Part shown: positions 1-64,000 of the stretch, piece after piece
Layout of the letters: each line of letters opens with the position of its first letter
How positions within the stretch are numbered: position 1 is the first letter of the stretch
Origin: Candidatus Omnitrophota bacterium
GTDB lineage: Bacteria; Omnitrophota; Gorgyraeia; Aquiviventales; Aquiviventaceae
Reading direction: 5' to 3'
NCBI GenBank assembly: GCA_023247215.1
Contig: JAHFGX010000001.1
Coordinates: 36,880 to 100,879, forward strand
Length of the DNA stretch: 64,000 bases
Translations under genes and position numbers: made by a program
Notes under the pieces: generated by a model
Database searches by the model: none
Told to the model about the DNA's origin: nothing
The model's input: only the letters and a program-made list of their open reading frames with translations

Positions 1-1
1 C

Positions 2-904
2 CGCTCCGATTCCCGGGTCCGCTACGTGCGTCATCCGCGCAACATCGGGATGCACGCCAACCACAACTTCTGCATCGAGCAGAGCCGCGGGGAGTTCCTC
101 TGCTTCTTTCATGACGACGATCTCTATGCGCCGCAGATCCTCAGCACCTACGTGGCCTTCCTTAAGGCGCACCCCGAGGCGGGCATCGTCTGCTCTGATT
201 GGGAGCTCATCAACGGCGCGGGGGAGCGCATCGGGCTGCGGACGGCGCGGGCGGAGAGGGTGACGCCGGGATTGGTCTATCTCGACCGGACGATCCGTTC
301 CGGGCGCTCCTCCATCGGCTGCCCCGGAGCGCTGATCCGCCGCTCGGCGTTGGGGTCGATCCGGTTCGACGAGCAGGGCCCGCCGGGATTCGGCGACTTC
401 GTGGTGTGGTTCCAGATCGCGGAGCGCTGGGCTGTCGGCCATCTCACGCAGCGGTTGTGGCGCTATCGCCTGCATGGGCGAAACGTGAGCTGCCGCACCA
501 TCGAGTCCATTGTGCGAGATTATGATCAGGTGCTGATCGCGTATTGCGACGGACATCTCGCCCGGTGGCCGGCCCATGGGCGGCTCGTGGCCCGCTGGCG
601 CCGCGCGATCCGGCAGTATCTCTTCTGGGCGCTCGCCTATGAACTGGGGCTCCATTTCCGCCAGGGCGATGCCCAATCGGTGGCGCCCTCATCGGCGCGG
701 ACGGTCTTCGAGGTGGTGGCCTACCGGTTAACCCCGGAGCAGCTCCACGACGCCCAACGCCAGTTGCGGACGTATCGCACGGGTGTCGTGCAGACGGCAG
801 CCCTCGTCGCCATGCACGGGCTGATCGACCTGCATCTGACGCAACCGCTGGCGTGGGCCACCCGCCACGCCGCCCTCGTCCGCGGATTGCTTGGACTGCG
901 GTAG
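2..904 (+). CDS. Glycosyltransferase family 2, C-terminal part; 5' end lies outside the window and the listed M at 26 is internal
   Basis: Frame stays open from position 2. The acidic motif FFHDDDLYAP and the SDWELING region are typical of GT2 catalytic and acceptor regions. Same strand as the rest of the locus. Confidence 0.6.
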   Translation, partial: RSDSRVRYVRHPRNIGMHANHNFCIEQSRGEFLCFFHDDDLYAPQILSTYVAFLKAHPEAGIVCSDWELINGAGERIGLRTARAERVTPGLVYLDRTIRSGRSSIGCPGALIRRSALGSIRFDEQGPPGFGDFVVWFQIAERWAVGHLTQRLWRYRLHGRNVSCRTIESIVRDYDQVLIAYCDGHLARWPAHGRLVARWRRAIRQYLFWALAYELGLHFRQGDAQSVAPSSARTVFEVVAYRLTPEQLHDAQRQLRTYRTGVVQTAALVAMHGLIDLHLTQPLAWATRHAALVRGLLGLR

Positions 905-938
905 CGCACCCGACTAGGATTCTCAAGATCTTCTGAAC

Positions 939-2834
939 ATGTGCGGGATCGTCGGCGTGTGGGATTGGCAGGGGCAGGCCACGGGCCAGCCGGCTTTGGA
1001 CGCCATGGTCCAGACCCTATGCCACCGCGGGCCGGATGGACGCGATGCCCGGCGGCTGCCGGGGCCCGGGGCGCCGGTCGGCTTGGGCCACGCGCGGCTG
1101 CGGATCATTGATCTCTCCTGCGCGGCGGACCAGCCGATGGCCAATGACGACCAGTCGGTCTGGGTGGTCTTCAACGGCGAGATCTACAATTACCGGGAAC
1201 TGCGCGCGCAGTTGCAAGCCCGGGGCTGGCGGTTCCGGACCGCGTCGGATACCGAGGTGCTGCTGCGGCTTTATGAGGCGGAGGGGATCGGCGGCGTCAC
1301 GCAGCTTGAGGGGATGTTCGCCTTCGCCGTCTGGGACGGGCGGCAGCAGACGCTGTGGCTGGCGCGCGACCGCGTCGGCAAGAAGCCACTCTTCTACGCC
1401 GCCTCGCCGGCGCGGTTTCTCTTTGCCTCCGAGCCCAAGGCGATCCGCCGCCATCCGGAGTGGACGAGCCGGGTGAACACTGACTCGCTTCCGTCACTGT
1501 TCTTCTACGGCTATGTCCCAGCTCCGGACACCTGCCTTGCCGGGATCTCCGAGCTTTCTCCCGGCCACACGCTCCGGGTGGATGCCGCCGGCTCCGTGCA
1601 GGCGCAGGCCTATTGGGACGTGCCGCTGCCGGAGCCGGGAGCCCAGCCGTCCTCGTTGGAGGACGCGGCGGCTCGCGTGCGCACGTTGGTCGAGGCGGCC
1701 GTGGCGCGCCGCCTGGTCGCCGATGTCCCGCTGGGCGCCTTCTTGAGCGGCGGGCTGGACTCTTCAATCGTGGTGGGTGTGATGAGCCGGCTCCACCCCG
1801 AGCCGGTGCGGACGTTCAGCATTGGGTTTGCCGGGGACCCGCGCTTTGACGAAACCGCCTATGCGCGCGCCGTCTCCAAGCGGTTCCGCACGGCGCACAC
1901 GGAATTCATCGTTACGCCGGACGCGGTGAAGCTGGTGGAGCGCCTGGTCTGGCATCATGACGGACCGTTTGCCGATTCCTCGGCGATTCCCACCTATCTC
2001 TTGGCTGAACTGACGCGCCAGCACGTGACCGTGGCGCTCACCGGCGACGGAGGCGATGAGCTGTTTGCCGGCTACTCGCGGTTTGTCGCCGCGCTGGCCG
2101 CCGAGCGGGTGCCGCTGCCCCTCCGACAGGCGGCGCAGCAGGCCGCGTCGTGGGGCCCGGGTCGCGCGAGCAGCCGCGGCCTGTGGCGCGATCTGCGCAA
2201 GTTCGCCTCACACGCCAGCCGGCCGCTCTCCGAACGCTTCAGCCGCTGGGCGGCGGTGTTCTCTGACGATCTGCCGGAGCTGCTGCCGGACGCGTGCCGG
2301 TGGGGCCGCGACGAGCCGCCTGCGCCCTTGAGCCGCCTCGCTCCGTACGTGGAGCGCTCGCGGGGAGCTTCGGCGCTGACGCAACTGCTGTACGTCAATC
2401 TCAAAACCTATCTCCCCGGCGACCTGCTGGTCAAAATGGACCGCTGCACGATGGCGCACGCGCTGGAAGCGCGCTCGCCGTTTCTGGACCGCGAGCTGAT
2501 GGAATACGCCTTCACGCTGCCGGATGCGATGAAGCTCGAGGGCCGGCAGACGAAAGCCGTGCTGCGCCGGGCCTTCGCAGACCTGGTGCCGGCGGAGGTG
2601 CTCCGGCGCAGGAAAATGGGTTTTGGCGTGCCGCTGGCCCGGTGGTTCCGCCAGGACTTGCGCGACTTCGTGCAGGACGCGCTGCTCCCGCCGGAGGCGC
2701 GGCTGCGCCGCTACGTCAACCATACCTATGTCCAGCGGTTGGTGAAGGAGCACGAGCAGGGACGCGCGGACCATGCCCATCGCCTCTGGACCCTGCTGAC
2801 GTTCGAGGTCTGGCTCCGGGGCTTGGAGTCGTAA
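939..2834 (+). CDS. asnB: Asparagine synthetase (glutamine-hydrolysing) family amidotransferase; WbpS/WbpG-like enzyme of glycan loci
   Basis: N-terminal MCGIVG class-II glutamine amidotransferase nucleophile. Central SGGLDSS PP-loop ATP pyrophosphatase motif. Length 631 aa fits AsnB. Confidence 0.85.
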   Translation: MCGIVGVWDWQGQATGQPALDAMVQTLCHRGPDGRDARRLPGPGAPVGLGHARLRIIDLSCAADQPMANDDQSVWVVFNGEIYNYRELRAQLQARGWRFRTASDTEVLLRLYEAEGIGGVTQLEGMFAFAVWDGRQQTLWLARDRVGKKPLFYAASPARFLFASEPKAIRRHPEWTSRVNTDSLPSLFFYGYVPAPDTCLAGISELSPGHTLRVDAAGSVQAQAYWDVPLPEPGAQPSSLEDAAARVRTLVEAAVARRLVADVPLGAFLSGGLDSSIVVGVMSRLHPEPVRTFSIGFAGDPRFDETAYARAVSKRFRTAHTEFIVTPDAVKLVERLVWHHDGPFADSSAIPTYLLAELTRQHVTVALTGDGGDELFAGYSRFVAALAAERVPLPLRQAAQQAASWGPGRASSRGLWRDLRKFASHASRPLSERFSRWAAVFSDDLPELLPDACRWGRDEPPAPLSRLAPYVERSRGASALTQLLYVNLKTYLPGDLLVKMDRCTMAHALEARSPFLDRELMEYAFTLPDAMKLEGRQTKAVLRRAFADLVPAEVLRRRKMGFGVPLARWFRQDLRDFVQDALLPPEARLRRYVNHTYVQRLVKEHEQGRADHAHRLWTLLTFEVWLRGLES

Positions 2835-2842
2835 AAATTCCC

Positions 2843-2871
2843 TTGCGAGCGCTCAATGCCGTGCCCTATAA
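2843..2871 (+). promoter_or_regulatory. Candidate sigma70-like promoter: TTGCGA - 17 bp - TATAAT
   Basis: TTGCGA at 2843-2848 and a perfect TATAAT at 2866-2871 with a 17-bp spacer. It sits in the 37-bp intergenic gap upstream of the regulator gene, in an otherwise GC-rich context. Confidence 0.4.
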
Positions 2872-2886
2872 TTGAGTGTTCAAAAT

Positions 2887-3552
2887 ATGAACACTGAAGT
2901 CTACCGCGAGTTCCAGTTCCTGACGGAGATCTCTTCGGGAGATGCCGTAACCCAGCGGCGCCTGGCCAAGAAGTACGGCCTGGCGCTGGGTCTCACCAAT
3001 TTTCTGATCCGCCGGCTGGTCAAGAAAGGCTGCATCAAGATCGTCAACCTCCAGCGCAAACGCCTGCGCTACTTCTTGACTCCCAAGGGCATGGCGGAAA
3101 AGGCGCGGCTCAGCTATGAATATCTTGATTACTCGCTCGCCTTGTATCGCCACCTGCGCACCCTCCTGACCCATATTCTCCATCTGATCCGCGCCTCCGG
3201 CGGGACGCGCGTGGCCCTCTACGGCACGGGCGAGCTGGCGGAGATCGCCTTCCTCTTAGTGCAGCAGCACGGCTTGCAGATCGTCGCCGTGGTGGATGAA
3301 GCGTCTGCAGGCACCGTGTTCATGGACCGTCCGGTGCAGCCGGTGGCCGCGCTGGCCGGCGGTGCCTGCGACTTCGTCGTGGTCGCGTCTTTCGCGGATT
3401 TGGAGCGGATCCGTCAGCGCCTGGGGGAGGCCGGCGTGCCTGCCGAGCGCATCCTGGCGCTGTCGGATCGCGCCCCGATGCCAGCCGCATCTCAGGGCTC
3501 GTTGCTGCCAGCGATTCCGCTGGCTGAAGAAGAGGGAGCGCTCAGCCGATGA
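2887..3552 (+). CDS. Winged-helix transcriptional regulator with C-terminal Rossmann-like domain (alternative TTG start at 2872)
   Basis: N-terminal DAVTQRRLAKKYGLALGLTNFLIRRL is a wHTH signature. C-terminal RVALYGTGELAEIAFLLVQQHGLQIVAVVDE is Rossmann-like. It is the only regulator-like gene in the locus. Confidence 0.55.
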   Translation: MNTEVYREFQFLTEISSGDAVTQRRLAKKYGLALGLTNFLIRRLVKKGCIKIVNLQRKRLRYFLTPKGMAEKARLSYEYLDYSLALYRHLRTLLTHILHLIRASGGTRVALYGTGELAEIAFLLVQQHGLQIVAVVDEASAGTVFMDRPVQPVAALAGGACDFVVVASFADLERIRQRLGEAGVPAERILALSDRAPMPAASQGSLLPAIPLAEEEGALSR

Positions 3553-4286
3553 TTGTGCGGATGAAGCGTCGGCCGGTTCGCGCCCTGCTGCTTGCGGCGG
3601 CGCTCGCCGGCTGCTGGTCGCTCACCCGGCCGGCGATCACGCGGCAAGGCGTCAATTTCCGCGTGACCGAACATGCCGTGCCGCAGTATGCCAAGGCTGT
3701 GGATTTCCTCCGCCGGGACGGCGAGTACCGCGCCCTGGCCGCGCAGATCGTCCAGGGTCTTCACACCGACCGCGAGCGCGCCCTGGCGGTGTTCGAGTGG
3801 ACGCGCGGCCACATCCGCCCGATCCCGCAGGGATGGCCGGTGGTGGATGACCACGTGTGGCATATCATCATCCGAGGGTACGGGACCGACGACCAGATGG
3901 CCGATGTCTTCACCACCCTGTGCGCCTATGCCGGCGTGCCATCTTACTGGCGCTTCCTGCGTCATCCCGAGACTGGCGCCGTGCTGACCGTGTCGCTGGC
4001 GCGCCTGAATGGCCGCTGGGCGGTGTTTGACGTTCAGCATGACGCCATGTTCCAGGACGCGCAGGGCGGGTGGCTCACGCCGCAGGAGCTCGCCGCGGAT
4101 CCAGCCTTGTCGCATGTGGCGGATCGGGCGCGGGTGCTGGCCCAGGCGCCCTATCCGGCCTATTTCGCGGACCCGGCATTTCTTGCGCTGCCTCCGAGTC
4201 CGCTGCGTCCGGAACTGCAGATGCCGGGACCTCGATTAGCCTATGAGGCGCGGCGGGCGCTTCACCTCGCAGGGGTCGCTCAATGA
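3549..4286 (+). CDS. Lipoprotein with transglutaminase-like (Cys-His-Asp) domain
   Basis: Signal peptide plus lipobox LAGC at the N-terminus. Candidate catalytic triad spacing: TLCAYAG ... FDVQHD ... D. ATGA overlap with the upstream stop. Confidence 0.45.
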   Translation: MIVRMKRRPVRALLLAAALAGCWSLTRPAITRQGVNFRVTEHAVPQYAKAVDFLRRDGEYRALAAQIVQGLHTDRERALAVFEWTRGHIRPIPQGWPVVDDHVWHIIIRGYGTDDQMADVFTTLCAYAGVPSYWRFLRHPETGAVLTVSLARLNGRWAVFDVQHDAMFQDAQGGWLTPQELAADPALSHVADRARVLAQAPYPAYFADPAFLALPPSPLRPELQMPGPRLAYEARRALHLAGVAQ

Positions 4287-4396
4287 GCACGCCTCGAATT
4301 GGCCGGATCGCGCGTGGTTCGAGATGCGCCGGCTGCTCCATGTCGCGTGCGACTGGATGACCATCGCGGATGCCTAATCTGACCACAGGGGGAGCC

Positions 4397-5353
4397 ATGA
4401 GGATTGCGGAAGAAGAAACGCAGTTGGAGATCGCGCCGTTCATTAAATCCTTGCAGGAGGAGCCGTGGCCGGTTGCGGAGCATGTGCTGGTCATCGGCGA
4501 AATCGGCATCAACCATAACGGCGATCTGGGCATCGCCCAGCAGCTCATCGACATGGCCAAGGCGGCCGGAGCCGACGCGGTGAAGTTCCAAAAGCGCACG
4601 GTGGACCTGGTCTACACGAAGGAGTTCCTCGATTCGCCGCGGGAAAGCCCCTGGGGCCATACGCAGCGGGCGCAGAAAGCAGCGCTGGAATTCGGCCGGA
4701 ACGAGTATGACCAGATCGACGCCTATTGCCGGAACGTCGGGATCGATTGGTTCGCCTCGGCCTGGGATGTTCCGAGCCAGCTATTTCTGAGGCCCTATCA
4801 CTTGAAATACAACAAGATCGCCTCGCCCATGGTCACCCACCGGGAGCTGCTGGAGACGGTGGCGGACGAGCGCAAGCTCACGCTCCTGTCGACGGGCATG
4901 AGCGATTACGAGCAGCTCGACGCGGCGGTCGACGTGTTCCGGCGCCATCGCTGCCCGTTCATCCTCATGCATTGCGTCTCGGAGTACCCGGCGCCGGAAG
5001 GCGCGCTGAACTTGCGCTGTCTCGTGGAGCTGCGCCGCCGCTACAACTGTCCGGTGGGCTACAGCGGGCATGAGGTCACGATGGTGCCCGGGGTGCTGGC
5101 CGCCATGATGGGTGCGGTCGCGGTTGAGCGGCATATCACGCTGGATCGCGCCATGTACGGCAGCGACCAGGCCGCCTCGCTGGAGAAGCGCGGACTGGAA
5201 ATGCTCACGAGCTACATCCGCACCATTCCGATTGTCTTCGGCGACGGCGTCAAGCGCGTCACGCCTGGAGAAGCGGCCAACGCGAAGAAGTTGCGGTATT
5301 GGGGCATGTTCCACGGTCCGTCATCAGGATGGGAGACGCCGGGAGCCCGATGA
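4397..5353 (+). CDS. neuB: N-acylneuraminate (nonulosonic acid) synthase family protein, NeuB/PseI/LegI-like TIM barrel; no C-terminal SAF domain
   Basis: GEIGINHNGDL signature and further NeuB-family conservation (CPVGYSGHE, ERHITLD). GGGGGAG Shine-Dalgarno 6 bp upstream of the ATG at 4397; the alternative ATG at 4370 has none. At 318 aa it ends where the SAF/antifreeze-like domain would normally begin. Confidence 0.8.
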   Translation: MRIAEEETQLEIAPFIKSLQEEPWPVAEHVLVIGEIGINHNGDLGIAQQLIDMAKAAGADAVKFQKRTVDLVYTKEFLDSPRESPWGHTQRAQKAALEFGRNEYDQIDAYCRNVGIDWFASAWDVPSQLFLRPYHLKYNKIASPMVTHRELLETVADERKLTLLSTGMSDYEQLDAAVDVFRRHRCPFILMHCVSEYPAPEGALNLRCLVELRRRYNCPVGYSGHEVTMVPGVLAAMMGAVAVERHITLDRAMYGSDQAASLEKRGLEMLTSYIRTIPIVFGDGVKRVTPGEAANAKKLRYWGMFHGPSSGWETPGAR

Positions 5354-5655
5354 TCTACTGTTTCGACATTGACGGCACGCTGTGCACCGACACCGGCGGC
5401 AAGTACGCCTCGGCCGAGCCGCATCCGCAGATCATTGCGCAGGTGAACGCGCTGTTTACCCAGGGCCACCGCATCATTCTCTATACGGCGCGCGGATCGT
5501 CCACCGGCATGGACTGGCGCTCCGTGACAGAGCGGCAACTGAAGGAGTGGGGCATCCAGCACCATGAGCTGCACTTCGGCAAGCCTCGGGCGGATGTCTT
5601 CGTTGATGATAAGGCGGTCAATGTGGCCGTCTTCCGCGAACGGCAGCTTGCATGA
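5350..5655 (+). CDS. Small HAD-superfamily phosphatase (about 101 aa)
   Basis: Motif I FDIDGTLC, motif II YTARG, Lys, and motif IV FVDDK. ATGA overlap with NeuB on one side and with the cytidylyltransferase on the other. Confidence 0.65.
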   Translation: MIYCFDIDGTLCTDTGGKYASAEPHPQIIAQVNALFTQGHRIILYTARGSSTGMDWRSVTERQLKEWGIQHHELHFGKPRADVFVDDKAVNVAVFRERQLA

Positions 5656-6395
5656 ACCTGGCTGCGCTGATCCCCGCTCGAGGCGGGTCCAAAGGCATCC
5701 CGAAGAAAAACCTCCGGAGGCTGGGGGACCATCCGCTTCTCGCCTATTCGATCGCGGCCGCGCGCGCCTGTCCCGCTATCGATCGCGTCATGGTCTCGAC
5801 GGACTCCCCGGAGATTGCCGAGGTCGCCCGCGCGTATGGCGCGGACATCCCGTTTGTGCGTCCGGCGGAATTTGCGCAGGACGCCTCGACCGATTTTGAC
5901 GTGGTGCAGCACGTGTTGCAGTCGTTGCAGCAGGCCCGGCCGGACTGGATCGTGTTCTGCCGCCCCACCACGCCGCTGCGCGATCCATCGCTGCTGTCCG
6001 CGGCGATCGAGTTGCTGAAATCGCGGAAGGACGCGACGTCGCTGCGTTCGGTCCACGAGCTGGCTGAGCCGCCGCAGAAAATGATGGGGATGACGGATGG
6101 CTTGCTCACCGGTCTGTTTCCTCATGAGACGAGGAGCGAATACTACAATCTCCCCCGGCAGGCGTTCCCGCCCGCCTATCACCCGAACGGCTATGTGGAC
6201 ATCATGCGCAGCGAGGTGGTGCTCCACCAGCGCGCGCTGTACGGCCCGCGCGTGCTCGCGTTCGTCACCCCCATCGTTACCGAAGTGGACCGCCAGGAGG
6301 ACCTGGACTACCTGGCCTACCAGCTGGCGCAGCACCCGTCGCCGCTGAGCCGGTTGTTGGACGCAGAGCAGTCGGTGGCGGGACGGAGAGGTTGA
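5652..6395 (+). CDS. neuA: Acylneuraminate cytidylyltransferase (CMP-nonulosonic acid synthetase), NeuA/PseF/LegF-like
   Basis: N-terminal LIPARGGSKGIPKKNL is a CTP_transf_3 signature of NeuA type. About 247 aa. Confidence 0.8.
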   Translation: MNLAALIPARGGSKGIPKKNLRRLGDHPLLAYSIAAARACPAIDRVMVSTDSPEIAEVARAYGADIPFVRPAEFAQDASTDFDVVQHVLQSLQQARPDWIVFCRPTTPLRDPSLLSAAIELLKSRKDATSLRSVHELAEPPQKMMGMTDGLLTGLFPHETRSEYYNLPRQAFPPAYHPNGYVDIMRSEVVLHQRALYGPRVLAFVTPIVTEVDRQEDLDYLAYQLAQHPSPLSRLLDAEQSVAGRRG

Positions 6396-6397
6396 GC

Positions 6398-7780
6398 ATG
6401 GCAACCTCGGTGGCCGAGACGACCGCCTTTGGCATGACGCCGACCGTGGTGCCGCAGGTCCGGACGAAATTCCGCCGCATTCAGACGCCGCTGCCCGTCC
6501 CTGATTCGCTGCCGGTGCTGGAAGCGTTGTCGGCGTATGAAGCGAGGTCCATGCACGGCCAGCTGCCGGTGGTGTGGGACCGGGCCAAGGATTTTCAGGT
6601 GTGGGACCGGTTCGGCAACTGTTGGATCGACTTCACCTCGACGATTTTTGTGGCCAATGTCGGGCACGCGAATCCGGCGGTCACGCAGGCGATTGAGGAC
6701 GCGCTGAAGCAGGGCCTGGTGCACAGCTACACGTTTGCGACCGAGATCAGGGCGCGCTACCTGCGGCAGCTGATCCACGCGACGCCGCGCGAATGCGAGA
6801 AGGCGTTCCTGGTGTCTTCCGGAACCGAGGCGACCGAATGCGCGGTCAAGCTGATCCGGCTGCACGGGCGCGCGGCCGGCAAGCGCCGCGGCGGCGTGGT
6901 GTCGTTTGAAGGCAGCATGCATGGTCGGACGATGCTGGCCCAAATGCTGGGCGGCACCCCCGCGGCGCGCGCCTGGATCGGCTATGACGATCCGAACGTG
7001 CACCGGCTCCCGTTTCCGTGCCCCTGGGAGGTGCAGGATGGCGCAGAACGATTTGCCCAGGATCTGGCGCATCTGGCGGCGCAGGGCGTGGATGCCGAGC
7101 AGGATCTCGCGGGATTTATCCTTGAGCCGTACCTCGGCTGGGGGGCGATCTTTTTTCCGTCGGCCTACGTGCAGGCGCTGGCTCAGTTTACGCGGCAGCA
7201 TCACATCCTGCTTGTCTTCGACGAAATCCAGGCCGGATTCGGCCGGACCGGCCGATGGTTTGCGTATCAGCATTACGGGGTGGAAGCCGACCTGGTTTGC
7301 TGCGGCAAAGGCATGAGCTCCAGCCTGCCGCTGGCGGGCGTGCTGGGCAAGGCCTCGCTGCTGGATTTGCCTGAAGCCGGGTCCATGAGCAGCACGCATT
7401 CGGCGAATCCGCTCAGCTGCGCGGCGGGCCTGGCGACGCTGCAGCAGATGGAAGCGCTGGATCTGGTCCAGGCCTCGCAGCGGAAGGGGGAGCGGCTCTT
7501 GGCGGGACTGCATGAGATCCAGCGGCGATTTCCGGCGCATGTCCTGCGCGTGTGCGGCAAGGGTTTGCTCGCGGCGCTGCATCTGGCTGATCCGGCCACG
7601 GGCCTTCCGGACACGGCCACGGCCAGCCGGGTGTGCGAGCGGGCGATGCAGAAGGGATTGCTCGTGGTGCATACCGGACGGGAGTCCATCAAGATCGGCC
7701 CGCCGTTGACCATCAGCGACGAGGCGCTGGCCGAGGGCGTCGAGGTCCTGGCCGAGGCCCTGCAGGAGATCATTGGATGA
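6398..7780 (+). CDS. Class-III PLP-dependent aminotransferase (acetylornithine/GABA aminotransferase fold); alternative TTG start at 6392
   Basis: About 460 aa. Gly-rich PLP-binding region VSSGTEATECAVKL; DEIQ region FDEIQAGFGRTG. The catalytic lysine region is less clearly seen. The family call rests on overall similarity. Confidence 0.65.
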   Translation: MATSVAETTAFGMTPTVVPQVRTKFRRIQTPLPVPDSLPVLEALSAYEARSMHGQLPVVWDRAKDFQVWDRFGNCWIDFTSTIFVANVGHANPAVTQAIEDALKQGLVHSYTFATEIRARYLRQLIHATPRECEKAFLVSSGTEATECAVKLIRLHGRAAGKRRGGVVSFEGSMHGRTMLAQMLGGTPAARAWIGYDDPNVHRLPFPCPWEVQDGAERFAQDLAHLAAQGVDAEQDLAGFILEPYLGWGAIFFPSAYVQALAQFTRQHHILLVFDEIQAGFGRTGRWFAYQHYGVEADLVCCGKGMSSSLPLAGVLGKASLLDLPEAGSMSSTHSANPLSCAAGLATLQQMEALDLVQASQRKGERLLAGLHEIQRRFPAHVLRVCGKGLLAALHLADPATGLPDTATASRVCERAMQKGLLVVHTGRESIKIGPPLTISDEALAEGVEVLAEALQEIIG

Positions 7781-8235
7781 TCGCCGCCGAGCGCAAAGGC
7801 ATCGCGGTGCGGCACGTCGGCGTCGTGGTCAAGGATCTGGAACGGTCGCTGCAGTTCTATCGCGATCTGTTGGGGCTGCGCGTTGTGACGCGCAGGGAGG
7901 AAGCCGGCGAGTATCTTGATCGCTTGCTGGCATTGAAGAACGCCAGGATGACGACGGTGAAGCTGGCCGCTGCGGAGGGGGGCGCCGTCATCGAGTTGCT
8001 GCGGTTCCATTCGCCTCAGGGTGCAGCGGAGGCACCGCGGACGATCTGCACGCCCGGCCCCACGCATGTGGCCTTTGGCGTGGAGGATCTGGCGGCGCTG
8101 TATCAGCGGCTGCGGCAGGCCGGCATCCGGTTCAACGCGCCGCCGCAGCGCTCCCCGGACGGCTCCGCCAAGGTGTGTTGCTGCCAGGACCCGGATGGCA
8201 TGACGATCGAATTGGTCGAGGTGCTGTCCTCATGA
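7777..8235 (+). CDS. VOC (glyoxalase / bleomycin-resistance / dioxygenase) family protein
   Basis: HVGVVVKDLERSLQFYRDLLG and HVAFGVEDL paired beta-alpha-beta-beta-beta modules. ATGA overlap with the aminotransferase stop. Confidence 0.65.
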   Translation: MIAAERKGIAVRHVGVVVKDLERSLQFYRDLLGLRVVTRREEAGEYLDRLLALKNARMTTVKLAAAEGGAVIELLRFHSPQGAAEAPRTICTPGPTHVAFGVEDLAALYQRLRQAGIRFNAPPQRSPDGSAKVCCCQDPDGMTIELVEVLSS

Positions 8236-9092
8236 GCGTGGCGATTGGGATCATGCAGGGCCGGCTGTCCCCGCCGGCGAATGGACGAATTCAATCGTTC
8301 CCCGTGGCGACGTGGCGCGAGGAATTTGCGCTGGCCCGCGAAGCCGGGCTGGCCTGCATTGAATGGGTGTATGAGCAAGAGACGGCGCGGGACCATCCGC
8401 TGATGACCGAGGCCGGCATCGCGGATCTCCGGTGGCTGTCGCAGCAATCCGGCATCACAGTGCGCTCCATCTGCGCCGACTGTTACATGACCGACCGCCT
8501 GATCACGGCAGCCGGCGAGGTGAGGTCGTGCAACGTCACTCATCTGCGATGGCTGATGGATCGCGCCGCCGGCCTGGGCAGCCGGCACATCGTGCTGCCG
8601 TTTGTGGATGGTTCCTCCCTGCGTTCTCAGCGTGAGCGGGAAGCGCTGCTTGCGCTGCTGCGTGAGGTGCGGTCTGATGTTGAGCGCTCCGGTATGGCGC
8701 TCCACATCGAGAGCGATTTGAGCCCGCAGGAGCAGGTGCGGGTCATGACCGCCGTCAACCATCCGCTGATCCGCATCACGTATGACATGGGTAACTGCGC
8801 CGCCGCGGGCCATGATCCGCAGGAAGAGCTCGACGCGATCGGCCCCTGGCTCGGCAGCGTGCATGTGAAGGATCGCACGCTGGGCGGCGGCACGGTCCCG
8901 CTTGGCACTGGCGCGGTGGATTTTCCAGCCTGCTTCCGGATCTTTCATGAGCTGGGATTCGCCGGTCCGTTTATTCTCCAAGCGGCCCGCGATTCCAGCG
9001 TCACCGAGCTGGAGCACGCCAAGCGCAATCGCGCCTTTGTGGAGCAGTATCTTGAGCAGGCGGCCTGGGATGGATCTGCGTCTGCGCGGTAA
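8232..9092 (+). CDS. Sugar phosphate isomerase/epimerase (xylose-isomerase-like TIM barrel) family protein
   Basis: AP-endonuclease-2/xylose-isomerase-like TIM pattern: IEWVYE, HIVLPF, LHIESD, GSVHVKD. ATGA overlap. Confidence 0.55.
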   Translation: MSVAIGIMQGRLSPPANGRIQSFPVATWREEFALAREAGLACIEWVYEQETARDHPLMTEAGIADLRWLSQQSGITVRSICADCYMTDRLITAAGEVRSCNVTHLRWLMDRAAGLGSRHIVLPFVDGSSLRSQREREALLALLREVRSDVERSGMALHIESDLSPQEQVRVMTAVNHPLIRITYDMGNCAAAGHDPQEELDAIGPWLGSVHVKDRTLGGGTVPLGTGAVDFPACFRIFHELGFAGPFILQAARDSSVTELEHAKRNRAFVEQYLEQAAWDGSASAR

Positions 9093-9843
9093 GGTGGTGC
9101 TGGTCACCGGGTCGAGCCGGGGGATTGGATTGGCGATTGCCGGCGCGTTTCTGCGCGAAGGCGCGAAGGTCGCTATTACCGGCCGCGACGGCGCGGCGCT
9201 TAAAACGGCGGCCGCGGCGCTCGCGAAGCAGCACGGCCGTTCGCGGCTCCTGGCGATGCAAGGCGATTTGAGCCATCCGGACGGCATCCGCGCCGCGCTG
9301 CGCCAGACGGTCCAGCGGTTCGGGGGGCTGGATGCGGTCGTAGCCAACATCGGCAGCGGGACCGGCCGAACCGGATGGCGATGGAGCGTTGAGGAATGGG
9401 AATCGTCCTTGAACACCAATCTGGTCGGCAGCATGGCGGTGGCCAGCGCGGCCTTGCCGCACCTGCTGAAGCGGAACGGCAGCCTCACCTTCATTTCCTC
9501 TATTGCGGGCCGGGAGGCGCTGCGCGCGCCCATCAGCTACGGCGCGTCTAAAGCGGCACTGCAGCATGCGGCCAAGCAGCTCTCGCAGGCAGTCGGGCCA
9601 GGCGGGGTGCGGGTCAATGTGGTGGCGCCGGGCAATATCTATTTCCCCGGCGGCGCGTGGGACCGCAAGATGACAGAGGAGCCGAAGCGGTGGCAGTCGT
9701 ACCTCAACACTGAGGTCCCGCTGCGGCGTTTCGGGAAAGCCGATGAGGTGGCGGATGCGGTGGTGTTTCTCGCTTCCGCGCGGGCGGCTTTCATCACCGG
9801 CGCCTGCCTGGTGGTGGATGGAGGGCAGACGCGCGCATGTTAG
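9070..9843 (+). CDS. SDR-family oxidoreductase (short-chain dehydrogenase/reductase)
   Basis: TGSSRGIG NAD(P)-binding motif, catalytic YGASK (YxxxK), and NIGSG. 23-bp overlap with the upstream gene. Confidence 0.8.
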   Translation: MDLRLRGKVVLVTGSSRGIGLAIAGAFLREGAKVAITGRDGAALKTAAAALAKQHGRSRLLAMQGDLSHPDGIRAALRQTVQRFGGLDAVVANIGSGTGRTGWRWSVEEWESSLNTNLVGSMAVASAALPHLLKRNGSLTFISSIAGREALRAPISYGASKAALQHAAKQLSQAVGPGGVRVNVVAPGNIYFPGGAWDRKMTEEPKRWQSYLNTEVPLRRFGKADEVADAVVFLASARAAFITGACLVVDGGQTRAC

Positions 9844-11054
9844 TCTCCGCGCCGCCAGCAATGAAGCGCGCTGCGTCACCGGCGCCATCACCCACACGGC
9901 GGCGCTGGGCGCGCGCCGCGCTGAGTATGGTTTCGCTGCTGATGATAGAACTTTTGTCGATGAGCGTCTTCGCGATCCGCGGGGAGCTGAAAGGGGAGCT
10001 GGCGTTTCATCCGTTGTTCCGTCCGTTTCGACTCACGTCGTCCACGTTTGGGGAGGAGCGGTTTCTCTACGATCCGTTTCTCGGCTTTCGGTACCGTCCG
10101 AACACCACCTATGGCAGACTGTCCATTAATCAGTTCGGCTTCATTGATAACGGCTCGCCGTTTCCCGACCTGTCCCACAAGGCCGCCGGCACCCAGCGCA
10201 TTCTCATCCTTGGAGGTTCGACGGTGGCCGGCAGCGGGGCCTCCTCCAACGCCACTACCATCCCGGCGCAGCTGGAACGGATGCTGAACGCCCGGGGCGG
10301 CCGGTATGAGGTCATGAACGCCGGGGTGGATGGGTACACCTCGTTTCAGGAGTTGGGCTATTTTCAGTCCACGCTCTATCGGTACAGCCCAGACCTGGTG
10401 ATCTTTTACGACGGGTGGAACGATTTCGCCTACCCGTCCTGGGCTGGCGGGTACCAGAATGCGTACCAGCAGGAGCGTTGCTGGCCGAATGGCCACGAGT
10501 ATGCGTTGTACCTGCTCACCGTCTTCTCCGATGGCCAGGCCACAATGCGCCATCTCCTGAACACCAGTGTCTTGGTCAGCAAGTTCTACACCACGCGCCT
10601 GCTGCAGAAAGCCTACCGGCGGATGGGCGGGCGCGTCATGACCGAAACCCTGAATGTCAGGACCCTGCCGGGCAAAATCGTGCTGCCTCCGGAGGAGGCG
10701 GCGCGCCGCTGGCTCGACATGGTGGAAAACGCGGTGGCGGCGGTCTCAGGGCGAGGTGTGCCGATCATCTACGCCTTGCAGCCGACGGTGCTGGACAAGA
10801 TGTCACTGACGCCTGAGGAGGCGCGCATTGTCCCGCCCATGCCGCGCGCGCAGATCCAGGCCTACTACGCGCAGAGCCGGGCCGGGTTCGAACGGCTGGC
10901 CTCGAAATACCATGGGCCGAACGTCGCCATGGTGGATTTCTCACCCACGATATGGCGGGGGGTGCAGCAGACCGTGTATCTCGATCCGTGCCACACCAAC
11001 GATGCCGGCAACGAGCTGATCGCCCGTCGGCTGGCCACCTATGTCAAGCCGTGA
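9837..11054 (+). CDS. Membrane-anchored protein with partial SGNH/GDSL-hydrolase-like motifs; putative glycan O-acyl esterase/transferase
   Basis: N-terminal TM helix. SGNH-like blocks I and III are recognisable: ILILGGSTVAG and DGWNDFAY. The later residues I treated as blocks V (DxxH) and catalytic are a doubtful reading. The true start may be a later Met (about 9858). Confidence 0.5.
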   Translation: MLVSAPPAMKRAASPAPSPTRRRWARAALSMVSLLMIELLSMSVFAIRGELKGELAFHPLFRPFRLTSSTFGEERFLYDPFLGFRYRPNTTYGRLSINQFGFIDNGSPFPDLSHKAAGTQRILILGGSTVAGSGASSNATTIPAQLERMLNARGGRYEVMNAGVDGYTSFQELGYFQSTLYRYSPDLVIFYDGWNDFAYPSWAGGYQNAYQQERCWPNGHEYALYLLTVFSDGQATMRHLLNTSVLVSKFYTTRLLQKAYRRMGGRVMTETLNVRTLPGKIVLPPEEAARRWLDMVENAVAAVSGRGVPIIYALQPTVLDKMSLTPEEARIVPPMPRAQIQAYYAQSRAGFERLASKYHGPNVAMVDFSPTIWRGVQQTVYLDPCHTNDAGNELIARRLATYVKP

Positions 11055-12141
11055 CGAGCTATTGTTGACGGCCGCCACAGCAGCCGGGACGCCTCAGAGT
11101 GATGGGGCGTGTCCCGTGTGCTCGGCGCAGCCGGAAACGCCTGTCAGGCTGTCGTACCTGGAGCAGGATTTCAACCATGTGCCGCCGGCTGAAAATCCGT
11201 TCTCCGGACGCACAGTGCTCGTTTGCCAGCAGTGCGGGTTTGGCTGGGCTGATCCGCCGGCGGCATGGGACCGCCTCCAGGCGTTTTACCGGTTGGTGTA
11301 CCGGCATGTTGGTTCCGTGAATGTGGATGCCGTGGACACCTCGACCTTCACCGGCCTTGGGCCGCTTGATCCCCGCGCGGTGGCTCATGTGCTGCTGGCC
11401 AAGATGTTCACAACGCTTGCCGCAGGTGATGCGGCGCTCGATATCGGTCCGGGCCAGGGAGGCAGCTTCCACGCATTGGCCCGACTGGCCCCAGGCATGA
11501 CGCATTGGGCCTTTGAGGCAGACCGCGTGGCCGGCCGGTTTTTGCAGCAGAAGCTCAACGTGCAGGTCATTCCGGAAATGTTTCGCCCGGGCATGGCCGC
11601 GCAACCGGCGTGCGGCATGCAGCGCTTTAAGCTCATCATCATGTCCCATGTGGCCGAGCATTTTAATGGCACCGACGCCGTCGCGGTGTTTCAGGAGGCG
11701 CGGACGCTGCTGGCTCAGGATGGCGTGCTGGTGTGCGAGGTGCCGCACAACGATTGGCGGCGCTACGCCGGGATGCGCCGCAATGATTCCCCGCACCTGG
11801 CCTTTTTCAGCGCCGAGGCATTGAGGCAGGGGTTGATCCGGGCTGGATTCGCCGTCAAATTTCTCGACACCTGCGGCCAGCGATACGATATCTGGTGGGC
11901 GGCTACGTCCGCCGCTCCGGGATATGGAACCCACAAGGAGCGCCCGCCGCGAAGCGCATGGATCAAACGGCTCTATAAATCGCTGCCGGGGCGCATGCCA
12001 CGAACGGTGGAGCGATGGGCGAACGATGCCTTGCTGTTGCGGGGGCAGATGGACCGCATGTGGCGCTCTGACGAATTGAATTATGGCGGGGAACGAACCT
12101 GTTTACGAGTGGTGGCGGCCCATGCCGACAACAACCAGTAA
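11041..12141 (+). CDS. Class I SAM-dependent methyltransferase with N-terminal Cys4 zinc ribbon (sugar C-/O-methyltransferase-like)
   Basis: CPVCS ... CQQCGF zinc ribbon, then SAM motif I LDIGPGQGGS and a D/E acidic loop. Same architecture as TylC3-type C-methyltransferases. Confidence 0.6.
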   Translation: MSSRDELLLTAATAAGTPQSDGACPVCSAQPETPVRLSYLEQDFNHVPPAENPFSGRTVLVCQQCGFGWADPPAAWDRLQAFYRLVYRHVGSVNVDAVDTSTFTGLGPLDPRAVAHVLLAKMFTTLAAGDAALDIGPGQGGSFHALARLAPGMTHWAFEADRVAGRFLQQKLNVQVIPEMFRPGMAAQPACGMQRFKLIIMSHVAEHFNGTDAVAVFQEARTLLAQDGVLVCEVPHNDWRRYAGMRRNDSPHLAFFSAEALRQGLIRAGFAVKFLDTCGQRYDIWWAATSAAPGYGTHKERPPRSAWIKRLYKSLPGRMPRTVERWANDALLLRGQMDRMWRSDELNYGGERTCLRVVAAHADNNQ

Positions 12142-12991
12142 ACGGCCTTCGGCTCGCGCACAAGGACGGCGCCTTTTCGATCTGACCGGCCGTGTGGCGG
12201 TCATCACCGGAGGCGCCGGTCTGCTCGGGGTGAAGCACGCCGAGGCGATTGCCGAAATGGGCGGCCTGCCTGTGCTGTGCGATGTGCGCGGTGAGGAGGC
12301 GGAGCGCGCCGCCGCGCGGATCGCCAAGCGCTATGCGGTCCGGGCGTTAGGCGTGCGTGCCGACATTACCGATCCGCGGCAGGTGGCCACGCTGCGGGAC
12401 CGCACCCTCTCCTCCTTTGGGCGCGTGGACATTTTGATCAACAACGCCGCGTGCAATCCGGCGGTGACGGCGGCGGGCCGCAATGGACCAGCATGGTCGC
12501 GGCTGGAGCAGTTTCCGTTGAAGGCATGGAACCGCGACGTCGCGGTCGGGTTGACCGGCGCGTTTTTGTGCAGCCAGGCGATCGGCGGCGCCATGGCCCG
12601 GCGCGGGCGCGGCGTGATTTTGAACATCGCCTCGGACCTCTCGGTGATCGCCCCGGACCAGCGGATCTACCGGCAGCCGAAGCGGGCTGCGGCTCAGCAA
12701 CCGGTGAAGCCCGTGAGCTACTCGGTCGTCAAAACCGGCCTCCTTGGCCTCAGCCGGTATCTGGCCACCTACTGGGCGGCGCAGGGCGTGAGGGTGAACA
12801 CGCTGTCCCCGGGCGGCGTGGCTGCGGATCAGCCTGAGGAATTCGTCCAGCGCCTTTCACAACTCATTCCTCTGAAGCGCCTGGCGCATCCTGATGAGTA
12901 TAAAGCGGCGGTGGTGTTTCTGGTGTCGGATGCCTCCTCGTACATGACGGGCGCGAACCTCGTGATGGACGGGGGGAGGAGCTGCTGGTGA
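12122..12991 (+). CDS. SDR-family oxidoreductase
   Basis: VAVITGGAGLLG, NNAA, YSVVK (YxxxK). Alternative GTG/ATG start at 12083. Confidence 0.75.
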   Translation: MPTTTSKRPSARAQGRRLFDLTGRVAVITGGAGLLGVKHAEAIAEMGGLPVLCDVRGEEAERAAARIAKRYAVRALGVRADITDPRQVATLRDRTLSSFGRVDILINNAACNPAVTAAGRNGPAWSRLEQFPLKAWNRDVAVGLTGAFLCSQAIGGAMARRGRGVILNIASDLSVIAPDQRIYRQPKRAAAQQPVKPVSYSVVKTGLLGLSRYLATYWAAQGVRVNTLSPGGVAADQPEEFVQRLSQLIPLKRLAHPDEYKAAVVFLVSDASSYMTGANLVMDGGRSCW

Positions 12992-14919
12992 AACCGAGCG
13001 CCGGGTTCTTCGAAACCGCGCAGGAGCTGGATCAGCTGCGCGCGTGGTCGGCGCAGACCAACACCGAGCTGATGCTGGTGGCGTTGACGCCGGAGGCGGA
13101 TGCCGCCGCAGAGCAGCGGGGGCTGACGTATCACAGCATTGAAGATTTGTACATGGAAGAGGATCTGGTGGTGCGCGGTTTGGCGCAATTTGAGATCTTG
13201 GAGCGGTTCTGCGATGCGGTGGACGAGGCGCTTCACGCCAATGCCGGGCCAGTCTCCGAGGTCCGCCATTTTTCACTCCGATATGAGTTTCAGTTTCTCA
13301 AAATGATTATGGACGCGTTGCTGCATCGGACGGCCACGCTGGCGTCGGCTCTGGAGACGCTGGCCCCCCAGGCGGTGGTCTATTGCCGTTATCCGTCGGA
13401 TGTGGTGCCGGCCGGTCGCTGGGCCATTCCATCTTCCGTCTCCCGCTGGCTGCTGCCGTTCGTTGCGGAACAGCGAGGTTGCCAGGCGATCGGCCTGACC
13501 GTTGCTGCCCGGCCGCCGGCGCGGTTTCCCGGCATGGCAGCGCAGTTGAAGCGGTGCGTCAGAAGCGCTTCGGCTCGCGCCATAGGGCTGGGGCGATGGT
13601 TGCGGCGCCACCATGCGGCTCTTGTCGGCGCATCCCGGCCCCCTGGGGTGCGGGGCTCACAAGAGGCGACCCTCGTGTTGACGGGTTTGTGGTCGGATCG
13701 GGATGCGCTGCAGGCATGGCTGGCCGAAGGCGGCCGCCTGATACATTGGCGGACATTAGTGAGGCGCGTGGCATCGCCGTCCCCCGATGCTGCCGCCGAT
13801 GCTGAGCTTGAGGCGGTCGTCGAGCGCTGCTGGAATGCGCTGAGACACGATGCCGAGGTGCGAGCGTTGTTCAGGATTGACGGCGTGGATCTCGCCCCGC
13901 TGGTCGAGCAGCCGCTCCGCTCGTTGTTCGCGGATCTCTTGTCCAGGCATTGCCGGATTTCGCGCCGGATGGATGCGGCCTTCAAGACGGTCAGCCATCC
14001 CATTGTCCTTGGATCAACCTTCGTCCGGGTTGAAGAGGTGGCGTGTGCCGCGGCTGCCCGCCGGGCAGGGATCCCGGTGATTGCGTATCAGCATGGAGGG
14101 TTTCTTGGGTATGTCGATTTTCCGATGCAGCGGTTTTGCGACATGGGGCTGCCGGACTATTACCTCAGTTACGGAAGGGGTGTTTCGGAAGCCATGGAGC
14201 GGTTCTCCGGGCAGACCATCCCTGTGACCATTGGCTCTTCGGATCTTGATCGCTTGATGACCGCGCATCGGAAGCCCGGCCGCCGCCCGGGCCGGACGGC
14301 CGTGTATGTGGTGACGCTGCTCATGGGCGACCGGCGCTATTTCACTCTCCATGCCTATCCGGATATCCAGTATTGGCGGCTGCAGCGGCAGGTAATCGAG
14401 CGGTTGAGCCACGCCGACATCGAGTTGATCGTGAAGCTGGACCCGCGCGATATGGTGCCCAATCCTCTGAAGTCATGGGCCCGGCGGCAGCGCGTGAAGC
14501 GGTGCCGGTTCGTGCGGGATGTGTCGTTTGCCGAGGTGCTCGGCCGGGGAGACCTGATCATCATCGACAGCCCCTCGACCACGCTGCTGCAGGCGCTGGC
14601 GACGCATAAGCCGGTGATCGCGTTCGCGGATCGCCGCTTCATTCATTTCACGCCGGAGGCGACCGGGTTGCTCAGAAAGCGCGCGGTTTTTTCCACCACG
14701 CCGGAAGAATTTTTTCGGGACATCGATGCGGCTGTGCACACCCCGTCGTGGGGACCGGTCTCGCCGGTAAACGATGAGTTCCTCAGCCGCTATGGCACCC
14801 ATGAGAACGATGGCGGCTCGGCGCGCCGCGCCGCGCAGGCGCTGTGGGACATCGCGCGCCACCCGCGCGATGCACGGGGGGAGCAGGCACCAGCGGCATT
14901 CACGAGCGTCGGAGGATAA
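12988..14919 (+). CDS. Large TagF/KpsC-like transferase (CDP-glycerol glycerophosphotransferase / capsule-polysaccharide-synthesis superfamily), 643 aa
   Basis: C-terminal block DLIIIDSPSTTLLQALATHKPVIAF resembles the D-x-LITDYSS ... KPxIxF signature of TagF/KpsC/KpsS-type transferases. The N-terminal 350 aa has no recognisable motif. GTGA overlap start. Confidence 0.4.
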   Translation: MKPSAGFFETAQELDQLRAWSAQTNTELMLVALTPEADAAAEQRGLTYHSIEDLYMEEDLVVRGLAQFEILERFCDAVDEALHANAGPVSEVRHFSLRYEFQFLKMIMDALLHRTATLASALETLAPQAVVYCRYPSDVVPAGRWAIPSSVSRWLLPFVAEQRGCQAIGLTVAARPPARFPGMAAQLKRCVRSASARAIGLGRWLRRHHAALVGASRPPGVRGSQEATLVLTGLWSDRDALQAWLAEGGRLIHWRTLVRRVASPSPDAAADAELEAVVERCWNALRHDAEVRALFRIDGVDLAPLVEQPLRSLFADLLSRHCRISRRMDAAFKTVSHPIVLGSTFVRVEEVACAAAARRAGIPVIAYQHGGFLGYVDFPMQRFCDMGLPDYYLSYGRGVSEAMERFSGQTIPVTIGSSDLDRLMTAHRKPGRRPGRTAVYVVTLLMGDRRYFTLHAYPDIQYWRLQRQVIERLSHADIELIVKLDPRDMVPNPLKSWARRQRVKRCRFVRDVSFAEVLGRGDLIIIDSPSTTLLQALATHKPVIAFADRRFIHFTPEATGLLRKRAVFSTTPEEFFRDIDAAVHTPSWGPVSPVNDEFLSRYGTHENDGGSARRAAQALWDIARHPRDARGEQAPAAFTSVGG

Positions 14920-14922
14920 CGC

Positions 14923-15927
14923 ATGACGTCTGAGTTTTTCGACCGGCAAGGATACGTCCTGCTCAAAGGGGTACTGAACCGCGAGCAATGCCGGTTGCTG
15001 CGGGCACGCATCCAAGACGCATTTCGCACCATTGAGGCGGCGCGGCCCGACCAGGACCTGCGCTTCCTCCCCCCGTCGGTTTCATTTTCCATTCCCGAGG
15101 TCTGGGCGTTTCCCGTTCATGAGCGGATCACGGCCGCGCTCTCGGCGATCCTGGAGCCGCGCTATACGCTGATCCCGGATCTGCAGGTGCAACGGGACAC
15201 GTTCGGGTTCGGGCAGATCAATATTCAGGGCATCCGGGTTCCGCGGTGGGGCTGGCATCAGGACACGGGGTCGGAAGGGTATCGGCCCCAGCACATGGAT
15301 CCCCGGTACCGTTTTGTGAAGTGCGGGCTCTACCTGCAGGACAACACAGCCGCCTACGGCGGCAGCGTGGACATCGTTGCGGGATCGCACCGGCTGCCCC
15401 TGCGGACAGGCGACATTGCCCGGGACTGGAAAATCCGTCAGGTAGTCGGGAAGGCCAGGATCATGCTCGAAGCCCGGACCCTGCCGATCGAAGCCGGCGA
15501 CGCGCTGCTGTTCGATTCGTACCTATGGCATGCCAGCACCCTGCCGGCCGGATGGCAGCAGCAGGTGATCCCGCGCCAGCGGGCGTTGGGCATTATGCGC
15601 CTACCGCAACCACATGAAAAATTGACTGTCTATTTCAATGCCTGCCGAGCGTTCTGCGCCGAGGCGTACATGCAGCATTCATTGGCTCGGGCCAGGACGG
15701 AGCATGCCGACGCGCTCAACGCATCTCACGCTGCCGAGCTGTTTTATTGCGACTATCTGGATCTGGGCGTGAGCGGCAACCCGCCGGCGGAATTTCTTCA
15801 TCAGGTTGAGCGGGCTGGCCTTCGCGTGGCCGCGCTTGAGGGTGCGCCATTTGAGGAAGCCGCCCGCTTGCGCCGGGAGAGCGTCATGTCAGGACGCGTG
15901 AACAACGTACTTCCGCAGACGGTGTGA
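14923..15927 (+). CDS. Phytanoyl-CoA dioxygenase (PhyH) family Fe(II)/2-oxoglutarate-dependent oxygenase
   Basis: WHQDTGSE (H-x-D) and LWHAS distal His with PhyH-like spacing; 334 aa. Confidence 0.6.
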   Translation: MTSEFFDRQGYVLLKGVLNREQCRLLRARIQDAFRTIEAARPDQDLRFLPPSVSFSIPEVWAFPVHERITAALSAILEPRYTLIPDLQVQRDTFGFGQINIQGIRVPRWGWHQDTGSEGYRPQHMDPRYRFVKCGLYLQDNTAAYGGSVDIVAGSHRLPLRTGDIARDWKIRQVVGKARIMLEARTLPIEAGDALLFDSYLWHASTLPAGWQQQVIPRQRALGIMRLPQPHEKLTVYFNACRAFCAEAYMQHSLARARTEHADALNASHAAELFYCDYLDLGVSGNPPAEFLHQVERAGLRVAALEGAPFEEAARLRRESVMSGRVNNVLPQTV

Positions 15928-16721
15928 TGAGGCGGCTCAAGCCCTGGCTCTATCGCCGGCTTCAAGCGCGGCGTTGGTTCCGCCAGCTCGCGACGCGGAA
16001 TTTTTCGTCCGGCCTCATCGCGCTGGGCGAGCAAAATCGCTACGGCATTCGGCCGGAATGGATCACGGTGGATGCGGACGGCGCAGATGTCAACGTCGAT
16101 TTCCGGCAGCGGCAGCCGCTGCCGTTTCCCGACGCCTCGCAGCGCGTGATCTACGCCGCGCACGTCATTGAACATCTCGGTGAGGAGATGCTTGCGTACC
16201 TGCTGTGGGAGAGCTGCCGCCTGCTGAAGCCGGGCGGTACGCTGCGCCTTGAGGCGCCGGACCTGGAGCGGGCTATCGAGGCGTACCGGCAGCGGGATCG
16301 CGCCTTTCTCGACTACTTCCGCGAGGAGTACCGCGCATCGCTGGTGGAAGGTTTGGGATTGCCGATGGCGTACACGGAAGATCATGTCGCGTTGCTCGGC
16401 GTGGCGTCCTGTTACATTGAACGGAACACGCAGATTCCCGTCTTAGCGTCCCGCGAGGAGACGGACCGCCGCGTCGGCACGCTCACCGTGGAGGAGTTCG
16501 GCCGGTGGTGCGTGTCGCTGCAGAGCCCGCAGCAGCAGCGCAGCGGTGGGCATATCACGCCCATCTATTTTGAGAAGCTGCGCCGGATGCTGACGGATGC
16601 CGGGTTTACGATGGTGCGACGTGTCAGCAACGGCAGCACTCATGTCGCCGGGCTGGCGCTGCGTGGGGTGGAACGTCCGCATCGGGCCTGCTACTCGCTG
16701 TATGTCGAGGCCGTCAAATGA
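15924..16721 (+). CDS. Methyltransferase-fold protein (Methyltransf_11/23-like), possibly degenerate with no clear Gly-rich SAM motif
   Basis: VIYAAHVIEHLGEEM ... LLKPGGTLRLEAPD resembles the post-motif-II region of class I methyltransferases. An N-terminal GxGxG is not evident. Confidence 0.4.
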   Translation: MMRRLKPWLYRRLQARRWFRQLATRNFSSGLIALGEQNRYGIRPEWITVDADGADVNVDFRQRQPLPFPDASQRVIYAAHVIEHLGEEMLAYLLWESCRLLKPGGTLRLEAPDLERAIEAYRQRDRAFLDYFREEYRASLVEGLGLPMAYTEDHVALLGVASCYIERNTQIPVLASREETDRRVGTLTVEEFGRWCVSLQSPQQQRSGGHITPIYFEKLRRMLTDAGFTMVRRVSNGSTHVAGLALRGVERPHRACYSLYVEAVK

Positions 16722-18238
16722 TGGAAGGTGACGATCCCAGCCTCTGGCTATCGTTCCGGCCGCTGCTCCGCTATTCGTTCACGTTATCCGGAGCGGCGCT
16801 GCTGAGCGTGGCCATCCAGTTTCCGCTGGGCATTCTCATTGCCCGGCAGATCGGGCCGCGCTTGTTAGGCATCGTCGGCTTGATCGGCTTGTGGCAATTT
16901 TACGCGGCGCTCACCAAGCCCGGCATCTATAGCGCGGCGCAACTGGAATTATCTGCCCTCCTGGCCCAGGGCAAAACCGAGGAGGCCCGAACCGTGCAGA
17001 ATCTCGGCATCACGGGAGAAGGCCTGACCGTGCTCATCGCTGCGGTAGGCATGGCGGTTGCCGGCCTGCTGACGGCGGACCCCCTGCTGCGGGCCGGTCT
17101 GCTGGTCGGGGCGGTGGTGTTCGTTATCTCCCAGGCCGGGGATTTTTCGACCGGCATCCAGCAGATGCATCAGCGATTTGGTTTGGTGGCGAAAGCCACG
17201 GCGGTGTCGGCGGTGGTGTCCGCCGGTTTCGTGCTGCTGACCCTGCCGTGGCTCACGATGTACACGCCGCTGCTCAAAATCGCCGTCGCCGCGTGCGCCG
17301 CCATGGCGGTCTACCGCTACGGGGCGCCCCCGCTCGGATTCCGCTGGCGGTGGGATCGGCAGCAGATGTGGCGGCTGTTCATGGTCGGCATTCCGCTGTC
17401 GATGGCGAATATTTTCTATTTGATCTTTCGGGCGATTGATCAGACCGCGGTTGCGATGTCGCTGCCGCTGACGGAGGTCGGGTACTTCACCTTTGCGAAA
17501 CAATGCGTCTGGGGGGGAGTGATGCTGGGCGCCAGCCTGCCCGTGGTGCTGCAGGCGAAGCTCTGGGCCGGATTGGGCCGCGCTGGGGATCCCCAAACGC
17601 TGGGGCCGCAGATCAGGCAGGTGACCGTGTGGCTGTTTTTGCTGACGTGCGCCATGGTGACGTGTGCGCAAGCCAGTTTCGGCGCCATGGTCCATTGGTT
17701 CGCGCCCGCGTATGCGCCGTCTGTTGAGACGTTTGAACTGCTGGCGTTCCTGATGGCCTGCGGATTGGTTCAAAGCATCCCGATTTATGTGCTGACGTCG
17801 GCCACGGTGAACCGGCGGCGGCTTCCCACGGTGCTGTGGGGCGCCGGCGTGCTGCTCAGCCTGGCATTGACCACAGCCGCGGTGCGGGCGGGCTGGGGCC
17901 TGCGCGGCATTGCGCTCGCCAGCGTGATCGCGCAAACGGTCATTTCCGCCCTGTTTGTCTTCTCCATGCAGCGGCATGTCTGCGCCGGATGGCGCGATCG
18001 GCTCTCGCTGAATGGGGCGTTGCTCGGGTTATTGGCGGTGACCGTGGGACTGTATGCCGCGTATCACCTGGCGCCGCTCGCCTATGCTTCGCCTCGGCCG
18101 ATGGCCGTGACCTTCAGCCTGCGGCTGGCTGCAGCCTGTGTGGTGTGGGCGGCGGTGGGAGGGGCTGTGCTGCTGCGCGGCCGGTCCCGTTCTGTTGTCG
18201 TGGCCGATCGCGAACTGGCGGGAGCCGAGCTCTCATGA
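16718..18238 (+). CDS. wzx: Polysaccharide (O-antigen/EPS) flippase, MOP superfamily Wzx-like
   Basis: About 12-14 predicted hydrophobic helices across 506 aa. Typical Wzx location between sugar-synthesis and transferase genes. ATGA overlap. Confidence 0.7.
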   Translation: MMEGDDPSLWLSFRPLLRYSFTLSGAALLSVAIQFPLGILIARQIGPRLLGIVGLIGLWQFYAALTKPGIYSAAQLELSALLAQGKTEEARTVQNLGITGEGLTVLIAAVGMAVAGLLTADPLLRAGLLVGAVVFVISQAGDFSTGIQQMHQRFGLVAKATAVSAVVSAGFVLLTLPWLTMYTPLLKIAVAACAAMAVYRYGAPPLGFRWRWDRQQMWRLFMVGIPLSMANIFYLIFRAIDQTAVAMSLPLTEVGYFTFAKQCVWGGVMLGASLPVVLQAKLWAGLGRAGDPQTLGPQIRQVTVWLFLLTCAMVTCAQASFGAMVHWFAPAYAPSVETFELLAFLMACGLVQSIPIYVLTSATVNRRRLPTVLWGAGVLLSLALTTAAVRAGWGLRGIALASVIAQTVISALFVFSMQRHVCAGWRDRLSLNGALLGLLAVTVGLYAAYHLAPLAYASPRPMAVTFSLRLAAACVVWAAVGGAVLLRGRSRSVVVADRELAGAELS

Positions 18239-18278
18239 GCCGGGCGACGGTGGCCGCCACGCTCCATCAGTGAGGCCC

Positions 18279-19076
18279 ATGGAACGCTTGTTCTTCCAAC
18301 GCGAATGGCAGCGCATTTCGCTGAAACCGCTAGCTTCGGCCTCTGCCGCGCCGGTGGCGGACCGCGGCGTCTATGCCACCTTCTATCGGCAATGGACAGC
18401 GGACGGCCAGGCGCTGGCTCCGGAATGGGTGGCGGTCAAGCGCCGCATCGGGGAGTGGATTGCCGACGCGTGCGTGGCGCCTCGCGGCGCGAACGGTTCC
18501 ACATGGGTCTTATCCGTGGGGGCCGGGCTGGGATTCGTCGAGCGCGTGCTGGTGGAGCGCGGCTATCAGGTGGATGCCCTGGAGTGCGAAGCGGAATCCC
18601 TCAAGTATCTTGCCACCCATGTGGCGGGGGTGCGGGGCATGATCGGGGATGCGAGGCAGATTCCATGCCGCGACGGGTTGTATGACGTGGCGTATCTCTC
18701 AACGGTGGATTACTGTTTCGATCGGTTGGAGTACGTGCAGGTGCTGCGCGAGTTGCGCCGGGTGATGCGGCCTGAAGGCCGGGTCGTGGTCATCTGCGCT
18801 TCCAATCTATGCCTTCAAGAGATCGCGCGGCTGGCTGCCCGGCGCGTGCTGGCTCGCCGATTGGCGCGGGACCGGGAGCAGGTGCCGTGGGGGTATATGC
18901 GAACCATTGGCGCTCATCTGCGCGCAGGGCGCACCGCCGGATTGGCGTGCGAGGAGGTATCGCTGTTCGATCAGGCGTTCCGGCTGCTCGGCACCCGCCC
19001 AGGCGCGTCCTGGCGGGCCGGATGGCCGACGTTCAATGACGCTGTGGTGGCAGTGATCTTCAGGCGCGCCGCATGA
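18279..19076 (+). CDS. Class I SAM-dependent methyltransferase
   Basis: Motif I VLSVGAGLGF, motif II acidic residue VDALE, motif III MRPEGRVV. Confidence 0.65.
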   Translation: MERLFFQREWQRISLKPLASASAAPVADRGVYATFYRQWTADGQALAPEWVAVKRRIGEWIADACVAPRGANGSTWVLSVGAGLGFVERVLVERGYQVDALECEAESLKYLATHVAGVRGMIGDARQIPCRDGLYDVAYLSTVDYCFDRLEYVQVLRELRRVMRPEGRVVVICASNLCLQEIARLAARRVLARRLARDREQVPWGYMRTIGAHLRAGRTAGLACEEVSLFDQAFRLLGTRPGASWRAGWPTFNDAVVAVIFRRAA

Positions 19077-20227
19077 TACCAACCGCTCGACCGTCGCTCG
19101 GGCAGGAGGAGCTCAACGCCGTTGGGGAGGTTTTCAGCAGCGGCTGGCTGGGATTGGGCTCGACCACCTATGAATTCGAGGAGGCCATCAAGCGGCGGCT
19201 TGGCGCGGCATATGTGGTGGCGGTGAATACCGGGTCCTCCGCGCTCCATCTGGCCATCGAGGCGTTTGGGATCGGGGCCGGGGATGAGGTGATCGTTCCC
19301 TCCTTGACCTTCGCCGCCTCGGTGCAGGCGATCATTGCCGCCGGCGCGCGGCCGGTCTTCTGCGACGTGGACGAAGATACCTTGCTGATGGATGCGGCGG
19401 ATGTGGAGCGGCGCGTGACACCCCGCACCCGCGGGGTGATGCCGGTGCACTACTGCGGGCAGCCGTGCGACATGGACCGGCTGCTCGTGCTGGCCGAGCG
19501 CCAGGGGTTCGCGGTCATCGAGGACGCCGCCCACGCGTTCGGCTCCACGTCGCGCGGCCGGATCATCGGCAGCTTCGGCCATGCGACCTGCTTCAGCTTC
19601 GATCCGATCAAGACCATCACCTGTGGCGAGGGGGGCGCGGTGGCGCTGGCCGACGGCGAGGCGGCCGAGCGGCTGCGCCGGATGCGGCTGTTGGGCATTG
19701 ACAAGGATGCCTGGCGGCGCCAGGGGCAGGCGAAGAGCTGGTGGTACGAGGTAACCGCGCCGGGCTGGCGCTACCACCTGCCGAATTTCTGCGCGGCGAT
19801 CGGGCTGGCGCAGCTGCGCCGGCTCGACGAGATCATCGCTCGGAGGCGGGCGGTGTGCCTGGCGTACGACGCGGCGTTCGGCGAGCTGGCGTCCGTCCGC
19901 CCGCTCCGCGTGAATTATGAGGAGACCGCCCCGCAGCTCTACATCGTCAAGGTGCCGGCGGACGCCCGGGGCCGATTCATGGAGTTCCTGGCGGCGCGCG
20001 GCGTCGGCACCGGCGTCCATTATCTGCCGAACCACCGCCAGCCGTTCTTTGCGCCCTATGCCGCCGGGGCGTTGCCGCGCACCGACCGCGTGGCGGGAGA
20101 GATCGTGACGCTGCCGCTGTATACCGACCTGACCGATGCGGAGGTGGGGACGGTGGTCGAGACGGTGAGGGCGTTCGACCGGATGGTGGCGAGGGCGGTC
20201 TGTGCAACGCCGACGAGGGCGTCCTAA
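19073..20227 (+). CDS. DegT/DnrJ/EryC1/StrS family PLP-dependent sugar aminotransferase
   Basis: N-terminal RPSLGQEELNAVGEVFSSGWL; the SFDPIKTIT region is the likely Lys-PLP site; 384 aa. ATGA overlap. Confidence 0.85.
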   Translation: MIPTARPSLGQEELNAVGEVFSSGWLGLGSTTYEFEEAIKRRLGAAYVVAVNTGSSALHLAIEAFGIGAGDEVIVPSLTFAASVQAIIAAGARPVFCDVDEDTLLMDAADVERRVTPRTRGVMPVHYCGQPCDMDRLLVLAERQGFAVIEDAAHAFGSTSRGRIIGSFGHATCFSFDPIKTITCGEGGAVALADGEAAERLRRMRLLGIDKDAWRRQGQAKSWWYEVTAPGWRYHLPNFCAAIGLAQLRRLDEIIARRRAVCLAYDAAFGELASVRPLRVNYEETAPQLYIVKVPADARGRFMEFLAARGVGTGVHYLPNHRQPFFAPYAAGALPRTDRVAGEIVTLPLYTDLTDAEVGTVVETVRAFDRMVARAVCATPTRAS

Positions 20228-21855
20228 TGACGACCGACCTGCGCGTGCTCGACTGCACCCTCCGCGACGGCGGGTACTACAACGAGTGGAACTTTCCCCG
20301 CCCGGTGGTGGACCGCTATCTCCAGGCGCTGCAGTCGGCCCGGGTGGACGCCATTGAAATCGGGTTCCGATTGCTCCCAGAGGACCGCTTCTTGGGCCCC
20401 TATGCCTACTCCACCGACGCGTTCCTCAAGACGCTGCCCCTTCCTAAGGAGGCGCTCCTGGGGGTGATGGTGAATGCGAAATCCCTCCTCGCCTCTGCGG
20501 ACGGTCCGGAGGCGGCGCTCGCGTCGCTGTTTCAGAAGGCGGATCGCTCCCCGGTCCGGCTGGTTCGCATTGCCGCGCACTTCGATGACGTGGCGCGCAG
20601 CGAGGCGATCGCCTGCTGGTTGAAGGCCCAGGGGTACCTGGTGGGGATCAACCTCATGCAGGCCGCCGGCAAATCGGACGAGGAGTTGCAGCACGCCGGG
20701 GCCGCCATCCAGCGGTGGGGGGCCGTGCACGTGCTCTATTTCGCGGATTCGCTGGGCAACATGACGCCCCCGCGCGTGGCCGCGACGATCCGCGGACTGC
20801 GGCACGGCTGGCAGGGACCGCTGGGCATCCACGCCCATGACAATATGGGGCAGGCCGCGGCCAATTGCCTCGCGGCCACTGACGGCGGAGTCGCCTGGGT
20901 GGACGGAACGATCCTGGGCATGGGGCGGGGAGCCGGCAACGCGCGCACGGAGCATCTGCTCTTGGCCCTGAACGACCGAACGCCGAATCGCTACGCTCCG
21001 GAAGCGCTCTTTCCTATCGTCATGGAAGAGTTCGAGCAATTGCGGCGGCGGTATGGATGGGGCCCCAACCTCCTCTATTACTTGTCCGCCGCGTATTCGA
21101 TCCATCCGACGTTCGTCCAGGAGCTGATGGGCCGGGGGCATGACACGCACCACATGCTCGAGGCGCTGGAGTTTCTCCGGCGGTCAGGCGCGGCGATGTA
21201 CACGGATGAGATTCTGCATCAGGCGCTGTCCGGGAATGGGGGCGCCGGCGAGGGCGGGTGGTCCGCGCAGGGCTGGGCGCAGGGCAAAACCGTCATGATC
21301 GTCGCCCGCGGGCCGGGGATGCATCAGCACCTCGACGCGCTCTGCCGCTTCGTGGACGAGACGTCTCCGGTGGTGATCGCGCTGAACACGAACCCCGACT
21401 TTCCCAGGGAGAAGGTGACGGTGTTTGCCGCGTGCCACCGGATGCGGCTGCTGATGGATTTCAAGGACTACCAGCAGGGGGATCGGCCGCTGATCGCCCC
21501 GATTAGCATGATCCCCGACGAGGTGCGGGCCACACTGGTCCAGTCCCCATCGCTTCAGATTTTGGATTACGGGCTACGCGTCCAGCCGCGGACGTTCGAG
21601 GTGGGGCCCACCGGCTGCGTCATTCCGGGCTACGCGGTGGCCGCATATGCGATGGCGGTCGCCGAAGCCGCGGGGGCGGCGCGCATCCTGCTGGTGGGCT
21701 TCGACGGCTATGGGCCGGCCGATTCCCGGAGCCTGGAGATGTCGAATATCTTCCGGCTCTACCAGGCGCGGCCGACGACGGTGCCGCTGCTCGCGGTCAC
21801 CCCGACGACCTATGACATCCCGAAAAGCTCCGTCTACTCGCCGGGGCTGCGATGA
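20227..21855 (+). CDS. DRE-TIM metallolyase (HMGL-like / pyruvate-carboxyltransferase-type aldolase) with about 200-aa C-terminal extension
   Basis: LDCTLRDGGY (the LRDG metal-binding Asp of 4-hydroxy-2-oxovalerate aldolase, IPMS, HMG-CoA lyase) and IEIGF; HAHDNMG (H-x-H metal ligands). The C-terminal 340-542 has no recognisable family. Confidence 0.65.
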   Translation: MTTDLRVLDCTLRDGGYYNEWNFPRPVVDRYLQALQSARVDAIEIGFRLLPEDRFLGPYAYSTDAFLKTLPLPKEALLGVMVNAKSLLASADGPEAALASLFQKADRSPVRLVRIAAHFDDVARSEAIACWLKAQGYLVGINLMQAAGKSDEELQHAGAAIQRWGAVHVLYFADSLGNMTPPRVAATIRGLRHGWQGPLGIHAHDNMGQAAANCLAATDGGVAWVDGTILGMGRGAGNARTEHLLLALNDRTPNRYAPEALFPIVMEEFEQLRRRYGWGPNLLYYLSAAYSIHPTFVQELMGRGHDTHHMLEALEFLRRSGAAMYTDEILHQALSGNGGAGEGGWSAQGWAQGKTVMIVARGPGMHQHLDALCRFVDETSPVVIALNTNPDFPREKVTVFAACHRMRLLMDFKDYQQGDRPLIAPISMIPDEVRATLVQSPSLQILDYGLRVQPRTFEVGPTGCVIPGYAVAAYAMAVAEAAGAARILLVGFDGYGPADSRSLEMSNIFRLYQARPTTVPLLAVTPTTYDIPKSSVYSPGLR

Positions 21856-22610
21856 CGGCGCGCCTCGCCGTGCCGACGGTGCCGGCCGCATGGCTGGACG
21901 GGGCGCGGCACGTCTGTTGCGATAAAGACGGCGTCCTCGTGGACGTCCACCGGTACTGGACGCACACCTCGCGGCTGCGCGCGCAGCGCCTCGTGGAGCG
22001 GTTTCAGCTTCCGGCGGCCAGCGCGGACGGCCTGCTGCAGGCGATGGGCATTGACGCGGGCGCGGGGCGGATCCGGGCGCCGGGACCGGTGGGCTACGCG
22101 CCCCGGGCGGTCGTGATCGAGCATACCGCGCGCTACCTCGCGTCCCGGTCCGTGGCGGCCAGCGCGGAAGAGCTCCAAGACCTCTTCCGCGACGTGGACC
22201 AGCGGCAGCAGGCCGGGGAAGATTACGATGTGGCGATGCTGCCGGGAGTGCAGGAGTTTCTAGCCGGCGTGAAGCGGCGCGGGTGCCGGCTCTCGATCTA
22301 TACCTCGGACCGGCGGGATCATGCCCTGCGGATCCTGCATCGCCTGTCGCTCGATGCGTACGTGGACGAGGTGGTGGGGGGCGGGTGCGTGAGCCGGCCG
22401 AAGCCGGATCCGGAAGGGTTCCTCCTGGCGTGCGCGCGCGTCGGGGTGTTGCCTGAGGCGTCGGTGTATATCGGCGATACGGTCGAGGATCTCCAGATGG
22501 GTCGTGCCGGCGGCGCGAGCAAAGTGATCGGGGTGGCCAGCGGGTTGGGCAGCGCGCCGGAGCTGCTGGTCCAGACCCCCTATGTGTGCGAGCGGCTGGC
22601 CGATGGCTGA
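21852..22610 (+). CDS. HAD-IA family hydrolase (sugar phosphatase)
   Basis: Motif I CCDKDGVLVD (DxDGxL), S/T motif IYTSD, KPDPEG, and motif IV GDTVED. ATGA overlap. Confidence 0.7.
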   Translation: MTARLAVPTVPAAWLDGARHVCCDKDGVLVDVHRYWTHTSRLRAQRLVERFQLPAASADGLLQAMGIDAGAGRIRAPGPVGYAPRAVVIEHTARYLASRSVAASAEELQDLFRDVDQRQQAGEDYDVAMLPGVQEFLAGVKRRGCRLSIYTSDRRDHALRILHRLSLDAYVDEVVGGGCVSRPKPDPEGFLLACARVGVLPEASVYIGDTVEDLQMGRAGGASKVIGVASGLGSAPELLVQTPYVCERLADG

Positions 22611-23451
22611 GACGCTCTACAACGCGACGGCCGAGCTCGTGAAGGACGGCGGCGACGCCCGGGTGATCCGCGTGCTTCCGGATCAGCCGAAGGGCCGCCA
22701 CCTCGCCGGCCAGTACGGGAGCCTCGGCATGCCGTCGGAGGTTCATCCAGGTCGGTTGATCAAGCGGCCGTATTCGCTCTCGTGCTCCATGATCAATCTG
22801 GAGACGCGGCAGCTCATTGACGCCCAGGAGACCCCGTACTACGAGTTCTACTTTAACCGCGTGACGCCGAGGCCGGCCGGGCCGGAATCGCTGACCCCGA
22901 AGCTGTTCCGCCTGCGCAGCGGCGACCGGATCTTTTGCGGCCGGAAGATCACCGGGTACTACACGCTGCAGGACGTGCCGGCTGGACGCCACCTGCTGTT
23001 CATCAGCACGCTGACGGGGGAGTCAGCGAACAATGCGCTGATTGCGCAGGCCCTGCGGGAGGGCCGCTGGGGGCGGATCAGCCATCTGCTCGTCGGGACG
23101 AACGGCTGGCGCTCGCTCTACGAGGCGGAGCACGACGCCCTCATGCGCGCGATGCCGACGTACCGCTGCCGGACGCTCCGCGTGGAGACGTACGCGGCGG
23201 TGGAGGCGCGCTTGGCGGAGGGCCTTCGGGATGCGGCGCGGGCGGAGGACGAGCTGGGCTTCGCGTTGGATCCCGCGCGCAGCCACGTGTTCCTCTGCGG
23301 GGACCCGGCGCTGATCGGCGCGCCGGCCAAGCAGGGGGCCTGGCGCTATGTGACGCCGACGCATGGGGCGATCCCCATCCTGACGGCCGGCGGGTTCTCG
23401 CTTCGCACGCGGTTCAAGTTAGGGACGATCGAGTATGAAACCTATTGGTGA
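22603..23451 (+). CDS. Ferredoxin-NADP+ reductase-like FAD/NAD(P)-binding oxidoreductase
   Basis: RPYSLS (the RxYS FAD-binding motif of the FNR family). LLFISTLTGESANNA resembles the NAD(P)-binding GTG loop. 8-bp overlap with the HAD gene. Confidence 0.5.
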   Translation: MAETLYNATAELVKDGGDARVIRVLPDQPKGRHLAGQYGSLGMPSEVHPGRLIKRPYSLSCSMINLETRQLIDAQETPYYEFYFNRVTPRPAGPESLTPKLFRLRSGDRIFCGRKITGYYTLQDVPAGRHLLFISTLTGESANNALIAQALREGRWGRISHLLVGTNGWRSLYEAEHDALMRAMPTYRCRTLRVETYAAVEARLAEGLRDAARAEDELGFALDPARSHVFLCGDPALIGAPAKQGAWRYVTPTHGAIPILTAGGFSLRTRFKLGTIEYETYW

Positions 23452-24463
23452 ATCCATCGCGTGTGACCGCGTGGCGCTGCAGCGCCAGCTCCTCGCCTCC
23501 GGCCGGTTCTTCAAGCTGATCTGCGGCGCCGGCAACGAGGATGCGGAGGAGGTCTACAAGCTCTCGCTCGTCTACACGCTCGCGGGCGCGGCCGGCATCG
23601 ATCTGTCGGCCCGGCCGGACGTGGTGCGGGCCGCCCGCCGGGCGGTGGAGGACGCGCAGGCGCGGGTCAGGGCGGCCGGGCGGCCGGAGCCCCCATCTCC
23701 CTATCTGACGGTTTCGGTGGGCATGCCGGGCGATCCGCATGTGCGCAAGGCCCGCATTATCCAGGACGCCTGCACCCAGTGCAACGCCTGCATCCCGGTC
23801 TGTCCCACCGAGGCGATCCCGTCCTCCTTGGTCATCATCGAGAGCCGGTGCATCGGATGCGGGGCCTGCTCCGTGGCCTGCCAGGACGACGCGGTGTCGT
23901 ACACTCATAAGACGATCGAAATGGAAGCGGTGCTGCGCGATTGCCTGGCGGCCGGGGCGGAGAATATCGAGCTCCACGCCGCCGTCCGCGACCATGAGCC
24001 CGTCCTCAAGGAATGGGAGCTTGTCACCCGCCTCCTGCCCGGGCAGTTCGTGAGCGTCTGCCTGGACCGCGGGTACCTCTCGAACCGCGAGCTGCAGGTC
24101 CGGATCGAGCGGATGCTCGAGCTGGCGCACGGGCGGATGATCGTCCAGGCCGACGGGATTCCGATGAGCGGGGGTCGGGACGACTACAACACAACGCTGC
24201 AGGCGGTGGCGACGGCGGATGTCGTCGCCAAGACCAAGCTGCCGGTGCACCTGCTGCTGTCCGGCGGCACCAACGCCAAGACCGCCCAGCTCGCCCGCCT
24301 GTGCGGGGTGCCGTTTGCCGGCGTGTCGGTCGGGACGTTTGCCCGGCATCTGGTGTACGAGGAGATCAATGCCCCGGCGTTTCCGGGCGGCGGGACGCTG
24401 GAATCCGCCGTGGAGAAGGCAGACGCGTTGGTGCAGGCCTGCCTGCAAGACGGCTCGCCATGA
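23435..24463 (+). CDS. Ferredoxin-like protein with two 4Fe-4S cluster motifs plus about 200-aa C-terminal domain (possibly LdpA-like)
   Basis: CTQCNACIPVCP and CIGCGACSVAC, i.e. two CxxCxxCxxxC(P) motifs. 17-bp overlap with the FNR-like gene. Confidence 0.65.
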   Translation: MKPIGESIACDRVALQRQLLASGRFFKLICGAGNEDAEEVYKLSLVYTLAGAAGIDLSARPDVVRAARRAVEDAQARVRAAGRPEPPSPYLTVSVGMPGDPHVRKARIIQDACTQCNACIPVCPTEAIPSSLVIIESRCIGCGACSVACQDDAVSYTHKTIEMEAVLRDCLAAGAENIELHAAVRDHEPVLKEWELVTRLLPGQFVSVCLDRGYLSNRELQVRIERMLELAHGRMIVQADGIPMSGGRDDYNTTLQAVATADVVAKTKLPVHLLLSGGTNAKTAQLARLCGVPFAGVSVGTFARHLVYEEINAPAFPGGGTLESAVEKADALVQACLQDGSP

Positions 24464-25227
24464 GCCATGCGGGCCTGCGCGCAATCGGCATCATCCCGGC
24501 GCGGCTGCAGTCGTCCAGGCTGCCGGAGAAGGCGCTGGCCGACATCTGCGGCCTGCCCATGATCGTCCACGTGTATCAGCGCTGTGCGATGAGCCGCAGC
24601 CTGGACGCGGTCTATGTCGCGACCGATCACGAACGGATCCGGGAGGTTGTCACCGCCGCCGGGGGACAGGTGCTGATGACCGGCGCGCACCATCGGACGG
24701 GGACCGACCGCCTGGCCGAGGCGGCGGCGGCCCTGGAGTGCGACATCGTAGTCAACATCCAGGGGGATGAAGCGCTGGTGCGGCCGGAGCACATTGACGC
24801 GGGGGTGGCGGCCCTCCGCGAGGATCCCACGCTGAACGTCTCCATGTTGGTGAACCCGTTTCGGACGTACCAGTCGCCGTCGGACATCAAGGCGGTCCTG
24901 AACGAGCAGGGGGACGTCCTCTACTTCTCCAGGGCGGACATCCCGTCAGGGGCTCGGACGCCGGATCCTGAAATGCTGAAGGCGTATCACGTCGTGTCGT
25001 TCCGGAAGCCGTTGTTGCTGGCGTACGCGCAGTGGCCGCAGGGCCGCTTGGAGCGGATCGAGTACAACGAGTACCTGCGGATTCTGGAGCGGGGGCACCG
25101 CATCCGGGCGGTGCAGGTGGAGAGTGCGGCCGTCAGCGTGGATACGCCGGAGGATCTCGCCGTGGTCAGGCGCCTGATGGAGGCGGATACGCTCCGTCGG
25201 CGCTACCAGGAACAGGAGGTGCGATGA
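24460..25227 (+). CDS. kdsB: 3-deoxy-manno-octulosonate cytidylyltransferase family (CMP-Kdo synthetase KdsB/KpsU-like)
   Basis: Alignment by eye to E. coli KdsB: IIPARLQSSRLPEKAL, PMIVHVYQR, ATDHE, VNIQGDEA, LYFSRADIP, VDTPEDL. ATGA overlap. Confidence 0.85.
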   Translation: MSHAGLRAIGIIPARLQSSRLPEKALADICGLPMIVHVYQRCAMSRSLDAVYVATDHERIREVVTAAGGQVLMTGAHHRTGTDRLAEAAAALECDIVVNIQGDEALVRPEHIDAGVAALREDPTLNVSMLVNPFRTYQSPSDIKAVLNEQGDVLYFSRADIPSGARTPDPEMLKAYHVVSFRKPLLLAYAQWPQGRLERIEYNEYLRILERGHRIRAVQVESAAVSVDTPEDLAVVRRLMEADTLRRRYQEQEVR

Positions 25228-26756
25228 AGGTGTTGTTTCTCTATCCGAATCTCCGAGGCATGAACATGCTGCCGCCGGCGATTGCCATTCTCTCCGCGCT
25301 GCTGAAGCGGCACGGGGTGGAGTCCGAGCTCTTTGACACGACCTATTGGCGCATCCCGGGCGAGGACAACTTCGACAGCGACAAGGCCAAGGAAAAGAAC
25401 CTGAACGTGCGGCCGTTTGACTTCGCGGAGAAGGTGACCCTGCACGAGACGGACGTCTTCGAGGACTTCGAGAAGAAGGTCCAGTCATTCTCCCCCGACC
25501 TCATTGCGGTCTCGGCGACCGAAGATATGTTCCTGCTCGCCATCCGGCTGCTCGAGCGCGTCCGCTCGCGGGGGATCCCGACCCTCCTCGGAGGCGTGTT
25601 CGCCACCTTTGCGCCGGAGCTGGCCCTCAGCTATCCCCACATTGACATGGTGTGCGTGGGGGAAGGGGAGAAGTGCCTCGTGGAGCTGTGCGATCGGATG
25701 GGCCGCGGCCGCAGCTACGATGACGTGACGAACCTGTGGGTCAAGAAGCCGGACGGGTCGATCGTGAAAAATCTCATCACGGACCCGGTGGATTTGTCCG
25801 AGACCATGATCCCAGACATCGGCATCTTCGAGGAATCGCGCCTGTATCGTCCCATGGCCGGCCAGGTCTACCGGATGCTGCCCGTCGAGACGCACCGTGG
25901 CTGCCCGTTCACCTGCGCGTTCTGCAACTCCCCGTCCCAGGAGCGTTTCTACGAGCAGGAGACCGGCAAAAAGTTCCTTCGCGTCAAGCCGATGCCCAAA
26001 GTCCGCGAGGAGCTCCTCTATTACCGGGACGTCATCAAGGCCGAGTATTTCTACTTCTGGGCCGATACCTTCCTGGCATGGTCCCAGAAGCAGTTCGACG
26101 AGTTCTGCGAGATGTATGCCGACATCCGGATGCCCTTCTGGATTCAGACGCGCCCGGAGACGCTGACCGAGTATCGGGTCCGCCGGTTGAAGGCGGTGGG
26201 GCTGCACCGGGTGGCGTGCGGGATCGAGCATGGCAACGAGAAGTTCCGGCGCGAGCGGGTGGACCGGCGCATGAAGAACGACGACTTGGTCAAGTGGCTG
26301 CGGATTCTCAACGACGTCGGCGTGCCCTACAGCGTCAACAACATCGTCGGGTTCCCGACGGAGACGTATGAGCTGGCCTGGGATACGATCCGGCTCAACC
26401 GGCAGGTCAACGCGGACAACCATAACTGCTACTCCTTCTCGCCCTTCCACGGGACGCCGCTGCGCACGCTGGCGGAGCAGATGGGCTACATCACGCCGGA
26501 GGTCATCACCCGGTCGCTCACGCGGGACTCGATCTTGGACATGCCCCAGTTCCCTCGGACGCAGGTGGAAGGGTTCCGGCGGTGCTTCGTGATGTACGTG
26601 AAGTTCCCGGAGGAGCGGTGGCCGGAGATCAAGCAGGCGGAGGCCTTCACGCCGGAGGGGGATGCGATTTGGGAACGGTTGCGCGATGAGTTCGCCGCGA
26701 CCTTCTTTGCGTCGAAGCCAGAGGAGGAGTCCGGTGCCAACGCCATTCGCGCATAA
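25224..26756 (+). CDS. B12-binding-domain radical SAM enzyme (class B radical SAM methyltransferase-like)
   Basis: N-terminal cobalamin-binding Rossmann region (MKVLFLYPN ... LLGGVFAT). Radical SAM CxxxCxxC motif HRGCPFTCAFCNS; 510 aa. AGGAGG Shine-Dalgarno upstream and ATGA overlap with kdsB. Confidence 0.8.
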   Translation: MKVLFLYPNLRGMNMLPPAIAILSALLKRHGVESELFDTTYWRIPGEDNFDSDKAKEKNLNVRPFDFAEKVTLHETDVFEDFEKKVQSFSPDLIAVSATEDMFLLAIRLLERVRSRGIPTLLGGVFATFAPELALSYPHIDMVCVGEGEKCLVELCDRMGRGRSYDDVTNLWVKKPDGSIVKNLITDPVDLSETMIPDIGIFEESRLYRPMAGQVYRMLPVETHRGCPFTCAFCNSPSQERFYEQETGKKFLRVKPMPKVREELLYYRDVIKAEYFYFWADTFLAWSQKQFDEFCEMYADIRMPFWIQTRPETLTEYRVRRLKAVGLHRVACGIEHGNEKFRRERVDRRMKNDDLVKWLRILNDVGVPYSVNNIVGFPTETYELAWDTIRLNRQVNADNHNCYSFSPFHGTPLRTLAEQMGYITPEVITRSLTRDSILDMPQFPRTQVEGFRRCFVMYVKFPEERWPEIKQAEAFTPEGDAIWERLRDEFAATFFASKPEEESGANAIRA

Positions 26757-26769
26757 GAGCGCACGATGG

Positions 26770-28647
26770 GTGCTGACGACCCCCAGCCGCGCTGCGCGCT
26801 GGGCGCGCGCCGGGTCGCCTCGCGAACGGGAATGGTGCTACTTCGGCGCCGATGCGGCCCAGCGGGCGCGGCTCGAGGGCGTCCTGGCTCCGGCGAAGCG
26901 GGTGGAGCTGGCGGAGGGGCTCACCCGCGTCGCGTACGACGAAAAGCAGCCGTTTCTCGATTGGCTGCTCGAGGTGGGGCGGCACCAGCCGGACCACGTC
27001 TCGTGGTGGAGCTCCACGGTCGCGACGTGCAGCCCGCTGCAGACCGACATGTTTTTGCTGGCGTGCTATACCCGGCTGCTAGAGGCATGGCTGCGCGAGC
27101 CACCACCGGGGCCGCAGCGCTTGATCGTGGTGGAGGATCCCTGGCTCGGGCTGACGTTGCGGCGGCATGTCCAGCGTGATTCCCGCGTCGTCTGTGACGG
27201 CGTGGGATTCCTGGCCTGCGCTCGCGATGCCGTTCTCCGAATCGGGAAGGCGCCCCGGGTCGCGCTGGCGACGCTCTATTCGGCCGTGCGATCGTTCGTC
27301 CTGACCCGGCGGCTGTTTCCCCGCGTGGCGGATCTCGCTCCTGGACACCCGCCGGGCTCGACGCTCCTGTATACCTGGATTCGCCCTGAATCCTTTTCGG
27401 CGCCGGGGCGGCTGAACGATCCCTGGACCGGACGGCTCGACACCATCTTGAACCATCAGGACGGGCGCGTCGTTCGGCTCAGCTCGTCGGACATCCCGCC
27501 CGCCTTGCTGCGCCGGTTGCAGCGGCACGGGGTGCCGTGCCTCGTGACGCCGAGGCATCTGACCCTGGGCGATCTGGTGCGAGCCCTCGGCGCTTGGTTT
27601 CGCGTGCAGCGACTCGAGCGGCTGCCACGCTACCAGGGATGGGACTACCGGTGGCTGCTGGCTCGGGAAGAGCTTCGCGAATGGAGCCGCTCCGATTTTT
27701 GGCACTATCGGCTCGGCTACTTTGCGACGCGCCGGATCGCGGCGCGCTACGGACGCCAGGTGCAGAGCGTCATTTACCCCTTTGAGAACCAACCCTGGGA
27801 AAAGCTCTTCTGCCTGGCGTGGCGTGAGTGCGCCCCTCACGTGAAACTCATTGGGTATCAGCATTCGTGGGTGCCCCCCTTGCTCCTGCCCTATGCGCTC
27901 GCGAACGGGGCGTGGGACCTCCTGCCATTGCCGGATCAGATCGTGACGAGCAGCGAGTTCAATCTGGAACGGCTCTCGGATGGAGGCTATCCAGCTGAGC
28001 AGCTCCTCAACGGCGGCGCGCTTCGGCACGAATATCTGCATACGAAGCTTGATGAAATCGCGCGGCAACGGGCCGCCCGCGCCGAAGGGCATGGTGGCGA
28101 GGCGCCCACGGTGCTGGTGACCTTTCCGTTATCCCGGCCGCATGCCGGAAGCCTGCTCGCGGATTTCCTGTCGGCGTTCAGAGAGCCGCTGATCTTGAAG
28201 CCTGGGCGGGACGGGACGGTGCAGTTTCAGTTGAAATTCCATCCCGTCCTTCCGCTAGGGCACCTCCTGCCGGCCGGTGTCGCGCTTCCTCCGTGGATGA
28301 CCATCGTGCACGCGCCGATGGAGCAGTTGCTGCCGGGGACGGATCTGCTGCTGTATGTGGGGCCGACGTCAAGCTGGTGGGAAGCGTTTCTGAGCGGCGT
28401 GCCGGTGTTGAAATACCGGACCGACCTGATTGACATCGACGCCGGCAACCAGGCAGATGCCATGCCGGTGCCGGTGTGTTCCGGCGCCACCCTCCGCGCC
28501 TCCCTGGACCGCCTCCTGCGCGGCGACCGCCCCGCCGCCGGGCGCCCGCCGGCCGGCCTGGTGGAGAAGATGTACGGCCGGGTCAACGAGGCGCTCTGGG
28601 TCTCCGTCACACGGGGCCGGCCGCTGCCGGCCGGATCGTCAGGATAA
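26770..28647 (+). CDS. Large hypothetical protein, TagF/KpsC-like transferase superfamily member (about 625 aa); start uncertain (GTG 26770 or ATG 26686 inside the rSAM gene)
   Basis: C-terminal DLLLYVGPTSSWWEAFLSGVPVL resembles the LITDYSS ... KPxI block of Glyphos_transf/Capsule_synth enzymes. There is no in-frame ATG between 26686 and the long ORF body. Confidence 0.35.
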   Translation: MLTTPSRAARWARAGSPREREWCYFGADAAQRARLEGVLAPAKRVELAEGLTRVAYDEKQPFLDWLLEVGRHQPDHVSWWSSTVATCSPLQTDMFLLACYTRLLEAWLREPPPGPQRLIVVEDPWLGLTLRRHVQRDSRVVCDGVGFLACARDAVLRIGKAPRVALATLYSAVRSFVLTRRLFPRVADLAPGHPPGSTLLYTWIRPESFSAPGRLNDPWTGRLDTILNHQDGRVVRLSSSDIPPALLRRLQRHGVPCLVTPRHLTLGDLVRALGAWFRVQRLERLPRYQGWDYRWLLAREELREWSRSDFWHYRLGYFATRRIAARYGRQVQSVIYPFENQPWEKLFCLAWRECAPHVKLIGYQHSWVPPLLLPYALANGAWDLLPLPDQIVTSSEFNLERLSDGGYPAEQLLNGGALRHEYLHTKLDEIARQRAARAEGHGGEAPTVLVTFPLSRPHAGSLLADFLSAFREPLILKPGRDGTVQFQLKFHPVLPLGHLLPAGVALPPWMTIVHAPMEQLLPGTDLLLYVGPTSSWWEAFLSGVPVLKYRTDLIDIDAGNQADAMPVPVCSGATLRASLDRLLRGDRPAAGRPPAGLVEKMYGRVNEALWVSVTRGRPLPAGSSG

Positions 28648-28651
28648 CCGT

Positions 28652-29629
28652 ATGGCCATGCCCCGCGTCAGCGTCAATCTCTGCTGCTACAACGCCGAGT
28701 CGTTTCTCGAGGAGACGCTGCAGAGCATCTTCGCGCAGACCGATCCGGACTGGGAACTGGTGATCGTGAATGACGCCTCCACCGATGGGACGGATGCGCT
28801 GATCCGCTCGCACATCGCCGCCGGTCGGCCCATCGTGTACGACCCGCTCTCCTCGAACGTGGGGCTGGGCGCGGCGCGCAACCGCGCGCTGGCGCGCTCC
28901 TCCGGGGAGCTGATCGCGTTCATTGACCATGACGACGTGTGGCACCCGGAGAAGCTGGCGTGCCAGGTGCCGCTGTTCGACGCCGACCCCCGCGTGGGAT
29001 TGGTCTACAGTGATTGCGTGAACGTCTGGGAGCATGGCGAATGGTTCCGCCAGTTTGACCGGCTGCGCCCCTGCGAGGGCGAGGCGTTTCCCGCGCTCTT
29101 GGCCCAATACCCCGTCAGCATCCAGACGGTGGTGATCCGGCGGCGCGCGCTGGAGGATGGGTTGGTCGGATTCGATCCGCGATTCCGGGTGCTGGAGGAC
29201 ATGGAGTTCGTGCTTCGGCTCTCGCGCCGCTGGCGGTTGGCGGTCGTGCGCGACCCGCTGGCGTGGATCAAGATGCGCCGCGACAGCGCCACCTGGACGC
29301 TCCGCGACCGCTGGCCGGTGGAGATGCGCCTCATTCTGGAAGCGCTGCGGGCGGATCCGGAGATCGAGCGGCGGCACCCGGAGGCGTTGGCCCGGTTCGT
29401 CTTTGAAATTGCGCGGATGGAAGCGCGGATCGCCTGGGAACGCGGCCGGCGGGCGGATGCGCTGGCCTGTCTGGAACCGTATCGCCGCCGCTACCGCGAG
29501 GCGCTGCGGGATGTCTGGCTGGTCCGATGCCTGCCGCATGCGGCCTATCAGCGAGTTCGCCGATGGATGGTGCGAGGCGCGCAGGCGCTTCGCCTGACCG
29601 AACCGGTGAAATGTCCGACGGTTCACTAA
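28652..29629 (+). CDS. Glycosyltransferase family 2
   Basis: VNLCCYNAESFLEETLQSIFAQT, VIVNDASTDGT, FIDHDDVW (D-x-D), and QTVVIRR. Confidence 0.85.
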   Translation: MAMPRVSVNLCCYNAESFLEETLQSIFAQTDPDWELVIVNDASTDGTDALIRSHIAAGRPIVYDPLSSNVGLGAARNRALARSSGELIAFIDHDDVWHPEKLACQVPLFDADPRVGLVYSDCVNVWEHGEWFRQFDRLRPCEGEAFPALLAQYPVSIQTVVIRRRALEDGLVGFDPRFRVLEDMEFVLRLSRRWRLAVVRDPLAWIKMRRDSATWTLRDRWPVEMRLILEALRADPEIERRHPEALARFVFEIARMEARIAWERGRRADALACLEPYRRRYREALRDVWLVRCLPHAAYQRVRRWMVRGAQALRLTEPVKCPTVH

Positions 29630-30537
29630 CTGGCGCGCGGGTCCTGGTGACCGGCGCATCCGGGTTCGTGGGCGCGCACGTGTGCCGGGCCTTGGCGGCG
29701 GCCGGGGCCGAGGTGCAGGCGCTGGAGCGCGGGCGGCTCGGCGACGCGGGCAGCCTGGCGGAGCATCTCACGCGGCTTCGTCCCACGCACCTCGTGCATC
29801 TCGCCGGTTTGCGTGGAGACGCGCCGGGCGGCTGGCCGGCGCATCAGGAGGCGAACGTCTTGCCCACGGCGTGGTTGCTGGAGGCGGCGGTGATGTCGCG
29901 CTGCGATCCGATGGTCCTCATCGCCAGCTCCAGCGCGGTCTACGGAGCCGCCCCCGCCCACGACCAGCCGCTTCGGGAAGACCAGCCCCCGCGCCCGCTC
30001 ACGCCGTATGGCGTAAGCCACGTCGCCAAAGAGATGCTCGCGCTGCAGGCGCATTTGGCCCACCGGCTGCGGACGGTGCGGGTGCGCATGTTCAATCTCG
30101 TCGGGCCGGGCCAGCCGGAGACGCTGCTGGCCTCGAGCCTGGCGCGGCAGGTCGCCGTCGGAGAGCGGCAGGGCGGGACGATCGTGATCCGCGTGGGCAA
30201 CGTGTTCCCGCGGCGGGATTATCTGGACGTGCGCGATGCGGCGCGGGCCTACGTCCTGTTGGCCGGCGCGGCCGTCCCCGGCGAGGTGTATAACGTCTGT
30301 TCCGGCCGGTCCGCGTCGGTGCAGGAGTGTGTCGATCTGCTCGCCGCGGCCGCCGGCCAGCCATTTCGAGTGGACGTGGACCCGGCGCGCGTGCGGTCCG
30401 TAGAGATCTTAGAGCAGCGAGGCGACGCCGGCCGGCTGCGCGAGCTGACCGGCTGGACGCCGGAGATTCCCTTGGGGTCCAGCCTGCGCGACTTATTGGA
30501 GGAGTGGCGGGCGCGGGAAGCCGCGGTGGTGCCATGA
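29611..30537 (+). CDS. NAD-dependent epimerase/dehydratase family protein (extended SDR)
   Basis: VLVTGASGFVGAHV Rossmann motif; PYGVSH resembles YxxxK with Lys. 19-bp overlap with the GT2 stop. Confidence 0.75.
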   Translation: MSDGSLTGARVLVTGASGFVGAHVCRALAAAGAEVQALERGRLGDAGSLAEHLTRLRPTHLVHLAGLRGDAPGGWPAHQEANVLPTAWLLEAAVMSRCDPMVLIASSSAVYGAAPAHDQPLREDQPPRPLTPYGVSHVAKEMLALQAHLAHRLRTVRVRMFNLVGPGQPETLLASSLARQVAVGERQGGTIVIRVGNVFPRRDYLDVRDAARAYVLLAGAAVPGEVYNVCSGRSASVQECVDLLAAAAGQPFRVDVDPARVRSVEILEQRGDAGRLRELTGWTPEIPLGSSLRDLLEEWRAREAAVVP

Positions 30538-31664
30538 TCCGGCGCGTGCTGTTCGTCATTGGTTCCGCGGCGATCGGCGGCGCGGAAGAGCTGATGTGCC
30601 TGCTGGTGCGGGGGCTGACCCGGGCCGGGCATGTCTGCGTTCTCATCTGCCCGGCCTCCGGCCCGATGGCGGCGCGGTACCGCGAAGCGGGCGCCGAGGT
30701 AAGCCTCGTGCCGCATCAGCTGCTGCATCCAGCCGCGATCTGGCGCATCGCGCGCCTGATCCGGCAACATCGGATTGACGTTGTGCACACCTGCCTGTAT
30801 GCCAGCGACGTGGCCGGACTGTTCGCGGCCCGCCTGGCGGGCGCTCCTCGAATCATTTCACACGTCGTCGGGTGCAATTTCGTCGTGTCGCGCGAGCGCG
30901 GCTGGCGTCGGGCACGCAAGCGCCTGCTGTCTTGGGCGCATCGCGGGATCTATGCCTTGGCCGACTGCGTGATTGCGGTGTCAGACAGCGTGAAGGCGGA
31001 TTTGGCGACGCGGCCGGGCCTCCGCGTGCCGCCAAGCAAGATCACGGTCATCCGCCATGGCTGGGACGCTCCCGCGGCCTCCCATGGCTGGACGGATGAA
31101 GCCGGCGGCCCGGAGATCATTCTGGATGACGGACCGGCGATTGTCGCGGTGGCCAATCTCTTTCCGCTCAAGGGGCATCGGTATCTCTTGGAGGCTGTGG
31201 AGCTGCTGGTTGGGCGGTGGCCGCGGCTGCGCTGCGTCCTGGTGGGCGACGGCCCGGAGCGGTCGGCGCTCGAACAGCACGCGCGCCGTCTCGGATTGGA
31301 GGAGCGGGTGCGGTTTGCGGGGTGGATTGATGAGCCGGCCAAACGGCGCGTGATTGAGCGGAGCCGGTGCGTGGTACTCCCCTCGCTTTCCGAGGGGTTG
31401 CCGGTGTGCGTGCTGGAGGCGATGGCCTTCAGCAAACCCGTCGTCGCAAGCCGGATCGGCGGGATTCCTGAAATCGTCGAGGACGGCCGAACCGGCATGT
31501 TGGTGCCGCCGGCGGACTCGCGCGCGTTGGCGGAGGCGATCCACGCGCTCTTATCGGATGCCGCGCTGGCCGAGCGGATGGGCCAAGCGGGCCGGCAGCG
31601 CCTGCAGCAGCATTTTTCGGCCGGCCAGACTATTGAGCGCATGGAGGAGCTGTACGCCGGATGA
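30534..31664 (+). CDS. Glycosyltransferase family 4 (GT-B, retaining)
   Basis: N-terminal GGAE; C-terminal PSLSEGLPVCVLEAMAFSKPVVAS with the E-x7-E motif. ATGA overlap. Confidence 0.85.
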   Translation: MIRRVLFVIGSAAIGGAEELMCLLVRGLTRAGHVCVLICPASGPMAARYREAGAEVSLVPHQLLHPAAIWRIARLIRQHRIDVVHTCLYASDVAGLFAARLAGAPRIISHVVGCNFVVSRERGWRRARKRLLSWAHRGIYALADCVIAVSDSVKADLATRPGLRVPPSKITVIRHGWDAPAASHGWTDEAGGPEIILDDGPAIVAVANLFPLKGHRYLLEAVELLVGRWPRLRCVLVGDGPERSALEQHARRLGLEERVRFAGWIDEPAKRRVIERSRCVVLPSLSEGLPVCVLEAMAFSKPVVASRIGGIPEIVEDGRTGMLVPPADSRALAEAIHALLSDAALAERMGQAGRQRLQQHFSAGQTIERMEELYAG

Positions 31665-33367
31665 CGCGGATCCTCGGCATCAACACCGGCTTCGCCCATG
31701 ACCCCGCGGCAGCGCTGATCAGCGACGGCAAGATTGCGCTCGCGGTGGAAGAGGAACGTTTGGATCGCGTCAAGTTCGGCAAGGGGTTCCCCCACCGAGC
31801 GATCGAGGCCTGCTTGAAGCACGAGGGCCTCTCGCTCTCCGATCTGGACCGCGTGGGGTTCAATTTCCAGCCGTGGAAGATGTTCGCCACCGATCTGGCG
31901 CTCAATGCCCGCTGGCTGTTTCGCCGCCGCGCCTCCACCTACGCGGCGTATCATCTCGGGGCCTCCCTGCATCCGCTGCTGTTCCACCTGAAGGAGGCGG
32001 AATGGTTCAAGCGGCGGACCGGCGGCGCGCTGCGCGTCCAATTCCTGGACCATCACCTCTGCCACGCGGCCAGCGCCTTTTACGTGTCGCCCTTCGACGA
32101 GGCGGCGATCCTCACGCTCGACCAGCGGGGGGAATCGGTCTCAGCCACGATGAGCGTGGGGCAGGGCACGGCGATCCGGCGGCTCGGGACGGTGCGCCTG
32201 CCGGATTCGCTGGGGATGCTCTACCTGAGCGTCACCTTGCATCTCGGGTTCCACGTCGGCGACGAATATAAGGTGATGGGGCTCGCCCCCTACGGCACGC
32301 CGGCCTATCGCGACGTCTTCACCGACCTGCTGCAGCAGAACAGGCACGGCGCGTTCCGGCTCAACCCGTCCTATTTCGATTACCTCGGCGCCGAGCGCTG
32401 CTTCTCAAACAAGTTCTATACGGCCCTTGGCCCCCGGCGGCAGCCGGGCGAGCCGATCGAACAGCGTCACATGGATCTGGCCTGCAGTCTTCAGGCGCGG
32501 TTGACGGACGTCGTCTTGAAGATGACCGAGCGGTTGCATGCGCGGACGAACCTGCCCAACCTGTGCCTGGCCGGCGGGGTGGCCTTCAACAGCGTGATGA
32601 GCGGCGCGCTGCTGCGGCACTCGCCCTTCAAACAACTGTACATCCAGCCGGCTGCAGGCGACGCCGGCACCGCGCTCGGCGCGGCGCTGATCATCGCGCA
32701 CGGCCAATTGGGCCAGCCCCGAGGCATGGTGATGGAGCACGCCTTCCTCGGCCCGGCGTTCAGCGAGGAGGAGATCCAGGCGGCGTTGGCGGCCTGCAAA
32801 GTGGCGTATGAGCGGCCGGCCTCGATTGCCCGCGCCGCCGCCGAGCTGCTGGCCCAGGGGCAGGTGGTCGGCTGGTTCCAGGGTCGGATGGAGTTCGGCC
32901 CGCGCGCGCTGGGCGCCCGGAGCATCCTGGCGGATCCGCGATCCGAGGGCATGAAAGACCGCGTCAACCAGTGCGTCAAGCACCGCGAAGGGTTCCGTCC
33001 CTTCGCGCCGTCGGTCTTGGAAGAGCGCGCGGGAGACTATTTCGAGTATGCCGGCGCGTCGCCGTTCATGCTCTTCGTCTATGGGGTGCGTCCGGAGAAG
33101 CGGGCCGTCATCCCGGCCGTCACCCACGTGGACGGCACGGCGCGCGTGCAGACGGTGCGCCGAGCGGACCATCCGCTCTACTGGGAGCTGATCAGCGAAT
33201 TCGAGCGCCTGACCGGCGTCCCCGTCGTCCTGAACACCTCGTTCAACGTGAATGGCGAGCCGATTGTCTGCGCGCCGGTGGACGCCATCCGCTGTTTCTT
33301 CGGCTCCGGCCTCGATGCGCTGGCGCTCGGCCCGTTCCTGATCCGGAAGGCTGCTCATGCTCAGTGA
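31661..33367 (+). CDS. Carbamoyltransferase, NodU/CmcH family (glycan O-carbamoyltransferase)
   Basis: N-terminal ILGINTGFAHDPAAALISDGKIALAVEEERLDRVK (ASKHA-like); HHLCHAASAF and C-terminal YrdC-like region; 568 aa. ATGA overlap. Confidence 0.8.
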   Translation: MTRILGINTGFAHDPAAALISDGKIALAVEEERLDRVKFGKGFPHRAIEACLKHEGLSLSDLDRVGFNFQPWKMFATDLALNARWLFRRRASTYAAYHLGASLHPLLFHLKEAEWFKRRTGGALRVQFLDHHLCHAASAFYVSPFDEAAILTLDQRGESVSATMSVGQGTAIRRLGTVRLPDSLGMLYLSVTLHLGFHVGDEYKVMGLAPYGTPAYRDVFTDLLQQNRHGAFRLNPSYFDYLGAERCFSNKFYTALGPRRQPGEPIEQRHMDLACSLQARLTDVVLKMTERLHARTNLPNLCLAGGVAFNSVMSGALLRHSPFKQLYIQPAAGDAGTALGAALIIAHGQLGQPRGMVMEHAFLGPAFSEEEIQAALAACKVAYERPASIARAAAELLAQGQVVGWFQGRMEFGPRALGARSILADPRSEGMKDRVNQCVKHREGFRPFAPSVLEERAGDYFEYAGASPFMLFVYGVRPEKRAVIPAVTHVDGTARVQTVRRADHPLYWELISEFERLTGVPVVLNTSFNVNGEPIVCAPVDAIRCFFGSGLDALALGPFLIRKAAHAQ

Positions 33368-34394
33368 GGTCCGGCGGTGGTCGGCCGCGCGGCTGCGCGG
33401 CGCCGTGGCCCGAACATTGCTGGCCACCGGGGCCGAGGCCAGGGGCCGCCGCCGCCAGGGCGCGCGCTTGCGGATCCTGATGTATCACGGGGTGGTGGCG
33501 CGCCGGACCGGACCGGGTCGCTGCGGAAATTTGTTTGTGGACCAGAAGGCCTTTGCCCGGCACGCGCGTTCGCTCGCGCGGGATTTTTGCGTGGTATCGC
33601 TGGAGCAGGTCGCGGAGTCCGTGCAGGCGGGGCGGCCGTTTCCGGACCGGGCGGTGTGGATCACGTTTGACGACGGCTACCGCAACGTGGTGACAACGGC
33701 GCTGCCCGTCCTCCAGGCGCTCCGGCTGCCGGCGACGGTGTTTGTCTTGCCGGGGCTGATGGACGCCGGCGAGGGACTATGGTTCGACGCGCTGCGCGTC
33801 CTGCTCGTGGACGGCGTGGAAGCGTCTGAGGACGTGGGGCATGGTCTGACGCTGGGCCGACCCTCGGCCGATCCGGAACGCGCCTGGACCGAGGCGGTCC
33901 GGCGCATCCTTCGGTTGGACCCACGGTTGCAGCGCGAGATGGCGGCGCAGATTCTCGCCCGGGGCCGGTGCGAGCAGTGGCTGCCGCGTCATCCAGAGTT
34001 CGCGCTGGCCGGGTGGGATGAATGGCGCCGCGCCTGTTCGGACGGACTCATCTCCGTGGGGTCCCACGGGATGCGCCATGAGACGCTGGCCGGGTTATCC
34101 AGGGAGGCGTGCATGGAGGAATGGCAGCGCTCGAAATCGCGCATCGAGGACGCGCTGGGCCGGACGTGCCTCGCAGCCGCCTATCCCTACGGCGCGCTCG
34201 ACGCGTCGGCGGCGGAGGCGGCTCGCCAGGCCGGCTATGCGTGCGCGGTCACCACGGACGAGGGCCTCAATGAGGCGCAACACGATCCCATGCGCCTTCG
34301 GCGCACGATGATCGGTGACGGCGGGGACGTGGCGTTGTTCCGCGCACGCGCGTCCGGGGCGTGGGACCTCGCGCGGCCGAGGGGGAGCCGATGA
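33357..34394 (+). CDS. Polysaccharide deacetylase (NodB homology domain, CE4)
   Basis: WITFDDGYRN (TFDDG Asp-Asp metal motif); His motifs SHGMRHE. Confidence 0.75.
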   Translation: MLSEVRRWSAARLRGAVARTLLATGAEARGRRRQGARLRILMYHGVVARRTGPGRCGNLFVDQKAFARHARSLARDFCVVSLEQVAESVQAGRPFPDRAVWITFDDGYRNVVTTALPVLQALRLPATVFVLPGLMDAGEGLWFDALRVLLVDGVEASEDVGHGLTLGRPSADPERAWTEAVRRILRLDPRLQREMAAQILARGRCEQWLPRHPEFALAGWDEWRRACSDGLISVGSHGMRHETLAGLSREACMEEWQRSKSRIEDALGRTCLAAAYPYGALDASAAEAARQAGYACAVTTDEGLNEAQHDPMRLRRTMIGDGGDVALFRARASGAWDLARPRGSR

Positions 34395-36235
34395 TCACAG
34401 GCCGCGACATCGTGTGCATTTCTTCCATTGACTGGGACTTCATCTGGCAAGGGCATCAGGAGATCATGACGACCTTCGCCTGGGAGGGGAACCGGGTGCT
34501 CTTTATCGAGAACACCGGCGTGCGCCGTCCCGGCCTGCGCGACCTGCCGCGGCTGCGGCACCGCCTTCAGGCGTGGCGGCAGAGCACGAAAGGATTCCGG
34601 CAGGTGCAGGAGAACCTGTTCGTCTACGCCCCGGTGATCCTGCCGTTTCCGTATTCGCGCGTGGCGCGGTGGATCAATCGCCGGCTGCTGATACGGGCGC
34701 TGGAGCGCTGGATGCGCACCATGGGATTCAGCCGCCCCATCGTCTGGACGTTCCTGCCCACGCCGTTGGCGCGGGATCTCCTTCGTGAGCTTCGCCCCGC
34801 CGCGACCGTGTATTACTGCATTGATGATCTGGCGTCGAGCTCGCGCCAGGCGCGGCGCATCGTCCACAGCGAGCGGCAGGTGTTCCGGGAAGCGGACCTG
34901 GTCTTCGTGACCTCGGAGCAGCTACGGCAGCGGGCGCTGAAGAGCACCAACCAGGTCTACCTGTTTCCCTTCGGCGTCAACGTGGAAACGTTCGAGCGCG
35001 CGCGGCTGCACCCGAACGACCTGCCCGATGAGCTGACGCGCCTGCCGCACCCGATCATTGGCTACGTGGGCGGGTTGCACCAATGGTTGGACCAGGACCT
35101 GCTCTCGGGCGTCATCGAGCGCATGCCGGAGGCCTCCTTCGTCTTCATCGGCCCCGTGCAGACCGACGTGTCGCGGCTGACGCACTGGCCCAACGTGCAG
35201 GTGCTGAGCGCGCGCCCGCATGCGGAGCTGCCGCGCTACCTCCTTGCCTGCGACGTCGCGCTGATCCCGTACCGGTTGAGCGAGTACACCGCGAACGTCT
35301 ACCCCACGAAATTGAACGAGTACCTGGCCATGGGGCTGCCCGTGGTCTCGACCCCGCTGCCGGAAATGGAGCGCTTCAACGCCCGGCATCCCGGCGTCGT
35401 GCGGGTGGCGCAGGGCGCGGAGGACTTCGCGCAGGCGGTCCGAGAGGCGGCGGCCGATCCGAAGGCCGGCCCGGTTGTCGAGCGCCGCATCGATGTTTCC
35501 CGCACGAACAGTTGGCGCACGCGAATTACCCAGATGTCCCGGCTGATTGAGGACGTCCTGCGCCGGCGCCAGGCCACCAACCAGTGGGAGCTGGTGCTGC
35601 GCCGTGTCTACCAGGGAGCTCGCGGCCGAACCGCCCGGTTGTTGTTCGGCGCGCTGGCGGTCTACCTGCTCTGTTTCCAGAGCCCGTTGATTTGGTGGGT
35701 GGCCGAGCCGCTGCGGGTGCATGCTCCGCCGCGGGCGGCGGACGCCATCGTCGTCTTCGCCGGCGGCGTGGGCGAGTCCGGCAAAGCCGGGGGCGGCTAC
35801 CAGGAGCGCGTCAAGCGCGCGGTGGACCTGTATCGCGCCGGGTACGCTCCCCGCATCGTCTTTTCTTCCGGCTACAGGTTCGTATTCCAGGAGGCGGAGG
35901 TGATGCGGGAGTTGGCGGTGGCCCAAGGGGTACCCGCCTCTGCGATAGTGTTGGAAACGAGCGCGCGGAACACCCATGAAAATGTGATCCTCTCTGCCGA
36001 GCTATTGCGCCGAATCGGGGGGGTGCGGTCGGTCCTGTTGGTGAGCTCGCCGTACCACATGCGCCGCGCGGTCGGGGTATGGAAGCGGCTGGTGCCGGGC
36101 GTGGAGACGATCCCTGAGCCGGTGCCGGAAAGCCAGTTTTACGCCCACAGCCGGGGCGCCAGCCTGGAGCAGATCCGCGGCATTTTCCACGAATACCTCA
36201 GCCTCCTCTATTATTGGGGGAAGGGATGGATGTGA
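34391..36235 (+). CDS. Fusion protein: GT4-like glycosyltransferase (N-terminal, about 400 aa) plus DUF218/YdcF(ElyC/SanA)-like domain (C-terminal)
   Basis: N-terminal part with VYPTKLNEYLAMGLPVVST (GT-B C-lobe). C-terminal AIVVFAGGVGESG ... SSGYRFV ... ETSARNTHENV matches the DUF218 signature. ATGA overlap. Confidence 0.6.
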   Translation: MITGRDIVCISSIDWDFIWQGHQEIMTTFAWEGNRVLFIENTGVRRPGLRDLPRLRHRLQAWRQSTKGFRQVQENLFVYAPVILPFPYSRVARWINRRLLIRALERWMRTMGFSRPIVWTFLPTPLARDLLRELRPAATVYYCIDDLASSSRQARRIVHSERQVFREADLVFVTSEQLRQRALKSTNQVYLFPFGVNVETFERARLHPNDLPDELTRLPHPIIGYVGGLHQWLDQDLLSGVIERMPEASFVFIGPVQTDVSRLTHWPNVQVLSARPHAELPRYLLACDVALIPYRLSEYTANVYPTKLNEYLAMGLPVVSTPLPEMERFNARHPGVVRVAQGAEDFAQAVREAAADPKAGPVVERRIDVSRTNSWRTRITQMSRLIEDVLRRRQATNQWELVLRRVYQGARGRTARLLFGALAVYLLCFQSPLIWWVAEPLRVHAPPRAADAIVVFAGGVGESGKAGGGYQERVKRAVDLYRAGYAPRIVFSSGYRFVFQEAEVMRELAVAQGVPASAIVLETSARNTHENVILSAELLRRIGGVRSVLLVSSPYHMRRAVGVWKRLVPGVETIPEPVPESQFYAHSRGASLEQIRGIFHEYLSLLYYWGKGWM

Positions 36236-37497
36236 CGCGCCGTCTGCGTGGCGTCTGGGGGGCGTGCGCCGTCGCGCTGCTGGCGCGCCTGTCGGCCTTC
36301 GTCCTCCTCGGCCGGTTCGCCCACCCGGATGTCTGCGAGAGCGAGATCATCGCCCTGAACCTGCTGCAGGGCAAAGGATTTATCTATCATTTCCTGGGGA
36401 CCGACTATCGCTCCTACATGGAGCCGCTCTATCCCGGTTTGTGCGCCGGGGTGTATGCTGTCACCGGGCACAGCGCCGTCGCCCTGGGGCTGGTGCAGAT
36501 CGCGCTGGGGACGGCGCTGGTGTGGCTCGTGTTCGCGTGCGCCCGTCGCCTGGCGTCTGATCGCGCCGCCGTCGTCGCCGCGTGGTTGACGGCCCTGCAC
36601 CCGGGGCTAATCCTCTACACGACGAAGTTTCACCCGCTGATCCTGGACACCGTGTGCATCACGCTGGTGGTGGCTGGTTGCCTGTGGTACGGCGAGCGGC
36701 CCCGCTGGCGATCCGTGGTGCGGCTCGGCGGGCTCCTGGGGTTGTGCGTGCTGACCCGTCCGACGATCGTGGCGGCCGTGCCGCTGATCGGTTGGTGGGT
36801 CTGGCGACGCTCCCCGCCCCGGCCCGGCCTTCGGGTCGGAGAGTTCCTGGTCATCGTGGGATGCGCCGCGGCGGTCGTGGCACCGTGGGTCTGGCGCAAC
36901 TACCACGTGCACCACCGGCTCATCTTGACGCGCAGCGGCACGAGCATGGTGTTCTGGATCGGCAACAACCCGTACCGGTTCACCGGGTCCGCCCTGACCC
37001 CGGAGGGAGACCCGGTCCTGATCAGCGTGGCGCCACCGGCAGTTCGCACGCAACTGCTGTCGCTGGATGAGCTGGGCCAGCAGGATCTCTTGCTGGCTCA
37101 GGCCCGGCAGTTCGTCCGGGAGCACCCGTGGGAATTCCTCAGGCGATGGGCGGTGAAGTGGGTCTATTTTTGGTGGTTCACCCCCCAAGCCGGATTGTTG
37201 TATCCGCCGCGGTGGATCCGAGCCTATCATGCCGTTTCCGCCCCGCTGCTCATCCTGCTCCTCATTGGGGCGTGGACCCTCTGGCATCCACAGCCCGGGA
37301 TGTGGAGGGATCGGCAAGCCGGGTGGCTGCTGGCGGCGCTGTGCGCCGCCATCGCGCTGCTTCAGAGCCTGTTCTATATTGAAGGGCGGCACCGCCTCGC
37401 CATCGAGCCGCTCCTCCTCATCTTCGTCAGCCAAGGGATTTGGCGGGTGTGGTCGGGTCAACGAGGTGCGGCCTCATGCCGGACGGGCACGGAATGA
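36226..37497 (+). CDS. Polytopic membrane glycosyltransferase, GT-C fold (ArnT/PMT, GT39/83-like)
   Basis: About 11 hydrophobic helices in 424 aa. It is immediately followed by a polyprenol-phosphate sugar synthase gene, the arnC-arnT-like arrangement. Confidence 0.5.
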   Translation: MDVTRRLRGVWGACAVALLARLSAFVLLGRFAHPDVCESEIIALNLLQGKGFIYHFLGTDYRSYMEPLYPGLCAGVYAVTGHSAVALGLVQIALGTALVWLVFACARRLASDRAAVVAAWLTALHPGLILYTTKFHPLILDTVCITLVVAGCLWYGERPRWRSVVRLGGLLGLCVLTRPTIVAAVPLIGWWVWRRSPPRPGLRVGEFLVIVGCAAAVVAPWVWRNYHVHHRLILTRSGTSMVFWIGNNPYRFTGSALTPEGDPVLISVAPPAVRTQLLSLDELGQQDLLLAQARQFVREHPWEFLRRWAVKWVYFWWFTPQAGLLYPPRWIRAYHAVSAPLLILLLIGAWTLWHPQPGMWRDRQAGWLLAALCAAIALLQSLFYIEGRHRLAIEPLLLIFVSQGIWRVWSGQRGAASCRTGTE

Positions 37498-38288
37498 GCG
37501 GCGACGTGGGACGCAAGCGGATCGGGGTGCTCGTCGTCGCCTACAATGCGTTCAACACGCTGGCGGCCACCCTGGACCGCGTGCCGCCGGCCCTGATGGA
37601 AAAAATCGAGGAGGTCTTTGTCTTTGACGACCATTCTGCGGATGACACCTATCGGGCCGCCCTCAAGTACAAGCAGCGCCGGGGACTCACGAAGCTGAGC
37701 GTGTTTTCCAACGAGCGGAACTTGCGCTACGGCGGCAATCAGAAGCGCGGGTACCGGTACGCCATCGAGCGCGGGTTCGACATCGTGGTGCTGCTGCACG
37801 GGGACGGACAATACGCGCCGGAGGTGATGCAGCAGCTCCTTGATCCGCTCGAGCAGGGCGAGGCGGAGTTGGTGATGGGCTCGCGGATGATGCCCGGCTG
37901 CCGGCCCCTGCGCGGGGGGATGCCGCTCTACAAGTTCGTCGGCAACAAAATCCTGACGACGTGGGAGAACCTGCTGCTGGGTACGCGGCTGCAGGAGTTT
38001 CACTCCGGCTATCGCGCCTACGACTGCCATGCGCTGGCGCGGGTGCCGTTCGAGCGGTGCTCGAATGAGTGGCATTTCGACACCGAAATCATCATCCAGT
38101 TCCTGGCCAAACAGTTTCGCGTCGTCGAGCGGCCGATCCCCACGTACTACGGGGATGAGATCTGCTACGTCAACGGGCTGGCGTATGCCTATCGCTGCAC
38201 CGAAGCGGTGGTGAAGTACCGCCTCCATCAGGCCGGTCTCCGGAACTGGAGCGTATTCGACGTGGAGGGACGCGGTGACGCCGTATAA
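37494..38288 (+). CDS. GT2 polyprenol-phosphate sugar synthase (ArnC/GtrB/DPM1-like)
   Basis: VLVVAYNAFNTL, FVFDDHSAD, LLHGDGQY, and ED/DxD motifs. ATGA overlap with the preceding GT-C gene. Confidence 0.75.
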   Translation: MSGDVGRKRIGVLVVAYNAFNTLAATLDRVPPALMEKIEEVFVFDDHSADDTYRAALKYKQRRGLTKLSVFSNERNLRYGGNQKRGYRYAIERGFDIVVLLHGDGQYAPEVMQQLLDPLEQGEAELVMGSRMMPGCRPLRGGMPLYKFVGNKILTTWENLLLGTRLQEFHSGYRAYDCHALARVPFERCSNEWHFDTEIIIQFLAKQFRVVERPIPTYYGDEICYVNGLAYAYRCTEAVVKYRLHQAGLRNWSVFDVEGRGDAV

Positions 38289-38961
38289 ATTCAAGAGCGG
38301 CCCGTGGAGCAGCCATGGGCAGATCCTGCGGCTGGCGGACGCCTGGCCGCGCACGTTCCGGATCTTGGAGGTGGGCACGGCCGAGGGCTACCTCGGCCTG
38401 GCGTTGCGCGCGCGGGGATTTGCGCAGGTGGTGGGCATCGAGCGGGATGCGCAGCTCGCCGCGGAGGCGCAGCCGCACTACGCGCGCCACGTCGCGGCGG
38501 ACGCGGAGCGCGACGGGACGCTGGAAGCGTTGGGGACGTTTGACGCGGTGATCCTGGCCGATGTTCTCGAGCACTTACGGGAGCCGCAGGTCCATCTGCA
38601 GCGCGTCGGCCGGGTCGTGCGCTCCGGCGGGCACGTCGTCGTCTCGCTGCCCAATGCGGTCCACTGGACGATGCGCTTGATGGTCCTGTTCGGCCGTTTC
38701 GACTATGCGCCATGCGGCCTCATGGACGCGGGCCACGTGCGGTTTTTCACCCGCCGGACGGCGACGCAGCTCCTTGAGGCTTCGGGGTTTCGCGTCCGCC
38801 GCGTGTTGGTGACCCCGCTGCCATTCGAGCGGGCGGCCGGCGGACGGCTGCCGGGGTGGGTCGTGCGCCCGCTGGAGTGGGGGTACTACGCCGTCAGCCG
38901 CTGCTGGAGCACGCTGCTGGCCTACCAGTTCATCTTCCTGGCGCAGCGCCAGGATTCCTGA
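38275..38961 (+). CDS. Class I SAM-dependent methyltransferase
   Basis: Motif I ILEVGTAEGYLG; VGIERD; motif III VRSGGHVVVS. GTG start with 14-bp overlap. Confidence 0.65.
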   Translation: MTPYKFKSGPWSSHGQILRLADAWPRTFRILEVGTAEGYLGLALRARGFAQVVGIERDAQLAAEAQPHYARHVAADAERDGTLEALGTFDAVILADVLEHLREPQVHLQRVGRVVRSGGHVVVSLPNAVHWTMRLMVLFGRFDYAPCGLMDAGHVRFFTRRTATQLLEASGFRVRRVLVTPLPFERAAGGRLPGWVVRPLEWGYYAVSRCWSTLLAYQFIFLAQRQDS

Positions 38962-38968
38962 CGAGCTC

Positions 38969-40150
38969 ATGCCCTCCAGACGCCTGACGCCTCACCCGGC
39001 TCTTCGCGCGTGTCTGCCTGTGACGGTGCTTGCGGTCACCGCCGTGAAGCTCGCGCTGGCCGCCCGCTGGGGATGGACGCAGGACATTCCCGGTACGCAA
39101 ATTGAAGCTGAGGGGTTCCTGGCCTCCTGGCGCGGAGCCGGCGGACACCCCACCGTGTTCCCGTTGGGATACTACGCGCTGTCGTGCGGCGCCCTGCTGC
39201 TGTCGCAGTGGACCGGCGCGCCCTTTGCATGTTGGATCAAGGTCCCTGCCATCCTGTCCGATGCGGTCATCGCGTTGGTCCTCCGGAAGGTGCGGGGCGG
39301 GGGAGACCGGGCCGCCGCGCTCTATCTGCTCAATCCGGTGACGATGCTGCTTTCCGTGTACCACGGTCAGTTGCACACGGCGGCCACCGCGGCGGCGGTC
39401 ATGGCGCTGTGGGCGGCGGAGCGCGGGCAGTGGGGATGGACGGGCGTGGCCCTCGGCGCGGCCGTCAGCATCCGCCAGCACTTCGGGTTGTTGTTGCTGC
39501 CGCTGCTCTGCCGGCGGCAGGGGCGCGTCCGTCTGGCGGCGGCGTTCGCCGCGACGGTGGCGCTGACGGTCTTACCGCTGTCGGCCCGTTACCCGGCGGG
39601 CCGTTTGGCCAGCCCGGTCTGGGTGTTTGGAGCCTGGGGATACGGCATGTTGTTGCTGCAAGGGCCGCGGTTGTTGGCGCAGCTGGGCGGTCCGGATGTG
39701 ACCGCGATGGCGGCTGGACTGATCCAAACGCTGCAGGCACACGGCCCCAAGCTCTATTGGCTGTGGGCCGCCGCGTTTGCCGCATGGACCTGGCGCGCAC
39801 GCGCACGCCTGCAGACCGCTTCCTCCTCCTGGCGCGCCGCGCTGCTGTGGTTGGTGGGGCTGTACGCCATGAGCCCCGGCTTCGGCGTGCAATGGCTGGT
39901 GTGGGCGTTGCCGTGTTGGCTGATCGTGGATCGCCCGCAGGCGTGGCGCTACAGCCTGCTGGCCGGGCTCTTCTTAGCCGGCTCCTATTGGCAATGGACC
40001 CTGCCAGGCGCATACGGAGTGGACTCCATTACCGCGAACCTGGGCCGGCTCCGCCCGGCGGACCTGCTGGGCGTGTGCGCCGTCGGGATCATCGGGTTGG
40101 CGACGTGGTGGATGAGCGTGCGCACCGCCTGGCGGCTGCTGCGCTCATGA
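38969..40150 (+). CDS. Polytopic membrane protein, putative GT-C-like (DUF2029 / GT87-type) glycosyltransferase
   Basis: About 10-11 hydrophobic segments across 393 aa with Ala/Leu/Trp-rich composition. No soluble domain. Location in a glycan locus. Confidence 0.35.
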   Translation: MPSRRLTPHPALRACLPVTVLAVTAVKLALAARWGWTQDIPGTQIEAEGFLASWRGAGGHPTVFPLGYYALSCGALLLSQWTGAPFACWIKVPAILSDAVIALVLRKVRGGGDRAAALYLLNPVTMLLSVYHGQLHTAATAAAVMALWAAERGQWGWTGVALGAAVSIRQHFGLLLLPLLCRRQGRVRLAAAFAATVALTVLPLSARYPAGRLASPVWVFGAWGYGMLLLQGPRLLAQLGGPDVTAMAAGLIQTLQAHGPKLYWLWAAAFAAWTWRARARLQTASSSWRAALLWLVGLYAMSPGFGVQWLVWALPCWLIVDRPQAWRYSLLAGLFLAGSYWQWTLPGAYGVDSITANLGRLRPADLLGVCAVGIIGLATWWMSVRTAWRLLRS

Positions 40151-41406
40151 CGCTGAAGCCCGGGACGAAGATCGCGGCGGATCTTCCCATGAAGATCGTG
40201 CGGGTGGTGACGCGCATGAACATCGGCGGGCCGGCGCGCCACGTCGCCATCCTGACCAATGAGCTGGATCCCGCCCAGTTTCGCACCTGCCTCGTCATGG
40301 GCACGGCGGACCCGGGGGAAGGCGAGCTCAGTGGATTGGTCGAAGGGCGCCATGCCCGCGTCATCCGGCTGCCCGGCTTGCGGCGATCGCTGCGGCCGTG
40401 GCAGGACCTCCTGACGCTGGTCCGGCTGCTGAAGATTGTCTGGCGGGAGCGCCCCCAGGTGCTGCACACGCATATGGCGAAGGCCGGGGTCTTGGGCCGG
40501 GTCGCGGCGTGGGCGTATAACCATCTGGGACCGGGGCGGGCGCCGGGCCGGCGCGTCACCGTGCTGCACACGTTTCACGGCCACGTGCTGGAGGGGTACT
40601 TTTCCCCCGCGTCCAACCGGTTCTTTATCGGGGTCGAGCGGCGGCTGGCCCGCATCAGCGACCGGCTCATCGCCGTCAGCCCGGCGGTGCGGCACGAGTT
40701 GCTGGCGCTGGGCATCGGCCGGGAAGCCCAGTGGCGGGTGGTTCCGCTGGGCTTGCACCTCGAAGCGTTTGCGGCCCTGGCCTTGCCCGTGCCGGGCGAG
40801 ACGGTCCGGTTCGGCCTCGTCGGGCGGCTGGTGCCCATCAAAGACCCGGAGCTGTTTGTGGAGGGGTTGCGGCGGGCGTGGGCTCAGCGGCCCAGCGCGA
40901 GTGAAGGGGTGGTGGTGGGGGACGGACCGCTGCGCGGCGCGGTGGAAGCGCAGATTGCGGCGCAGGGACTGGCGGACGTGGTGCGGTGCATCGGCTGGCA
41001 GCATGAGCTGCCGGCCGTGTATGCCGGGCTGGACGTCGTCTGCGTGACCTCGAGGAATGAGGGCACCCCGGTGGCGTTGATCGAAGCGATGGCGGCGGGC
41101 CGGGCCGTGATCGGCACCGCCGTCGGCGGCGTGCCGGATCTACTGGAGGACGCGCCGGGCCCGATCCCCAGCGGCGGGGTCCGCGTCACCGGCCGCGGCG
41201 TGCTGGTGAACGCCGGGGATGCAGACGGCGTCGCCGGCGCCATGCTGCTGCTGGCGTCGGATCCGGCCTTGCGGGAGCGGTTGGGACGCGCGGCCCGGGC
41301 GCACGTGCTGGAACGCTACAGCCACGAGCGGCTGGTGCGGGACCTGGCGGGGCTCTACCGGGAGCTGCTCGGCGACGATGGTTCTGCGCCGCGCTGCATG
41401 GTATAA
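40147..41406 (+). CDS. Glycosyltransferase family 4
   Basis: RMNIGGPARHV N-lobe motif; RNEGTPVALIEAMAAGRAVIGT E-x7-E region. ATGA overlap; an alternative start is M at 40189. Confidence 0.8.
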   Translation: MTLKPGTKIAADLPMKIVRVVTRMNIGGPARHVAILTNELDPAQFRTCLVMGTADPGEGELSGLVEGRHARVIRLPGLRRSLRPWQDLLTLVRLLKIVWRERPQVLHTHMAKAGVLGRVAAWAYNHLGPGRAPGRRVTVLHTFHGHVLEGYFSPASNRFFIGVERRLARISDRLIAVSPAVRHELLALGIGREAQWRVVPLGLHLEAFAALALPVPGETVRFGLVGRLVPIKDPELFVEGLRRAWAQRPSASEGVVVGDGPLRGAVEAQIAAQGLADVVRCIGWQHELPAVYAGLDVVCVTSRNEGTPVALIEAMAAGRAVIGTAVGGVPDLLEDAPGPIPSGGVRVTGRGVLVNAGDADGVAGAMLLLASDPALRERLGRAARAHVLERYSHERLVRDLAGLYRELLGDDGSAPRCMV

Positions 41407-41446
41407 TGACGCGCTATTTTTCGGCGGGAATTGCGGAGCTATCGTG

Positions 41447-42496
41447 ATGCCGGATTCACCACGGTCGGAGCCAATGCGCGTCTTAGTCACCGGCGGGGCG
41501 GGGTTCATCGGATCCCATTTAGCCGAGGTGTTGGTCAAGCGCGGGGACGCGGTGACGGTCCTGGACAACTTCTCCACCGGCCGCTATGCCAACATCGCGC
41601 CGCTGGACGGCCATCCGCGCTTTCAATTGGTCACCGGATCCATCCTGAACGAGTTCCTCGTGGATAAGCTGGTCGAACGCTCGGATGTGGTGTTCCACCT
41701 GGCGGCGGCGGTCGGGGTGGAGCTGATCATCAAGAAGCCGCTCGAGTCGCTGATGACGAACATCCGGGGCAGCGAGGTCGTGCTGGAAATGGCACACCGC
41801 TACCGCAAGAAAGTCCTCGTCGCCTCCACCTCGGAAATTTACGGGAAGAACATCAACGGCCCGCTGCGGGAAGATATGGATCGAGTGCTGGGCTCCCCCC
41901 TGAAAAGCCGCTGGAGCTACTCCACCTCGAAGGCGGTCGACGAAATCCTGGCGTACGTCTATTGGAAGGAAAAAGGCGTTCCGACGATCATCGTCCGGCT
42001 GTTCAACACGGTGGGCCCCCGCCAAAGCGGGGCCTATGGCATGGTCATCCCGCGGTTTGTCGGCCAAGCGCTGCGGGGCGAGCCGCTGGCCGTCCATGGC
42101 ACGGGGAAGCAGACGCGCTGTTTCCTGCATGTGGCGGATGCCGTCACTGCGTTGGTTCGGCTGATCGAACATCCCAAGGCGGTCGGAGACGTCTTCAACA
42201 TCGGCAGCCAGGAGGAGGTCACGATTGAGGATGTGGCGCGGCGCGTCATCCGGCTGACCGGCAGCAGCTCCCGCATCGAGCCGATCCCGTATGAGCAGGC
42301 CTACGAGGAAGGATTTGAAGACATGCAGCGCCGCGTGCCGGATATCGGCAAGATCGCGGCGCTGATCGGATTCCGTCCCTCCATGGCCTTGGACCAGATC
42401 ATCGCCAGCGTCGTGGACAGCGTGCGGTCTTCCGTCGTCGGGGGGATGACGAGTCCTCCGGCGCTCGCAGCCCAGAGCGTTCCGCGCGCGTCGTAG
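41447..42496 (+). CDS. NAD-dependent epimerase/dehydratase (UDP-sugar 4-epimerase / UDP-glucuronate decarboxylase-like)
   Basis: VLVTGGAGFIGSHL; STSEIYG; YSTSK (YxxxK); about 349 aa. Confidence 0.8.
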   Translation: MPDSPRSEPMRVLVTGGAGFIGSHLAEVLVKRGDAVTVLDNFSTGRYANIAPLDGHPRFQLVTGSILNEFLVDKLVERSDVVFHLAAAVGVELIIKKPLESLMTNIRGSEVVLEMAHRYRKKVLVASTSEIYGKNINGPLREDMDRVLGSPLKSRWSYSTSKAVDEILAYVYWKEKGVPTIIVRLFNTVGPRQSGAYGMVIPRFVGQALRGEPLAVHGTGKQTRCFLHVADAVTALVRLIEHPKAVGDVFNIGSQEEVTIEDVARRVIRLTGSSSRIEPIPYEQAYEEGFEDMQRRVPDIGKIAALIGFRPSMALDQIIASVVDSVRSSVVGGMTSPPALAAQSVPRAS

Positions 42497-44320
42497 TTGC
42501 GGATGCTAGCCGGCCTCTTGTCGCCCCTCCATCTCGCCGTGGTGGCTGGTGTCACCGCGTTCGCGATCACTTTCTGCGCCACCCCGATCATCCGCATCCT
42601 GGCCGTCCGCCGCGGGTGGAGCACTCGTTCGGCCGAAGACCGATGGGGCCGCCGGGTCGTCGCGCGCTTCGGCGGGATCGCGATCTTCGCCGGCTACATG
42701 GCGGCCGCCTTCCTCTGGGTGCCGCTGGAGCCTCGGGTCGTTGGGATCCTGATCGGCCTGGCCCTCGTCGTGGTGGTCGGCATCGCGGATGATATGCGAC
42801 GCATGCCGCCCTATACCAAACTGCTCTTGCAATTGCTGGTCGGCTGCGCCGTGGTGGGTCTGGGGGTCCGGATTCATGTCGAGACCTGGACCTGGGAGTC
42901 GGTGCCGCTGTCGGTCCTCTGGTTCGTGCTGGTGATGAACGCGTTCAATCTCTTGGACAACATGGACGGGTTGGCGGCCGGGGTCGCCGCCATCGCCGCG
43001 GGGTTCTGCGCGTTCCACGCGATCGTCGCGCAGCAGTGGACGCTCGTCGCGTTGGCGGCGATCCTGGGGGGCGCCTGCGTCGGGTTCCTGCAGTTCAATT
43101 TTCCTCCGGCGAAAATCTACATGGGGGACACCGGCAGCCATTTTCTGGGATTGGGGTTGGCCACCTTAATGCCGCTCAGCAGTTGGCATTATCCGGCCCC
43201 GCTCATCGGCATCCTGGCCGTCCCGGTCCTGGTGCTGGCGGTTCCGATTTTCGACACCTGCTTCGTGACGATCCAGCGCTTGCTACATCGCCAGCACCCG
43301 TTTGTGGGCGGCACCGACCATGTCTCCCACCGGCTGGCCATCCTGGGGCTCAGCACGCGGCAAACCGTGATGGCGCTCTACGGCATCAGCATCAGCGTCG
43401 GGCTGGTCAGCGTCCTGTCCGCTTCGATGAGGCCGCTCAGCGCCTTGGCCCTCTGGTGCGTGGTGGTGACGGTGCTCATCGCGTTCGGCCGGTACTTGGG
43501 CCGGGTGAATGTCTATCAACTGGAATCGGTCGCGACTGCCGCCGGGCCGATGCCCGCCCAGCCGGTCACGCGGATCGAAACGCTCCTGCTGCACAAGCGC
43601 CGCCTGCTCGAGGTGCTGATCGACTTCATCATCATCTGCGGGGCGTACCTCAGTGCCCACCTGCTGCGGTTCGATGGAGTCTTAAGCGCCCACATCCAGG
43701 GATTGCTGATCCGCTCGCTTCCCATTATCCTCGTCATCAAGATCGCCTGTTTTTTGGCCTCCGGCCTGTACCGGCGCGAGTGGCACCGCCCCGACCTGTC
43801 CGACGTGGTGGTGGTCCTCAAAGCGGTGACGTTTGGGGCGACACTCTCCTCCATCGCCCTGCTGTACCTCTGGCGGTTTGAGGGCTATTCGCGCGCCGTC
43901 CTACTGATCGATTGGATGATCTGCCTCCTCGCGGTGGGCGGGTCCCGGATGGCGGAACGGCTGTTTGACGAATGGATCGGCTCGGCGTCGGCGCAGGGGA
44001 CCCCGGTGCTCATCGTCGGGGCAGGGCAGACCGGGGAGCGCGTGCTGCGCTACCTGAAGGACATCCGCCACTCCGGCCGGCGGGTGGCGGCGTTTCTCGA
44101 CGACGATCCGCGCAAGATCGGGCTGCAGATCCACGGCGTCCGGGTGGTAGGGACGCGCCGGCGTCTGCCGGAGCTCTTGGCGGAACTTGAGATCGGCGAA
44201 GTGCTCATTGCCATCACGGACCCTCCGGCAGAGCTCCTGCGCGACGTCCAGGAATCGTGCCGTGCGCGCGGCGTCCGGTGGAATATCGTGGCGGCCGTCA
44301 TGACCGGATCGGTCGGTTGA
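42497..44320 (+). CDS. Initiating phosphoglycosyltransferase of MraY/WecA (polytopic) type fused to a C-terminal TM plus CoA_binding_3-like Rossmann domain
   Basis: NAFNLLDNMDGLAAG and IYMGDTGSHFLG (Mg/UMP-binding motifs of the WecA/MraY family) in residues 1-330. Residues 370-607 have further TM helices and PVLIVGAGQTGERVLRYL, as in the N-terminal modules of WbaP/PglF/WbpM. TTG or ATG start at 42497/42503. Confidence 0.7.
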   Translation: MRMLAGLLSPLHLAVVAGVTAFAITFCATPIIRILAVRRGWSTRSAEDRWGRRVVARFGGIAIFAGYMAAAFLWVPLEPRVVGILIGLALVVVVGIADDMRRMPPYTKLLLQLLVGCAVVGLGVRIHVETWTWESVPLSVLWFVLVMNAFNLLDNMDGLAAGVAAIAAGFCAFHAIVAQQWTLVALAAILGGACVGFLQFNFPPAKIYMGDTGSHFLGLGLATLMPLSSWHYPAPLIGILAVPVLVLAVPIFDTCFVTIQRLLHRQHPFVGGTDHVSHRLAILGLSTRQTVMALYGISISVGLVSVLSASMRPLSALALWCVVVTVLIAFGRYLGRVNVYQLESVATAAGPMPAQPVTRIETLLLHKRRLLEVLIDFIIICGAYLSAHLLRFDGVLSAHIQGLLIRSLPIILVIKIACFLASGLYRREWHRPDLSDVVVVLKAVTFGATLSSIALLYLWRFEGYSRAVLLIDWMICLLAVGGSRMAERLFDEWIGSASAQGTPVLIVGAGQTGERVLRYLKDIRHSGRRVAAFLDDDPRKIGLQIHGVRVVGTRRRLPELLAELEIGEVLIAITDPPAELLRDVQESCRARGVRWNIVAAVMTGSVG

Positions 44321-45576
44321 TGTGGAGCCTGCTGGCCGAATGGCTGCAGGTGGGCGGGTTCGGCCTGCTGTTGCTGCTGCTCCCGTTTTCCAATGCCGTG
44401 GTGGAGATCAGCTTCGGGTTGATCCTGATCGGATGGCTGATGGCCCGGCTGCATCCGGCAACAGGGCAGGACACGGTGTGGAGGCAGCCGACGTTGCGGC
44501 CGCTGCTGTGGGCTATGGCGATCTTCTGGCTGGTGTGCGCGGCGTCCATTACCGTCAGCCCGCATCCGGAGCTGGGCGTGCGGGCGCTGTTCGGGAAGTG
44601 GGGGGAGTACCTGCTGCTGACGATACTGGCCGCGGAGATGAGCCGCCGTCCCCGCCTGGTCGAGCAGGGGCTGAAGGTTCTCGCGTTCAGCGCTGCGCTG
44701 GTGGTGTTCGAAGGGGTCACGCAGGAGCGGTTCGAATACGGCTTCTTCCGCAATTATCGGTGGGATCACTTCCACCGCATGACCGGACCGTACCGCAACC
44801 CCATTGATCTGGCGACCTACTTGATGGTGATCATTCCGATTCTGGCGGCGTGGGCGTGGTTGGATCGCCACAAGACGCGGTGGCGTAACTGGCTCCTCGT
44901 CCTGGCGCTGTTTCTCTGTTTCTTGCGCACCCAAGCTGTCGGAGCGTGGCTGGGCATCATCGCCAGTTTAGGATTCTTTGCGTGGCGGAACCGCCGTTTC
45001 CGCCGTCTGATTCTCGCGGCCATGGGAGTGATGGCTCTCGCCGGCGGACTCTATCTCGGCTACGTCGGGCGGCTGGGCGGGGTGGTGACGCTGACGGAGA
45101 TCGGCAAGCAGGACCGCCTGGCCATGTGGCAATCCGCCATCCACATGATTCAGGACCGCCCGGTGCTGGGGCATGGCTTGAACACATTTATGGCCAATTA
45201 TCTACACTACCGGATCGGGGGGGAGCGCCAGCCGCGCTACGCCCACAACTGTTATTTACAGATGGCGGCGGAGACCGGCCTGATCGGGCTGGCGGCGTTT
45301 CTCGGCATGCTGTGGCTGTTGTTTCATCGGTGCCTCCGCAGTCTGCAGGAGGCGTCTGACGCCGCGCGGTGGGCCTTCCTATTCGCTCTGCTGGTTGGGT
45401 TGGTCGGGTTTGTCGTGCAGGCCGGGGGGGATACGAATTTTTACTCGCTTCGCCAATCCGCCTTGTTTTGGACGATGGCTGGTTTCGCGCTGGGTCTGGG
45501 GTTCCAACCGGCGGTGTCATCGTCCCGCCGGCCGCCCAGCGTGGCGGCGAAACGGCCGCCGGCTTTCACGAACTAG
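44320..45576 (+). CDS. O-antigen ligase / polymerase family membrane protein (Wzy_C domain; WaaL/Wzy-like)
   Basis: Polytopic. Periplasmic-loop signature HNCYLQMAAETGLIGL (H-N-x-Y, typical of the Wzy_C/WaaL family). Confidence 0.65.
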   Translation: MWSLLAEWLQVGGFGLLLLLLPFSNAVVEISFGLILIGWLMARLHPATGQDTVWRQPTLRPLLWAMAIFWLVCAASITVSPHPELGVRALFGKWGEYLLLTILAAEMSRRPRLVEQGLKVLAFSAALVVFEGVTQERFEYGFFRNYRWDHFHRMTGPYRNPIDLATYLMVIIPILAAWAWLDRHKTRWRNWLLVLALFLCFLRTQAVGAWLGIIASLGFFAWRNRRFRRLILAAMGVMALAGGLYLGYVGRLGGVVTLTEIGKQDRLAMWQSAIHMIQDRPVLGHGLNTFMANYLHYRIGGERQPRYAHNCYLQMAAETGLIGLAAFLGMLWLLFHRCLRSLQEASDAARWAFLFALLVGLVGFVVQAGGDTNFYSLRQSALFWTMAGFALGLGFQPAVSSSRRPPSVAAKRPPAFTN

Positions 45577-45579
45577 CTC

Positions 45580-46608
45580 GTGTCAGACATGCCGCCGGAC
45601 GGATTGCCTTCTCGCCCGCGCTCTGCGCCTCCTACCATTGCCTTCATCCGCACGGACCGCCTGGGGGAAACGCTGCTCACATTGCCGGCGCTAGCCGCGA
45701 TCAGGCGAGCCCGCCCGGGGCGCCCCCTGATCCTCGTGGCGAATCCGGCGCTTTGTGAGTTGCTGGAGGGTCTGCCGGTGGTGGATGCGGTGTGGCCGGC
45801 GCCCAGCGGCGGGAGGCGCTGGTGGGCCTGGCAGGCGCTGCAATTGGGATGGCGGCTGCGCCGCCATCGGGTCGGCATGGTGATCGTCGCCAATCCCACC
45901 AAGGCCTGGCACGTGGCGGCCTGGCTCGCGGGGGCGCCGGTCCGGGTCGGCTATCGCCGCAAGTGGGCGTGGGCGTTGACGGCCGCAATCGCGGACGACA
46001 AGGCCGGCGGCGCCCGGCATGAGGTGCTTTCCAATATGGCGCTGGCGTCCGCGGCGCTTGGCGAATCTCTGGAGCCGGTCTCGTCGCTGCGCGTGCCGAT
46101 CTTGCCGGAGGATTTGGACGGCGCCGCCCGACTCCTCAACGAGCGACGGTCCGGCGCCGGATGGCCAGTTCTCGTGGTACATCCGTGGGCCTCGGTGCTT
46201 CGGAAGCAATGGCCGCGCGAACGCTACGACGCGCTGATTGAACGAGCGGTTCGGTTGGGCGGGGGTCCGGTCGCGGTCATCGGCGGTGTCGAGCACCAAT
46301 CCCAGGCAGGCCAGTGGTTGGCGCGCCGCGATGATGTGCTGGATCTCGTCGGCCGGCTGTCGTTGCGCCAGCTCGCCGCCGTGCTGCATCGCGCGCGGGT
46401 GCTGGTCTCCAATGATAGCGGTCCGGTCCATCTGGCCGCTGCGGTTGGGACGCCGGTCGTCGCGTTGTTCGGCACGACGGACCCGGCCGCCGGTCCGGTC
46501 CGGTGGGGGCCCTGGGGAGCCGGGCACGTGGTGCTGTGGAAGCCGACCTTGGACGCGATTTCCGTGGACGACGTGGCCGCGGCCGTGCAGCGGTTGTGCG
46601 CACTCTAA
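45580..46608 (+). CDS. Glycosyltransferase family 9 (LPS heptosyltransferase-like)
   Basis: IAFIRTDRLGETLLTLPAL N-terminal motif; VSNDSGPVHLAAAVGTPVVALFG C-terminal motif. GTG or ATG start at 45580/45589. Confidence 0.8.
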   Translation: MSDMPPDGLPSRPRSAPPTIAFIRTDRLGETLLTLPALAAIRRARPGRPLILVANPALCELLEGLPVVDAVWPAPSGGRRWWAWQALQLGWRLRRHRVGMVIVANPTKAWHVAAWLAGAPVRVGYRRKWAWALTAAIADDKAGGARHEVLSNMALASAALGESLEPVSSLRVPILPEDLDGAARLLNERRSGAGWPVLVVHPWASVLRKQWPRERYDALIERAVRLGGGPVAVIGGVEHQSQAGQWLARRDDVLDLVGRLSLRQLAAVLHRARVLVSNDSGPVHLAAAVGTPVVALFGTTDPAAGPVRWGPWGAGHVVLWKPTLDAISVDDVAAAVQRLCAL

Positions 46609-46612
46609 GCCG

Positions 46613-47713
46613 ATGCCCGACCGCTACGCGCCTCAGCGCATCCTGCTCGTCAACCCCTTCGGCATCGGGGACGTGCTGTTTTCCACGCCGCTGCTCCGGG
46701 CGGTGCGCCGGGCCTTCCCGCAGGCCTTCGTGGCCTATTTGGGCAACCGCCGCACGCAGGAAATCCTGCGCCGCAATCCAAATCTCGATGTGCTGTTCGT
46801 CTATGAGAAAGACGAAGTGCTGACCAACTGGAGGCGATCCAAGTTGCGGGGTGGCCAGATCGTCTTCTCGTTGTTGCGGCAGATCCGGCGCGGGCGGTTT
46901 GATCTGGCGATTGACCTTTCGCTGGGAGAACGGTACAGCTTTCTCCTGGCCCTCCTGGGCGTGCCGCGCCGAATCGGGTTTGATTTTCGCGGACGCGGAA
47001 GATTTTTGACGCACGGCATGGCGATGGACGGGTTTCAAGACCGCCACGTGGTGGAGCATTACCGGCAGTTGCTGGAGATGATCGGCATTCGGCTGCTGGA
47101 GGAGGAGCTGGAATTGGTGCCCACGGCTGACGACCGCGCCGAGGCTACACAGCGCCTCCACAGCCTGGGCATCCTGCCGGACGCCATGGTGATCGGGCTC
47201 GTGCCGGCCGGCGGGATCAGCTGGGGCATCCAAGCGCACTTCCGTCGGTGGTCGAAAGACGGCTTTATCCAGGTCGGCCGCACCCTCTGCCAGCGGTATG
47301 GCGCCCGGATCCTGGTCTTCGGGGAGCCCAACGACCATGCGATCTGCGAGGGGATCGCCCAAGCGATCGGTCCCGCGGCCATAGACCTGAGCGGCCAAAC
47401 GACCTTGGGCCAATTCATCAGCCTGGTCGGAAGCTGCATGCTGGTCATGGCTAATGACGGCGGGCCCATCCATATCGCGGCCAGCCAGGGCGTGCGGACG
47501 GTGTCCGTATTCGGCCCGGTGGATCCCATCGTCTACGGCCCGTATCCGCCGACAGCCCGTCACCGCATCGTCTATCAATCCGAACTGCCGTGCCGACCCT
47601 GCTATCATCAGTTTCGCCTTCCGCCGTGTCCCTATGAACGGGCGTGCCTGACGAACTTGTCGCCCGAAGATGTGCTGGATGCCTGCGAATCCGTGTTGTC
47701 CGATGTCGCCTAA
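46613..47713 (+). CDS. Glycosyltransferase family 9 (second LPS heptosyltransferase-like)
   Basis: ILLVNPFGIGDVLFSTPLL; MANDGGPIHIAASQGVRTVSVFG. Confidence 0.8.
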   Translation: MPDRYAPQRILLVNPFGIGDVLFSTPLLRAVRRAFPQAFVAYLGNRRTQEILRRNPNLDVLFVYEKDEVLTNWRRSKLRGGQIVFSLLRQIRRGRFDLAIDLSLGERYSFLLALLGVPRRIGFDFRGRGRFLTHGMAMDGFQDRHVVEHYRQLLEMIGIRLLEEELELVPTADDRAEATQRLHSLGILPDAMVIGLVPAGGISWGIQAHFRRWSKDGFIQVGRTLCQRYGARILVFGEPNDHAICEGIAQAIGPAAIDLSGQTTLGQFISLVGSCMLVMANDGGPIHIAASQGVRTVSVFGPVDPIVYGPYPPTARHRIVYQSELPCRPCYHQFRLPPCPYERACLTNLSPEDVLDACESVLSDVA

Positions 47714-48191
47714 ACACGTCATCTCCGTCGTCGAACGCGGCTGGCGCGGCGCGCGCGAGTGCGCCGTGGTCTTGAATGAGGCCGGCGTGCCGGTGACGCA
47801 TCTGATCAAAGGCTGGATCGGCCGGGACGTGCAGGAGATGATCCTCTCACCCGCCAGTCAGCCGGAGGCTGGCCCCGTCGGTGCCAGGATTGCCAAAGGC
47901 AATCCTCTGGCAGGTGAGAGGATGATCGGCTCGACGCCGAAGCAGCGCGTGATCGCCTGGCCTCGTCCCGTGTTCTATGCCGGGTTGTGGCTGTGGCTGG
48001 CGCCGCGGATGCTGCTCGGCCGGGTGCGGTGGGTGCTCGTGGATCACGAGCGCACGTACCGGGGGCTCGCCCGGTGGGCCGGGTGGTGCGGGGTGCGGCC
48101 GGTGATGATCCAGGAAGGGGAGCGCGGCTTCACGCTGCGGCGCAACGGGGTTTGCGTGACGGTGGACGAGTTGATGACGGGTCGCCGATGA
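47706..48191 (+). CDS. Hypothetical protein (161 aa)
   Basis: An ORF with translational overlaps on both sides (8 bp upstream, ATGA downstream). No recognisable motif. Confidence 0.35.
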   Translation, partial: SPKHVISVVERGWRGARECAVVLNEAGVPVTHLIKGWIGRDVQEMILSPASQPEAGPVGARIAKGNPLAGERMIGSTPKQRVIAWPRPVFYAGLWLWLAPRMLLGRVRWVLVDHERTYRGLARWAGWCGVRPVMIQEGERGFTLRRNGVCVTVDELMTGRR

Positions 48192-49075
48192 TTTCCACCG
48201 CCCCCCGTCTCGCGCTGGTGTTCGACCGCACGCGGGAGGACACGCTCGGCGTCTATTTTGAGCGGGCCTACCGAGGGCTGGGGGTCGCCGTCTCGCACTT
48301 TTGGACGCGGGAGGCCCACCGGATTCCCGAGGGCTACACCGCGTATCTCCGGATTGATCACGGGGCGTACGACCATGATCTGCCTGAGCGGCTGCGCCCG
48401 CGCATTCTCTACGCGGTGGACACGCACTTGCCGCATTCCTGGACGCACCTGCGCCGGCTGGCGCGCCGCTACGATCTGACCTGCTGCGCCCACCGGCCGG
48501 CCGCCGCCGCCGTGCAGGGCGTCTGGGTGCCGGTCGGCTGCGATCCGGAATGGCACGGGCCGCCCCGGCCGGCGGAGACGCGATGGGACGCGGCCTTCAT
48601 CGGCACGGAGGGCGGAGTGCCGCGCAAGTTTTACATGCAAGCGCTGCGCGAGCGCTATCCTCGCAGCGTCGTCGGCCACGCGCCGGCCCATGGCCTGGGC
48701 GCGATCTACGGCCGAGCGGCCGTGGGGGTCAATTTTTCCATTCGGCGCGAAGTGAACATGCGCGTCTTTGAGGTGTTGTGCGCCGGGGCCCTCCTGGTGA
48801 CCAACCGCCTGGCGGACGAAGAGCTGCAAGAGTTGGGATTGCGGGAAGGGGAGCACTACCTCGCCTACGAGCGGCCATCGGAGCTCTGGGAGCACATTGA
48901 CGATGCGCTGCGCCAGCCCGCCCGGCGGTTGGCCACTGCCGCCCGCGGGCAAGCGGTCACGTGGGCGCGCCATACGTACTGGCACCGGGCCGCGCAGATC
49001 GCGCAGGCGGCCGCCGAACGGCTGGGATGCTCATGGCTGCCCGCGGGCGCGGCCGGCGAGGCCAGAGCCGCATGA
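48188..49075 (+). CDS. CgeB-like / Glyco_trans_1_2 family glycosyltransferase-like protein
   Basis: MRVFEVLCAGALLVTN and EHYLAY resemble the C-terminal GT-B block of CgeB/DUF3880 family proteins. Confidence 0.45.
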   Translation: MISTAPRLALVFDRTREDTLGVYFERAYRGLGVAVSHFWTREAHRIPEGYTAYLRIDHGAYDHDLPERLRPRILYAVDTHLPHSWTHLRRLARRYDLTCCAHRPAAAAVQGVWVPVGCDPEWHGPPRPAETRWDAAFIGTEGGVPRKFYMQALRERYPRSVVGHAPAHGLGAIYGRAAVGVNFSIRREVNMRVFEVLCAGALLVTNRLADEELQELGLREGEHYLAYERPSELWEHIDDALRQPARRLATAARGQAVTWARHTYWHRAAQIAQAAAERLGCSWLPAGAAGEARAA

Positions 49076-50202
49076 GCCGCATCCAGTGCGAGTTAGTCTT
49101 GTTGAGCTGGAATCAGCTTGAGCACGTCACCCGCTGTCTCGAGAGCCTGCTGCGCTGCACGGACGTGCCCTCGCGCCTGCTCATCGTGGACAACGCCAGC
49201 GAACCCCCGGTGCGCGCGCTGCTTCGCTCCGTGCGGCCCGCCGGCGCCATCGAGGAGGTGCAGCTGTTGCAGAACGAGTCCAACGAAGGGTTTTCCAAAG
49301 GCATGAACCGCGGGCTGCGCGCCTCGACGGCGCCGTACGTCTGCCTGTTGAACAACGACCTGGTCTTCACGCCCGGGTGGCTCTCGCCCCTGATCGCGCT
49401 GGCCGAGGCGCACCCTGAGATCGGGGTGGTGCATCCGGCCAGCAACACCTTTGGGGAGCGGCTGCCGAGCGGCATGGCGATGGACGACTATGCCGCGGCG
49501 ATCCGCTCCAAGCGCGGCGTGTACGGCGAGATCGGCACGTGCGTCGGGTTTTGCCTCCTGATCAAACGGGACGTGATCCATCGGATCGGGCCGCTCAACG
49601 AGGAGATCGAGCGGCTGTTTTTTGAAGACGAAGATTACGGCATGCGGGTCCAGGCGGCCGGCTACCGATGCGTGATTGCCCAGGACAGCTACGTGTTCCA
49701 TGCCGAGCACCAAAGCGTCAAGCAGCTGCCGGATCGCGACGCACTGTTCCAGCGCAACCGCGAGCGGTGCGAGGCGCGGTGGGGCCGCTGGCGCCGGGTG
49801 GCGTTGCCGTGGTTGGCCTGGCCCCCGGCCGGGAGCCCGGAGCTGCGGCGGATTCTGGAGGCGCTGCTGTCCGTGGTGCGCCGGCGGACGTATCTATATC
49901 TCTACGCGCCGCGCGCGGTCGTCGAGCGAAAAGACGAGCTGTTCCGCTCCGTCGGGTTGGCCCCCCACGGCGATGTGATATGGTATGCTATGCCCTCATA
50001 CGGTGCCGACCTCGCGGCATTCGGGTGGATCCTGGCGCGGCAGAAAAAGCGGTTTCATACGGTGGTCGCCACGAGCCTGGCCTGGGCTGCGGCCTTGCGG
50101 GGGTTCCGCTGGGCGCATCGCGCGCGAGTGCTCCAGGCCGAGACTCCGGAGGCGTTCGCGGCAGCATGGACCGACCCGTCCCCCTCTCCGTCGTCATCTT
50201 GA
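49072..50202 (+). CDS. Glycosyltransferase family 2
   Basis: VLLSWNQLEHVTRCLESLL, LIVDNAS, LLNNDLVF (DxD-equivalent region), FFEDEDYGMR. Confidence 0.8.
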   Translation: MSRIQCELVLLSWNQLEHVTRCLESLLRCTDVPSRLLIVDNASEPPVRALLRSVRPAGAIEEVQLLQNESNEGFSKGMNRGLRASTAPYVCLLNNDLVFTPGWLSPLIALAEAHPEIGVVHPASNTFGERLPSGMAMDDYAAAIRSKRGVYGEIGTCVGFCLLIKRDVIHRIGPLNEEIERLFFEDEDYGMRVQAAGYRCVIAQDSYVFHAEHQSVKQLPDRDALFQRNRERCEARWGRWRRVALPWLAWPPAGSPELRRILEALLSVVRRRTYLYLYAPRAVVERKDELFRSVGLAPHGDVIWYAMPSYGADLAAFGWILARQKKRFHTVVATSLAWAAALRGFRWAHRARVLQAETPEAFAAAWTDPSPSPSSS

Positions 50203-50993
50203 CCAAGAACGAGTCCGCGCGCCTGACCGACTGCATCCGCAGCGTGGCGTGGGCCGGCGAGGTCCTGGTGATTGACGACAATTCCACCGACGACACCGTC
50301 CGCCTGGCGGAATCGTTGGGCGCGCGGGTGCTGCGCCGAACGATGGAGAACGAAGGCCGCCACCGCAACTGGGCCTACGCGCAGGCGCGGCATGAATGGG
50401 TCCTCAGCCTCGACGCCGATGAGCGGGTCACCCCGGAGCTAGCACGGGAGATCCAGGCGCTGTTTCGCGGGACCCCGCCGCAGGACACGTACGCGATCCC
50501 CCGGCGCAATTTCCTGGGCGACCGGTGGATCCGCCACGGCGGCTGGTATCCCAGCGCGCAGATGAAGCTCTTCAAATGGTCGGTATTCCGCTGGGAAGAA
50601 ACCACTGTGCATCCGCGCGCGTTGTCCGACCGCCCCTGGGGCACGCTGCGGCACGACCTGCTCCACTATTCCTACCGCGATCGCGAGGATTTCCTGAAGA
50701 AGCAGGACCGCCACACCACGCTCGAGGCGCAGAAGTGGATCGCCGACGGCCGACGCGTCTCCTGGGGCAAAGCGTTTTGGCGCACCGTGGACCGGTTCGT
50801 CCGCGGCGCGATCCTCAAGCAGGGCTATCGCGACGGGGCGCTCGGCTGGTGGCTGGCGTGGCGGGGCGGGGCGTACCAGTGGATCAGCTACTCGAAATAT
50901 CTCACGATCAAGCGCCAGGCCGGCGCAGCATCCGGCGGCGCTGGACCCACAGCGTCCCAAACAGCGCCAGAGCGAACCACGGCAGGATCATAA
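50166..50993 (+). CDS. Glycosyltransferase family 2 (WaaE/KdtX-like subfamily)
   Basis: LSVVILTKNE, VLVIDDNSTDDT, LSLDADE. It has a low-complexity C-terminal tail; the last 86 bp overlap the convergent minus-strand gene. Confidence 0.75.
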   Translation: MDRPVPLSVVILTKNESARLTDCIRSVAWAGEVLVIDDNSTDDTVRLAESLGARVLRRTMENEGRHRNWAYAQARHEWVLSLDADERVTPELAREIQALFRGTPPQDTYAIPRRNFLGDRWIRHGGWYPSAQMKLFKWSVFRWEETTVHPRALSDRPWGTLRHDLLHYSYRDREDFLKKQDRHTTLEAQKWIADGRRVSWGKAFWRTVDRFVRGAILKQGYRDGALGWWLAWRGGAYQWISYSKYLTIKRQAGAASGGAGPTASQTAPERTTAGS

Positions 50994-52161
50994 GCACTAG
51001 AAAGACGTACGTTTCTCCGCGGATGCTTCGCATCCCGATCGCCCGCCACAACGCGCTGTGCGTCATGATGCTCAACCCCAACAGAAGCAGCCCGGCGGCC
51101 AGGGACCCCAACAGCGACGGGAAGCACCGGCGGGTCGTCCACAGATTCGACAGCGCCAACATCGCCGGGAAGAGCAGCGCGCTGTAGGTGGCGACCCAGA
51201 CCGTGGGCGAGCAGAGCGCCATCAGGACCATCAACAGCGCGCCGTCATAGATCAGGCGCGTCCGCCGCTCCCCGGCCGGTTGCCGCGGCCAGACGACCAG
51301 TCCCAGCAGGATCAGCGAGGTCGCGGCATACAGCTCGACAATCATCGTCGCGGGCCACGACGCCACGTGGAGGCCGTACGGACCGGCCATGAGGAAGCGG
51401 CCCAGCAGGGCTAACAGCGACTGATTGCCGATCTCAAACGCCCGGCCGGCCCCGCTGGAGAGCAGCACGCGGATCCAGTCGCCGAACAGATGCAGCGGGC
51501 GGCCCGGCTGCATCGCAAAGCTGCTGAGCGCGTTGAATCCAACCAGCCACGCGACGGTGCGCCCGGCCGTCGCCCATCGCCTGCTGAGCAGCAGGTAGAG
51601 CAACACCACGGCGGCGGGCAATTTCAGCGAGATCCCAAGGGCCAACAACGCTGCGGCGAGCCACATCCGTCCGGCATCCTCCGCCAACAGGAAGCCGATC
51701 ACCAGCAACCCCCAGAGCAGATCCACTTGGCCGTTCAGAAACTCCGCGGTGAGCGACCGGACGAGCAGGAACATGGCGGCGACGATCAGCCAGGGCGGAT
51801 CATCGACCCCGGCCCGCCGGCAGAGCTCCAGCCCAGCCCAGCAGGACAGCACCAGCCAACCGACGGTCAGCGCCGCCCACGCCACGGCGGCCGGCTGAGC
51901 CGGAATCCAGGCCAGCGGAATCCAGGCCAGGGCCCAGCACGGCGCGTACTTGAACAGCATCACGGCGGAGCTGGTGGGATCATACAGGGCGGCGGCTTGG
52001 CCCTGGACGACGCGCAGGGCCACGGCCCGGTAGACGTCTAGATCCATCAAGAAGGGGGGGTGGAGCAGGAAATTCCCCGGAAACCGGAGCAGGAATCCCA
52101 ACCCGAGGCCGGCCAGCCAAAGCCAGCGCCGGTTCCACCACGGAGTTGAGCCAGTAAGCAT
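50908..52161 (-). CDS. Polytopic membrane protein, GT-C-like (DUF2029 / GT87-type polyprenol-phosphate-sugar-dependent glycosyltransferase); the only minus-strand gene
   Basis: About 12 hydrophobic segments across 417 aa. Divergently paired with a Dpm1-like synthase. Carries an in-frame 15-bp tandem duplication (LAWIP-LAWIP). Confidence 0.45.
   Translation of the reverse strand: MLTGSTPWWNRRWLWLAGLGLGFLLRFPGNFLLHPPFLMDLDVYRAVALRVVQGQAAALYDPTSSAVMLFKYAPCWALAWIPLAWIPAQPAAVAWAALTVGWLVLSCWAGLELCRRAGVDDPPWLIVAAMFLLVRSLTAEFLNGQVDLLWGLLVIGFLLAEDAGRMWLAAALLALGISLKLPAAVVLLYLLLSRRWATAGRTVAWLVGFNALSSFAMQPGRPLHLFGDWIRVLLSSGAGRAFEIGNQSLLALLGRFLMAGPYGLHVASWPATMIVELYAATSLILLGLVVWPRQPAGERRTRLIYDGALLMVLMALCSPTVWVATYSALLFPAMLALSNLWTTRRCFPSLLGSLAAGLLLLGLSIMTHSALWRAIGMRSIRGETYVFLVLMILPWFALALFGTLWVQRRRMLRRPGA
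51901..51930. repeat. Perfect 15-bp tandem duplication (cggaatccaggccag x2) inside the minus-strand GT-C gene
   Basis: Read directly from the sequence. Encodes a duplicated LAWIP pentapeptide in frame. Confidence 0.9.
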
Positions 52162-52191
52162 AAGAGAACTATTCTATCACGGTCTCTTCTC

Positions 52192-52965
52192 GTGCTATCA
52201 TATCTGTTCCCAATGTTCACCCTGGTGATCCCAACCTACAATGAGCGGCTGACCATTGAGCCCTTGCTGGACCGAGTGGCCGCCGTGCGCCTCGGGTGGC
52301 CGGAAGAGCTGGAAGTGCTGGTGATGGATGACGGCTCCACGGACGGCACCATCGCGGCCGCGGAGGCGGCGCTGGCCCGCCTGCGCCTGGGGCGCGTGGT
52401 GCAGCGCCACGGCCAGCCCGATCTCGCCCAGGCGGTCTTGGAGGGCATCCGGCAGGCTCGGGGCGAGATGATCGGCGTCATGGATGCGGACCTCAGCCAT
52501 CCGCCGGAGCTGCTGCCGTCGCTGGCGAAGGCCGTGCAGGCGGGGCAGGATGTGGTGGTGGCCAGCCGCTACGTGTCCGGCGCTTGCATCCAAACATTTG
52601 CGGCCTGGCGGTGGGCGCTGTCCCGCCTGGCCAATTGGCTGGCCCGGCCGCTGACACCGGTGGCGGACGCCACCTCCGGCTATTTCGTGGCCCGCGCGGA
52701 GGTGGTGCGCAGCATTGCCCCTGCGCCGCGCGGGTTCAAAATCCTCTTGGAAATTTTGGTGACGCAATGCGTGCACCGCGTGCAGGAAGTGCCCTACCAG
52801 TTTACGGAGCGCGCCGCCGGGCAGAGCAAGCTGCGGTGGTCGGTGTGCGCCTCGTACGGCGCGCAATTGCTTCGTCTGGGATGGCACCGCCTGCGCCACC
52901 CCTGCCGTCATCGTCGCGGCGCTTCGCCGCGTTCCGTCTCCATGACCCATGCCAGCTTCTCCTGA
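52192..52965 (+). CDS. GT2 polyprenol/dolichol-phosphate mannosyl(glycosyl)transferase (Dpm1/ppm-like)
   Basis: LVIPTYNER, VLVMDDGSTDGT, MDADLSHPP (the DAD motif). Alternative start at 52213. Confidence 0.75.
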   Translation: MLSYLFPMFTLVIPTYNERLTIEPLLDRVAAVRLGWPEELEVLVMDDGSTDGTIAAAEAALARLRLGRVVQRHGQPDLAQAVLEGIRQARGEMIGVMDADLSHPPELLPSLAKAVQAGQDVVVASRYVSGACIQTFAAWRWALSRLANWLARPLTPVADATSGYFVARAEVVRSIAPAPRGFKILLEILVTQCVHRVQEVPYQFTERAAGQSKLRWSVCASYGAQLLRLGWHRLRHPCRHRRGASPRSVSMTHASFS

Positions 52966-53767
52966 CCGCGCTCGTCTGTCGGTGGTCGTGCTGACCAAGA
53001 ATGAAGAGGCGCGCATCGCCCGCTGCCTGGACAGCGTGCGGTGGGTGAAGGACATCGTAGTGGTGGACGGCCTCAGCACGGACCGGACGGTGGAGATCTG
53101 CCGGGGCGCTGGCGCGCAGGTGATCAGCCGGGCCTTCTCCGGCAGCTTCGGCGAAGAGCGCAATGTGGGCGCCCATGCGGCGGCGCACGACTGGGTGCTC
53201 CAGTTGGACGGCGATGACGTCGTCAGCGACGAGCTGTGCGCGGCGCTGCAGCGGATGCTGGCGGAGGGCACGCCCCACGCGGCGTTCAACGTGCGCCGCC
53301 AAAACAACTTTCTCGGCCACTGGATGATGCGCGGCGGTTGGCACCACTATTACCACACCCTCTACCGGAAATCGGCCTGCCATTTCGAGGGCTGCGTGCA
53401 CCATATCCTCAAGGTGAACGGGACCATCGGGACGCTGGAGGCGCCGATCCTGCACTATCCGTTCACCAGCCTGGACCAATTCGTCCTCCGGCAGAACCGC
53501 TACACCTCGCTCGAGGCCAAGGAGATGCTGGATGAGCAGGGCGTGCTGCCCTCCAAGCTCGTCCGGTACCACCTCACCTGGAAGCCGCTCAAGGTGTTTT
53601 GGAAAAGCTACGTCAAGAAACAGGGATATCGGGAGGGCTGGTACGGGCTGGTGTTCGCCCTGCTGTACGCCTGGGTGAATTTCCTGAAGTGGGCCAAGTA
53701 TTGGGAGCTGGTGCGGGACCGCTACCAACCCTCCACGGCACAGGAGAGCACGTCATGCGCGTCCTGA
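52949..53767 (+). CDS. Glycosyltransferase family 2 (WaaE/KdtX-like subfamily, paralog of 50166-50993)
   Basis: LSVVVLTKNEE, VVVDGLSTDRT, LQLDGDD. It shares a C-terminal WY-rich region with the other WaaE-like gene. Confidence 0.75.
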   Translation: MPASPDRARLSVVVLTKNEEARIARCLDSVRWVKDIVVVDGLSTDRTVEICRGAGAQVISRAFSGSFGEERNVGAHAAAHDWVLQLDGDDVVSDELCAALQRMLAEGTPHAAFNVRRQNNFLGHWMMRGGWHHYYHTLYRKSACHFEGCVHHILKVNGTIGTLEAPILHYPFTSLDQFVLRQNRYTSLEAKEMLDEQGVLPSKLVRYHLTWKPLKVFWKSYVKKQGYREGWYGLVFALLYAWVNFLKWAKYWELVRDRYQPSTAQESTSCAS

Positions 53768-54741
53768 TCACCGGCATCACCGGATTCGTCGGGAGCCATC
53801 TGGCCGAGTGGCTGCTGGAGCAGCAGCCCGGCGTCGAGATTATCGGGATCCAGCGGTGGCGGAGCAAGACCGAGCACATTGACCATCTGCGCGGGCGCAT
53901 CACGCTGCTGGAGGGAGATCTGCGTGATCCGGTCTCTGTGCGCCGCGCTGTGCTCGAAGCGCGCCCCGACCGGGTGTTCCATTTGGCGGCCCAATCGTTC
54001 GTGCCGGCTTCCTGGGCCGCGCCGTCCGACACGGCGATGACGAACATCATGGGGCAGGTGAATCTCTTGGAGGCGCTGCGGGACGGCTGGCCGGCGACGC
54101 GCGTGCTGGTCGTCGGGAGCTCGGAGGAATACGGCCTGGTCCAGGCGGATGAGCTGCCGATCAAGGAAACCAACCCGTTGCGCCCCCTCAGCCCGTACGC
54201 GGTGTCCAAAGTGGCGCAGGATTTGATGGGCTATCAATACGCCAAGAGCTACGGCATGCACATCGTGCGCACGCGGGCGTTCAACCATACCGGCCCGCGC
54301 CGCGGCGAGATGTTCGCCAGCTCGAACTTCGCAAAGCAGATTGCGCTCATTGAGGCCGGGCGGCAGGAGCCGGTGGTGCGGGTTGGGAATCTGGACGCCC
54401 GCCGGGATTTCAGCGACGCCCGCGACATCGTCCGGGGCTATTGGCTGGCGTTGGAGCATGGCGAGCCGGGCGAGGTCTACAACCTCTGCTCCGGGCGGGA
54501 CTGGTCCATCCGGGACATGCTCGGCATCCTGTTGAAGCTGAGCACCGCGTCCATCCGCGTGGAGCCGGATCCGCAGCGGTTCCGGCCCAGCGACGTGCCG
54601 GTGCTGAGGGGCGACTACGGCAAATTTGCCGAACGGACCGGGTGGCACCCGGCGATCCCCTTCACGCAAACGTTGGAAGATCTATTGAACGACTGGCGCG
54701 CGCGCATCCGGCGGGAGGCGCTGGCCGGGGCGGCCCGATGA
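53755..54741 (+). CDS. NDP-sugar 4,6-dehydratase / 4-keto-reductase family (GDP-mannose 4,6-dehydratase or Rmd-like extended SDR)
   Basis: VLITGITGFVGSHL; GSSEEYG; PYAVSK (YxxxK); 328 aa. Confidence 0.7.
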   Translation: MRVLITGITGFVGSHLAEWLLEQQPGVEIIGIQRWRSKTEHIDHLRGRITLLEGDLRDPVSVRRAVLEARPDRVFHLAAQSFVPASWAAPSDTAMTNIMGQVNLLEALRDGWPATRVLVVGSSEEYGLVQADELPIKETNPLRPLSPYAVSKVAQDLMGYQYAKSYGMHIVRTRAFNHTGPRRGEMFASSNFAKQIALIEAGRQEPVVRVGNLDARRDFSDARDIVRGYWLALEHGEPGEVYNLCSGRDWSIRDMLGILLKLSTASIRVEPDPQRFRPSDVPVLRGDYGKFAERTGWHPAIPFTQTLEDLLNDWRARIRREALAGAAR

Positions 54742-55154
54742 GCGCGAAGCGCGGCCCGGTGCCGTCCACGCTGGTGTCCATCCGGCCGCCGTTCGTGGAT
54801 GAGCGGGGGGCCATCCATAATTTGCTCGATCTGCCCATCTCCAGCGTCGCCGTGATCACGTCGGTCGCCGGGGCGGTGCGGGGCAACCATTACCACAAGA
54901 CCGACCACCACTACTGCTGGCTGCAGTCGGGCGAAATGCGCTACGCGCACCGGCCGGCCGGCAGCCGCGAGGCCCCGGAGGTATGGACCATCACAGCCGG
55001 GCAGATGTTCTATACGCCGCCCCAATACGAGCACGTCATGCTGTTTACCGCCGCCTCAGTCATGTTCGCGTTTGCGCGCCATCCCCGCGACATGGTCAAT
55101 TACGAAGCGGACACGGTTCGGATCCCGCCGCTGGCTCTCGCTCCCATCGGATGA
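54738..55154 (+). CDS. Small cupin of WxcM/FdtA/QdtA-like type (sugar 3,4-ketoisomerase-like)
   Basis: 138-aa cupin with GAVRGNHYHK (His pair). Sits between a 4,6-dehydratase and a C-methyltransferase. ATGA overlap. Confidence 0.5.
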   Translation: MSAKRGPVPSTLVSIRPPFVDERGAIHNLLDLPISSVAVITSVAGAVRGNHYHKTDHHYCWLQSGEMRYAHRPAGSREAPEVWTITAGQMFYTPPQYEHVMLFTAASVMFAFARHPRDMVNYEADTVRIPPLALAPIG

Positions 55155-56410
55155 GCGCCATCTCCCTGCGCACCCGGGACGACTGCCGGCTGTGCGGCTC
55201 CCGGCAGTTGGATCAAGCCCTCTCGCTCAACGCCACGCCGCTGGCCAATGCGTTCGTGACCGACGCGGAGCTGGCCGTGCCCCAACCGCGGTTTCCCCTC
55301 AACCTGTGGCTCTGCCGCGCCTGCGGCCATCTGCAATTGCGGGACGTCGTGGACCCCGAGCTGCTGTTCCGCAACTACGTGTACGTGTCCGGCACCTCGC
55401 CGGTCTTTGTGGAGCATTTCCGCCGCTACGCGGAGGCGATGCTGGCGTTCACTCGGATGCCGGCGGGGTCAGCCGTCGTCGAGATCGGCAGCAATGACGG
55501 CACGCTGCTGCGGTTCTTCCAGCAGGCCGGCATGCAGGTGCTCGGGGTGGATCCGGCCCGGGCAATTGCCGCCCAGGCGACCGCCTCCGGAATTTCCACC
55601 CGGCCGGATTTCTTCACGCCGGAGATGGCGCGCGCGTTGAAGCGGGAAAGGTGGGAGGCCAGGTTGATCGCGGCCAACAACGTCTTCGCCCATGCGGATG
55701 ATCTGGGCGGCATGGTGGACGGCGTGGCGCATCTGCTGGCCCCGGCCGGGGTATTCGTGTTTGAGGTCTCCTACCTGGTGGATGTGCTGGACAAGCTGCT
55801 CTTCGACACCATCTATCACGAGCACGTGAGCTACCATACCGTCACGCCGCTGCGCGACTTCTTCCGCCGGCACGGGCTGGAGCTGGTGGATGCCATCCGC
55901 GTGGACCCGCATGGCGGGTCGCTGCGCGGGATCGCCCAGCGCCTGGGCGGGCCGTGGCCGGTCAGCCCGCGGGTGGAGGAGCTGGTGGCGTTGGAGCGCG
56001 AACGGGGGATGGCCAGCCTCGAGACCTACCGGACGTTTCACGACCGGATTGCCGGGCTCAAGGCGCCATTGCTGGAGCTGCTGCGAAGCCGCAAAGCGCA
56101 GGGGCGCAGGATTGCCGGCTTCGGGGCGCCGGCCAAGGCGACGACGCTGATGTTCCATTTCGACATCGGTCCGGACCTGGTGGACTATGTCGTGGATGAC
56201 AGCCCGTGGAAGCAGGGGCTCTATTCGCCCGGCCACCACCTGCCGGTGCGTCCGGCCTCCGCCCTCTATGAGTCGTCGCTGCGCCCGAATGATGCGTTGA
56301 TCCTCGCCTGGAATTTCGCGCCCTCCATCCTGGCCAAGCACCGCGCCTTCCTGGAGGGAGGCGGGGAGTTCATCGTGCCGCTGCCGGCGCTGGAAGTGGT
56401 GAAGCGATGA
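55151..56410 (+). CDS. NDP-hexose C-methyltransferase (TylC3/NovU-like; zinc ribbon plus Methyltransf_13/14 domains)
   Basis: CRLCGS ... CRACGH zinc ribbon; SAM motif VVEIGSNDGTLL; C-terminal C-methyltransferase-type domain. ATGA overlap. Confidence 0.65.
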   Translation: MSAISLRTRDDCRLCGSRQLDQALSLNATPLANAFVTDAELAVPQPRFPLNLWLCRACGHLQLRDVVDPELLFRNYVYVSGTSPVFVEHFRRYAEAMLAFTRMPAGSAVVEIGSNDGTLLRFFQQAGMQVLGVDPARAIAAQATASGISTRPDFFTPEMARALKRERWEARLIAANNVFAHADDLGGMVDGVAHLLAPAGVFVFEVSYLVDVLDKLLFDTIYHEHVSYHTVTPLRDFFRRHGLELVDAIRVDPHGGSLRGIAQRLGGPWPVSPRVEELVALERERGMASLETYRTFHDRIAGLKAPLLELLRSRKAQGRRIAGFGAPAKATTLMFHFDIGPDLVDYVVDDSPWKQGLYSPGHHLPVRPASALYESSLRPNDALILAWNFAPSILAKHRAFLEGGGEFIVPLPALEVVKR

Positions 56411-57468
56411 GCCGGCTGTACGTTCCCAGCGACATCGAGCAGATTGTGGACGGGCTGGGCCCGGACGCCGGCGCGTTTGACGGCGCGTCCATCCTCCTCT
56501 GCGGCGGGCACGGGTTCCTGGGCCGGTATTTCACCGCCGTCTTCGCCGCGCTGAACCGCCGGGTGCTGAGGGCGCCCTGCCGCCTCATCGTGATGGACAA
56601 CAACGCGACCGGCGGTCCCGCGGTCACGCCTCCGGCGGATGCCGGCTATGAGTTCATCGCGCACGACATCACGCAGCCCGTCACCCTGCCGATGCCGATG
56701 GACTACATTATCCACGCGGCCGGGATCGCCAGCCCGGCTTATTACCAGCGGTTCCCCCTGGAGACGCTGGAGGTCGCCACCCTCGGCACCAAGCACCTGC
56801 TGTTGTTGGCTCGGCAGCAGCCGCGCCTCAAAGGGTTCCTGTTCTTCAGCTCCAGCGAGATCTACGGCGACCCGGACGAGCGGCACCTGCCCACACCGGA
56901 GACCTACCAGGGCAACGTCTCCTGCATCGGGCCGCGGGCCTGCTACGATGAATCCAAGCGGCTCGGCGAGACGCTCTGCGCGATCTTCCATGAGCGCCAC
57001 GGCGTGCCGACGGCGATGGTCCGTCCCTTCAACGTGTACGGACCGGGCATGCAGGAGCGCGATTATCGCGTGCTGCCGAACTTCGCCAGCCGCATCGTCG
57101 CGGGCCAGCCGATCCACGTGTACGGCCACGGCCGGCAGACGCGCACCTTCTGCTACGTGACCGATGCGGTGACCGGGTTCCTGAAGGCGCTCCTCGCGGG
57201 GCATCGGGGGGAGCCCTACAACATCGGCAATCCCACGCCGGAGATTTCCATGTTCGAGCTGGCCAAGACGCTGGAACGCGTTTTGGGCCGGTCGCTGGAC
57301 ATCCGCCTGGCGTCTTACCCGGACAGCTATCCCCAGGACGAGCCGCAGCGCCGCTGCCCGGACATCAGCAAGGCCGCGGCGCATCTGGGCTATGCGCCGG
57401 CCGTGCCGCTTGAGGAGGGGTTGAAGCGATTCATGGCGTGGGCGGCGGCCAACTACGCCGGGGCATGA
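56407..57468 (+). CDS. NAD-dependent epimerase/dehydratase family protein
   Basis: ILLCGGHGFLGRY Rossmann motif; SSSEIYG; CYDESK (YxxxK). Confidence 0.7.
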   Translation: MSRLYVPSDIEQIVDGLGPDAGAFDGASILLCGGHGFLGRYFTAVFAALNRRVLRAPCRLIVMDNNATGGPAVTPPADAGYEFIAHDITQPVTLPMPMDYIIHAAGIASPAYYQRFPLETLEVATLGTKHLLLLARQQPRLKGFLFFSSSEIYGDPDERHLPTPETYQGNVSCIGPRACYDESKRLGETLCAIFHERHGVPTAMVRPFNVYGPGMQERDYRVLPNFASRIVAGQPIHVYGHGRQTRTFCYVTDAVTGFLKALLAGHRGEPYNIGNPTPEISMFELAKTLERVLGRSLDIRLASYPDSYPQDEPQRRCPDISKAAAHLGYAPAVPLEEGLKRFMAWAAANYAGA

Positions 57469-57574
57469 AGCGCCGGGCCACGGGTCCTGCCGCCTGCGAT
57501 GGCCCGTCGGCTTCGCGCGCCGGGCGCCCATCTCCGGCGTCACCCGTGGCCAATTCGGTCGCAGCCGGCGACGT

Positions 57575-58558
57575 GTGACGATGGCCGCCGCGGTGAGAAT
57601 AGGGTTGATTGGGTTGGGGCGGTGGGGGCAGGTGTATGTGCGCGCCCTGGCGGCGCTGCCATCACGCTGCCGATTGACGCACGTGGGGACGCGCCATCCG
57701 GAGCGCCTGAAAGGGTTGGGGGCGGCGGGGGCGACCGTGGTGCCGGACTGGGCGGATGTGATCCAGGCGGAGTGCGATGCGGTCATCGTGGCGACTCCGC
57801 CCCAGACGCACGCGGCGCTGTTGGAGGCTTGCCTCGAGGCCGGCAAACCTTGTATCATCGAGAAGCCGTTGTGCCTGGACCTCGCGGCGGCGGAGCGGTT
57901 GCATCGGCGGGTGGCCGCGAGCCGGGTGCCGGTCCTCGTGGACCACACCCAGCTCTTCAGTCCGTCGTACGGCGCGGTGAAAGAGGCGCTGGCGCGGGAG
58001 GGGGAGCCCATCCGGGTCGTGTGGTCTGAGGGCATGGCGCTGGGCCCGTTTCGTGACGACGTGCCCGCGCTGTGGGATTGGGCGCCGCACGACGTCAGCC
58101 TCTGCCTGGACCTGTTCGGCCAGGCGCCCTCGCAGGTCGCGGCGCTCGGAGGGCCGAGGAATGCCGGCGGCGCGCCGGAGATGGTGAGCCTGCGGCTGGA
58201 GTTCCCGGCCGGGGGGTGCGGGTGGATTCACGCCGGCCGGCTCTCGCCGGCGCGGCGGCGCGCGTTGAGCGTATTCACGGACACCCGCATCTACCGCGCG
58301 GATGATTCGGCCGATCCTGCCGCCGGGGTCGCGCCATTTGCGTTCGCCGCCCGGTCCGAGACCGGGCGCGCGGAGCCGGTGGAGTTCTCCCCGCTGGGTC
58401 CGGCCTCCTCCTCGCCGGCGATGGACCGTATGCTGAACTATTTTTTGGACGGCCTGGCCGGCGGCGACCGGACGAAGTTCGGCACCGGGTTGGCCACGGA
58501 GGTCGTGCGGACGCTCTCGGCGTGCGAGCCGATGCTGCACCCATCAAGAAAGCGATGA
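57575..58558 (+). CDS. Gfo/Idh/MocA family NAD(P)-dependent oxidoreductase (sugar dehydrogenase/keto-reductase)
   Basis: VRIGLIGLGRWGQ Rossmann motif; EKPL catalytic region (IIEKPLC). GTG at 57575 or ATG at 57581. Preceded by the largest intergenic gap in the right half (106 bp). Confidence 0.7.
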   Translation: MTMAAAVRIGLIGLGRWGQVYVRALAALPSRCRLTHVGTRHPERLKGLGAAGATVVPDWADVIQAECDAVIVATPPQTHAALLEACLEAGKPCIIEKPLCLDLAAAERLHRRVAASRVPVLVDHTQLFSPSYGAVKEALAREGEPIRVVWSEGMALGPFRDDVPALWDWAPHDVSLCLDLFGQAPSQVAALGGPRNAGGAPEMVSLRLEFPAGGCGWIHAGRLSPARRRALSVFTDTRIYRADDSADPAAGVAPFAFAARSETGRAEPVEFSPLGPASSSPAMDRMLNYFLDGLAGGDRTKFGTGLATEVVRTLSACEPMLHPSRKR

Positions 58559-59436
58559 ACGACATGCAGGATGCGCGGCTCAATGCAGAATGTCCTGCCT
58601 GGGGCGGGGTGGACGGGCGCGCCGCCGCGGGCGTCTTTGACGATCTGACCGCCTATCTTCAGCAGCCTCTCAAGGACATTGCGCAGGCCTATTGGCGCGA
58701 GCGGGACGGGGCGGATCAAGCCGCGCAGCGCCGGGTGGCCGAAGCGACCGATGAGGGTCCGGTCTTGTCCTATTACGCCCAGACGCCGATTTACCTCTAC
58801 CAGTTGAGCTACTGGGAGGCATGCCGCGACAAGCAGGCCTGGTTCCAGGTGGTGGAGCGCGCCTGCCGACGCTACGGGCTGATGCGCGTGCTGGATTTCG
58901 GCGGCGGGGTCGGGGGATTGACGTGTTACCTGGGCCGGCGCGGCATCCGCTGCGATTACGTGGACGTCGGCGGCAAGACCTTCGAGTACGCCGGGTGGCG
59001 GTTTCGCCGGCATGGCCTGTCCGTGCGCCAGTTTGATATTACCAAGCCGGAGCAGTTGCCCGCCGAGCCGTATGACGCGGTGCTCACGTGGGACGTGCTC
59101 GAGCATCTCTTCGACCTGGATGGCGCTCTCCAGACTATCGCGCGGCTCATCAAGTCGGGCGGGTGGTTCCTGCACAAGTCCACCTTTGCGCACGCCCATG
59201 AGGAGCATGAGCATGTGCACCTGGAGAAGCATGCGTGCTACCATGACATCAGCCAATTCAATGCGTTGGTCTGCCGTCATGGGTTCCGGTTTGTGGGGCA
59301 GCTCAAGCCCAGCCAGCTCTCCCGCGTGCTGCGGCAATGCGGCTGGCCCTATGCCGTCGCCGGCATCCGCGTGGTGCCGCGCCTAAAGCACGGAGGGAAT
59401 TTCCTCGTGCATTGCCGGAAGGCGGGTGACGCATGA
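58555..59436 (+). CDS. Class I SAM-dependent methyltransferase
   Basis: Motif I VLDFGGGVGGL; acidic VDV; motif post-II VLTWDVLEHL. ATGA overlap. Confidence 0.65.
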   Translation: MNDMQDARLNAECPAWGGVDGRAAAGVFDDLTAYLQQPLKDIAQAYWRERDGADQAAQRRVAEATDEGPVLSYYAQTPIYLYQLSYWEACRDKQAWFQVVERACRRYGLMRVLDFGGGVGGLTCYLGRRGIRCDYVDVGGKTFEYAGWRFRRHGLSVRQFDITKPEQLPAEPYDAVLTWDVLEHLFDLDGALQTIARLIKSGGWFLHKSTFAHAHEEHEHVHLEKHACYHDISQFNALVCRHGFRFVGQLKPSQLSRVLRQCGWPYAVAGIRVVPRLKHGGNFLVHCRKAGDA

Positions 59437-60140
59437 TCTGGGAGCGGACCGTCCCGATCCTGGTCTATCACCGCATCGGTGAGCCGGCGGGGGACCATGT
59501 GCCGACCGTCACGCCGGAAAGCTTTGAGCGGCAATTGGTCTGGATGGCCAAGCGGCACTATCGCGTCATCGGGCTGGCGGAAGTGGTCGAGAAGCTGCGC
59601 CGCGGCGCGCCGATCCCGCCCCGGCATCTGGTGATGACTTTCGATGACGGCTACGAAGAGACGGCAACGATCGCCGCCCCGCTGTTGCGGCGATTCGAGT
59701 TTCCCGCCACGGTGTTTGTGACCCCCAACGAGATCGGCCTGCCGGGCTTCATGACGTGGGAGCAGGTGCGCGCCATCGGGCACGAGGGCATCGCGATCGG
59801 CAGCCACACGCTGCACCACACCTACCTGCCGCTGGCCTCCGAGGAGGCGGTGGAGCTGGAACTGGTCGAGTCGAAGCGGGTGCTGGAGCAGGAGCTGGGG
59901 CAGACGGTGGACTGGCTTAGCTACCCGGTCGGCGGCTACACCCCCCAGGCGCAGGCCGTGGCCGAGGCCGCGGGCTATCGCGCGGCGTGCACGACCAACC
60001 GCGGCGTGCGCCGGCGCAATGACGACCTGTTCGCCCTCCGCCGCATCAAGATGACGGAGCGCGATCAGTATCCGCTCTCGCTCTGGGTCAAGCTCTCAGG
60101 TTATTACGATCTGTTCCGCCGGTTCGAGCACCCCTACTAA
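59433..60140 (+). CDS. Polysaccharide deacetylase (NodB homology domain, CE4)
   Basis: VMTFDDGYEE (TFDDG); His motifs SHTLHH. ATGA overlap. Confidence 0.75.
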   Translation: MIWERTVPILVYHRIGEPAGDHVPTVTPESFERQLVWMAKRHYRVIGLAEVVEKLRRGAPIPPRHLVMTFDDGYEETATIAAPLLRRFEFPATVFVTPNEIGLPGFMTWEQVRAIGHEGIAIGSHTLHHTYLPLASEEAVELELVESKRVLEQELGQTVDWLSYPVGGYTPQAQAVAEAAGYRAACTTNRGVRRRNDDLFALRRIKMTERDQYPLSLWVKLSGYYDLFRRFEHPY

Positions 60141-60142
60141 GA

Positions 60143-61294
60143 GTGCGTCCCCGGAACCCCGGTACGCCGATTCGCATCGTCGTCGGATACGTCATCGCAG
60201 GCGCCGGCCATCGCCGGGCGGCTGAGGCCATTGCCGAAGCGGCACGCCGCCGCTGGCCCTCGGCGCATGTGATCTGCGAGGACTGTCTGGCCCTCACCCC
60301 CGGATGGTGGCGCTCCGGCTACCCGTGGTTTTATGAATGGATGGTCCGTCATGCGCCAGGGTTATGGGCGTCGGGATATTGGATGCTGGACCAGGTCTGG
60401 GCGGCGCCGGTGTGGCGCCCGCTCCGGCGCCTCTGGAACAAGCTCATCGGGAACCGGTTCCTGCGGGCGCTTCGCGCGAACCCGCCGGATGTCGTCATCG
60501 CGACCCACTTTTTTCCCGCCGAGTTGCTAGCGTCAGAGCGCCGCGCCGGCCGCTTGTCGAGCCGTCTGGTCGTGGTCGTCACGGACCTCTTTCCGCATCG
60601 CCTCTGGCTCACGCCCGGAGCCGATCTCGTCGTGGTGGGATCCGAGATTACGGCCGGCTGGTGCCGGGCGCGCGGCGTTCCGGCCGAGCGGTTGGCGGTG
60701 CTGGGCGTCCCGGTGGCCGAAGCGTTCGGCCGGCCGGTGGATCGGGACGCGCTGCGCCGGCAGCTGGGGTTGGACCCGGCTCGTCGCACGGTCTTGGTCG
60801 TCAGCGGCGGCATGGGGGTCGGGCCGATGGAGCTGATCGTCCGGAAATTGTGCGAGCCTGGGTCGGCCTGGGGGGAACGGCTGCAGTTGCTGGTCGTGTG
60901 TGGCCAGAATGAGCGCCTTCGGCAGCGTTTGCAGGACGTGGCCTTGTCCGCCGCGATGCCGATGCAGGTGTTCGGATTCGTGGACACGATGCCCCAGTTG
61001 ATGCAGGCCAGCGACGTGATGGTGAGCAAGGCCGGCGGGCTGGCGGTGGCGGAAGCGGCCGCCGTGGGACTGCCGCTGGTGTTGTGCGGCGTGATCCCCG
61101 GCCAGGAGCAGTTCAATGCCGAGGTGATGGTTCGGGAAGGCGCCGCGGTCCTCGCAGAACGCCCCGAGCATGCGGTCGTGCAGGTGGTGACGCTGTTGAA
61201 TCGTCCCGCCCGCCTCGAGCTGATGCGGACGTGCGCGCAGCGGCTGGGCCGTCCCCGCGCCGCTGAGGATATTGTGGAGTGGATTGGCGGATGA
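60143..61294 (+). CDS. GT28-family glycosyltransferase (monogalactosyldiacylglycerol synthase / MurG-like; glycolipid synthase)
   Basis: N-terminal GAGHRRAAEAIAEA (the G-x-G-H of the MGDG_synth N domain); C-terminal SKAGGLAVAEAAAVGLPLV; 383 aa. GTG start. Confidence 0.6.
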   Translation: MRPRNPGTPIRIVVGYVIAGAGHRRAAEAIAEAARRRWPSAHVICEDCLALTPGWWRSGYPWFYEWMVRHAPGLWASGYWMLDQVWAAPVWRPLRRLWNKLIGNRFLRALRANPPDVVIATHFFPAELLASERRAGRLSSRLVVVVTDLFPHRLWLTPGADLVVVGSEITAGWCRARGVPAERLAVLGVPVAEAFGRPVDRDALRRQLGLDPARRTVLVVSGGMGVGPMELIVRKLCEPGSAWGERLQLLVVCGQNERLRQRLQDVALSAAMPMQVFGFVDTMPQLMQASDVMVSKAGGLAVAEAAAVGLPLVLCGVIPGQEQFNAEVMVREGAAVLAERPEHAVVQVVTLLNRPARLELMRTCAQRLGRPRAAEDIVEWIGG

Positions 61295-61301
61295 CCTGCG
61301 C

Positions 61302-61994
61302 ATGAGTGACGACGTACGGCGAATCGCGCGCGGCCTGAAGCGATACGCGGAGGGCCTGCGCGCGATTGAGGTCCGCCGGGTACCGCGCCATCGTCAGGCG
61401 TCGCCCCCGCTGCCGCGCGCGCCGGCCGGCGGCGCCAAGCGCGACGCGCTGGCGGCGCTGGTCAAGCAAGTGGAAGCCTGTCAAGCCTGCTCGCTCTACC
61501 GCACCCGCACGCACGCCGTCGTCAGTGACGGTGATCCGGACGCCAAGCTGGTGTTCATCGGGGAGGCGCCGGGCCGGGACGAAGACCTGCAGGGCAAGCC
61601 CTTCGTGGGCGCCGCGGGCCAGTTGCTCACCAAGATGATCGAGGCGATGGGCTTCGCGCGCCAGGGCGTCTACATCTGCAACGTCCTCAAAGACCGCCCG
61701 CCGGGCAACCGCCTGCCGGAGCCGGATGAGATCGAGGCCTGCCTGCCGTTTCTTGAGCAGCAGTTGGCGATCGTGCAGCCCAAGGTGATCTGCCTGCTCG
61801 GCTCGGTCGCCGCCAAGGCCATCCTCGGACCCCATGTGGCGATCACCAAAGTCCGCGGGCAGGTGTGGGACTATCACGGCACCCCGGTGGTGCCGACGTT
61901 TCATCCGGCCTACCTGCTGCGCAATCCGCCGGCCAAGAAGTTCGCGTGGGTGGATTTGAAAAAGGTCAAGCAGCTCCTCGAGGACCGCGGCTGA
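61302..61994 (+). CDS. Uracil-DNA glycosylase, family 4
   Basis: GEAPGRDEDLQGKPFVGAAGQLL signature (GEAPG ... PFVG) and HPAYLLR C-terminal motif. Housekeeping gene marking the end of the glycan locus. Confidence 0.8.
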   Translation: MSDDVRRIARGLKRYAEGLRAIEVRRVPRHRQASPPLPRAPAGGAKRDALAALVKQVEACQACSLYRTRTHAVVSDGDPDAKLVFIGEAPGRDEDLQGKPFVGAAGQLLTKMIEAMGFARQGVYICNVLKDRPPGNRLPEPDEIEACLPFLEQQLAIVQPKVICLLGSVAAKAILGPHVAITKVRGQVWDYHGTPVVPTFHPAYLLRNPPAKKFAWVDLKKVKQLLEDRG

Positions 61995-62007
61995 GCGGCC
62001 GGGCTCC

Positions 62008-64000
62008 ATGGTTGCGCAAGTGGTCTTCAACCTGCCGATTAATCGCGCGTTCGATTACGCGATCCCCGACGCGATGCGCTCCCGCGTGCAGCCCGGCATG
62101 CGGGTCGTGGCCCCGTTCGGCCACCGGCGATTGGTCGGCATGGTCGTGCGGCTCCAGTCCCGCAGCCGTCTCCGCCGCCGGTTGAAAACGCTGCTCCGCG
62201 TTTTGGACGCCGCCCCCGTGCTTCCGCCGGAGGGATTTGAGTTGGCGCGGTGGATCGCGGACTACTACTACTGCAGCCTGGGCGAAGCGTGTGCCAGCAT
62301 CGTGCCTTCGGCGCTCCGGATTCGGCCGCCGCGAGCCGCCGCGCCGGCGCGCATGGAGCCGGCCCTGCCCGCGGTGCCGGCGCGCGCGGAAGAGCCGCCT
62401 CTCCAGCTCACTGAACCCCAGCAGGCGGCGTGGAATCGCATGGCCGCCGACCTCTCCGCCGGCCGCCATGAAACCTTTCTCGTGCATGGCGTGACCGGGT
62501 CAGGGAAGACCGAACTCTATTTGCGCGCGGTGGACTTGTCGCTCTCGCAAGGCAAAGCGGCGGTGGTGCTTGTGCCGGAGATCGCGCTGACCCCGCAAAC
62601 CATTGACCGGTTCCGCCAGCGGTTCGGCGAGGCGGTGGCGCTGTGGCACAGCCGCGTGACGGCGCGCCAGCGGGCGCAGACCTGGCAGGAGCTGCTGGAA
62701 GGGCGCCGGCGCGTGGTCGTCGGCACGCGCTCCGCCGTCTTCGCGCCGGTCGCGCCCCTGGGGGTCATCATCCTGGACGAGGAGCACGACCCCTCCTATA
62801 AGCAGGACGACGTGCCCCGCTACCATGCCCGCGACGTCGCGCGGGAGCGCGCGCGGCGCGCCGGCGCGCCGTTGATTTTAGGCAGCGCGACCCCCTCCAT
62901 TGAAAGCTATTTCGAGGCCGTCTCGGGCCGCGCGCAATTGCTGGAGCTGCCGGAGCGCGTCGCCGGCCGGCCGCTTCCTGCCATTGAGCTGATTGACATG
63001 CGCGAGGAGCTGGGGGCGCGGCACCGCCTGCTGCCTCTCTCGCGGCGCCTCCAGCGCGCGCTGGAGCGGGTGGTGCAGTCGAACGAACAAGCCATCCTCC
63101 TGCTGAACCGCCGGGGGTTCGCCCGGACGCTGATGTGCCCGGTCTGCGGCACGGTGGTGCGCTGCGCGCAGTGCGACGTGCCCATGGTCTATCACGCCCA
63201 GTCGTCACGAGTGCGCTGCCACTATTGCAACGCGCATCAGCCGCCGCCCGAGACGTGCCCCGCCTGCCACAAGGGGTACGTGCGGTTCCGGGGCGCGGGC
63301 ACCGAGCGCATCGAATCCGAGCTGCACCGGCTCTTTCCCGCCTCCGGCATCGGCCGGATGGACCGCGACACCACCACGGGGCGCGACAGCCACCGGCAGC
63401 TCTACGAGGCGATCAAGACCCATCAGGTGGATTTGATGGTCGGCACGCAGATGGTGGCGAAAGGGTGGGACTTGCCGCAGGTGACTGTGGTGGGCGTCAT
63501 CTCGGCGGACACCGCGTTGAACCTGCCGGATTTCCGCGCCGGCGAGCGGACCTTTGATCTGCTCACGCAGGTAGCGGGACGCGCGGGGCGCGGCGAGCGG
63601 CCCGGGCAGGTGTTCATTCAGACGTACTGCCCCACTCACTACGCGATCCAAGCCGCGGCGCGGCACGACTACCGGGGATTTTTCCAGGCCGAGCTGCAGA
63701 TGCGGCAGCGCCTGCAGTTGCCGCCCGCCGCGCATCTCGTAGAGCTCACCGTCCAAGGCTCCACGGCCGCGCGCGTCCAGGCCGCGGCAGAGGCGCTGGC
63801 CGAGGCGCTGCGCAAGGCGATTGGGCGGCGTGGCATTGTGCTCTTGGGCCCGTCGCCGCACCGCATCGCGCGCGTGCGCCGCCTGACGCGCTGGCACGTG
63901 ATTCTCCGGGCCGCGAAGGTGCCGCCGATCGTGGAGGCGGTGCGGAAGGTGCTGGGGCAGAGCCGGCAGTTCAAAGGATTGCCGGTGCTAGTGGACGTGG
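62008..64000 (+). CDS. priA: Primosomal protein N' (PriA helicase), N-terminal about 660 aa; 3' end outside the window
   Basis: VHGVTGSGKTE Walker A; DEEHD (DExH); Cys-rich zinc-binding insert CPVCG...CAQCD...CHYCN...CPAC. Frame 1 is open from 62008 to the window end. Confidence 0.85.
   Translation, partial: MVAQVVFNLPINRAFDYAIPDAMRSRVQPGMRVVAPFGHRRLVGMVVRLQSRSRLRRRLKTLLRVLDAAPVLPPEGFELARWIADYYYCSLGEACASIVPSALRIRPPRAAAPARMEPALPAVPARAEEPPLQLTEPQQAAWNRMAADLSAGRHETFLVHGVTGSGKTELYLRAVDLSLSQGKAAVVLVPEIALTPQTIDRFRQRFGEAVALWHSRVTARQRAQTWQELLEGRRRVVVGTRSAVFAPVAPLGVIILDEEHDPSYKQDDVPRYHARDVARERARRAGAPLILGSATPSIESYFEAVSGRAQLLELPERVAGRPLPAIELIDMREELGARHRLLPLSRRLQRALERVVQSNEQAILLLNRRGFARTLMCPVCGTVVRCAQCDVPMVYHAQSSRVRCHYCNAHQPPPETCPACHKGYVRFRGAGTERIESELHRLFPASGIGRMDRDTTTGRDSHRQLYEAIKTHQVDLMVGTQMVAKGWDLPQVTVVGVISADTALNLPDFRAGERTFDLLTQVAGRAGRGERPGQVFIQTYCPTHYAIQAAARHDYRGFFQAELQMRQRLQLPPAAHLVELTVQGSTAARVQAAAEALAEALRKAIGRRGIVLLGPSPHRIARVRRLTRWHVILRAAKVPPIVEAVRKVLGQSRQFKGLPVLVDV

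Follow-up and report, generated by a model that had tools for sequence, protein, structure and literature searches.

Two genes in the window, that is, the whole stretch of 64,000 nucleotides that was analysed, encode conserved protein architectures for which no describing paper was found in a literature search, and which are assembled from already known component families. In ORF-A, a GT-B glycosyltransferase is joined through a single predicted transmembrane (TM) helix to a DUF218 domain, and in ORF-B a polytopic phosphoglycosyltransferase (PGT) is followed by a predicted four-helix bundle and a Rossmann-like domain. Both fusions are real, common rather than rare, and preserved across hundreds of environmental genomes. 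With a probability of roughly 0.6, the two proteins act in one Wzx/Wzy-type lipid-linked pathway in the roles proposed below. Both combinations thus offer testable hints on how bacteria control the synthesis of their surface sugars.

Table 1. Positions, in the window, of ORF-A, ORF-B, their domains and the neighboring genes
Feature	Coordinates	Strand	Basis and remarks
CE4 polysaccharide deacetylase	33357..34394	+	Pfam Polysacc_deac_1 E 5.1e-24; stop overlaps ORF-A start
ORF-A	34391..36235	+	614 aa, uninterrupted ORF; GT-B glycosyltransferase, one TM helix, DUF218 domain
ORF-A residues 1-395, GT-B (GT4-like, TuaH-like) domain, cytoplasmic	34391..35575	+	Pfam, NCBIfam, Foldseek
ORF-A residues 417-437, single predicted TM helix	35639..35701	+	hydropathy, flanking charge
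ORF-A residues 451-603, DUF218 (SanA/ElyC/YdcF) domain	35741..36199	+	Pfam PF02698; predicted periplasmic
GT-C glycosyltransferase (PMT_2, ArnT-like fold family)	36214..37497	+	Pfam PMT_2 E 4.4e-11
GT2 enzyme, polyprenyl-phosphate sugar synthase-like	37440..38288	+	Pfam Glycos_transf_2
SAM-dependent methyltransferase	38275..38961	+	Pfam Methyltransf_23 E 1.9e-20
Probable GT-C membrane glycosyltransferase	38969..40150	+	weak Pfam GT87 E 2.2e-05, 24.8 bits, just under gathering 25
GT4 glycosyltransferase (start approximate)	40150..41406	+	Pfam GT4 domains; in conserved GT4-SDR-ORF-B triad
Soluble SDR nucleotide-sugar dehydratase/epimerase	41219..42496	+	Pfam Epimerase E 1.2e-53; conserved part from ~41474; directly upstream of ORF-B
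ORF-B	42503..44320	+	605 aa from ATG 42503 (607 aa from TTG 42497); polytopic PGT, four-helix bundle, Rossmann DUF
ORF-B residues 1-336, PNPT (WecA/MraY-type) domain, ~11 TM helices	42503..43510	+	PF00953, Foldseek, catalytic residues
ORF-B linker	43511..43582	+	low model confidence; conserved patches RVNVY and T..ET.LLHKRR
ORF-B residues 361-495, four-TM-helix bundle	43583..43987	+	AlphaFold2, hydropathy
ORF-B residues 498-603, Rossmann-like DUF (PF13727 CoA_binding_3)	43994..44311	+	Pfam; invariant GxGxxG + DD; cytoplasmic
Wzy_C-family membrane protein (O-antigen ligase/polymerase-like)	44257..45576	+	Pfam Wzy_C E 1.1e-21; directly downstream of ORF-B

The window represents a glycan biosynthesis island of very large size, encoded almost wholly on one strand in the genome (~67% G+C) of an uncultured Omnitrophota-type bacterium, and also contains Wzx-like flippase, NeuB, cytidylyltransferase and GT9 heptosyltransferase-like genes. 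In NCBIfam, the GT2 enzyme matched AglJ, Dol-P-hexose transferase and PpgS, and the SDR matched LegB-like, RmlB-like and UXS-like families, all below cut-off, while the Wzy_C protein gave weak RfaL-like and PEP_O_lig matches. A search for a hydrophobic segment in the CE4 deacetylase found none. In four loci (L004, L009, L015 and L017), ORF-A, zero or one gene, GT4, SDR and ORF-B follow each other in series, and in L006 and L012 ORF-A is also located upstream of ORF-B, at a greater distance. Omnitrophota share this conserved core of ORF-A, GT4, SDR and ORF-B.

Translation of the ORF-A frame (34361/34391 to 36235) showed no internal stop. The start codon ATG 34391 and the stop codon of the preceding deacetylase gene overlap (ATGA), and the Shine-Dalgarno-like run GAGGGGGAG lies ahead of the start. 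In the first domain, Glyco_trans_1_4 is placed at residues 221-356 (E 1.3e-12, 48.6 bits; Pfam gathering 27), and Glycos_transf_1 is also found (E 1.3e-07, 31.7 bits; gathering 26.4). In NCBIfam, TuaH matches best (E 2.5e-32), although the score of 112 is far under its equivalog cut-off of 550. The AlphaFold2 model has a mean pLDDT of 89.6 and its top Foldseek matches are MshA (E 8.9e-17), PimA, BshA, WaaG and PglA. ORF-A resembles TuaH-like and GT4-type enzymes in its GT-B fold, GT4 enzymes being the top structural matches, but differs from them by the C-terminal TM helix and the DUF218 domain.

DUF218 covers residues 451-603 of ORF-A (PF02698, E 1.6e-29, 103 bits; gathering 27.6). Residues T528 and H556 align with T125 and H149 of SanA and are invariant in 62 homologues. 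E601, also invariant in the homologues, probably corresponds to SanA E182, a pairing which was made by motif only and was not recovered by the automatic alignment. SanA needs this triad for its function, and the triad is active on the periplasmic side (PMC12176290). ORF-A is not an ElyC equivalog, since it reaches 26 bits where the NCBIfam cut-off is 205. SanA and ElyC are reported to be conserved mostly in Enterobacterales (PMC12176290). SanA, ElyC, YgjQ and YdcF are stand-alone proteins of ~240-260 aa, whereas in ORF-A the anchor is preceded by a cytoplasmic glycosyltransferase of 400 residues.

The frame of ORF-B is open throughout from 42497 to 44320. The preliminary description had placed a WecA-family PGT and a CoA_binding_3-like domain in this frame; their fusion holds, but the start, given there as TTG 42497, is most likely ATG 42503, because the gene upstream stops at TAG 42494-42496 and a database protein with 100% identity (P0001) has a length of 605 aa. 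Glycos_transf_4 (PF00953) is located at residues 82-225 (E 1.6e-31, 109.9 bits; gathering 27), and the structural matches in Foldseek include MraY (E 2.6e-09) and DPAGT1. Residues D90, D91, D156, D159, D217, R265 and H279 of WecA align to ORF-B residues which are invariant in 62 homologues, and the motifs NAFNLLDNMDG and MGDTGS, noted earlier, are both present. ORF-B is nevertheless not an equivalog of WecA, for which it scores 79 bits where NCBIfam requires 326, nor of MraY. Residues 1-336 have in common with WecA, WbpL and MraY the fold, ~11 TM helices and all tested WecA catalytic residues, and an initiating enzyme is also in keeping with the location of ORF-B in a Wzx/Wzy-type cluster. On the contrary, these enzymes end soon after their last TM helix (367 aa in E. 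coli WecA), whereas ORF-B extends ~270 residues further.

This extension includes a region of pLDDT <50 (residues 339-370) and a bundle of four modelled helices (361-389, 396-419, 432-457 and 464-495; pLDDT ~50-80). Strands and helices then alternate through residues 500-601, and CoA_binding_3 (PF13727) matches residues 421-589 (E 1.8e-09, 38.3 bits; gathering 25). Residues G506, G508, G511, D533 and D534 of the Rossmann domain are invariant (62 sequences, 54-62% identity to the query). The sum of 11 and 4 helices places this domain in the cytoplasm. In NCBIfam, residues 374-602 match TIGR03025 (E 7.5e-23) over its positions 1-225, which correspond to the N-terminal half of the large monotopic PGTs. 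In Foldseek, the next match after all PNPT entries is WbaP (8t53; probability 1.0, 237 aligned columns), as a local match with a poor global superposition (TM-score 0.15/0.22, rmsd 13 Å).

The profile of the module also matches 3nkl, a 141-aa chain named UDP-D-quinovosamine 4-dehydrogenase (E 2.9e-07). On the N-termini of PglF-like dehydratases it scored 149 bits (Leptospira) and 117 bits (B. thuringiensis), and 66 bits on WbgZ of S. sonnei; the scores on large PGTs were 66, 32 and 11 bits (10.7 for E. coli WcaJ). By these scores, from six reference proteins, the module seems closer to the N-terminal parts of dehydratases of the PglF/WbpM type than to the corresponding parts of WbaP/WcaJ. Its bundle and Rossmann DUF align end to end with the first 230-240 residues of PglF/WbpM/WbgZ/CapD-type enzymes, which give the module its best scores (tblastn E 8e-17). 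In these dehydratases, the module is N-terminal to Polysacc_synt_2, whereas in ORF-B it is C-terminal and Polysacc_synt_2 is absent. WbaP, WcaJ, CpsE and EpsZ share with ORF-B the accessory module, the overall reaction with UMP as product and the pathway step, but have an unrelated catalytic domain (monotopic Bac_transf instead of the polytopic PF00953) and the reversed domain order.

The Pfam assignments made earlier for both proteins (PF02698, PF13727 and PF00953), including the two C-terminal regions, all hold above gathering scores, and translation revealed no stop between the halves of either ORF. The view that the ORF-B module is of a type normally found N-terminally in WbaP-type PGTs and PglF/WbpM dehydratases was borne out by Pfam, TIGR03025, Foldseek and the profiles. 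Similarly, the view that neither architecture is characterised agrees with the literature search, and polytopic PGTs are entered as 'PGT only' in a 2024 table (PMC10942596 Table 1). On the other hand, the coupling of lipid-carrier handling to glycosyl transfer, which the preliminary description had attributed to both fusions, goes beyond what was observed, and the role of PF13727 in WbaP is nucleotide sensing (PMC10942596) rather than the handling of a lipid carrier.

Judging from its family, ORF-B would be the initiating enzyme, with a UDP-sugar as the donor of a HexNAc-type sugar-1-phosphate, undecaprenyl phosphate as the acceptor and UMP as the released product. The bundle after TM11 and the Rossmann domain together are the accessory module that stands before the catalytic domain in PglF/WbpM-type dehydratases and in large monotopic PGTs of the WbaP/WcaJ type. 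The DUF of WbaP is stabilised by UMP, UDP and UTP and forms the dimer interface, and UMP inhibits the enzyme with an IC50 of 4.1 uM; uridine-nucleotide binding and dimerisation in WbaP are the only biochemistry of PF13727 (PMC10942596). By analogy, the ORF-B module may bind uridine nucleotides and/or stabilise an oligomer, and would in this way restrain the first committed step, at which lipid carrier is consumed. Docking of the soluble SDR dehydratase/epimerase, the gene of which directly precedes ORF-B, may be a further role. ORF-B most likely arose when a PGT gene became fused to the 5′ portion of a neighboring gene for a WbpM-like dehydratase; in Shigella sonnei, a PGT gene is followed by a WbpM-like dehydratase gene.

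ORF-A would be a bitopic protein, the cytoplasmic GT-B domain of which adds a sugar to the lipid-linked unit. Its DUF218 domain, with the SanA-type Thr/His(/Glu), is probably enzymatic and would act on the same glycan or lipid-linked form after flipping. The link of DUF218 to undecaprenyl phosphate derives from the genetics of ElyC and SanA and not from a known reaction (PMC3879167, PMC12176290). Functional coupling in both fusions is thus suggested by analogy, with WbaP for UMP sensing and dimerisation, and with SanA for a periplasmic catalytic triad.

The fusions may instead be passive, each added domain working independently of the enzyme to which it is joined. The ORF-B module would then be an inert remnant of a PGT-WbpM gene fusion or a simple membrane or oligomerisation scaffold, and the DUF218 of ORF-A would be co-expressed with a glycosyltransferase of the same pathway but not coupled to it allosterically or mechanistically. 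Neither a dehydratase nor a monotopic transferase domain follows the module, and a PglF-type dehydratase (Polysacc_synt_2) domain was found within 10 kb of ORF-B in 0/80 loci; a dehydratase-like module without its dehydratase fits the pattern of a truncated fusion. The dimerisation β-hairpin of WbaP is absent, since the protein ends right after the Rossmann fold, as it is in EpsZ (PMC12802240), MraY and other PNPTs form dimers without any such module (PMC10942596 Table 1), and the neighbors of ORF-A differ from genome to genome. Still, the module keeps the invariant GxGxxG and DD nucleotide-binding signature together with many more invariant residues, and homologues from several phyla still have it at identities as low as 33%, which is not expected of an inert remnant. 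Besides the invariant Thr and His of DUF218, the combination of glycosyltransferase and DUF218 persists in 8/8 distant ORF-A representatives tested (604-614 aa; 27-46% identity). Passive fusions are therefore considered unlikely, if worth keeping as a tentative reading.

A scaffold rather than a sensor is a distinctly doubtful alternative for ORF-B. The module would mainly bring the upstream SDR to the membrane, perhaps together with the next GT4, so that a modified UDP-sugar is channelled to the transferase, and would do in trans what the PglF/WbpM module does in cis. Its closest similarity is indeed to the module of membrane-anchored dehydratases, an SDR homologue is directly upstream of ORF-B in 37/70 loci, and GT4 and SDR both precede it in 34/65. 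This leaves about half of the loci without the adjacent SDR gene; moreover, the SDR belongs to the Epimerase/GDP_Man_Dehyd type and not to the Polysacc_synt_2 type which is fused in PglF.

The periplasmic action proposed for ORF-A depends on the orientation of its helix. Residues 417-437 are the only strongly hydrophobic stretch of the protein and lie exactly between the two domains. The flanking charge is markedly and consistently biased, with a mean of 6.0 K+R per 15 residues before the helix against 1.8 after it (n=62 homologues). This predicts an N-in/C-out helix and hence a DUF218 domain in the periplasm, as in SanA and ElyC. SanA, ElyC and YgjQ have the same layout, with an N-in TM helix directly before DUF218, and SanA is periplasmic (PMC12176290). 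All these features stand against a soluble or peripheral two-enzyme fusion, in which the helix would be membrane-associated or buried and a cytoplasmic DUF218 would act on a nucleotide sugar or small molecule. For this highly improbable arrangement speak YdcF, a DUF218 protein of the cytoplasm with reported binding of S-adenosylmethionine (PMC12176290), the structure of which (3ca8) is weakly matched by the DUF218 profile of ORF-A, and the modest hydropathy of the helix in some homologues. Its minimum mean value among the homologues is 1.03, and a simple hydropathy threshold missed the helix in four longer, triple-fusion homologues.

The survey of homologues, all of which come from metagenomes or MAGs, showed both architectures to be widespread. 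With clusters counted at 90% identity, ORF-A is found full-length in at least 120 clusters (60-65% identity) and ORF-B in at least 120 clusters near the query. Among a further 120 matches of the ORF-B family, for the most part with Acidobacteria/Blastocatellia labels, 116 include both Pfam domains. In 80/80 genome loci, from different studies, the ORF-B homologue is a single stop-to-stop ORF of 592-698 aa, with one tblastn alignment over residues ~1-600. These loci are labelled Omnitrophota, Planctomycetia, Nitrospirae, Nitrospinota, Acidobacteriota, Desulfobacteraceae and Miltoncostaea. The term 'unusual', which had been applied to both fusions, is accordingly an overstatement.

A fusion known from one MAG alone is frequently an artefact, but the possibility that a mistake in sequencing or assembly (a missed stop or a frameshift) has merged two neighboring genes in each case is effectively refuted for the family, as both frames are open, the linker regions of both contain invariant residues and each fusion recurs as one ORF in many independent assemblies, which makes a frameshift very unlikely. 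At the 50% identity level, at least 22 representatives of ~604-642 aa carry a C-terminal DUF218. Some ORF-A homologues have in addition an N-terminal CE4 domain, of a subtype different from that of the adjoining deacetylase.

Both ORFs of the window that join a glycosylation enzyme to an accessory domain are genuine, conserved fusions and consist wholly of known parts. ORF-A encodes a GT4-like glycosyltransferase of the GT-B fold, one transmembrane (TM) helix and a DUF218 domain. ORF-B encodes a polytopic WecA/MraY-type phosphoglycosyl transferase (PGT), followed by a module (residues ~361-605) of a four-helix bundle and a Rossmann CoA_binding_3 domain (PF13727). In detail, translation gave uninterrupted frames at 34361/34391-36235 and 42497-44320, and no stop separates the halves of either protein. 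The four domain assignments of the preliminary description proved correct, with Pfam matches above the gathering scores, and so did the motifs that it quoted. Its extent of ORF-B held as a single frame but not in the start: the TTG at 42497 gives way to the ATG at 42503, which is the likelier because the TAG of the upstream gene ends at 42496 and the identical database protein has 605 aa. The deacetylase gene upstream of ORF-A ends in a stop that shares bases with the ORF-A start codon at 34391 (ATGA), and the Shine-Dalgarno-like GAGGGGGAG lies ahead of that ATG.

In a search space of 5.8 billion proteins, at least 120 clusters of homologues per protein were found among the matches listed, with 55-65% identity over nearly the full length and both Pfam domains in all of them. 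When one genome of each GTDB species was scanned, relatives of ORF-B turned up at 33-62% identity, and in all 80 loci kept the homologue is covered by one tblastn alignment over residues ~1-600 and lies in one stop-to-stop ORF of 592-698 aa holding both halves. The titles of these loci name Omnitrophota, Planctomycetia, Nitrospirae, Nitrospinota, Desulfobacteraceae and Miltoncostaea, as well as many Acidobacteriota (Pyrinomonadaceae, Blastocatellia and Chloracidobacterium). An exhaustive search that used only the TM helix and DUF218 of ORF-A as query yielded 22 or more representatives at 50% identity (~604-642 aa, DUF218 at ~410-610), and eight out of eight distant representatives tested (27-46% identity) have Glyco_trans_1_4 and DUF218 at the same positions. 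Since the same single-ORF architectures recur across many clusters and loci, the fusions are not artefacts. Judged from the sequences collected, both architectures are old and common, and their earlier designation as unusual is overstated. In databases, sequences of these kinds already number in the hundreds and bear automatic names, for instance 'YdcF family protein' or, among ORF-B-type entries, 'UDP-GlcNAc:undecaprenyl-phosphate GlcNAc-1-phosphate transferase'.

All members found so far belong to uncultured bacteria. A cultured, tractable host was sought through locus L059, which is titled 'Heliomicrobium sp.' (Firmicutes), and the nearest relatives listed for the ORF-B homologue of this locus (60-95% identity) all come from metagenome-assembled genomes. 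A search seeded with this homologue gave at least 120 further clusters of the ORF-B family; both domains are annotated in 116 of the 120 listed, and the named ones are all Acidobacteria/Blastocatellia. As the relatives carry these labels, the L059 contig is likely mis-binned, and its title is probably a binning error.

The N-terminal domain of ORF-A is, by its Pfam matches and predicted fold, a GT4-like GT-B glycosyltransferase. The C-terminal half of the GT-B domain matches Glyco_trans_1_4 (E 1.3e-12, 48.6 bits vs a gathering score of 27) and Glycos_transf_1 (E 1.3e-07, 31.7 bits vs 26.4). The structural model (mean pLDDT 89.6) shows a two-Rossmann GT-B fold to residue ~395, long helices and an alpha/beta domain at 452-611, and Foldseek retrieved the retaining GT4 enzymes MshA (E 8.9e-17), PimA, BshA, WaaG and PglA. 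The best NCBIfam match is TuaH (NF047676), of which ORF-A is not an equivalog (112 bits vs a cut-off of 550). A single-sequence search of the PDB with ORF-A gave no matches, and a profile search gave a GT-B enzyme and a marginal match to YdcF only.

DUF218 (PF02698) is matched at residues 451-603 over profile positions 1-132 of 133 (E 1.6e-29, 103 bits vs a gathering score of 27.6). The protein has a single hydrophobic segment, at residues ~417-437, and among 62 homologues the mean number of K+R is 6.0 in the 15 residues before the helix vs 1.8 in the 15 after it. Because a GT-B enzyme using nucleotide sugars must be cytoplasmic, the single TM helix and this charge bias place DUF218 in the periplasm by prediction. 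The domain is thus predicted to be of the membrane-anchored SanA/ElyC subtype with an N-in anchor, but ORF-A is not an ElyC equivalog (NF007794, 26.1 bits vs a cut-off of 205). A TM anchor with a periplasmic DUF218 has been reported for SanA, ElyC and YgjQ, and SanA, which acts in the periplasm, needs T125, H149 and E182 for its function (PMC12176290). In the profile alignment of the 62 homologues, T125 and H149 correspond to T528 and H556 of ORF-A, both invariant. E182 can be related to the invariant E601 through a motif match only (IREF vs FHEY), the two having been left unpaired by the automatic alignment.

Some relatives of ORF-A are triple fusions, with a CE4 deacetylase, a methyltransferase or a second GT domain ahead of the GT-TM-DUF218 core. 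The CE4 domain is found in proteins of 930-947 aa (P0124, P0127, P0132, P0154, P0163, P0186, P0207, P0211 and P0234) and the methyltransferase in the 921-aa P0157. The 995-aa relative P0259 has two GT domains. The fused deacetylase was considered as being of the same type as the one encoded in the window; both are CE4, but in the three sequences inspected the motifs clearly differ.

The catalytic half of ORF-B is a member of the polytopic PGT superfamily (PNPT), as judged by Pfam, the catalytic residues and a model that agrees with the polytopic MraY-like fold of 10-11 TM helices, which all fit. Glycos_transf_4 (PF00953) is matched at residues 82-225 (E 1.6e-31, 109.9 bits vs a gathering score of 27). 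D90, D91, D156, D159, D217, R265 and H279 of WecA, which we take from WecA mutagenesis to be the catalytic and Mg2+/substrate-binding residues, all pair with identical residues of ORF-B, invariant in 62 homologues. The AlphaFold2 model (mean pLDDT 74) begins with eleven long helices that extend to residue 334. A linker of low confidence (339-370), four further long helices (361-495) and a Rossmann fold of alternating strands and helices (500-601) follow, directly after which the protein ends. In the Foldseek search of the PDB, MraY (E 2.6e-09, TM-score to the target up to 0.77) and, more weakly, human DPAGT1 ranked on top. Although it shares the superfamily with WecA and MraY, ORF-B is an equivalog of neither (TIGR02380, 79.3 bits vs a cut-off of 326, and TIGR00445, 39.5 bits vs 192, respectively). 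According to the alignment, E. coli WecA ends ~30 residues past TM11, where the linker of ORF-B starts.

The accessory module corresponds to the N-terminal half of large monotopic PGTs, as the preliminary description had proposed: residues 374-602 match positions 1-225 of TIGR03025 (E 7.5e-23, NCBIfam), which is exactly that half. CoA_binding_3 is found at residues 421-589 (E 1.8e-09, 38.3 bits vs a gathering score of 25), with four TM helices at 361-495 preceding the Rossmann part. The latter has the invariant G506-x-G508-x-x-G511 and D533-D534. Counting 11 + 4 helices on the topology which we assume for WecA, the Rossmann domain would be cytoplasmic, as in WbaP. The first Foldseek match outside the PNPT superfamily is WbaP (8t53_A; E 1.2e-03, probability 1.0, 237 columns), with a poor global superposition (TM-score 0.15/0.22, rmsd 13 A). 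In contrast to WbaP, the domain-swapped beta-hairpin after the Rossmann domain is absent from the model, in which ORF-B stops ~10 residues past the last strand. EpsZ likewise lacks the hairpin (PMC12802240).

Although it has their accessory module, ORF-B is, on its domain content, neither a large monotopic PGT (WbaP/WcaJ) nor a PglF/WbpM-type dehydratase. Pfam found no Bac_transf and no Polysacc_synt_2 domain in it, and the NCBIfam models of large PGTs were matched through positions 1-229 only. A split WbpM, with the dehydratase domain as a separate gene after ORF-B, was also considered and dismissed. At E <=1e-20, queries with that domain detected nothing in any of the 80 loci; neither right after ORF-B nor elsewhere within 10 kb is a PglF-type dehydratase domain encoded. 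In the window, the same queries detected the separate SDR gene only.

As regards the relatives of the module, its tblastn matches in plasmid records are mostly annotated as 'nucleoside-diphosphate sugar epimerase/dehydratase' or 'polysaccharide biosynthesis protein' (PglF/WbpM/CapD type), and one among those listed as a large PGT. The module profile scored 149 bits with a PglF-like dehydratase of Leptospira (profile positions 12-242 to residues 7-239), 117 with a CapD-like one of B. thuringiensis and 66 with WbgZ of S. sonnei. Among large PGTs, it scored 66 bits with a Thermomicrobium protein, 32 with a 482-aa protein of locus L075, whose assignment to this type is assumed, and 10.7 with WcaJ of E. 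coli. The family profile of ORF-B also matches PDB 3nkl (E 2.9e-07), a 141-aa chain named UDP-D-quinovosamine 4-dehydrogenase. It is plausible that ORF-B originated from a PGT gene fused with the 5' part of a neighboring WbpM-like dehydratase gene, since wbgZ of S. sonnei is directly 3' of a small PGT gene and, presumably, wbpM follows wbpL in P. aeruginosa. Six reference proteins being a small sample, such an origin should be taken as a lead only.

The window is almost wholly occupied by glycan biosynthesis genes on one strand. These include NeuB and a cytidylyltransferase for nonulosonic acid synthesis, aminotransferases, a Wzx-like flippase, a B12/radical-SAM enzyme, a NodU-like carbamoyltransferase, a CE4 deacetylase, a methyltransferase, a GT2 resembling polyprenyl-phosphate sugar synthases, GT-C enzymes, a Wzy_C protein, two GT9 heptosyltransferase-like genes and several further GTs. 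In other Omnitrophota-type loci the gene order is ORF-A, 0-1 gene, GT4, SDR, ORF-B, Wzy_C, GT9, GT9, and this shared order places ORF-A and ORF-B in one conserved operon core, into which the window has four additional genes inserted between the two. A full-length ORF-A homologue within the 10-kb flanks was found in six loci only, labelled Omnitrophota or 'Planctomycetia', with a partial match at the edge of a further one (L037). A constant partner gene of ORF-A was not found, its neighbors varying across loci (CE4 deacetylase, radical SAM/SPASM, asparagine-synthase-like, PMT_2, methyltransferase and DUF4330 genes). The GT4-SDR-ORF-B series is present in 34 of 65 loci, and among the 70 loci, from all phyla, that have enough flank, 37 carry an SDR gene immediately 5' of ORF-B.

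Neither fusion was described in the literature searched, in agreement with the earlier statement that neither is a characterised architecture; coverage being incomplete, this is absence of evidence only. Polytopic PGTs were tabulated as 'PGT only' in the 2024 WbaP paper, the DUF of WbaP being stabilised by UMP, UDP and UTP and acting as the dimer interface, with UMP inhibiting the enzyme at 4.1 uM; uridine-nucleotide binding and allosteric inhibition by such a module are known for WbaP only (PMC10942596).

What the analysis shows is the domain make-up of the two proteins, their integrity and conservation, their predicted topology, the conserved catalytic residues and the linkage of the genes; the mechanism proposed here is inferred. 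ORF-B would start the pathway by forming Und-PP-sugar and UMP. By analogy with the homologous domain of WbaP, the cytoplasmic Rossmann module of ORF-B probably serves to bind uridine nucleotides and/or to stabilise an oligomer, thereby limiting the first step that consumes the lipid carrier. A serious alternative is that the module is a scaffold for the SDR encoded upstream. In the proposed pathway, ORF-A would add a sugar on the cytoplasmic face, and its periplasmic SanA-like domain would then act on the flipped product; this last step is the weakest of the proposal.

A joint reading of the two families can be offered tentatively, with a probability of about 0.3. The bundle and Rossmann DUF would be a portable, enzyme-independent control unit, carried by three unrelated catalytic folds at the entry of lipid-linked glycan synthesis (monotopic PGTs, SDR dehydratases and polytopic PGTs), which in the ORF-B family senses UMP/UDP-sugar and/or docks the upstream SDR. 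DUF218 proteins such as SanA and ElyC would act as enzymes in the periplasm, every one of them serving the product of a single specific cytoplasmic glycan pathway, and not as general regulators of the lipid carrier. If true, the ORF-B module would be the first known built-in regulatory domain of the PNPT superfamily, and the GT-TM-DUF218 family a Rosetta-stone clue to DUF218 proteins.

The PF13727 module has so far been discussed for monotopic PGTs and PglF-like dehydratases only. That it is conserved on polytopic PGTs too, an enzyme class of separate evolutionary descent, lends support to a response to something shared (such as UMP, UDP-sugars or the membrane site), and these carriers provide a clean comparative test of the shared-signal idea. 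Similarly, a cytoplasmic GT and a periplasmic SanA-like domain in one conserved protein tie DUF218 physically to one glycan pathway, which narrows the search for its substrate. These are two clean, testable hypotheses on poorly understood accessory domains, both widespread, and they bear on the biochemical role of PF13727 and DUF218 and on how scarce undecaprenyl phosphate is rationed among envelope pathways that compete for it. The finding is of limited practical value; all members found so far are from uncultured bacteria, and their function is predicted.

Positions of the two fusion genes and of other features in the window
Feature	Position	Strand	Remark
Asparagine-synthase-like amidotransferase	939-2834	+ run	nonulosonic-acid-type region (939-7780)
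NeuB	4370-5353	+ run	nonulosonic-acid-type region
CMP-sugar cytidylyltransferase	5652-6395	+ run	nonulosonic-acid-type region
Class-III aminotransferase	6392-7780	+ run	nonulosonic-acid-type region
HMGL-like enzyme, HAD hydrolase, 289-aa ORF, ferredoxin/LdpA_C-like Fe-S protein	20227-24463		289-aa ORF without Pfam match
B12-binding radical-SAM enzyme	25032-26756
661-aa ORF	26662-28647		coding-like GC3, no Pfam match
CE4 deacetylase	33357-34394
ORF-A	34391-36235	+	614 aa
PMT_2 and weak GT87-like ORF	36214-40150		GT-C enzymes
SDR	41219-42496		conserved part from ~41474
ORF-B	42503-44320	+	605 aa
GT87	50908-52161	-	GT-C enzyme, clear match
GDP-mannose-dehydratase-like SDR	53599-54741
Sugar C-methyltransferase	54983-56410		Methyltransf_13/14 domains

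The cumulative GC skew climbs steadily over the window, nearly all genes are on the plus strand and the G+C content is 63-70%; the clear GT87 is the only convincing minus-strand gene. The three GT-C enzymes together with the GT2 alongside them suggest periplasmic glycosylation from Und-P-sugar donors beside the Wzx/Wzy route. The C-methyltransferase and the GDP-mannose-dehydratase-like SDR suggest that the product contains branched or deoxy sugars. The genes from the HMGL-like enzyme to the Fe-S protein are unusual in a glycan island and could serve to make a substituent other than a sugar. In two ORF-B loci, L015 and L017, an amidotransferase of the same type as that of the nonulosonic-acid-type region immediately precedes the ORF-A homologue. 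Directly downstream of the ORF-A homologue, a DUF4330 protein is encoded in L015 (6911-7420) and L012 (3277-4533), and L017 has a similar 168-aa ORF downstream; the window has no DUF4330 counterpart there.

Follow-up and report, generated by a model that had tools for sequence, protein, structure and literature searches.

A conserved four-gene cassette proposed to make a C-methyl-branched sugar in LPS-type loci of Candidatus Omnitrophota

The functional unit of the locus described here is a set of four genes, g2-g3-g4-g5, located among the LPS core/O-antigen genes of bacteria of the Candidatus Omnitrophota type. We propose, with a probability of about one half, that this cassette makes a methyl-branched LPS sugar from UDP-glucuronic acid, through a keto-pentose that is isomerised, C-methylated, and then reduced. 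The more general view of a preliminary description of this DNA, in which the locus supplies an LPS-type glycan with a sugar carrying a C-methyl branch, is very probable. The enzyme families are established by the analyses below, while we infer the substrate, the nucleotide, the regiochemistry, and the order of the steps.

The window, i.e., the whole stretch of 64,000 nt that was analysed, comes from a Candidatus Omnitrophota bacterium (GCA_023247215.1, contig JAHFGX010000001.1, 36,880-100,879 of the forward strand). The host is an uncultivated groundwater bacterium. The six co-directional ORFs that had been placed at 53755-59436 of the plus strand, g1 to g6, have exactly these coordinates (Table 1). 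That these are real genes is shown by exact or near-exact copies on independent ENA contigs and by orthologues in many genomes. Their GC3 is 0.81-0.90 (versus about 0.67 overall). At the junctions the genes overlap by 4 nt (ATGA), except that g4 and g5 are separated by a gap of 112 nt. This gap excepted, all junctions from GT2a through the deacetylase overlap by 4-17 nt.

Table 1. Genes of the cassette and its immediate neighbours (positions in the window).
Gene	Coordinates	Strand	Assignment	Length (aa)	Pfam match (bits)
GT87	50908..52173	-	GT87 (GT-C fold) membrane glycosyltransferase		GT87 (91.7)
GT2a	52192..52965	+	GT2, DPM1/ArnC/PgfS type		Glycos_transf_2 (97)
GT2b	52949..53767	+	WaaE-like GT2 glycosyltransferase		Glycos_transf_2 (67.6)
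g1	53755-54741	+	Rmd/Gmd-family extended SDR	328
g2	54738-55154	+	Cupin, unnamed family	138
g3	55151-56410	+	TylC3/TcaB9/MtmC-type SAM-dependent NDP-sugar C-methyltransferase	419
g4	56407-57468	+	UXS-family SDR	353
g5	57581-58558	+	Gfo/Idh/MocA NAD(P)-dependent oxidoreductase	325
g6	58555-59436	+	Generic class-I SAM methyltransferase	293
Deacetylase	59433..60140	+	Polysaccharide deacetylase		Polysacc_deac_1 (90.8)

The order cupin (g2), C-methyltransferase (g3), UXS-like SDR (g4), and Gfo oxidoreductase (g5) is found in about 17 independent loci, mostly of Candidatus Omnitrophota, where the cassette sits behind WaaE-like GT2 genes and the enzymes are 50-70% identical to those of the window. 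This count includes one locus (L010) that qualifies once its N-masked C-methyltransferase is read. None of these loci has a dehydratase alongside the cassette. Since the syntenic loci have a GT2b-like gene directly 5' of the cupin, GT2b is the candidate transferase for the cassette sugar. Upstream of the GT2 genes, the GT87 gene is also conserved, with a member of the same family at the same place in L005/L006, and the deacetylase, which is translationally coupled to g6, is kept downstream of the cassette in most syntenic loci. GT2a is a possible polyprenyl-phosphate sugar synthase (NCBIfam scores of 59.5 bits for PgfS, 58.5 for ArnC, and 54.5 for AglJ, all under cutoff). The window also encodes two GT9 heptosyltransferases, a Wzy_C ligase, a WecA-like GT4, and several GT2 besides the GT87, in agreement with the LPS-type setting proposed earlier.

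The assignment of g3 to the TylC3/TcaB9 type was confirmed. The protein matches Methyltransf_13 (72 bits), a class-I methyltransferase domain (Methyltransf_23), and Methyltransf_14 (163 bits), and its PDB matches include MtmC (4rv9, 340 bits, 42% identity), KijD1 (266 bits), and TcaB9 (264 bits, 39% identity). In the alignment, the four zinc cysteines and the Tyr/His/Tyr-x-Glu-His catalytic set of TcaB9 are all kept. It groups with sugar C-3 methyltransferases and not with O- or N-methyltransferases. The suggestion that the locus encodes up to three C-methylation chemistries is not supported: the protein at 11041-12141 has a CxxC...CxxC arrangement and is unrelated to g3 (E = 0.15), with no Methyltransf_13/14 signal even at E <= 0.01, and the B12-rSAM protein matched no family near its cutoff.

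The gene following the C-methyltransferase, g4, had been labelled an epimerase/reductase. We found instead a UXS homologue with a full decarboxylase signature, which always comes after the C-methyltransferase in syntenic loci. It scores 211 bits against human UXS1 (2b69, 41% identity), with the next non-UXS match at 122, against about 60-70 bits for dTDP-glucose 4,6-dehydratases and 72-83 for other extended SDRs, such as UDP-glucuronate 4-epimerase. The S-S-E, YDESK, FNxYGP, and DYRV motifs are present in all 17 orthologues, as is every catalytic and closing-loop residue of UXS, including the equivalent of Arg277. The JGI annotation of these orthologues is UDP-glucuronate decarboxylase. From these sequence features, we propose that g4 is a UDP-glucuronate decarboxylase supplying the keto-pentose. 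In a canonical UXS, the intermediate is reduced again by the same enzyme and no keto sugar is released, but enzymes of the family can release UDP-4-keto-pentose for downstream tailoring, a property that is unpredictable from sequence, and eurekanate has been proposed to be such a decarboxylase-derived branched pentose (PMC10338323).

Alternatively, the cassette could act on an NDP-4-keto-6-deoxyhexose made by an RmlB or Gmd encoded elsewhere, with g4 being a UXS-derived 4-ketoreductase/epimerase and not a decarboxylase. Extended SDRs switch function readily, and in all g4 orthologues a Thr of UXS is replaced by Ser and the N-terminus is extended. To our knowledge, all characterised TylC3-type enzymes act on dTDP-4-keto-6-deoxyhexoses and none on a UDP-pentose. 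Furthermore, the window and the ±10 kb flanks of L003 and L005 (Pfam tables) lack a gene for UDP-glucose 6-dehydrogenase (ugd). However, the conservation of the complete set of UXS residues in the g4 orthologues, the higher score against UXS1 than against the other extended SDRs, and the lack of dehydratase genes in the syntenic loci make this alternative unlikely.

The cupin g2 has no significant Pfam match, either to FdtA (PF05523) or to RmlC. Its AlphaFold model (pLDDT 87.6) has the QdtA/FdtA/FdtD ketoisomerases as best structural match, and g2 has the RGxHxHK motif in common with the FdtA/QdtA ketoisomerases. Two further histidines, H58 and H99, are invariant in the g2 family, giving the full four-His cupin metal motif and a CapF-like site. 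The earlier description as an FdtA-like cupin is right about the fold, which is nearest to the FdtA/QdtA 3,4-ketoisomerases and not that of a plain RmlC epimerase, and does not extend to the FdtA Pfam profile, which gives no match. We propose that g2 is an NDP-keto-sugar 3,4-ketoisomerase or epimerase.

The family given earlier for g5 was recovered by Pfam (GFO_IDH_MocA, 77 bits; C-terminal domain, 29 bits). Its best PDB match is 3c1a (149 bits), it matches weakly the UDP-GlcNAc 3-dehydrogenase of NCBIfam (60 bits), and it is kept after g4 in syntenic loci. We propose that it is a sugar ketoreductase or dehydrogenase. The last gene, g6, is a methyltransferase as previously noted, of generic class I (Methyltransf_23, Methyltransf_11, and Methyltransf_12, with weak, only UbiG-like, PDB matches). 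It was detected in some of the syntenic loci only (L003/4, L009, L014, and L019) and is a variable accessory gene, probably encoding an O-methyltransferase.

A further revision concerns g1, which had been regarded as a 4,6-dehydratase and as a GDP-mannose-dehydratase-like first enzyme of the pathway. The label fits the Pfam match (GDP_Man_Dehyd, 287 bits), but the score against TIGR01472 (gmd) is 182, less than half of the equivalog cutoff of 415, and the best PDB match is the 4-reductase Rmd (2pk3, 285 bits). Identities are 43% with Rmd of A. thermoaerophilus, 38% with the GDP-heptose 4,6-dehydratase of C. jejuni, and 34% with Rmd of P. aeruginosa. The role of first enzyme is not supported, g1 being absent from all of the about 17 syntenic cassettes. 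Homologues of g1 elsewhere occur by themselves, in L030 and at the corresponding position of L027, or follow a true RmlB, in L029. Pfam and NCBIfam profile searches found no Gmd, RmlB, ManC, or RmlA at family cutoff anywhere in the 64-kb window. Judging from its sequence, g1 is most likely a GDP-4-keto-6-deoxyhexose 4-reductase, the product probably being a GDP-6-deoxyhexose, for example that of D-rhamnose. In our reading, it does not open the cassette pathway but forms an accessory module of its own that occupies the same variable slot.

Nevertheless, g1 could feed the pathway in the window, given its resemblance to a real 4,6-dehydratase and its translational coupling to the cupin (a 4-nt overlap with the cupin start). 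It would then open the pathway as a 4,6-dehydratase of a GDP- or other NDP-hexose or heptose, followed by isomerisation by the cupin, C-methylation by g3, and reduction by g4 and/or g5, giving a virenose- or mycarose-type 6-deoxyhexose with a C-methyl group. In the alignments, g1 keeps the Ser-Ser-Glu and Tyr/Lys residues and has a dehydratase-like RW...HL segment that is missing from both Rmd structures. There is also a published in-silico precedent in the LPS virenose of Coxiella, involving Gmd and a TylC3-like enzyme (PMC3539893). We regard this pathway as improbable in the face of the distribution of g1, its relatedness to a reductase, its low Gmd score, and the signature of g4, which is that of a full UXS decarboxylase and not of a plain ketoreductase.

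It is very improbable that the genes are mere neighbours, with g4 making UDP-xylose for a xylosyltransferase, g5 and the cupin modifying another sugar, and g3 methylating a third: several independent sugar pathways are common in LPS loci, as in the rest of the window, and L007 and L011 have the cupin and Gfo pair without g3 and g4, but the gene order is strict across loci, the cassette genes are translationally coupled, and there is a natural fusion of cupin and C-methyltransferase (P0242; 47% identical to g2 and 52% to g3). Another natural fusion joins a GT2 to the cupin (P0388). The pair of L007 does indicate that g2 and g5 can act on another substrate.

In the pathway from UDP-glucuronic acid that we favour, g4 would carry out the oxidative decarboxylation to UDP-4-keto-pentose, which would be released as with ArnA, CalS9, and EvdS6. 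The FdtA/CapF-like metallo-cupin g2 would shift or epimerise the keto/hydroxyl pair, 3,4-ketoisomerisation being the most sensible option. Then g3 would deprotonate the carbon adjoining the keto group and transfer the methyl of SAM to it, creating the branch, and g5 would use NAD(P)H to reduce the keto group that is left. Where g6 is present, it would add an O-methyl group, and the adjacent GT2 would finally attach the sugar to LPS.

Each component can be compared with characterised systems. g1 shares its extended-SDR fold and catalytic residues with both Rmd and GDP-heptose 4,6-dehydratase, enzymes of opposite activities that are inseparable by sequence, and lies outside the conserved cassette. 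g2 is only about 20% identical to FdtA, QdtA, FdtD, and HCAN_0198, which are NDP-4-keto-6-deoxyhexose 3,4-ketoisomerases. Unlike in these, no aminotransferase gene follows it, and the positions of H58 and H99, which complete a canonical cupin metal site in g2, are occupied by Gln and Trp/Gly in FdtD. The C-terminal cupin of S. aureus CapF, which epimerises a UDP-4-keto sugar at C-3, is matched with E-values of only 0.02-0.4 and is fused to an SDR reductase, whereas cupins of the g2 type are free-standing or fused to the C-methyltransferase or a GT2. g4 shares the catalytic Ser/Thr-Ser-Glu, Tyr-x3-Lys, Asn, and loop Arg with UXS, the ArnA C-terminal domain, EvdS6, and CalS9, from which its orthologues are distinguished by Ser at the position of the catalytic Thr and by their extended N-terminus. 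Known tailoring after UXS-family decarboxylases consists of transamination, a TPP-dependent acetyl branch has been proposed, and we know of no description of SAM-dependent C-methylation at this point. g3 has the same Cys4 zinc domain, class-I SAM domain, and Methyltransf_14 C-terminal domain as TylC3, TcaB9, KijD1, and MtmC. These belong to antibiotic deoxysugar pathways, with RmlA/RmlB, a 2,3-dehydratase, and an RmlC-like 5-epimerase as partners, whereas g3 comes from an uncultivated phylum and lies in an LPS locus together with a UXS-like SDR, a metallo-cupin, and a Gfo oxidoreductase. The recruitment of a TylC3-type C-methyltransferase to LPS O-antigen biosynthesis is common to this locus and to the in-silico model of virenose synthesis in Coxiella burnetii, which combines Gmd, the TylC3-like CBU_0691, and an Fcl-like reductase (PMC3539893). 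The Coxiella model starts from GDP-mannose by a canonical Gmd, an enzyme that the window lacks, whereas here the conserved partner of the C-methyltransferase is the UXS-like g4.

The six co-directional ORFs that the preliminary description placed at 53755-59436 are found at exactly those positions, on the + strand (see table). All six start with ATG and have a GC3 of 0.81-0.90; the GC content of the window is ~67%. The junctions of the GT2 genes overlap by 17 and 13 nt, and the later ones, up to the deacetylase, are of the 4-nt ATGA type; the sole non-overlapping junction in this stretch is that between g4 and g5, with a gap of 112 nt. On independent metagenome contigs, g2-g6 recur in identical or nearly identical form. 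These are real genes, and g1-g6 form one operon-like array. Within the g4-g5 gap there is a perfect 10-bp inverted repeat (GGCCACGGGT / ACCCGTGGCC). We considered this gap as a regulatory RNA or a terminator and rejected both, as it folds no better than shuffled sequence (z = -0.42). Over 52-62 kb, sites resembling promoters and terminators are about as numerous as expected by chance.

Features of the array and other window genes discussed in the text (window positions)
Feature	Position	Strand	Length	Assignment
GT2a	52192-52965			GT2 glycosyltransferase
GT2b	52949-53767			GT2 glycosyltransferase, WaaE-like
g1	53755-54741	+	328 aa	Rmd/Gmd-family SDR
g2	54738-55154	+	138 aa	cupin
g3	55151-56410	+	419 aa	TylC3-type C-methyltransferase (by sequence)
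g4	56407-57468	+	353 aa	UXS-like SDR
g4-g5 gap	57469-57580		112 nt	
g5	57581-58558	+	325 aa	Gfo/Idh/MocA oxidoreductase (by sequence)
g6	58555-59436	+	293 aa	class-I methyltransferase (by sequence)
Deacetylase	59433-60140			
Methyltransferase	11020-12141			class-I, uncharacterised family
B12-binding radical SAM protein	24972-26756			
Nonulosonic-acid-pathway-like genes	4361-5353; 5613-6395; 19040-20227			
Long ORFs	12904-14919; 26602-28647; 22528-23451; 8103-9536 (- strand)		~300-680 aa	
Decoration-type genes	31637-34394; 14920-15927; 19921-22610			carbamoyltransferase then polysaccharide deacetylase; PhyH-type dioxygenase; HMGL-like aldolase; HAD phosphatase

Judging from its sequence, g3 belongs to the TylC3/TcaB9-type NDP-sugar C-methyltransferases. 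It matches the N-terminal Cys4 zinc domain Methyltransf_13 (PF08421, 72.3 bits, gathering threshold 31.3), the C-terminal Methyltransf_14 (PF08484, 163 bits, threshold 23.5), and a class-I SAM domain (PF13489, 52.5 bits). Among solved structures, it matches the D-mycarose 3-C-methyltransferase MtmC (340 bits, 42% identity), KijD1 (266 bits), and TcaB9 (264 bits, 39% identity). Both zinc-site CxxC pairs are kept in the alignment with TcaB9 and MtmC, and the segments YVY, NVFAH, and IYHEH lie opposite YPY, NTLCH, and IYDEH of TcaB9, whose catalytic residues are said by Bruender and Holden to be Tyr76, His181, Tyr222, Glu224, and His225. With these domains, this likeness to MtmC and TcaB9, and the kept residues, g3 therefore does not group with O- or N-methyltransferases, and its initial naming as a C-methyltransferase stands. 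Its partners suggest a substrate other than dTDP-4-keto-6-deoxyhexose: the array contains a UXS-like gene and no RmlA or RmlB. A search of ~50 window ORFs with Pfam and NCBIfam yielded no Gmd, RmlB, ManC, RmlA, or Ugd at the family cutoff.

As far as its sequence tells, the UXS-like protein g4 is the leading candidate for generating the keto sugar. It matches human UDP-xylose synthase with 211 bits and 41% identity; the next non-UXS structure follows at 122 bits, and dTDP-glucose dehydratases reach ~60-70 bits. Its UXS catalytic motifs (FSSSEIYGDP, RACYDESKR, RPFNVYGP, DYRVLPNF) correspond to hallmarks kept in g4 and in all 16 orthologues (17 out of 17 proteins), namely Ser/Thr-Ser-Glu, with a Thr-to-Ser change common to the whole family, GPRACYDE(S/G)KR, FN-x-YGP, and D-x-R-V-x-x-NF, whose Arg is equivalent to Arg277 of hUXS1. 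The JGI pipeline names the orthologues UDP-glucuronate decarboxylase. The score, the motifs, and this naming thus make the earlier label of epimerase/reductase too vague. The bifunctional UDP-4-keto-pentose/UDP-xylose synthase model PRK11908 gave 83.3 bits, below its cutoff of 294; it is the only relevant NCBIfam model, is ArnA-like, and has no UXS1-type equivalog beside it in the library. One could suppose that a keto-hexose is supplied from elsewhere and that g4 acts as a reductase, which we consider unlikely for a protein with an intact decarboxylase signature.

We fetched the neighbourhoods of cupin homologues and mapped the window proteins onto all loci by tblastn. The order GT2b-like, cupin, C-methyltransferase, UXS-like, Gfo was found in ~17 independent loci, most of them from groundwater Candidatus Omnitrophota MAGs and with proteins 50-70% identical to those of the window. 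Most are followed in 3' by a polysaccharide deacetylase, an MGDG-synthase-like GT, UDG, and PriA. The gene g6 was detected in some syntenic loci only. The linkage between the enzyme families is strict, and in P0242 (561 aa), a distant member of the cupin family, a cupin (47% identity to g2) is naturally fused to a complete TylC3-type methyltransferase (52% to g3). Another distant member, P0388, is a GT2-cupin fusion. The N-terminal extensions of four other cupin fusions (P0265, P0287, P0294, P0303) have neither similarity to module genes nor a Pfam domain, and were discarded as such. Locus L010 seemed to be a cassette devoid of the C-methyltransferase, but the gene is there, broken by a masked run of N.

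Several loci show variations around this order. A cupin + Gfo/Idh/MocA pair stands alone, with no C-methyltransferase or UXS-like gene, in a MAG labelled Verrucomicrobiota (L007/L011, 10001-11430), and may be a self-contained two-step unit. In L003 (10733-11208; same in L004), the cupin and the C-methyltransferase are separated by an inserted 80-aa ORF plus a HicA toxin gene, the rest of the cassette being syntenic. One Omnitrophota MAG has a second, divergent TylC3-type paralogue (L024, 7877-9061; 38% to g3) ~1 kb upstream of the cassette cupin. Longer loci (L003-L026) carry 2-5 tandem or nearby copies of GT2b-type WaaE-like paralogues upstream of the cupin, making this an expanded glycosyltransferase family in these genomes. 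The labels of six loci (L012, L018, L010, L013, L020, L023: uncultured Enterobacteriaceae, Planctomycetales, Rhodospirillales) are ill-suited to their Omnitrophota-type gene order, and these contigs are possibly mis-binned or mislabelled.

The first gene of the array, g1, had been described as the 4,6-dehydratase starting the pathway, a label that we could not confirm. It matches the Pfam GDP_Man_Dehyd profile (287 bits), and its score with the Gmd equivalog TIGR01472 (181.7 bits) does not reach the cutoff of 415. Its best solved relative is the Rmd (4-reductase) of A. thermoaerophilus (285 bits, 43% identity), followed by the GDP-heptose 4,6-dehydratase of C. jejuni (212 bits, 38%), the Rmd of P. 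aeruginosa (195 bits, 34%), and true Gmd enzymes (~178 bits). The catalytic residues do not discriminate between the two activities, since the A. thermoaerophilus Rmd also keeps S-S-E. In addition, g1 has a dehydratase-like RW...HL segment, opposite which both Rmd alignments show a gap. Taken together, the sequence makes a reductase somewhat more likely than a dehydratase. Homologues of g1 form a huge multi-phylum family (>8,000 matches), and tblastn over all loci found none in or near the cassette of any syntenic locus. None of four contexts examined has gmd beside the g1 homologue: in the syntenic locus L027 it fills, without the cassette, the slot between the GT2 genes and MGDG-synthase/UDG and adjoins a GmhB-like phosphatase; in L028 it follows a GHMP kinase; in L029 it immediately follows a true RmlB (428 bits, cutoff 365); and in L030 it is alone within a GT cluster. 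These contexts, together with the absence of g1 from the cassettes, imply that the conserved unit is g2-g5 and that g1 is an independent accessory module in a shared variable slot. A recent foreign insertion of g1 finds no support in composition, as its GC3 and codon usage are like those of its neighbours (cosine 0.97). That g1 is coupled to the cupin and has features resembling those of dehydratases speaks for it as the entry enzyme, but its absence from every other cassette makes this improbable. That g2-g5 are unrelated neighbours is very hard to reconcile with the synteny and the cupin-methyltransferase fusion.

The cupin g2 was expected to be FdtA-like. It has no match in NCBIfam and none in Pfam above threshold (best PF14667, 24 bits for a threshold of 28.7); the FdtA/QdtA profile PF05523 does not match it at E ≤ 0.001 and has precomputed matches in two of the 120 homologues listed. 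Close homologues (287, with 60-70% identity) make a tight family, which extends to 531 cluster representatives at E ≤ 1e-10. His51, His53, His58, and His99 are invariant in the family alignment, in the canonical cupin order G-x5-H-x-H-x4-H-x6-G ... G-x5-P-x4-H, and occupy the positions of the canonical cupin metal ligands. An AlphaFold model built on this alignment is confident (pLDDT 87.6). It folds as a small cupin that carries the catalytic His-x-His pair, and its best Foldseek matches are the NDP-sugar 3,4-ketoisomerases QdtA, FdtA, and FdtD (E ~4e-8, TM 0.67, ~22% identity). The family motif RGnHyHK aligns with RGEHAHK of FdtD, including the ketoisomerase His pair. FdtD has Gln and Trp/Gly where the g2 family has H58 and H99, positions that match instead the cupin H-x-H-x4-E ... 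H of CapF. The fold and the His-pair motif of the model thus indicate that g2 is FdtA-like and not a plain RmlC; nor is it a protein of ~180-200 aa matching the dTDP_sugar_isom profile, as expected for an RmlC-type 3,5-epimerase. The FdtA-like description therefore holds for fold and motif, and not for family: g2 represents a distinct cupin family, which probably binds a metal.

The remaining genes are, by their profile matches, a Gfo/Idh/MocA oxidoreductase (g5) and a generic class-I methyltransferase (g6). The former matches PF01408 (77.2 bits, threshold 24) and the C-terminal domain PF22725 (29.4 bits, threshold 27), and has the EKP motif, as IIEKPL. Its best solved relative is the uncharacterised 3c1a (149 bits); weaker informative matches are a UDP-GlcNAc 3-dehydrogenase model (60 bits) and the sugar 3-ketoreductase KijD10 (30 bits). 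Literature searches with the PDB codes 8VR2, 7BVJ, and 3C1A returned nothing relevant.

We think it very likely that an NDP-sugar with a C-methyl branch, destined for an envelope glycan, is the product of the cassette. Our preferred reading is a route derived from UDP-GlcA, to which, as a whole, we give a probability of about 0.5. In this route, g4 would convert UDP-GlcA into a UDP-4-keto-pentose released from the enzyme. Such release is documented for ArnA, CalS9, and EvdS6, and a keto or a reduced output is not readable from the active-site sequence of the decarboxylase (PMC10338323). The cupin and the C-methyltransferase would act on the keto sugar, g5 would reduce the remaining carbonyl, and g6 may O-methylate the sugar. 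The WaaE-like GT2 encoded next to the cassette would then attach the product to the LPS core or the O-antigen. The C-5 of a pentose is not a stereocentre, and epimerisation at C-3 before methylation at C-3 would be erased by the shared enolate. On this chemical argument, the most sensible role for the always-retained cupin is that of a 3,4-ketoisomerase. Such a role is consistent with the cupin fold and with the action at C-3 of those Gfo/Idh/MocA enzymes that we know to have been characterised on NDP-sugars. With the cupin acting before the methyltransferase, methylation would take place next to the 3-keto group (C-2 or C-4), a regiochemistry that is not known for TylC3-type methyltransferases. 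In its most specific form, the proposal is tentative: it may be, rather less probably, that a TylC3-type enzyme performs SAM-dependent C-methylation of a UDP-GlcA-derived UDP-keto-pentose, the first such case, so that the LPS of Candidatus Omnitrophota would contain a methyl-branched pentose. The ketoisomerase would then belong to an unnamed metal-binding cupin family, intermediate between those of FdtA and CapF, and the ketoreductase would be a Gfo/Idh/MocA enzyme.

The locus also includes two GT9 heptosyltransferases, a Wzy_C ligase, a WecA-like GT4, and a GT87. Up to three C-methylation chemistries had been proposed for it, which neither of the two further candidates supports. One, a class-I methyltransferase of an uncharacterised family, has a CPVC...CQQC N-terminus, yet compares to g3 with E = 0.15, shows no Methyltransf_13/14 signal at E ≤ 0.01, and has no NCBIfam match; the two proteins share the generic methyltransferase fold only, and we rejected this candidate as a TylC3-type enzyme. 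The other, a B12-binding radical SAM protein, is real, and matches about a dozen unrelated rSAM families, all far below cutoff (best NCBIfam BchE, ApyD, HpnJ, PhpK, and ladderane-type). Other genes add to the picture of the glycan locus. A NeuB-like synthase (216 bits, cutoff 400), a PseF-like cytidylyltransferase (149, cutoff 206), and a PseC/ArnB-like aminotransferase (317, cutoff 423) may make a non-standard nonulosonate, because all three are below the equivalog cutoffs. Four long ORFs with coding-type GC3 lie inside the locus; 8103-9536 has no Pfam domain at E ≤ 1e-5 and the other three none at E ≤ 0.01. The carbamoyltransferase, deacetylase, PhyH, HMGL-like, and HAD genes suggest further unusual sugar decorations.

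Each cassette enzyme is in, or like, a known family. Their combination, in which a TylC3-type methyltransferase is in strict linkage with a UXS homologue, an FdtA/CapF-like cupin that has a metal site, and a Gfo enzyme, was not described in anything that our literature searches found. If the proposal is true, it would give a function to a cupin family of ~530 sequence clusters outside every Pfam model, and the first concrete prediction of the cell-envelope glycan composition of Omnitrophota, a phylum with almost no cultured members. It is directly testable in vitro because the four enzymes are small and soluble and UDP-GlcA, NAD+, and SAM are purchasable. The cassette thus provides a clear and cheaply testable biochemical hypothesis from an uncultivated phylum, and no conceptual surprise. 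Branched C-methyl sugars are, to our knowledge, known almost entirely from actinomycete antibiotics, and those pathways start from a dTDP-glucose 4,6-dehydratase. The association of a TylC3-type methyltransferase with a UDP-glucuronate decarboxylase homologue would be a second entry route, via a pentose, into this chemistry. A TylC3-like methyltransferase in an LPS locus has a published in-silico precedent in Coxiella virenose (PMC3539893), and a branched sugar starting with a pentose-generating decarboxylase is, according to the EvdS6 study, unusual (PMC10338323).
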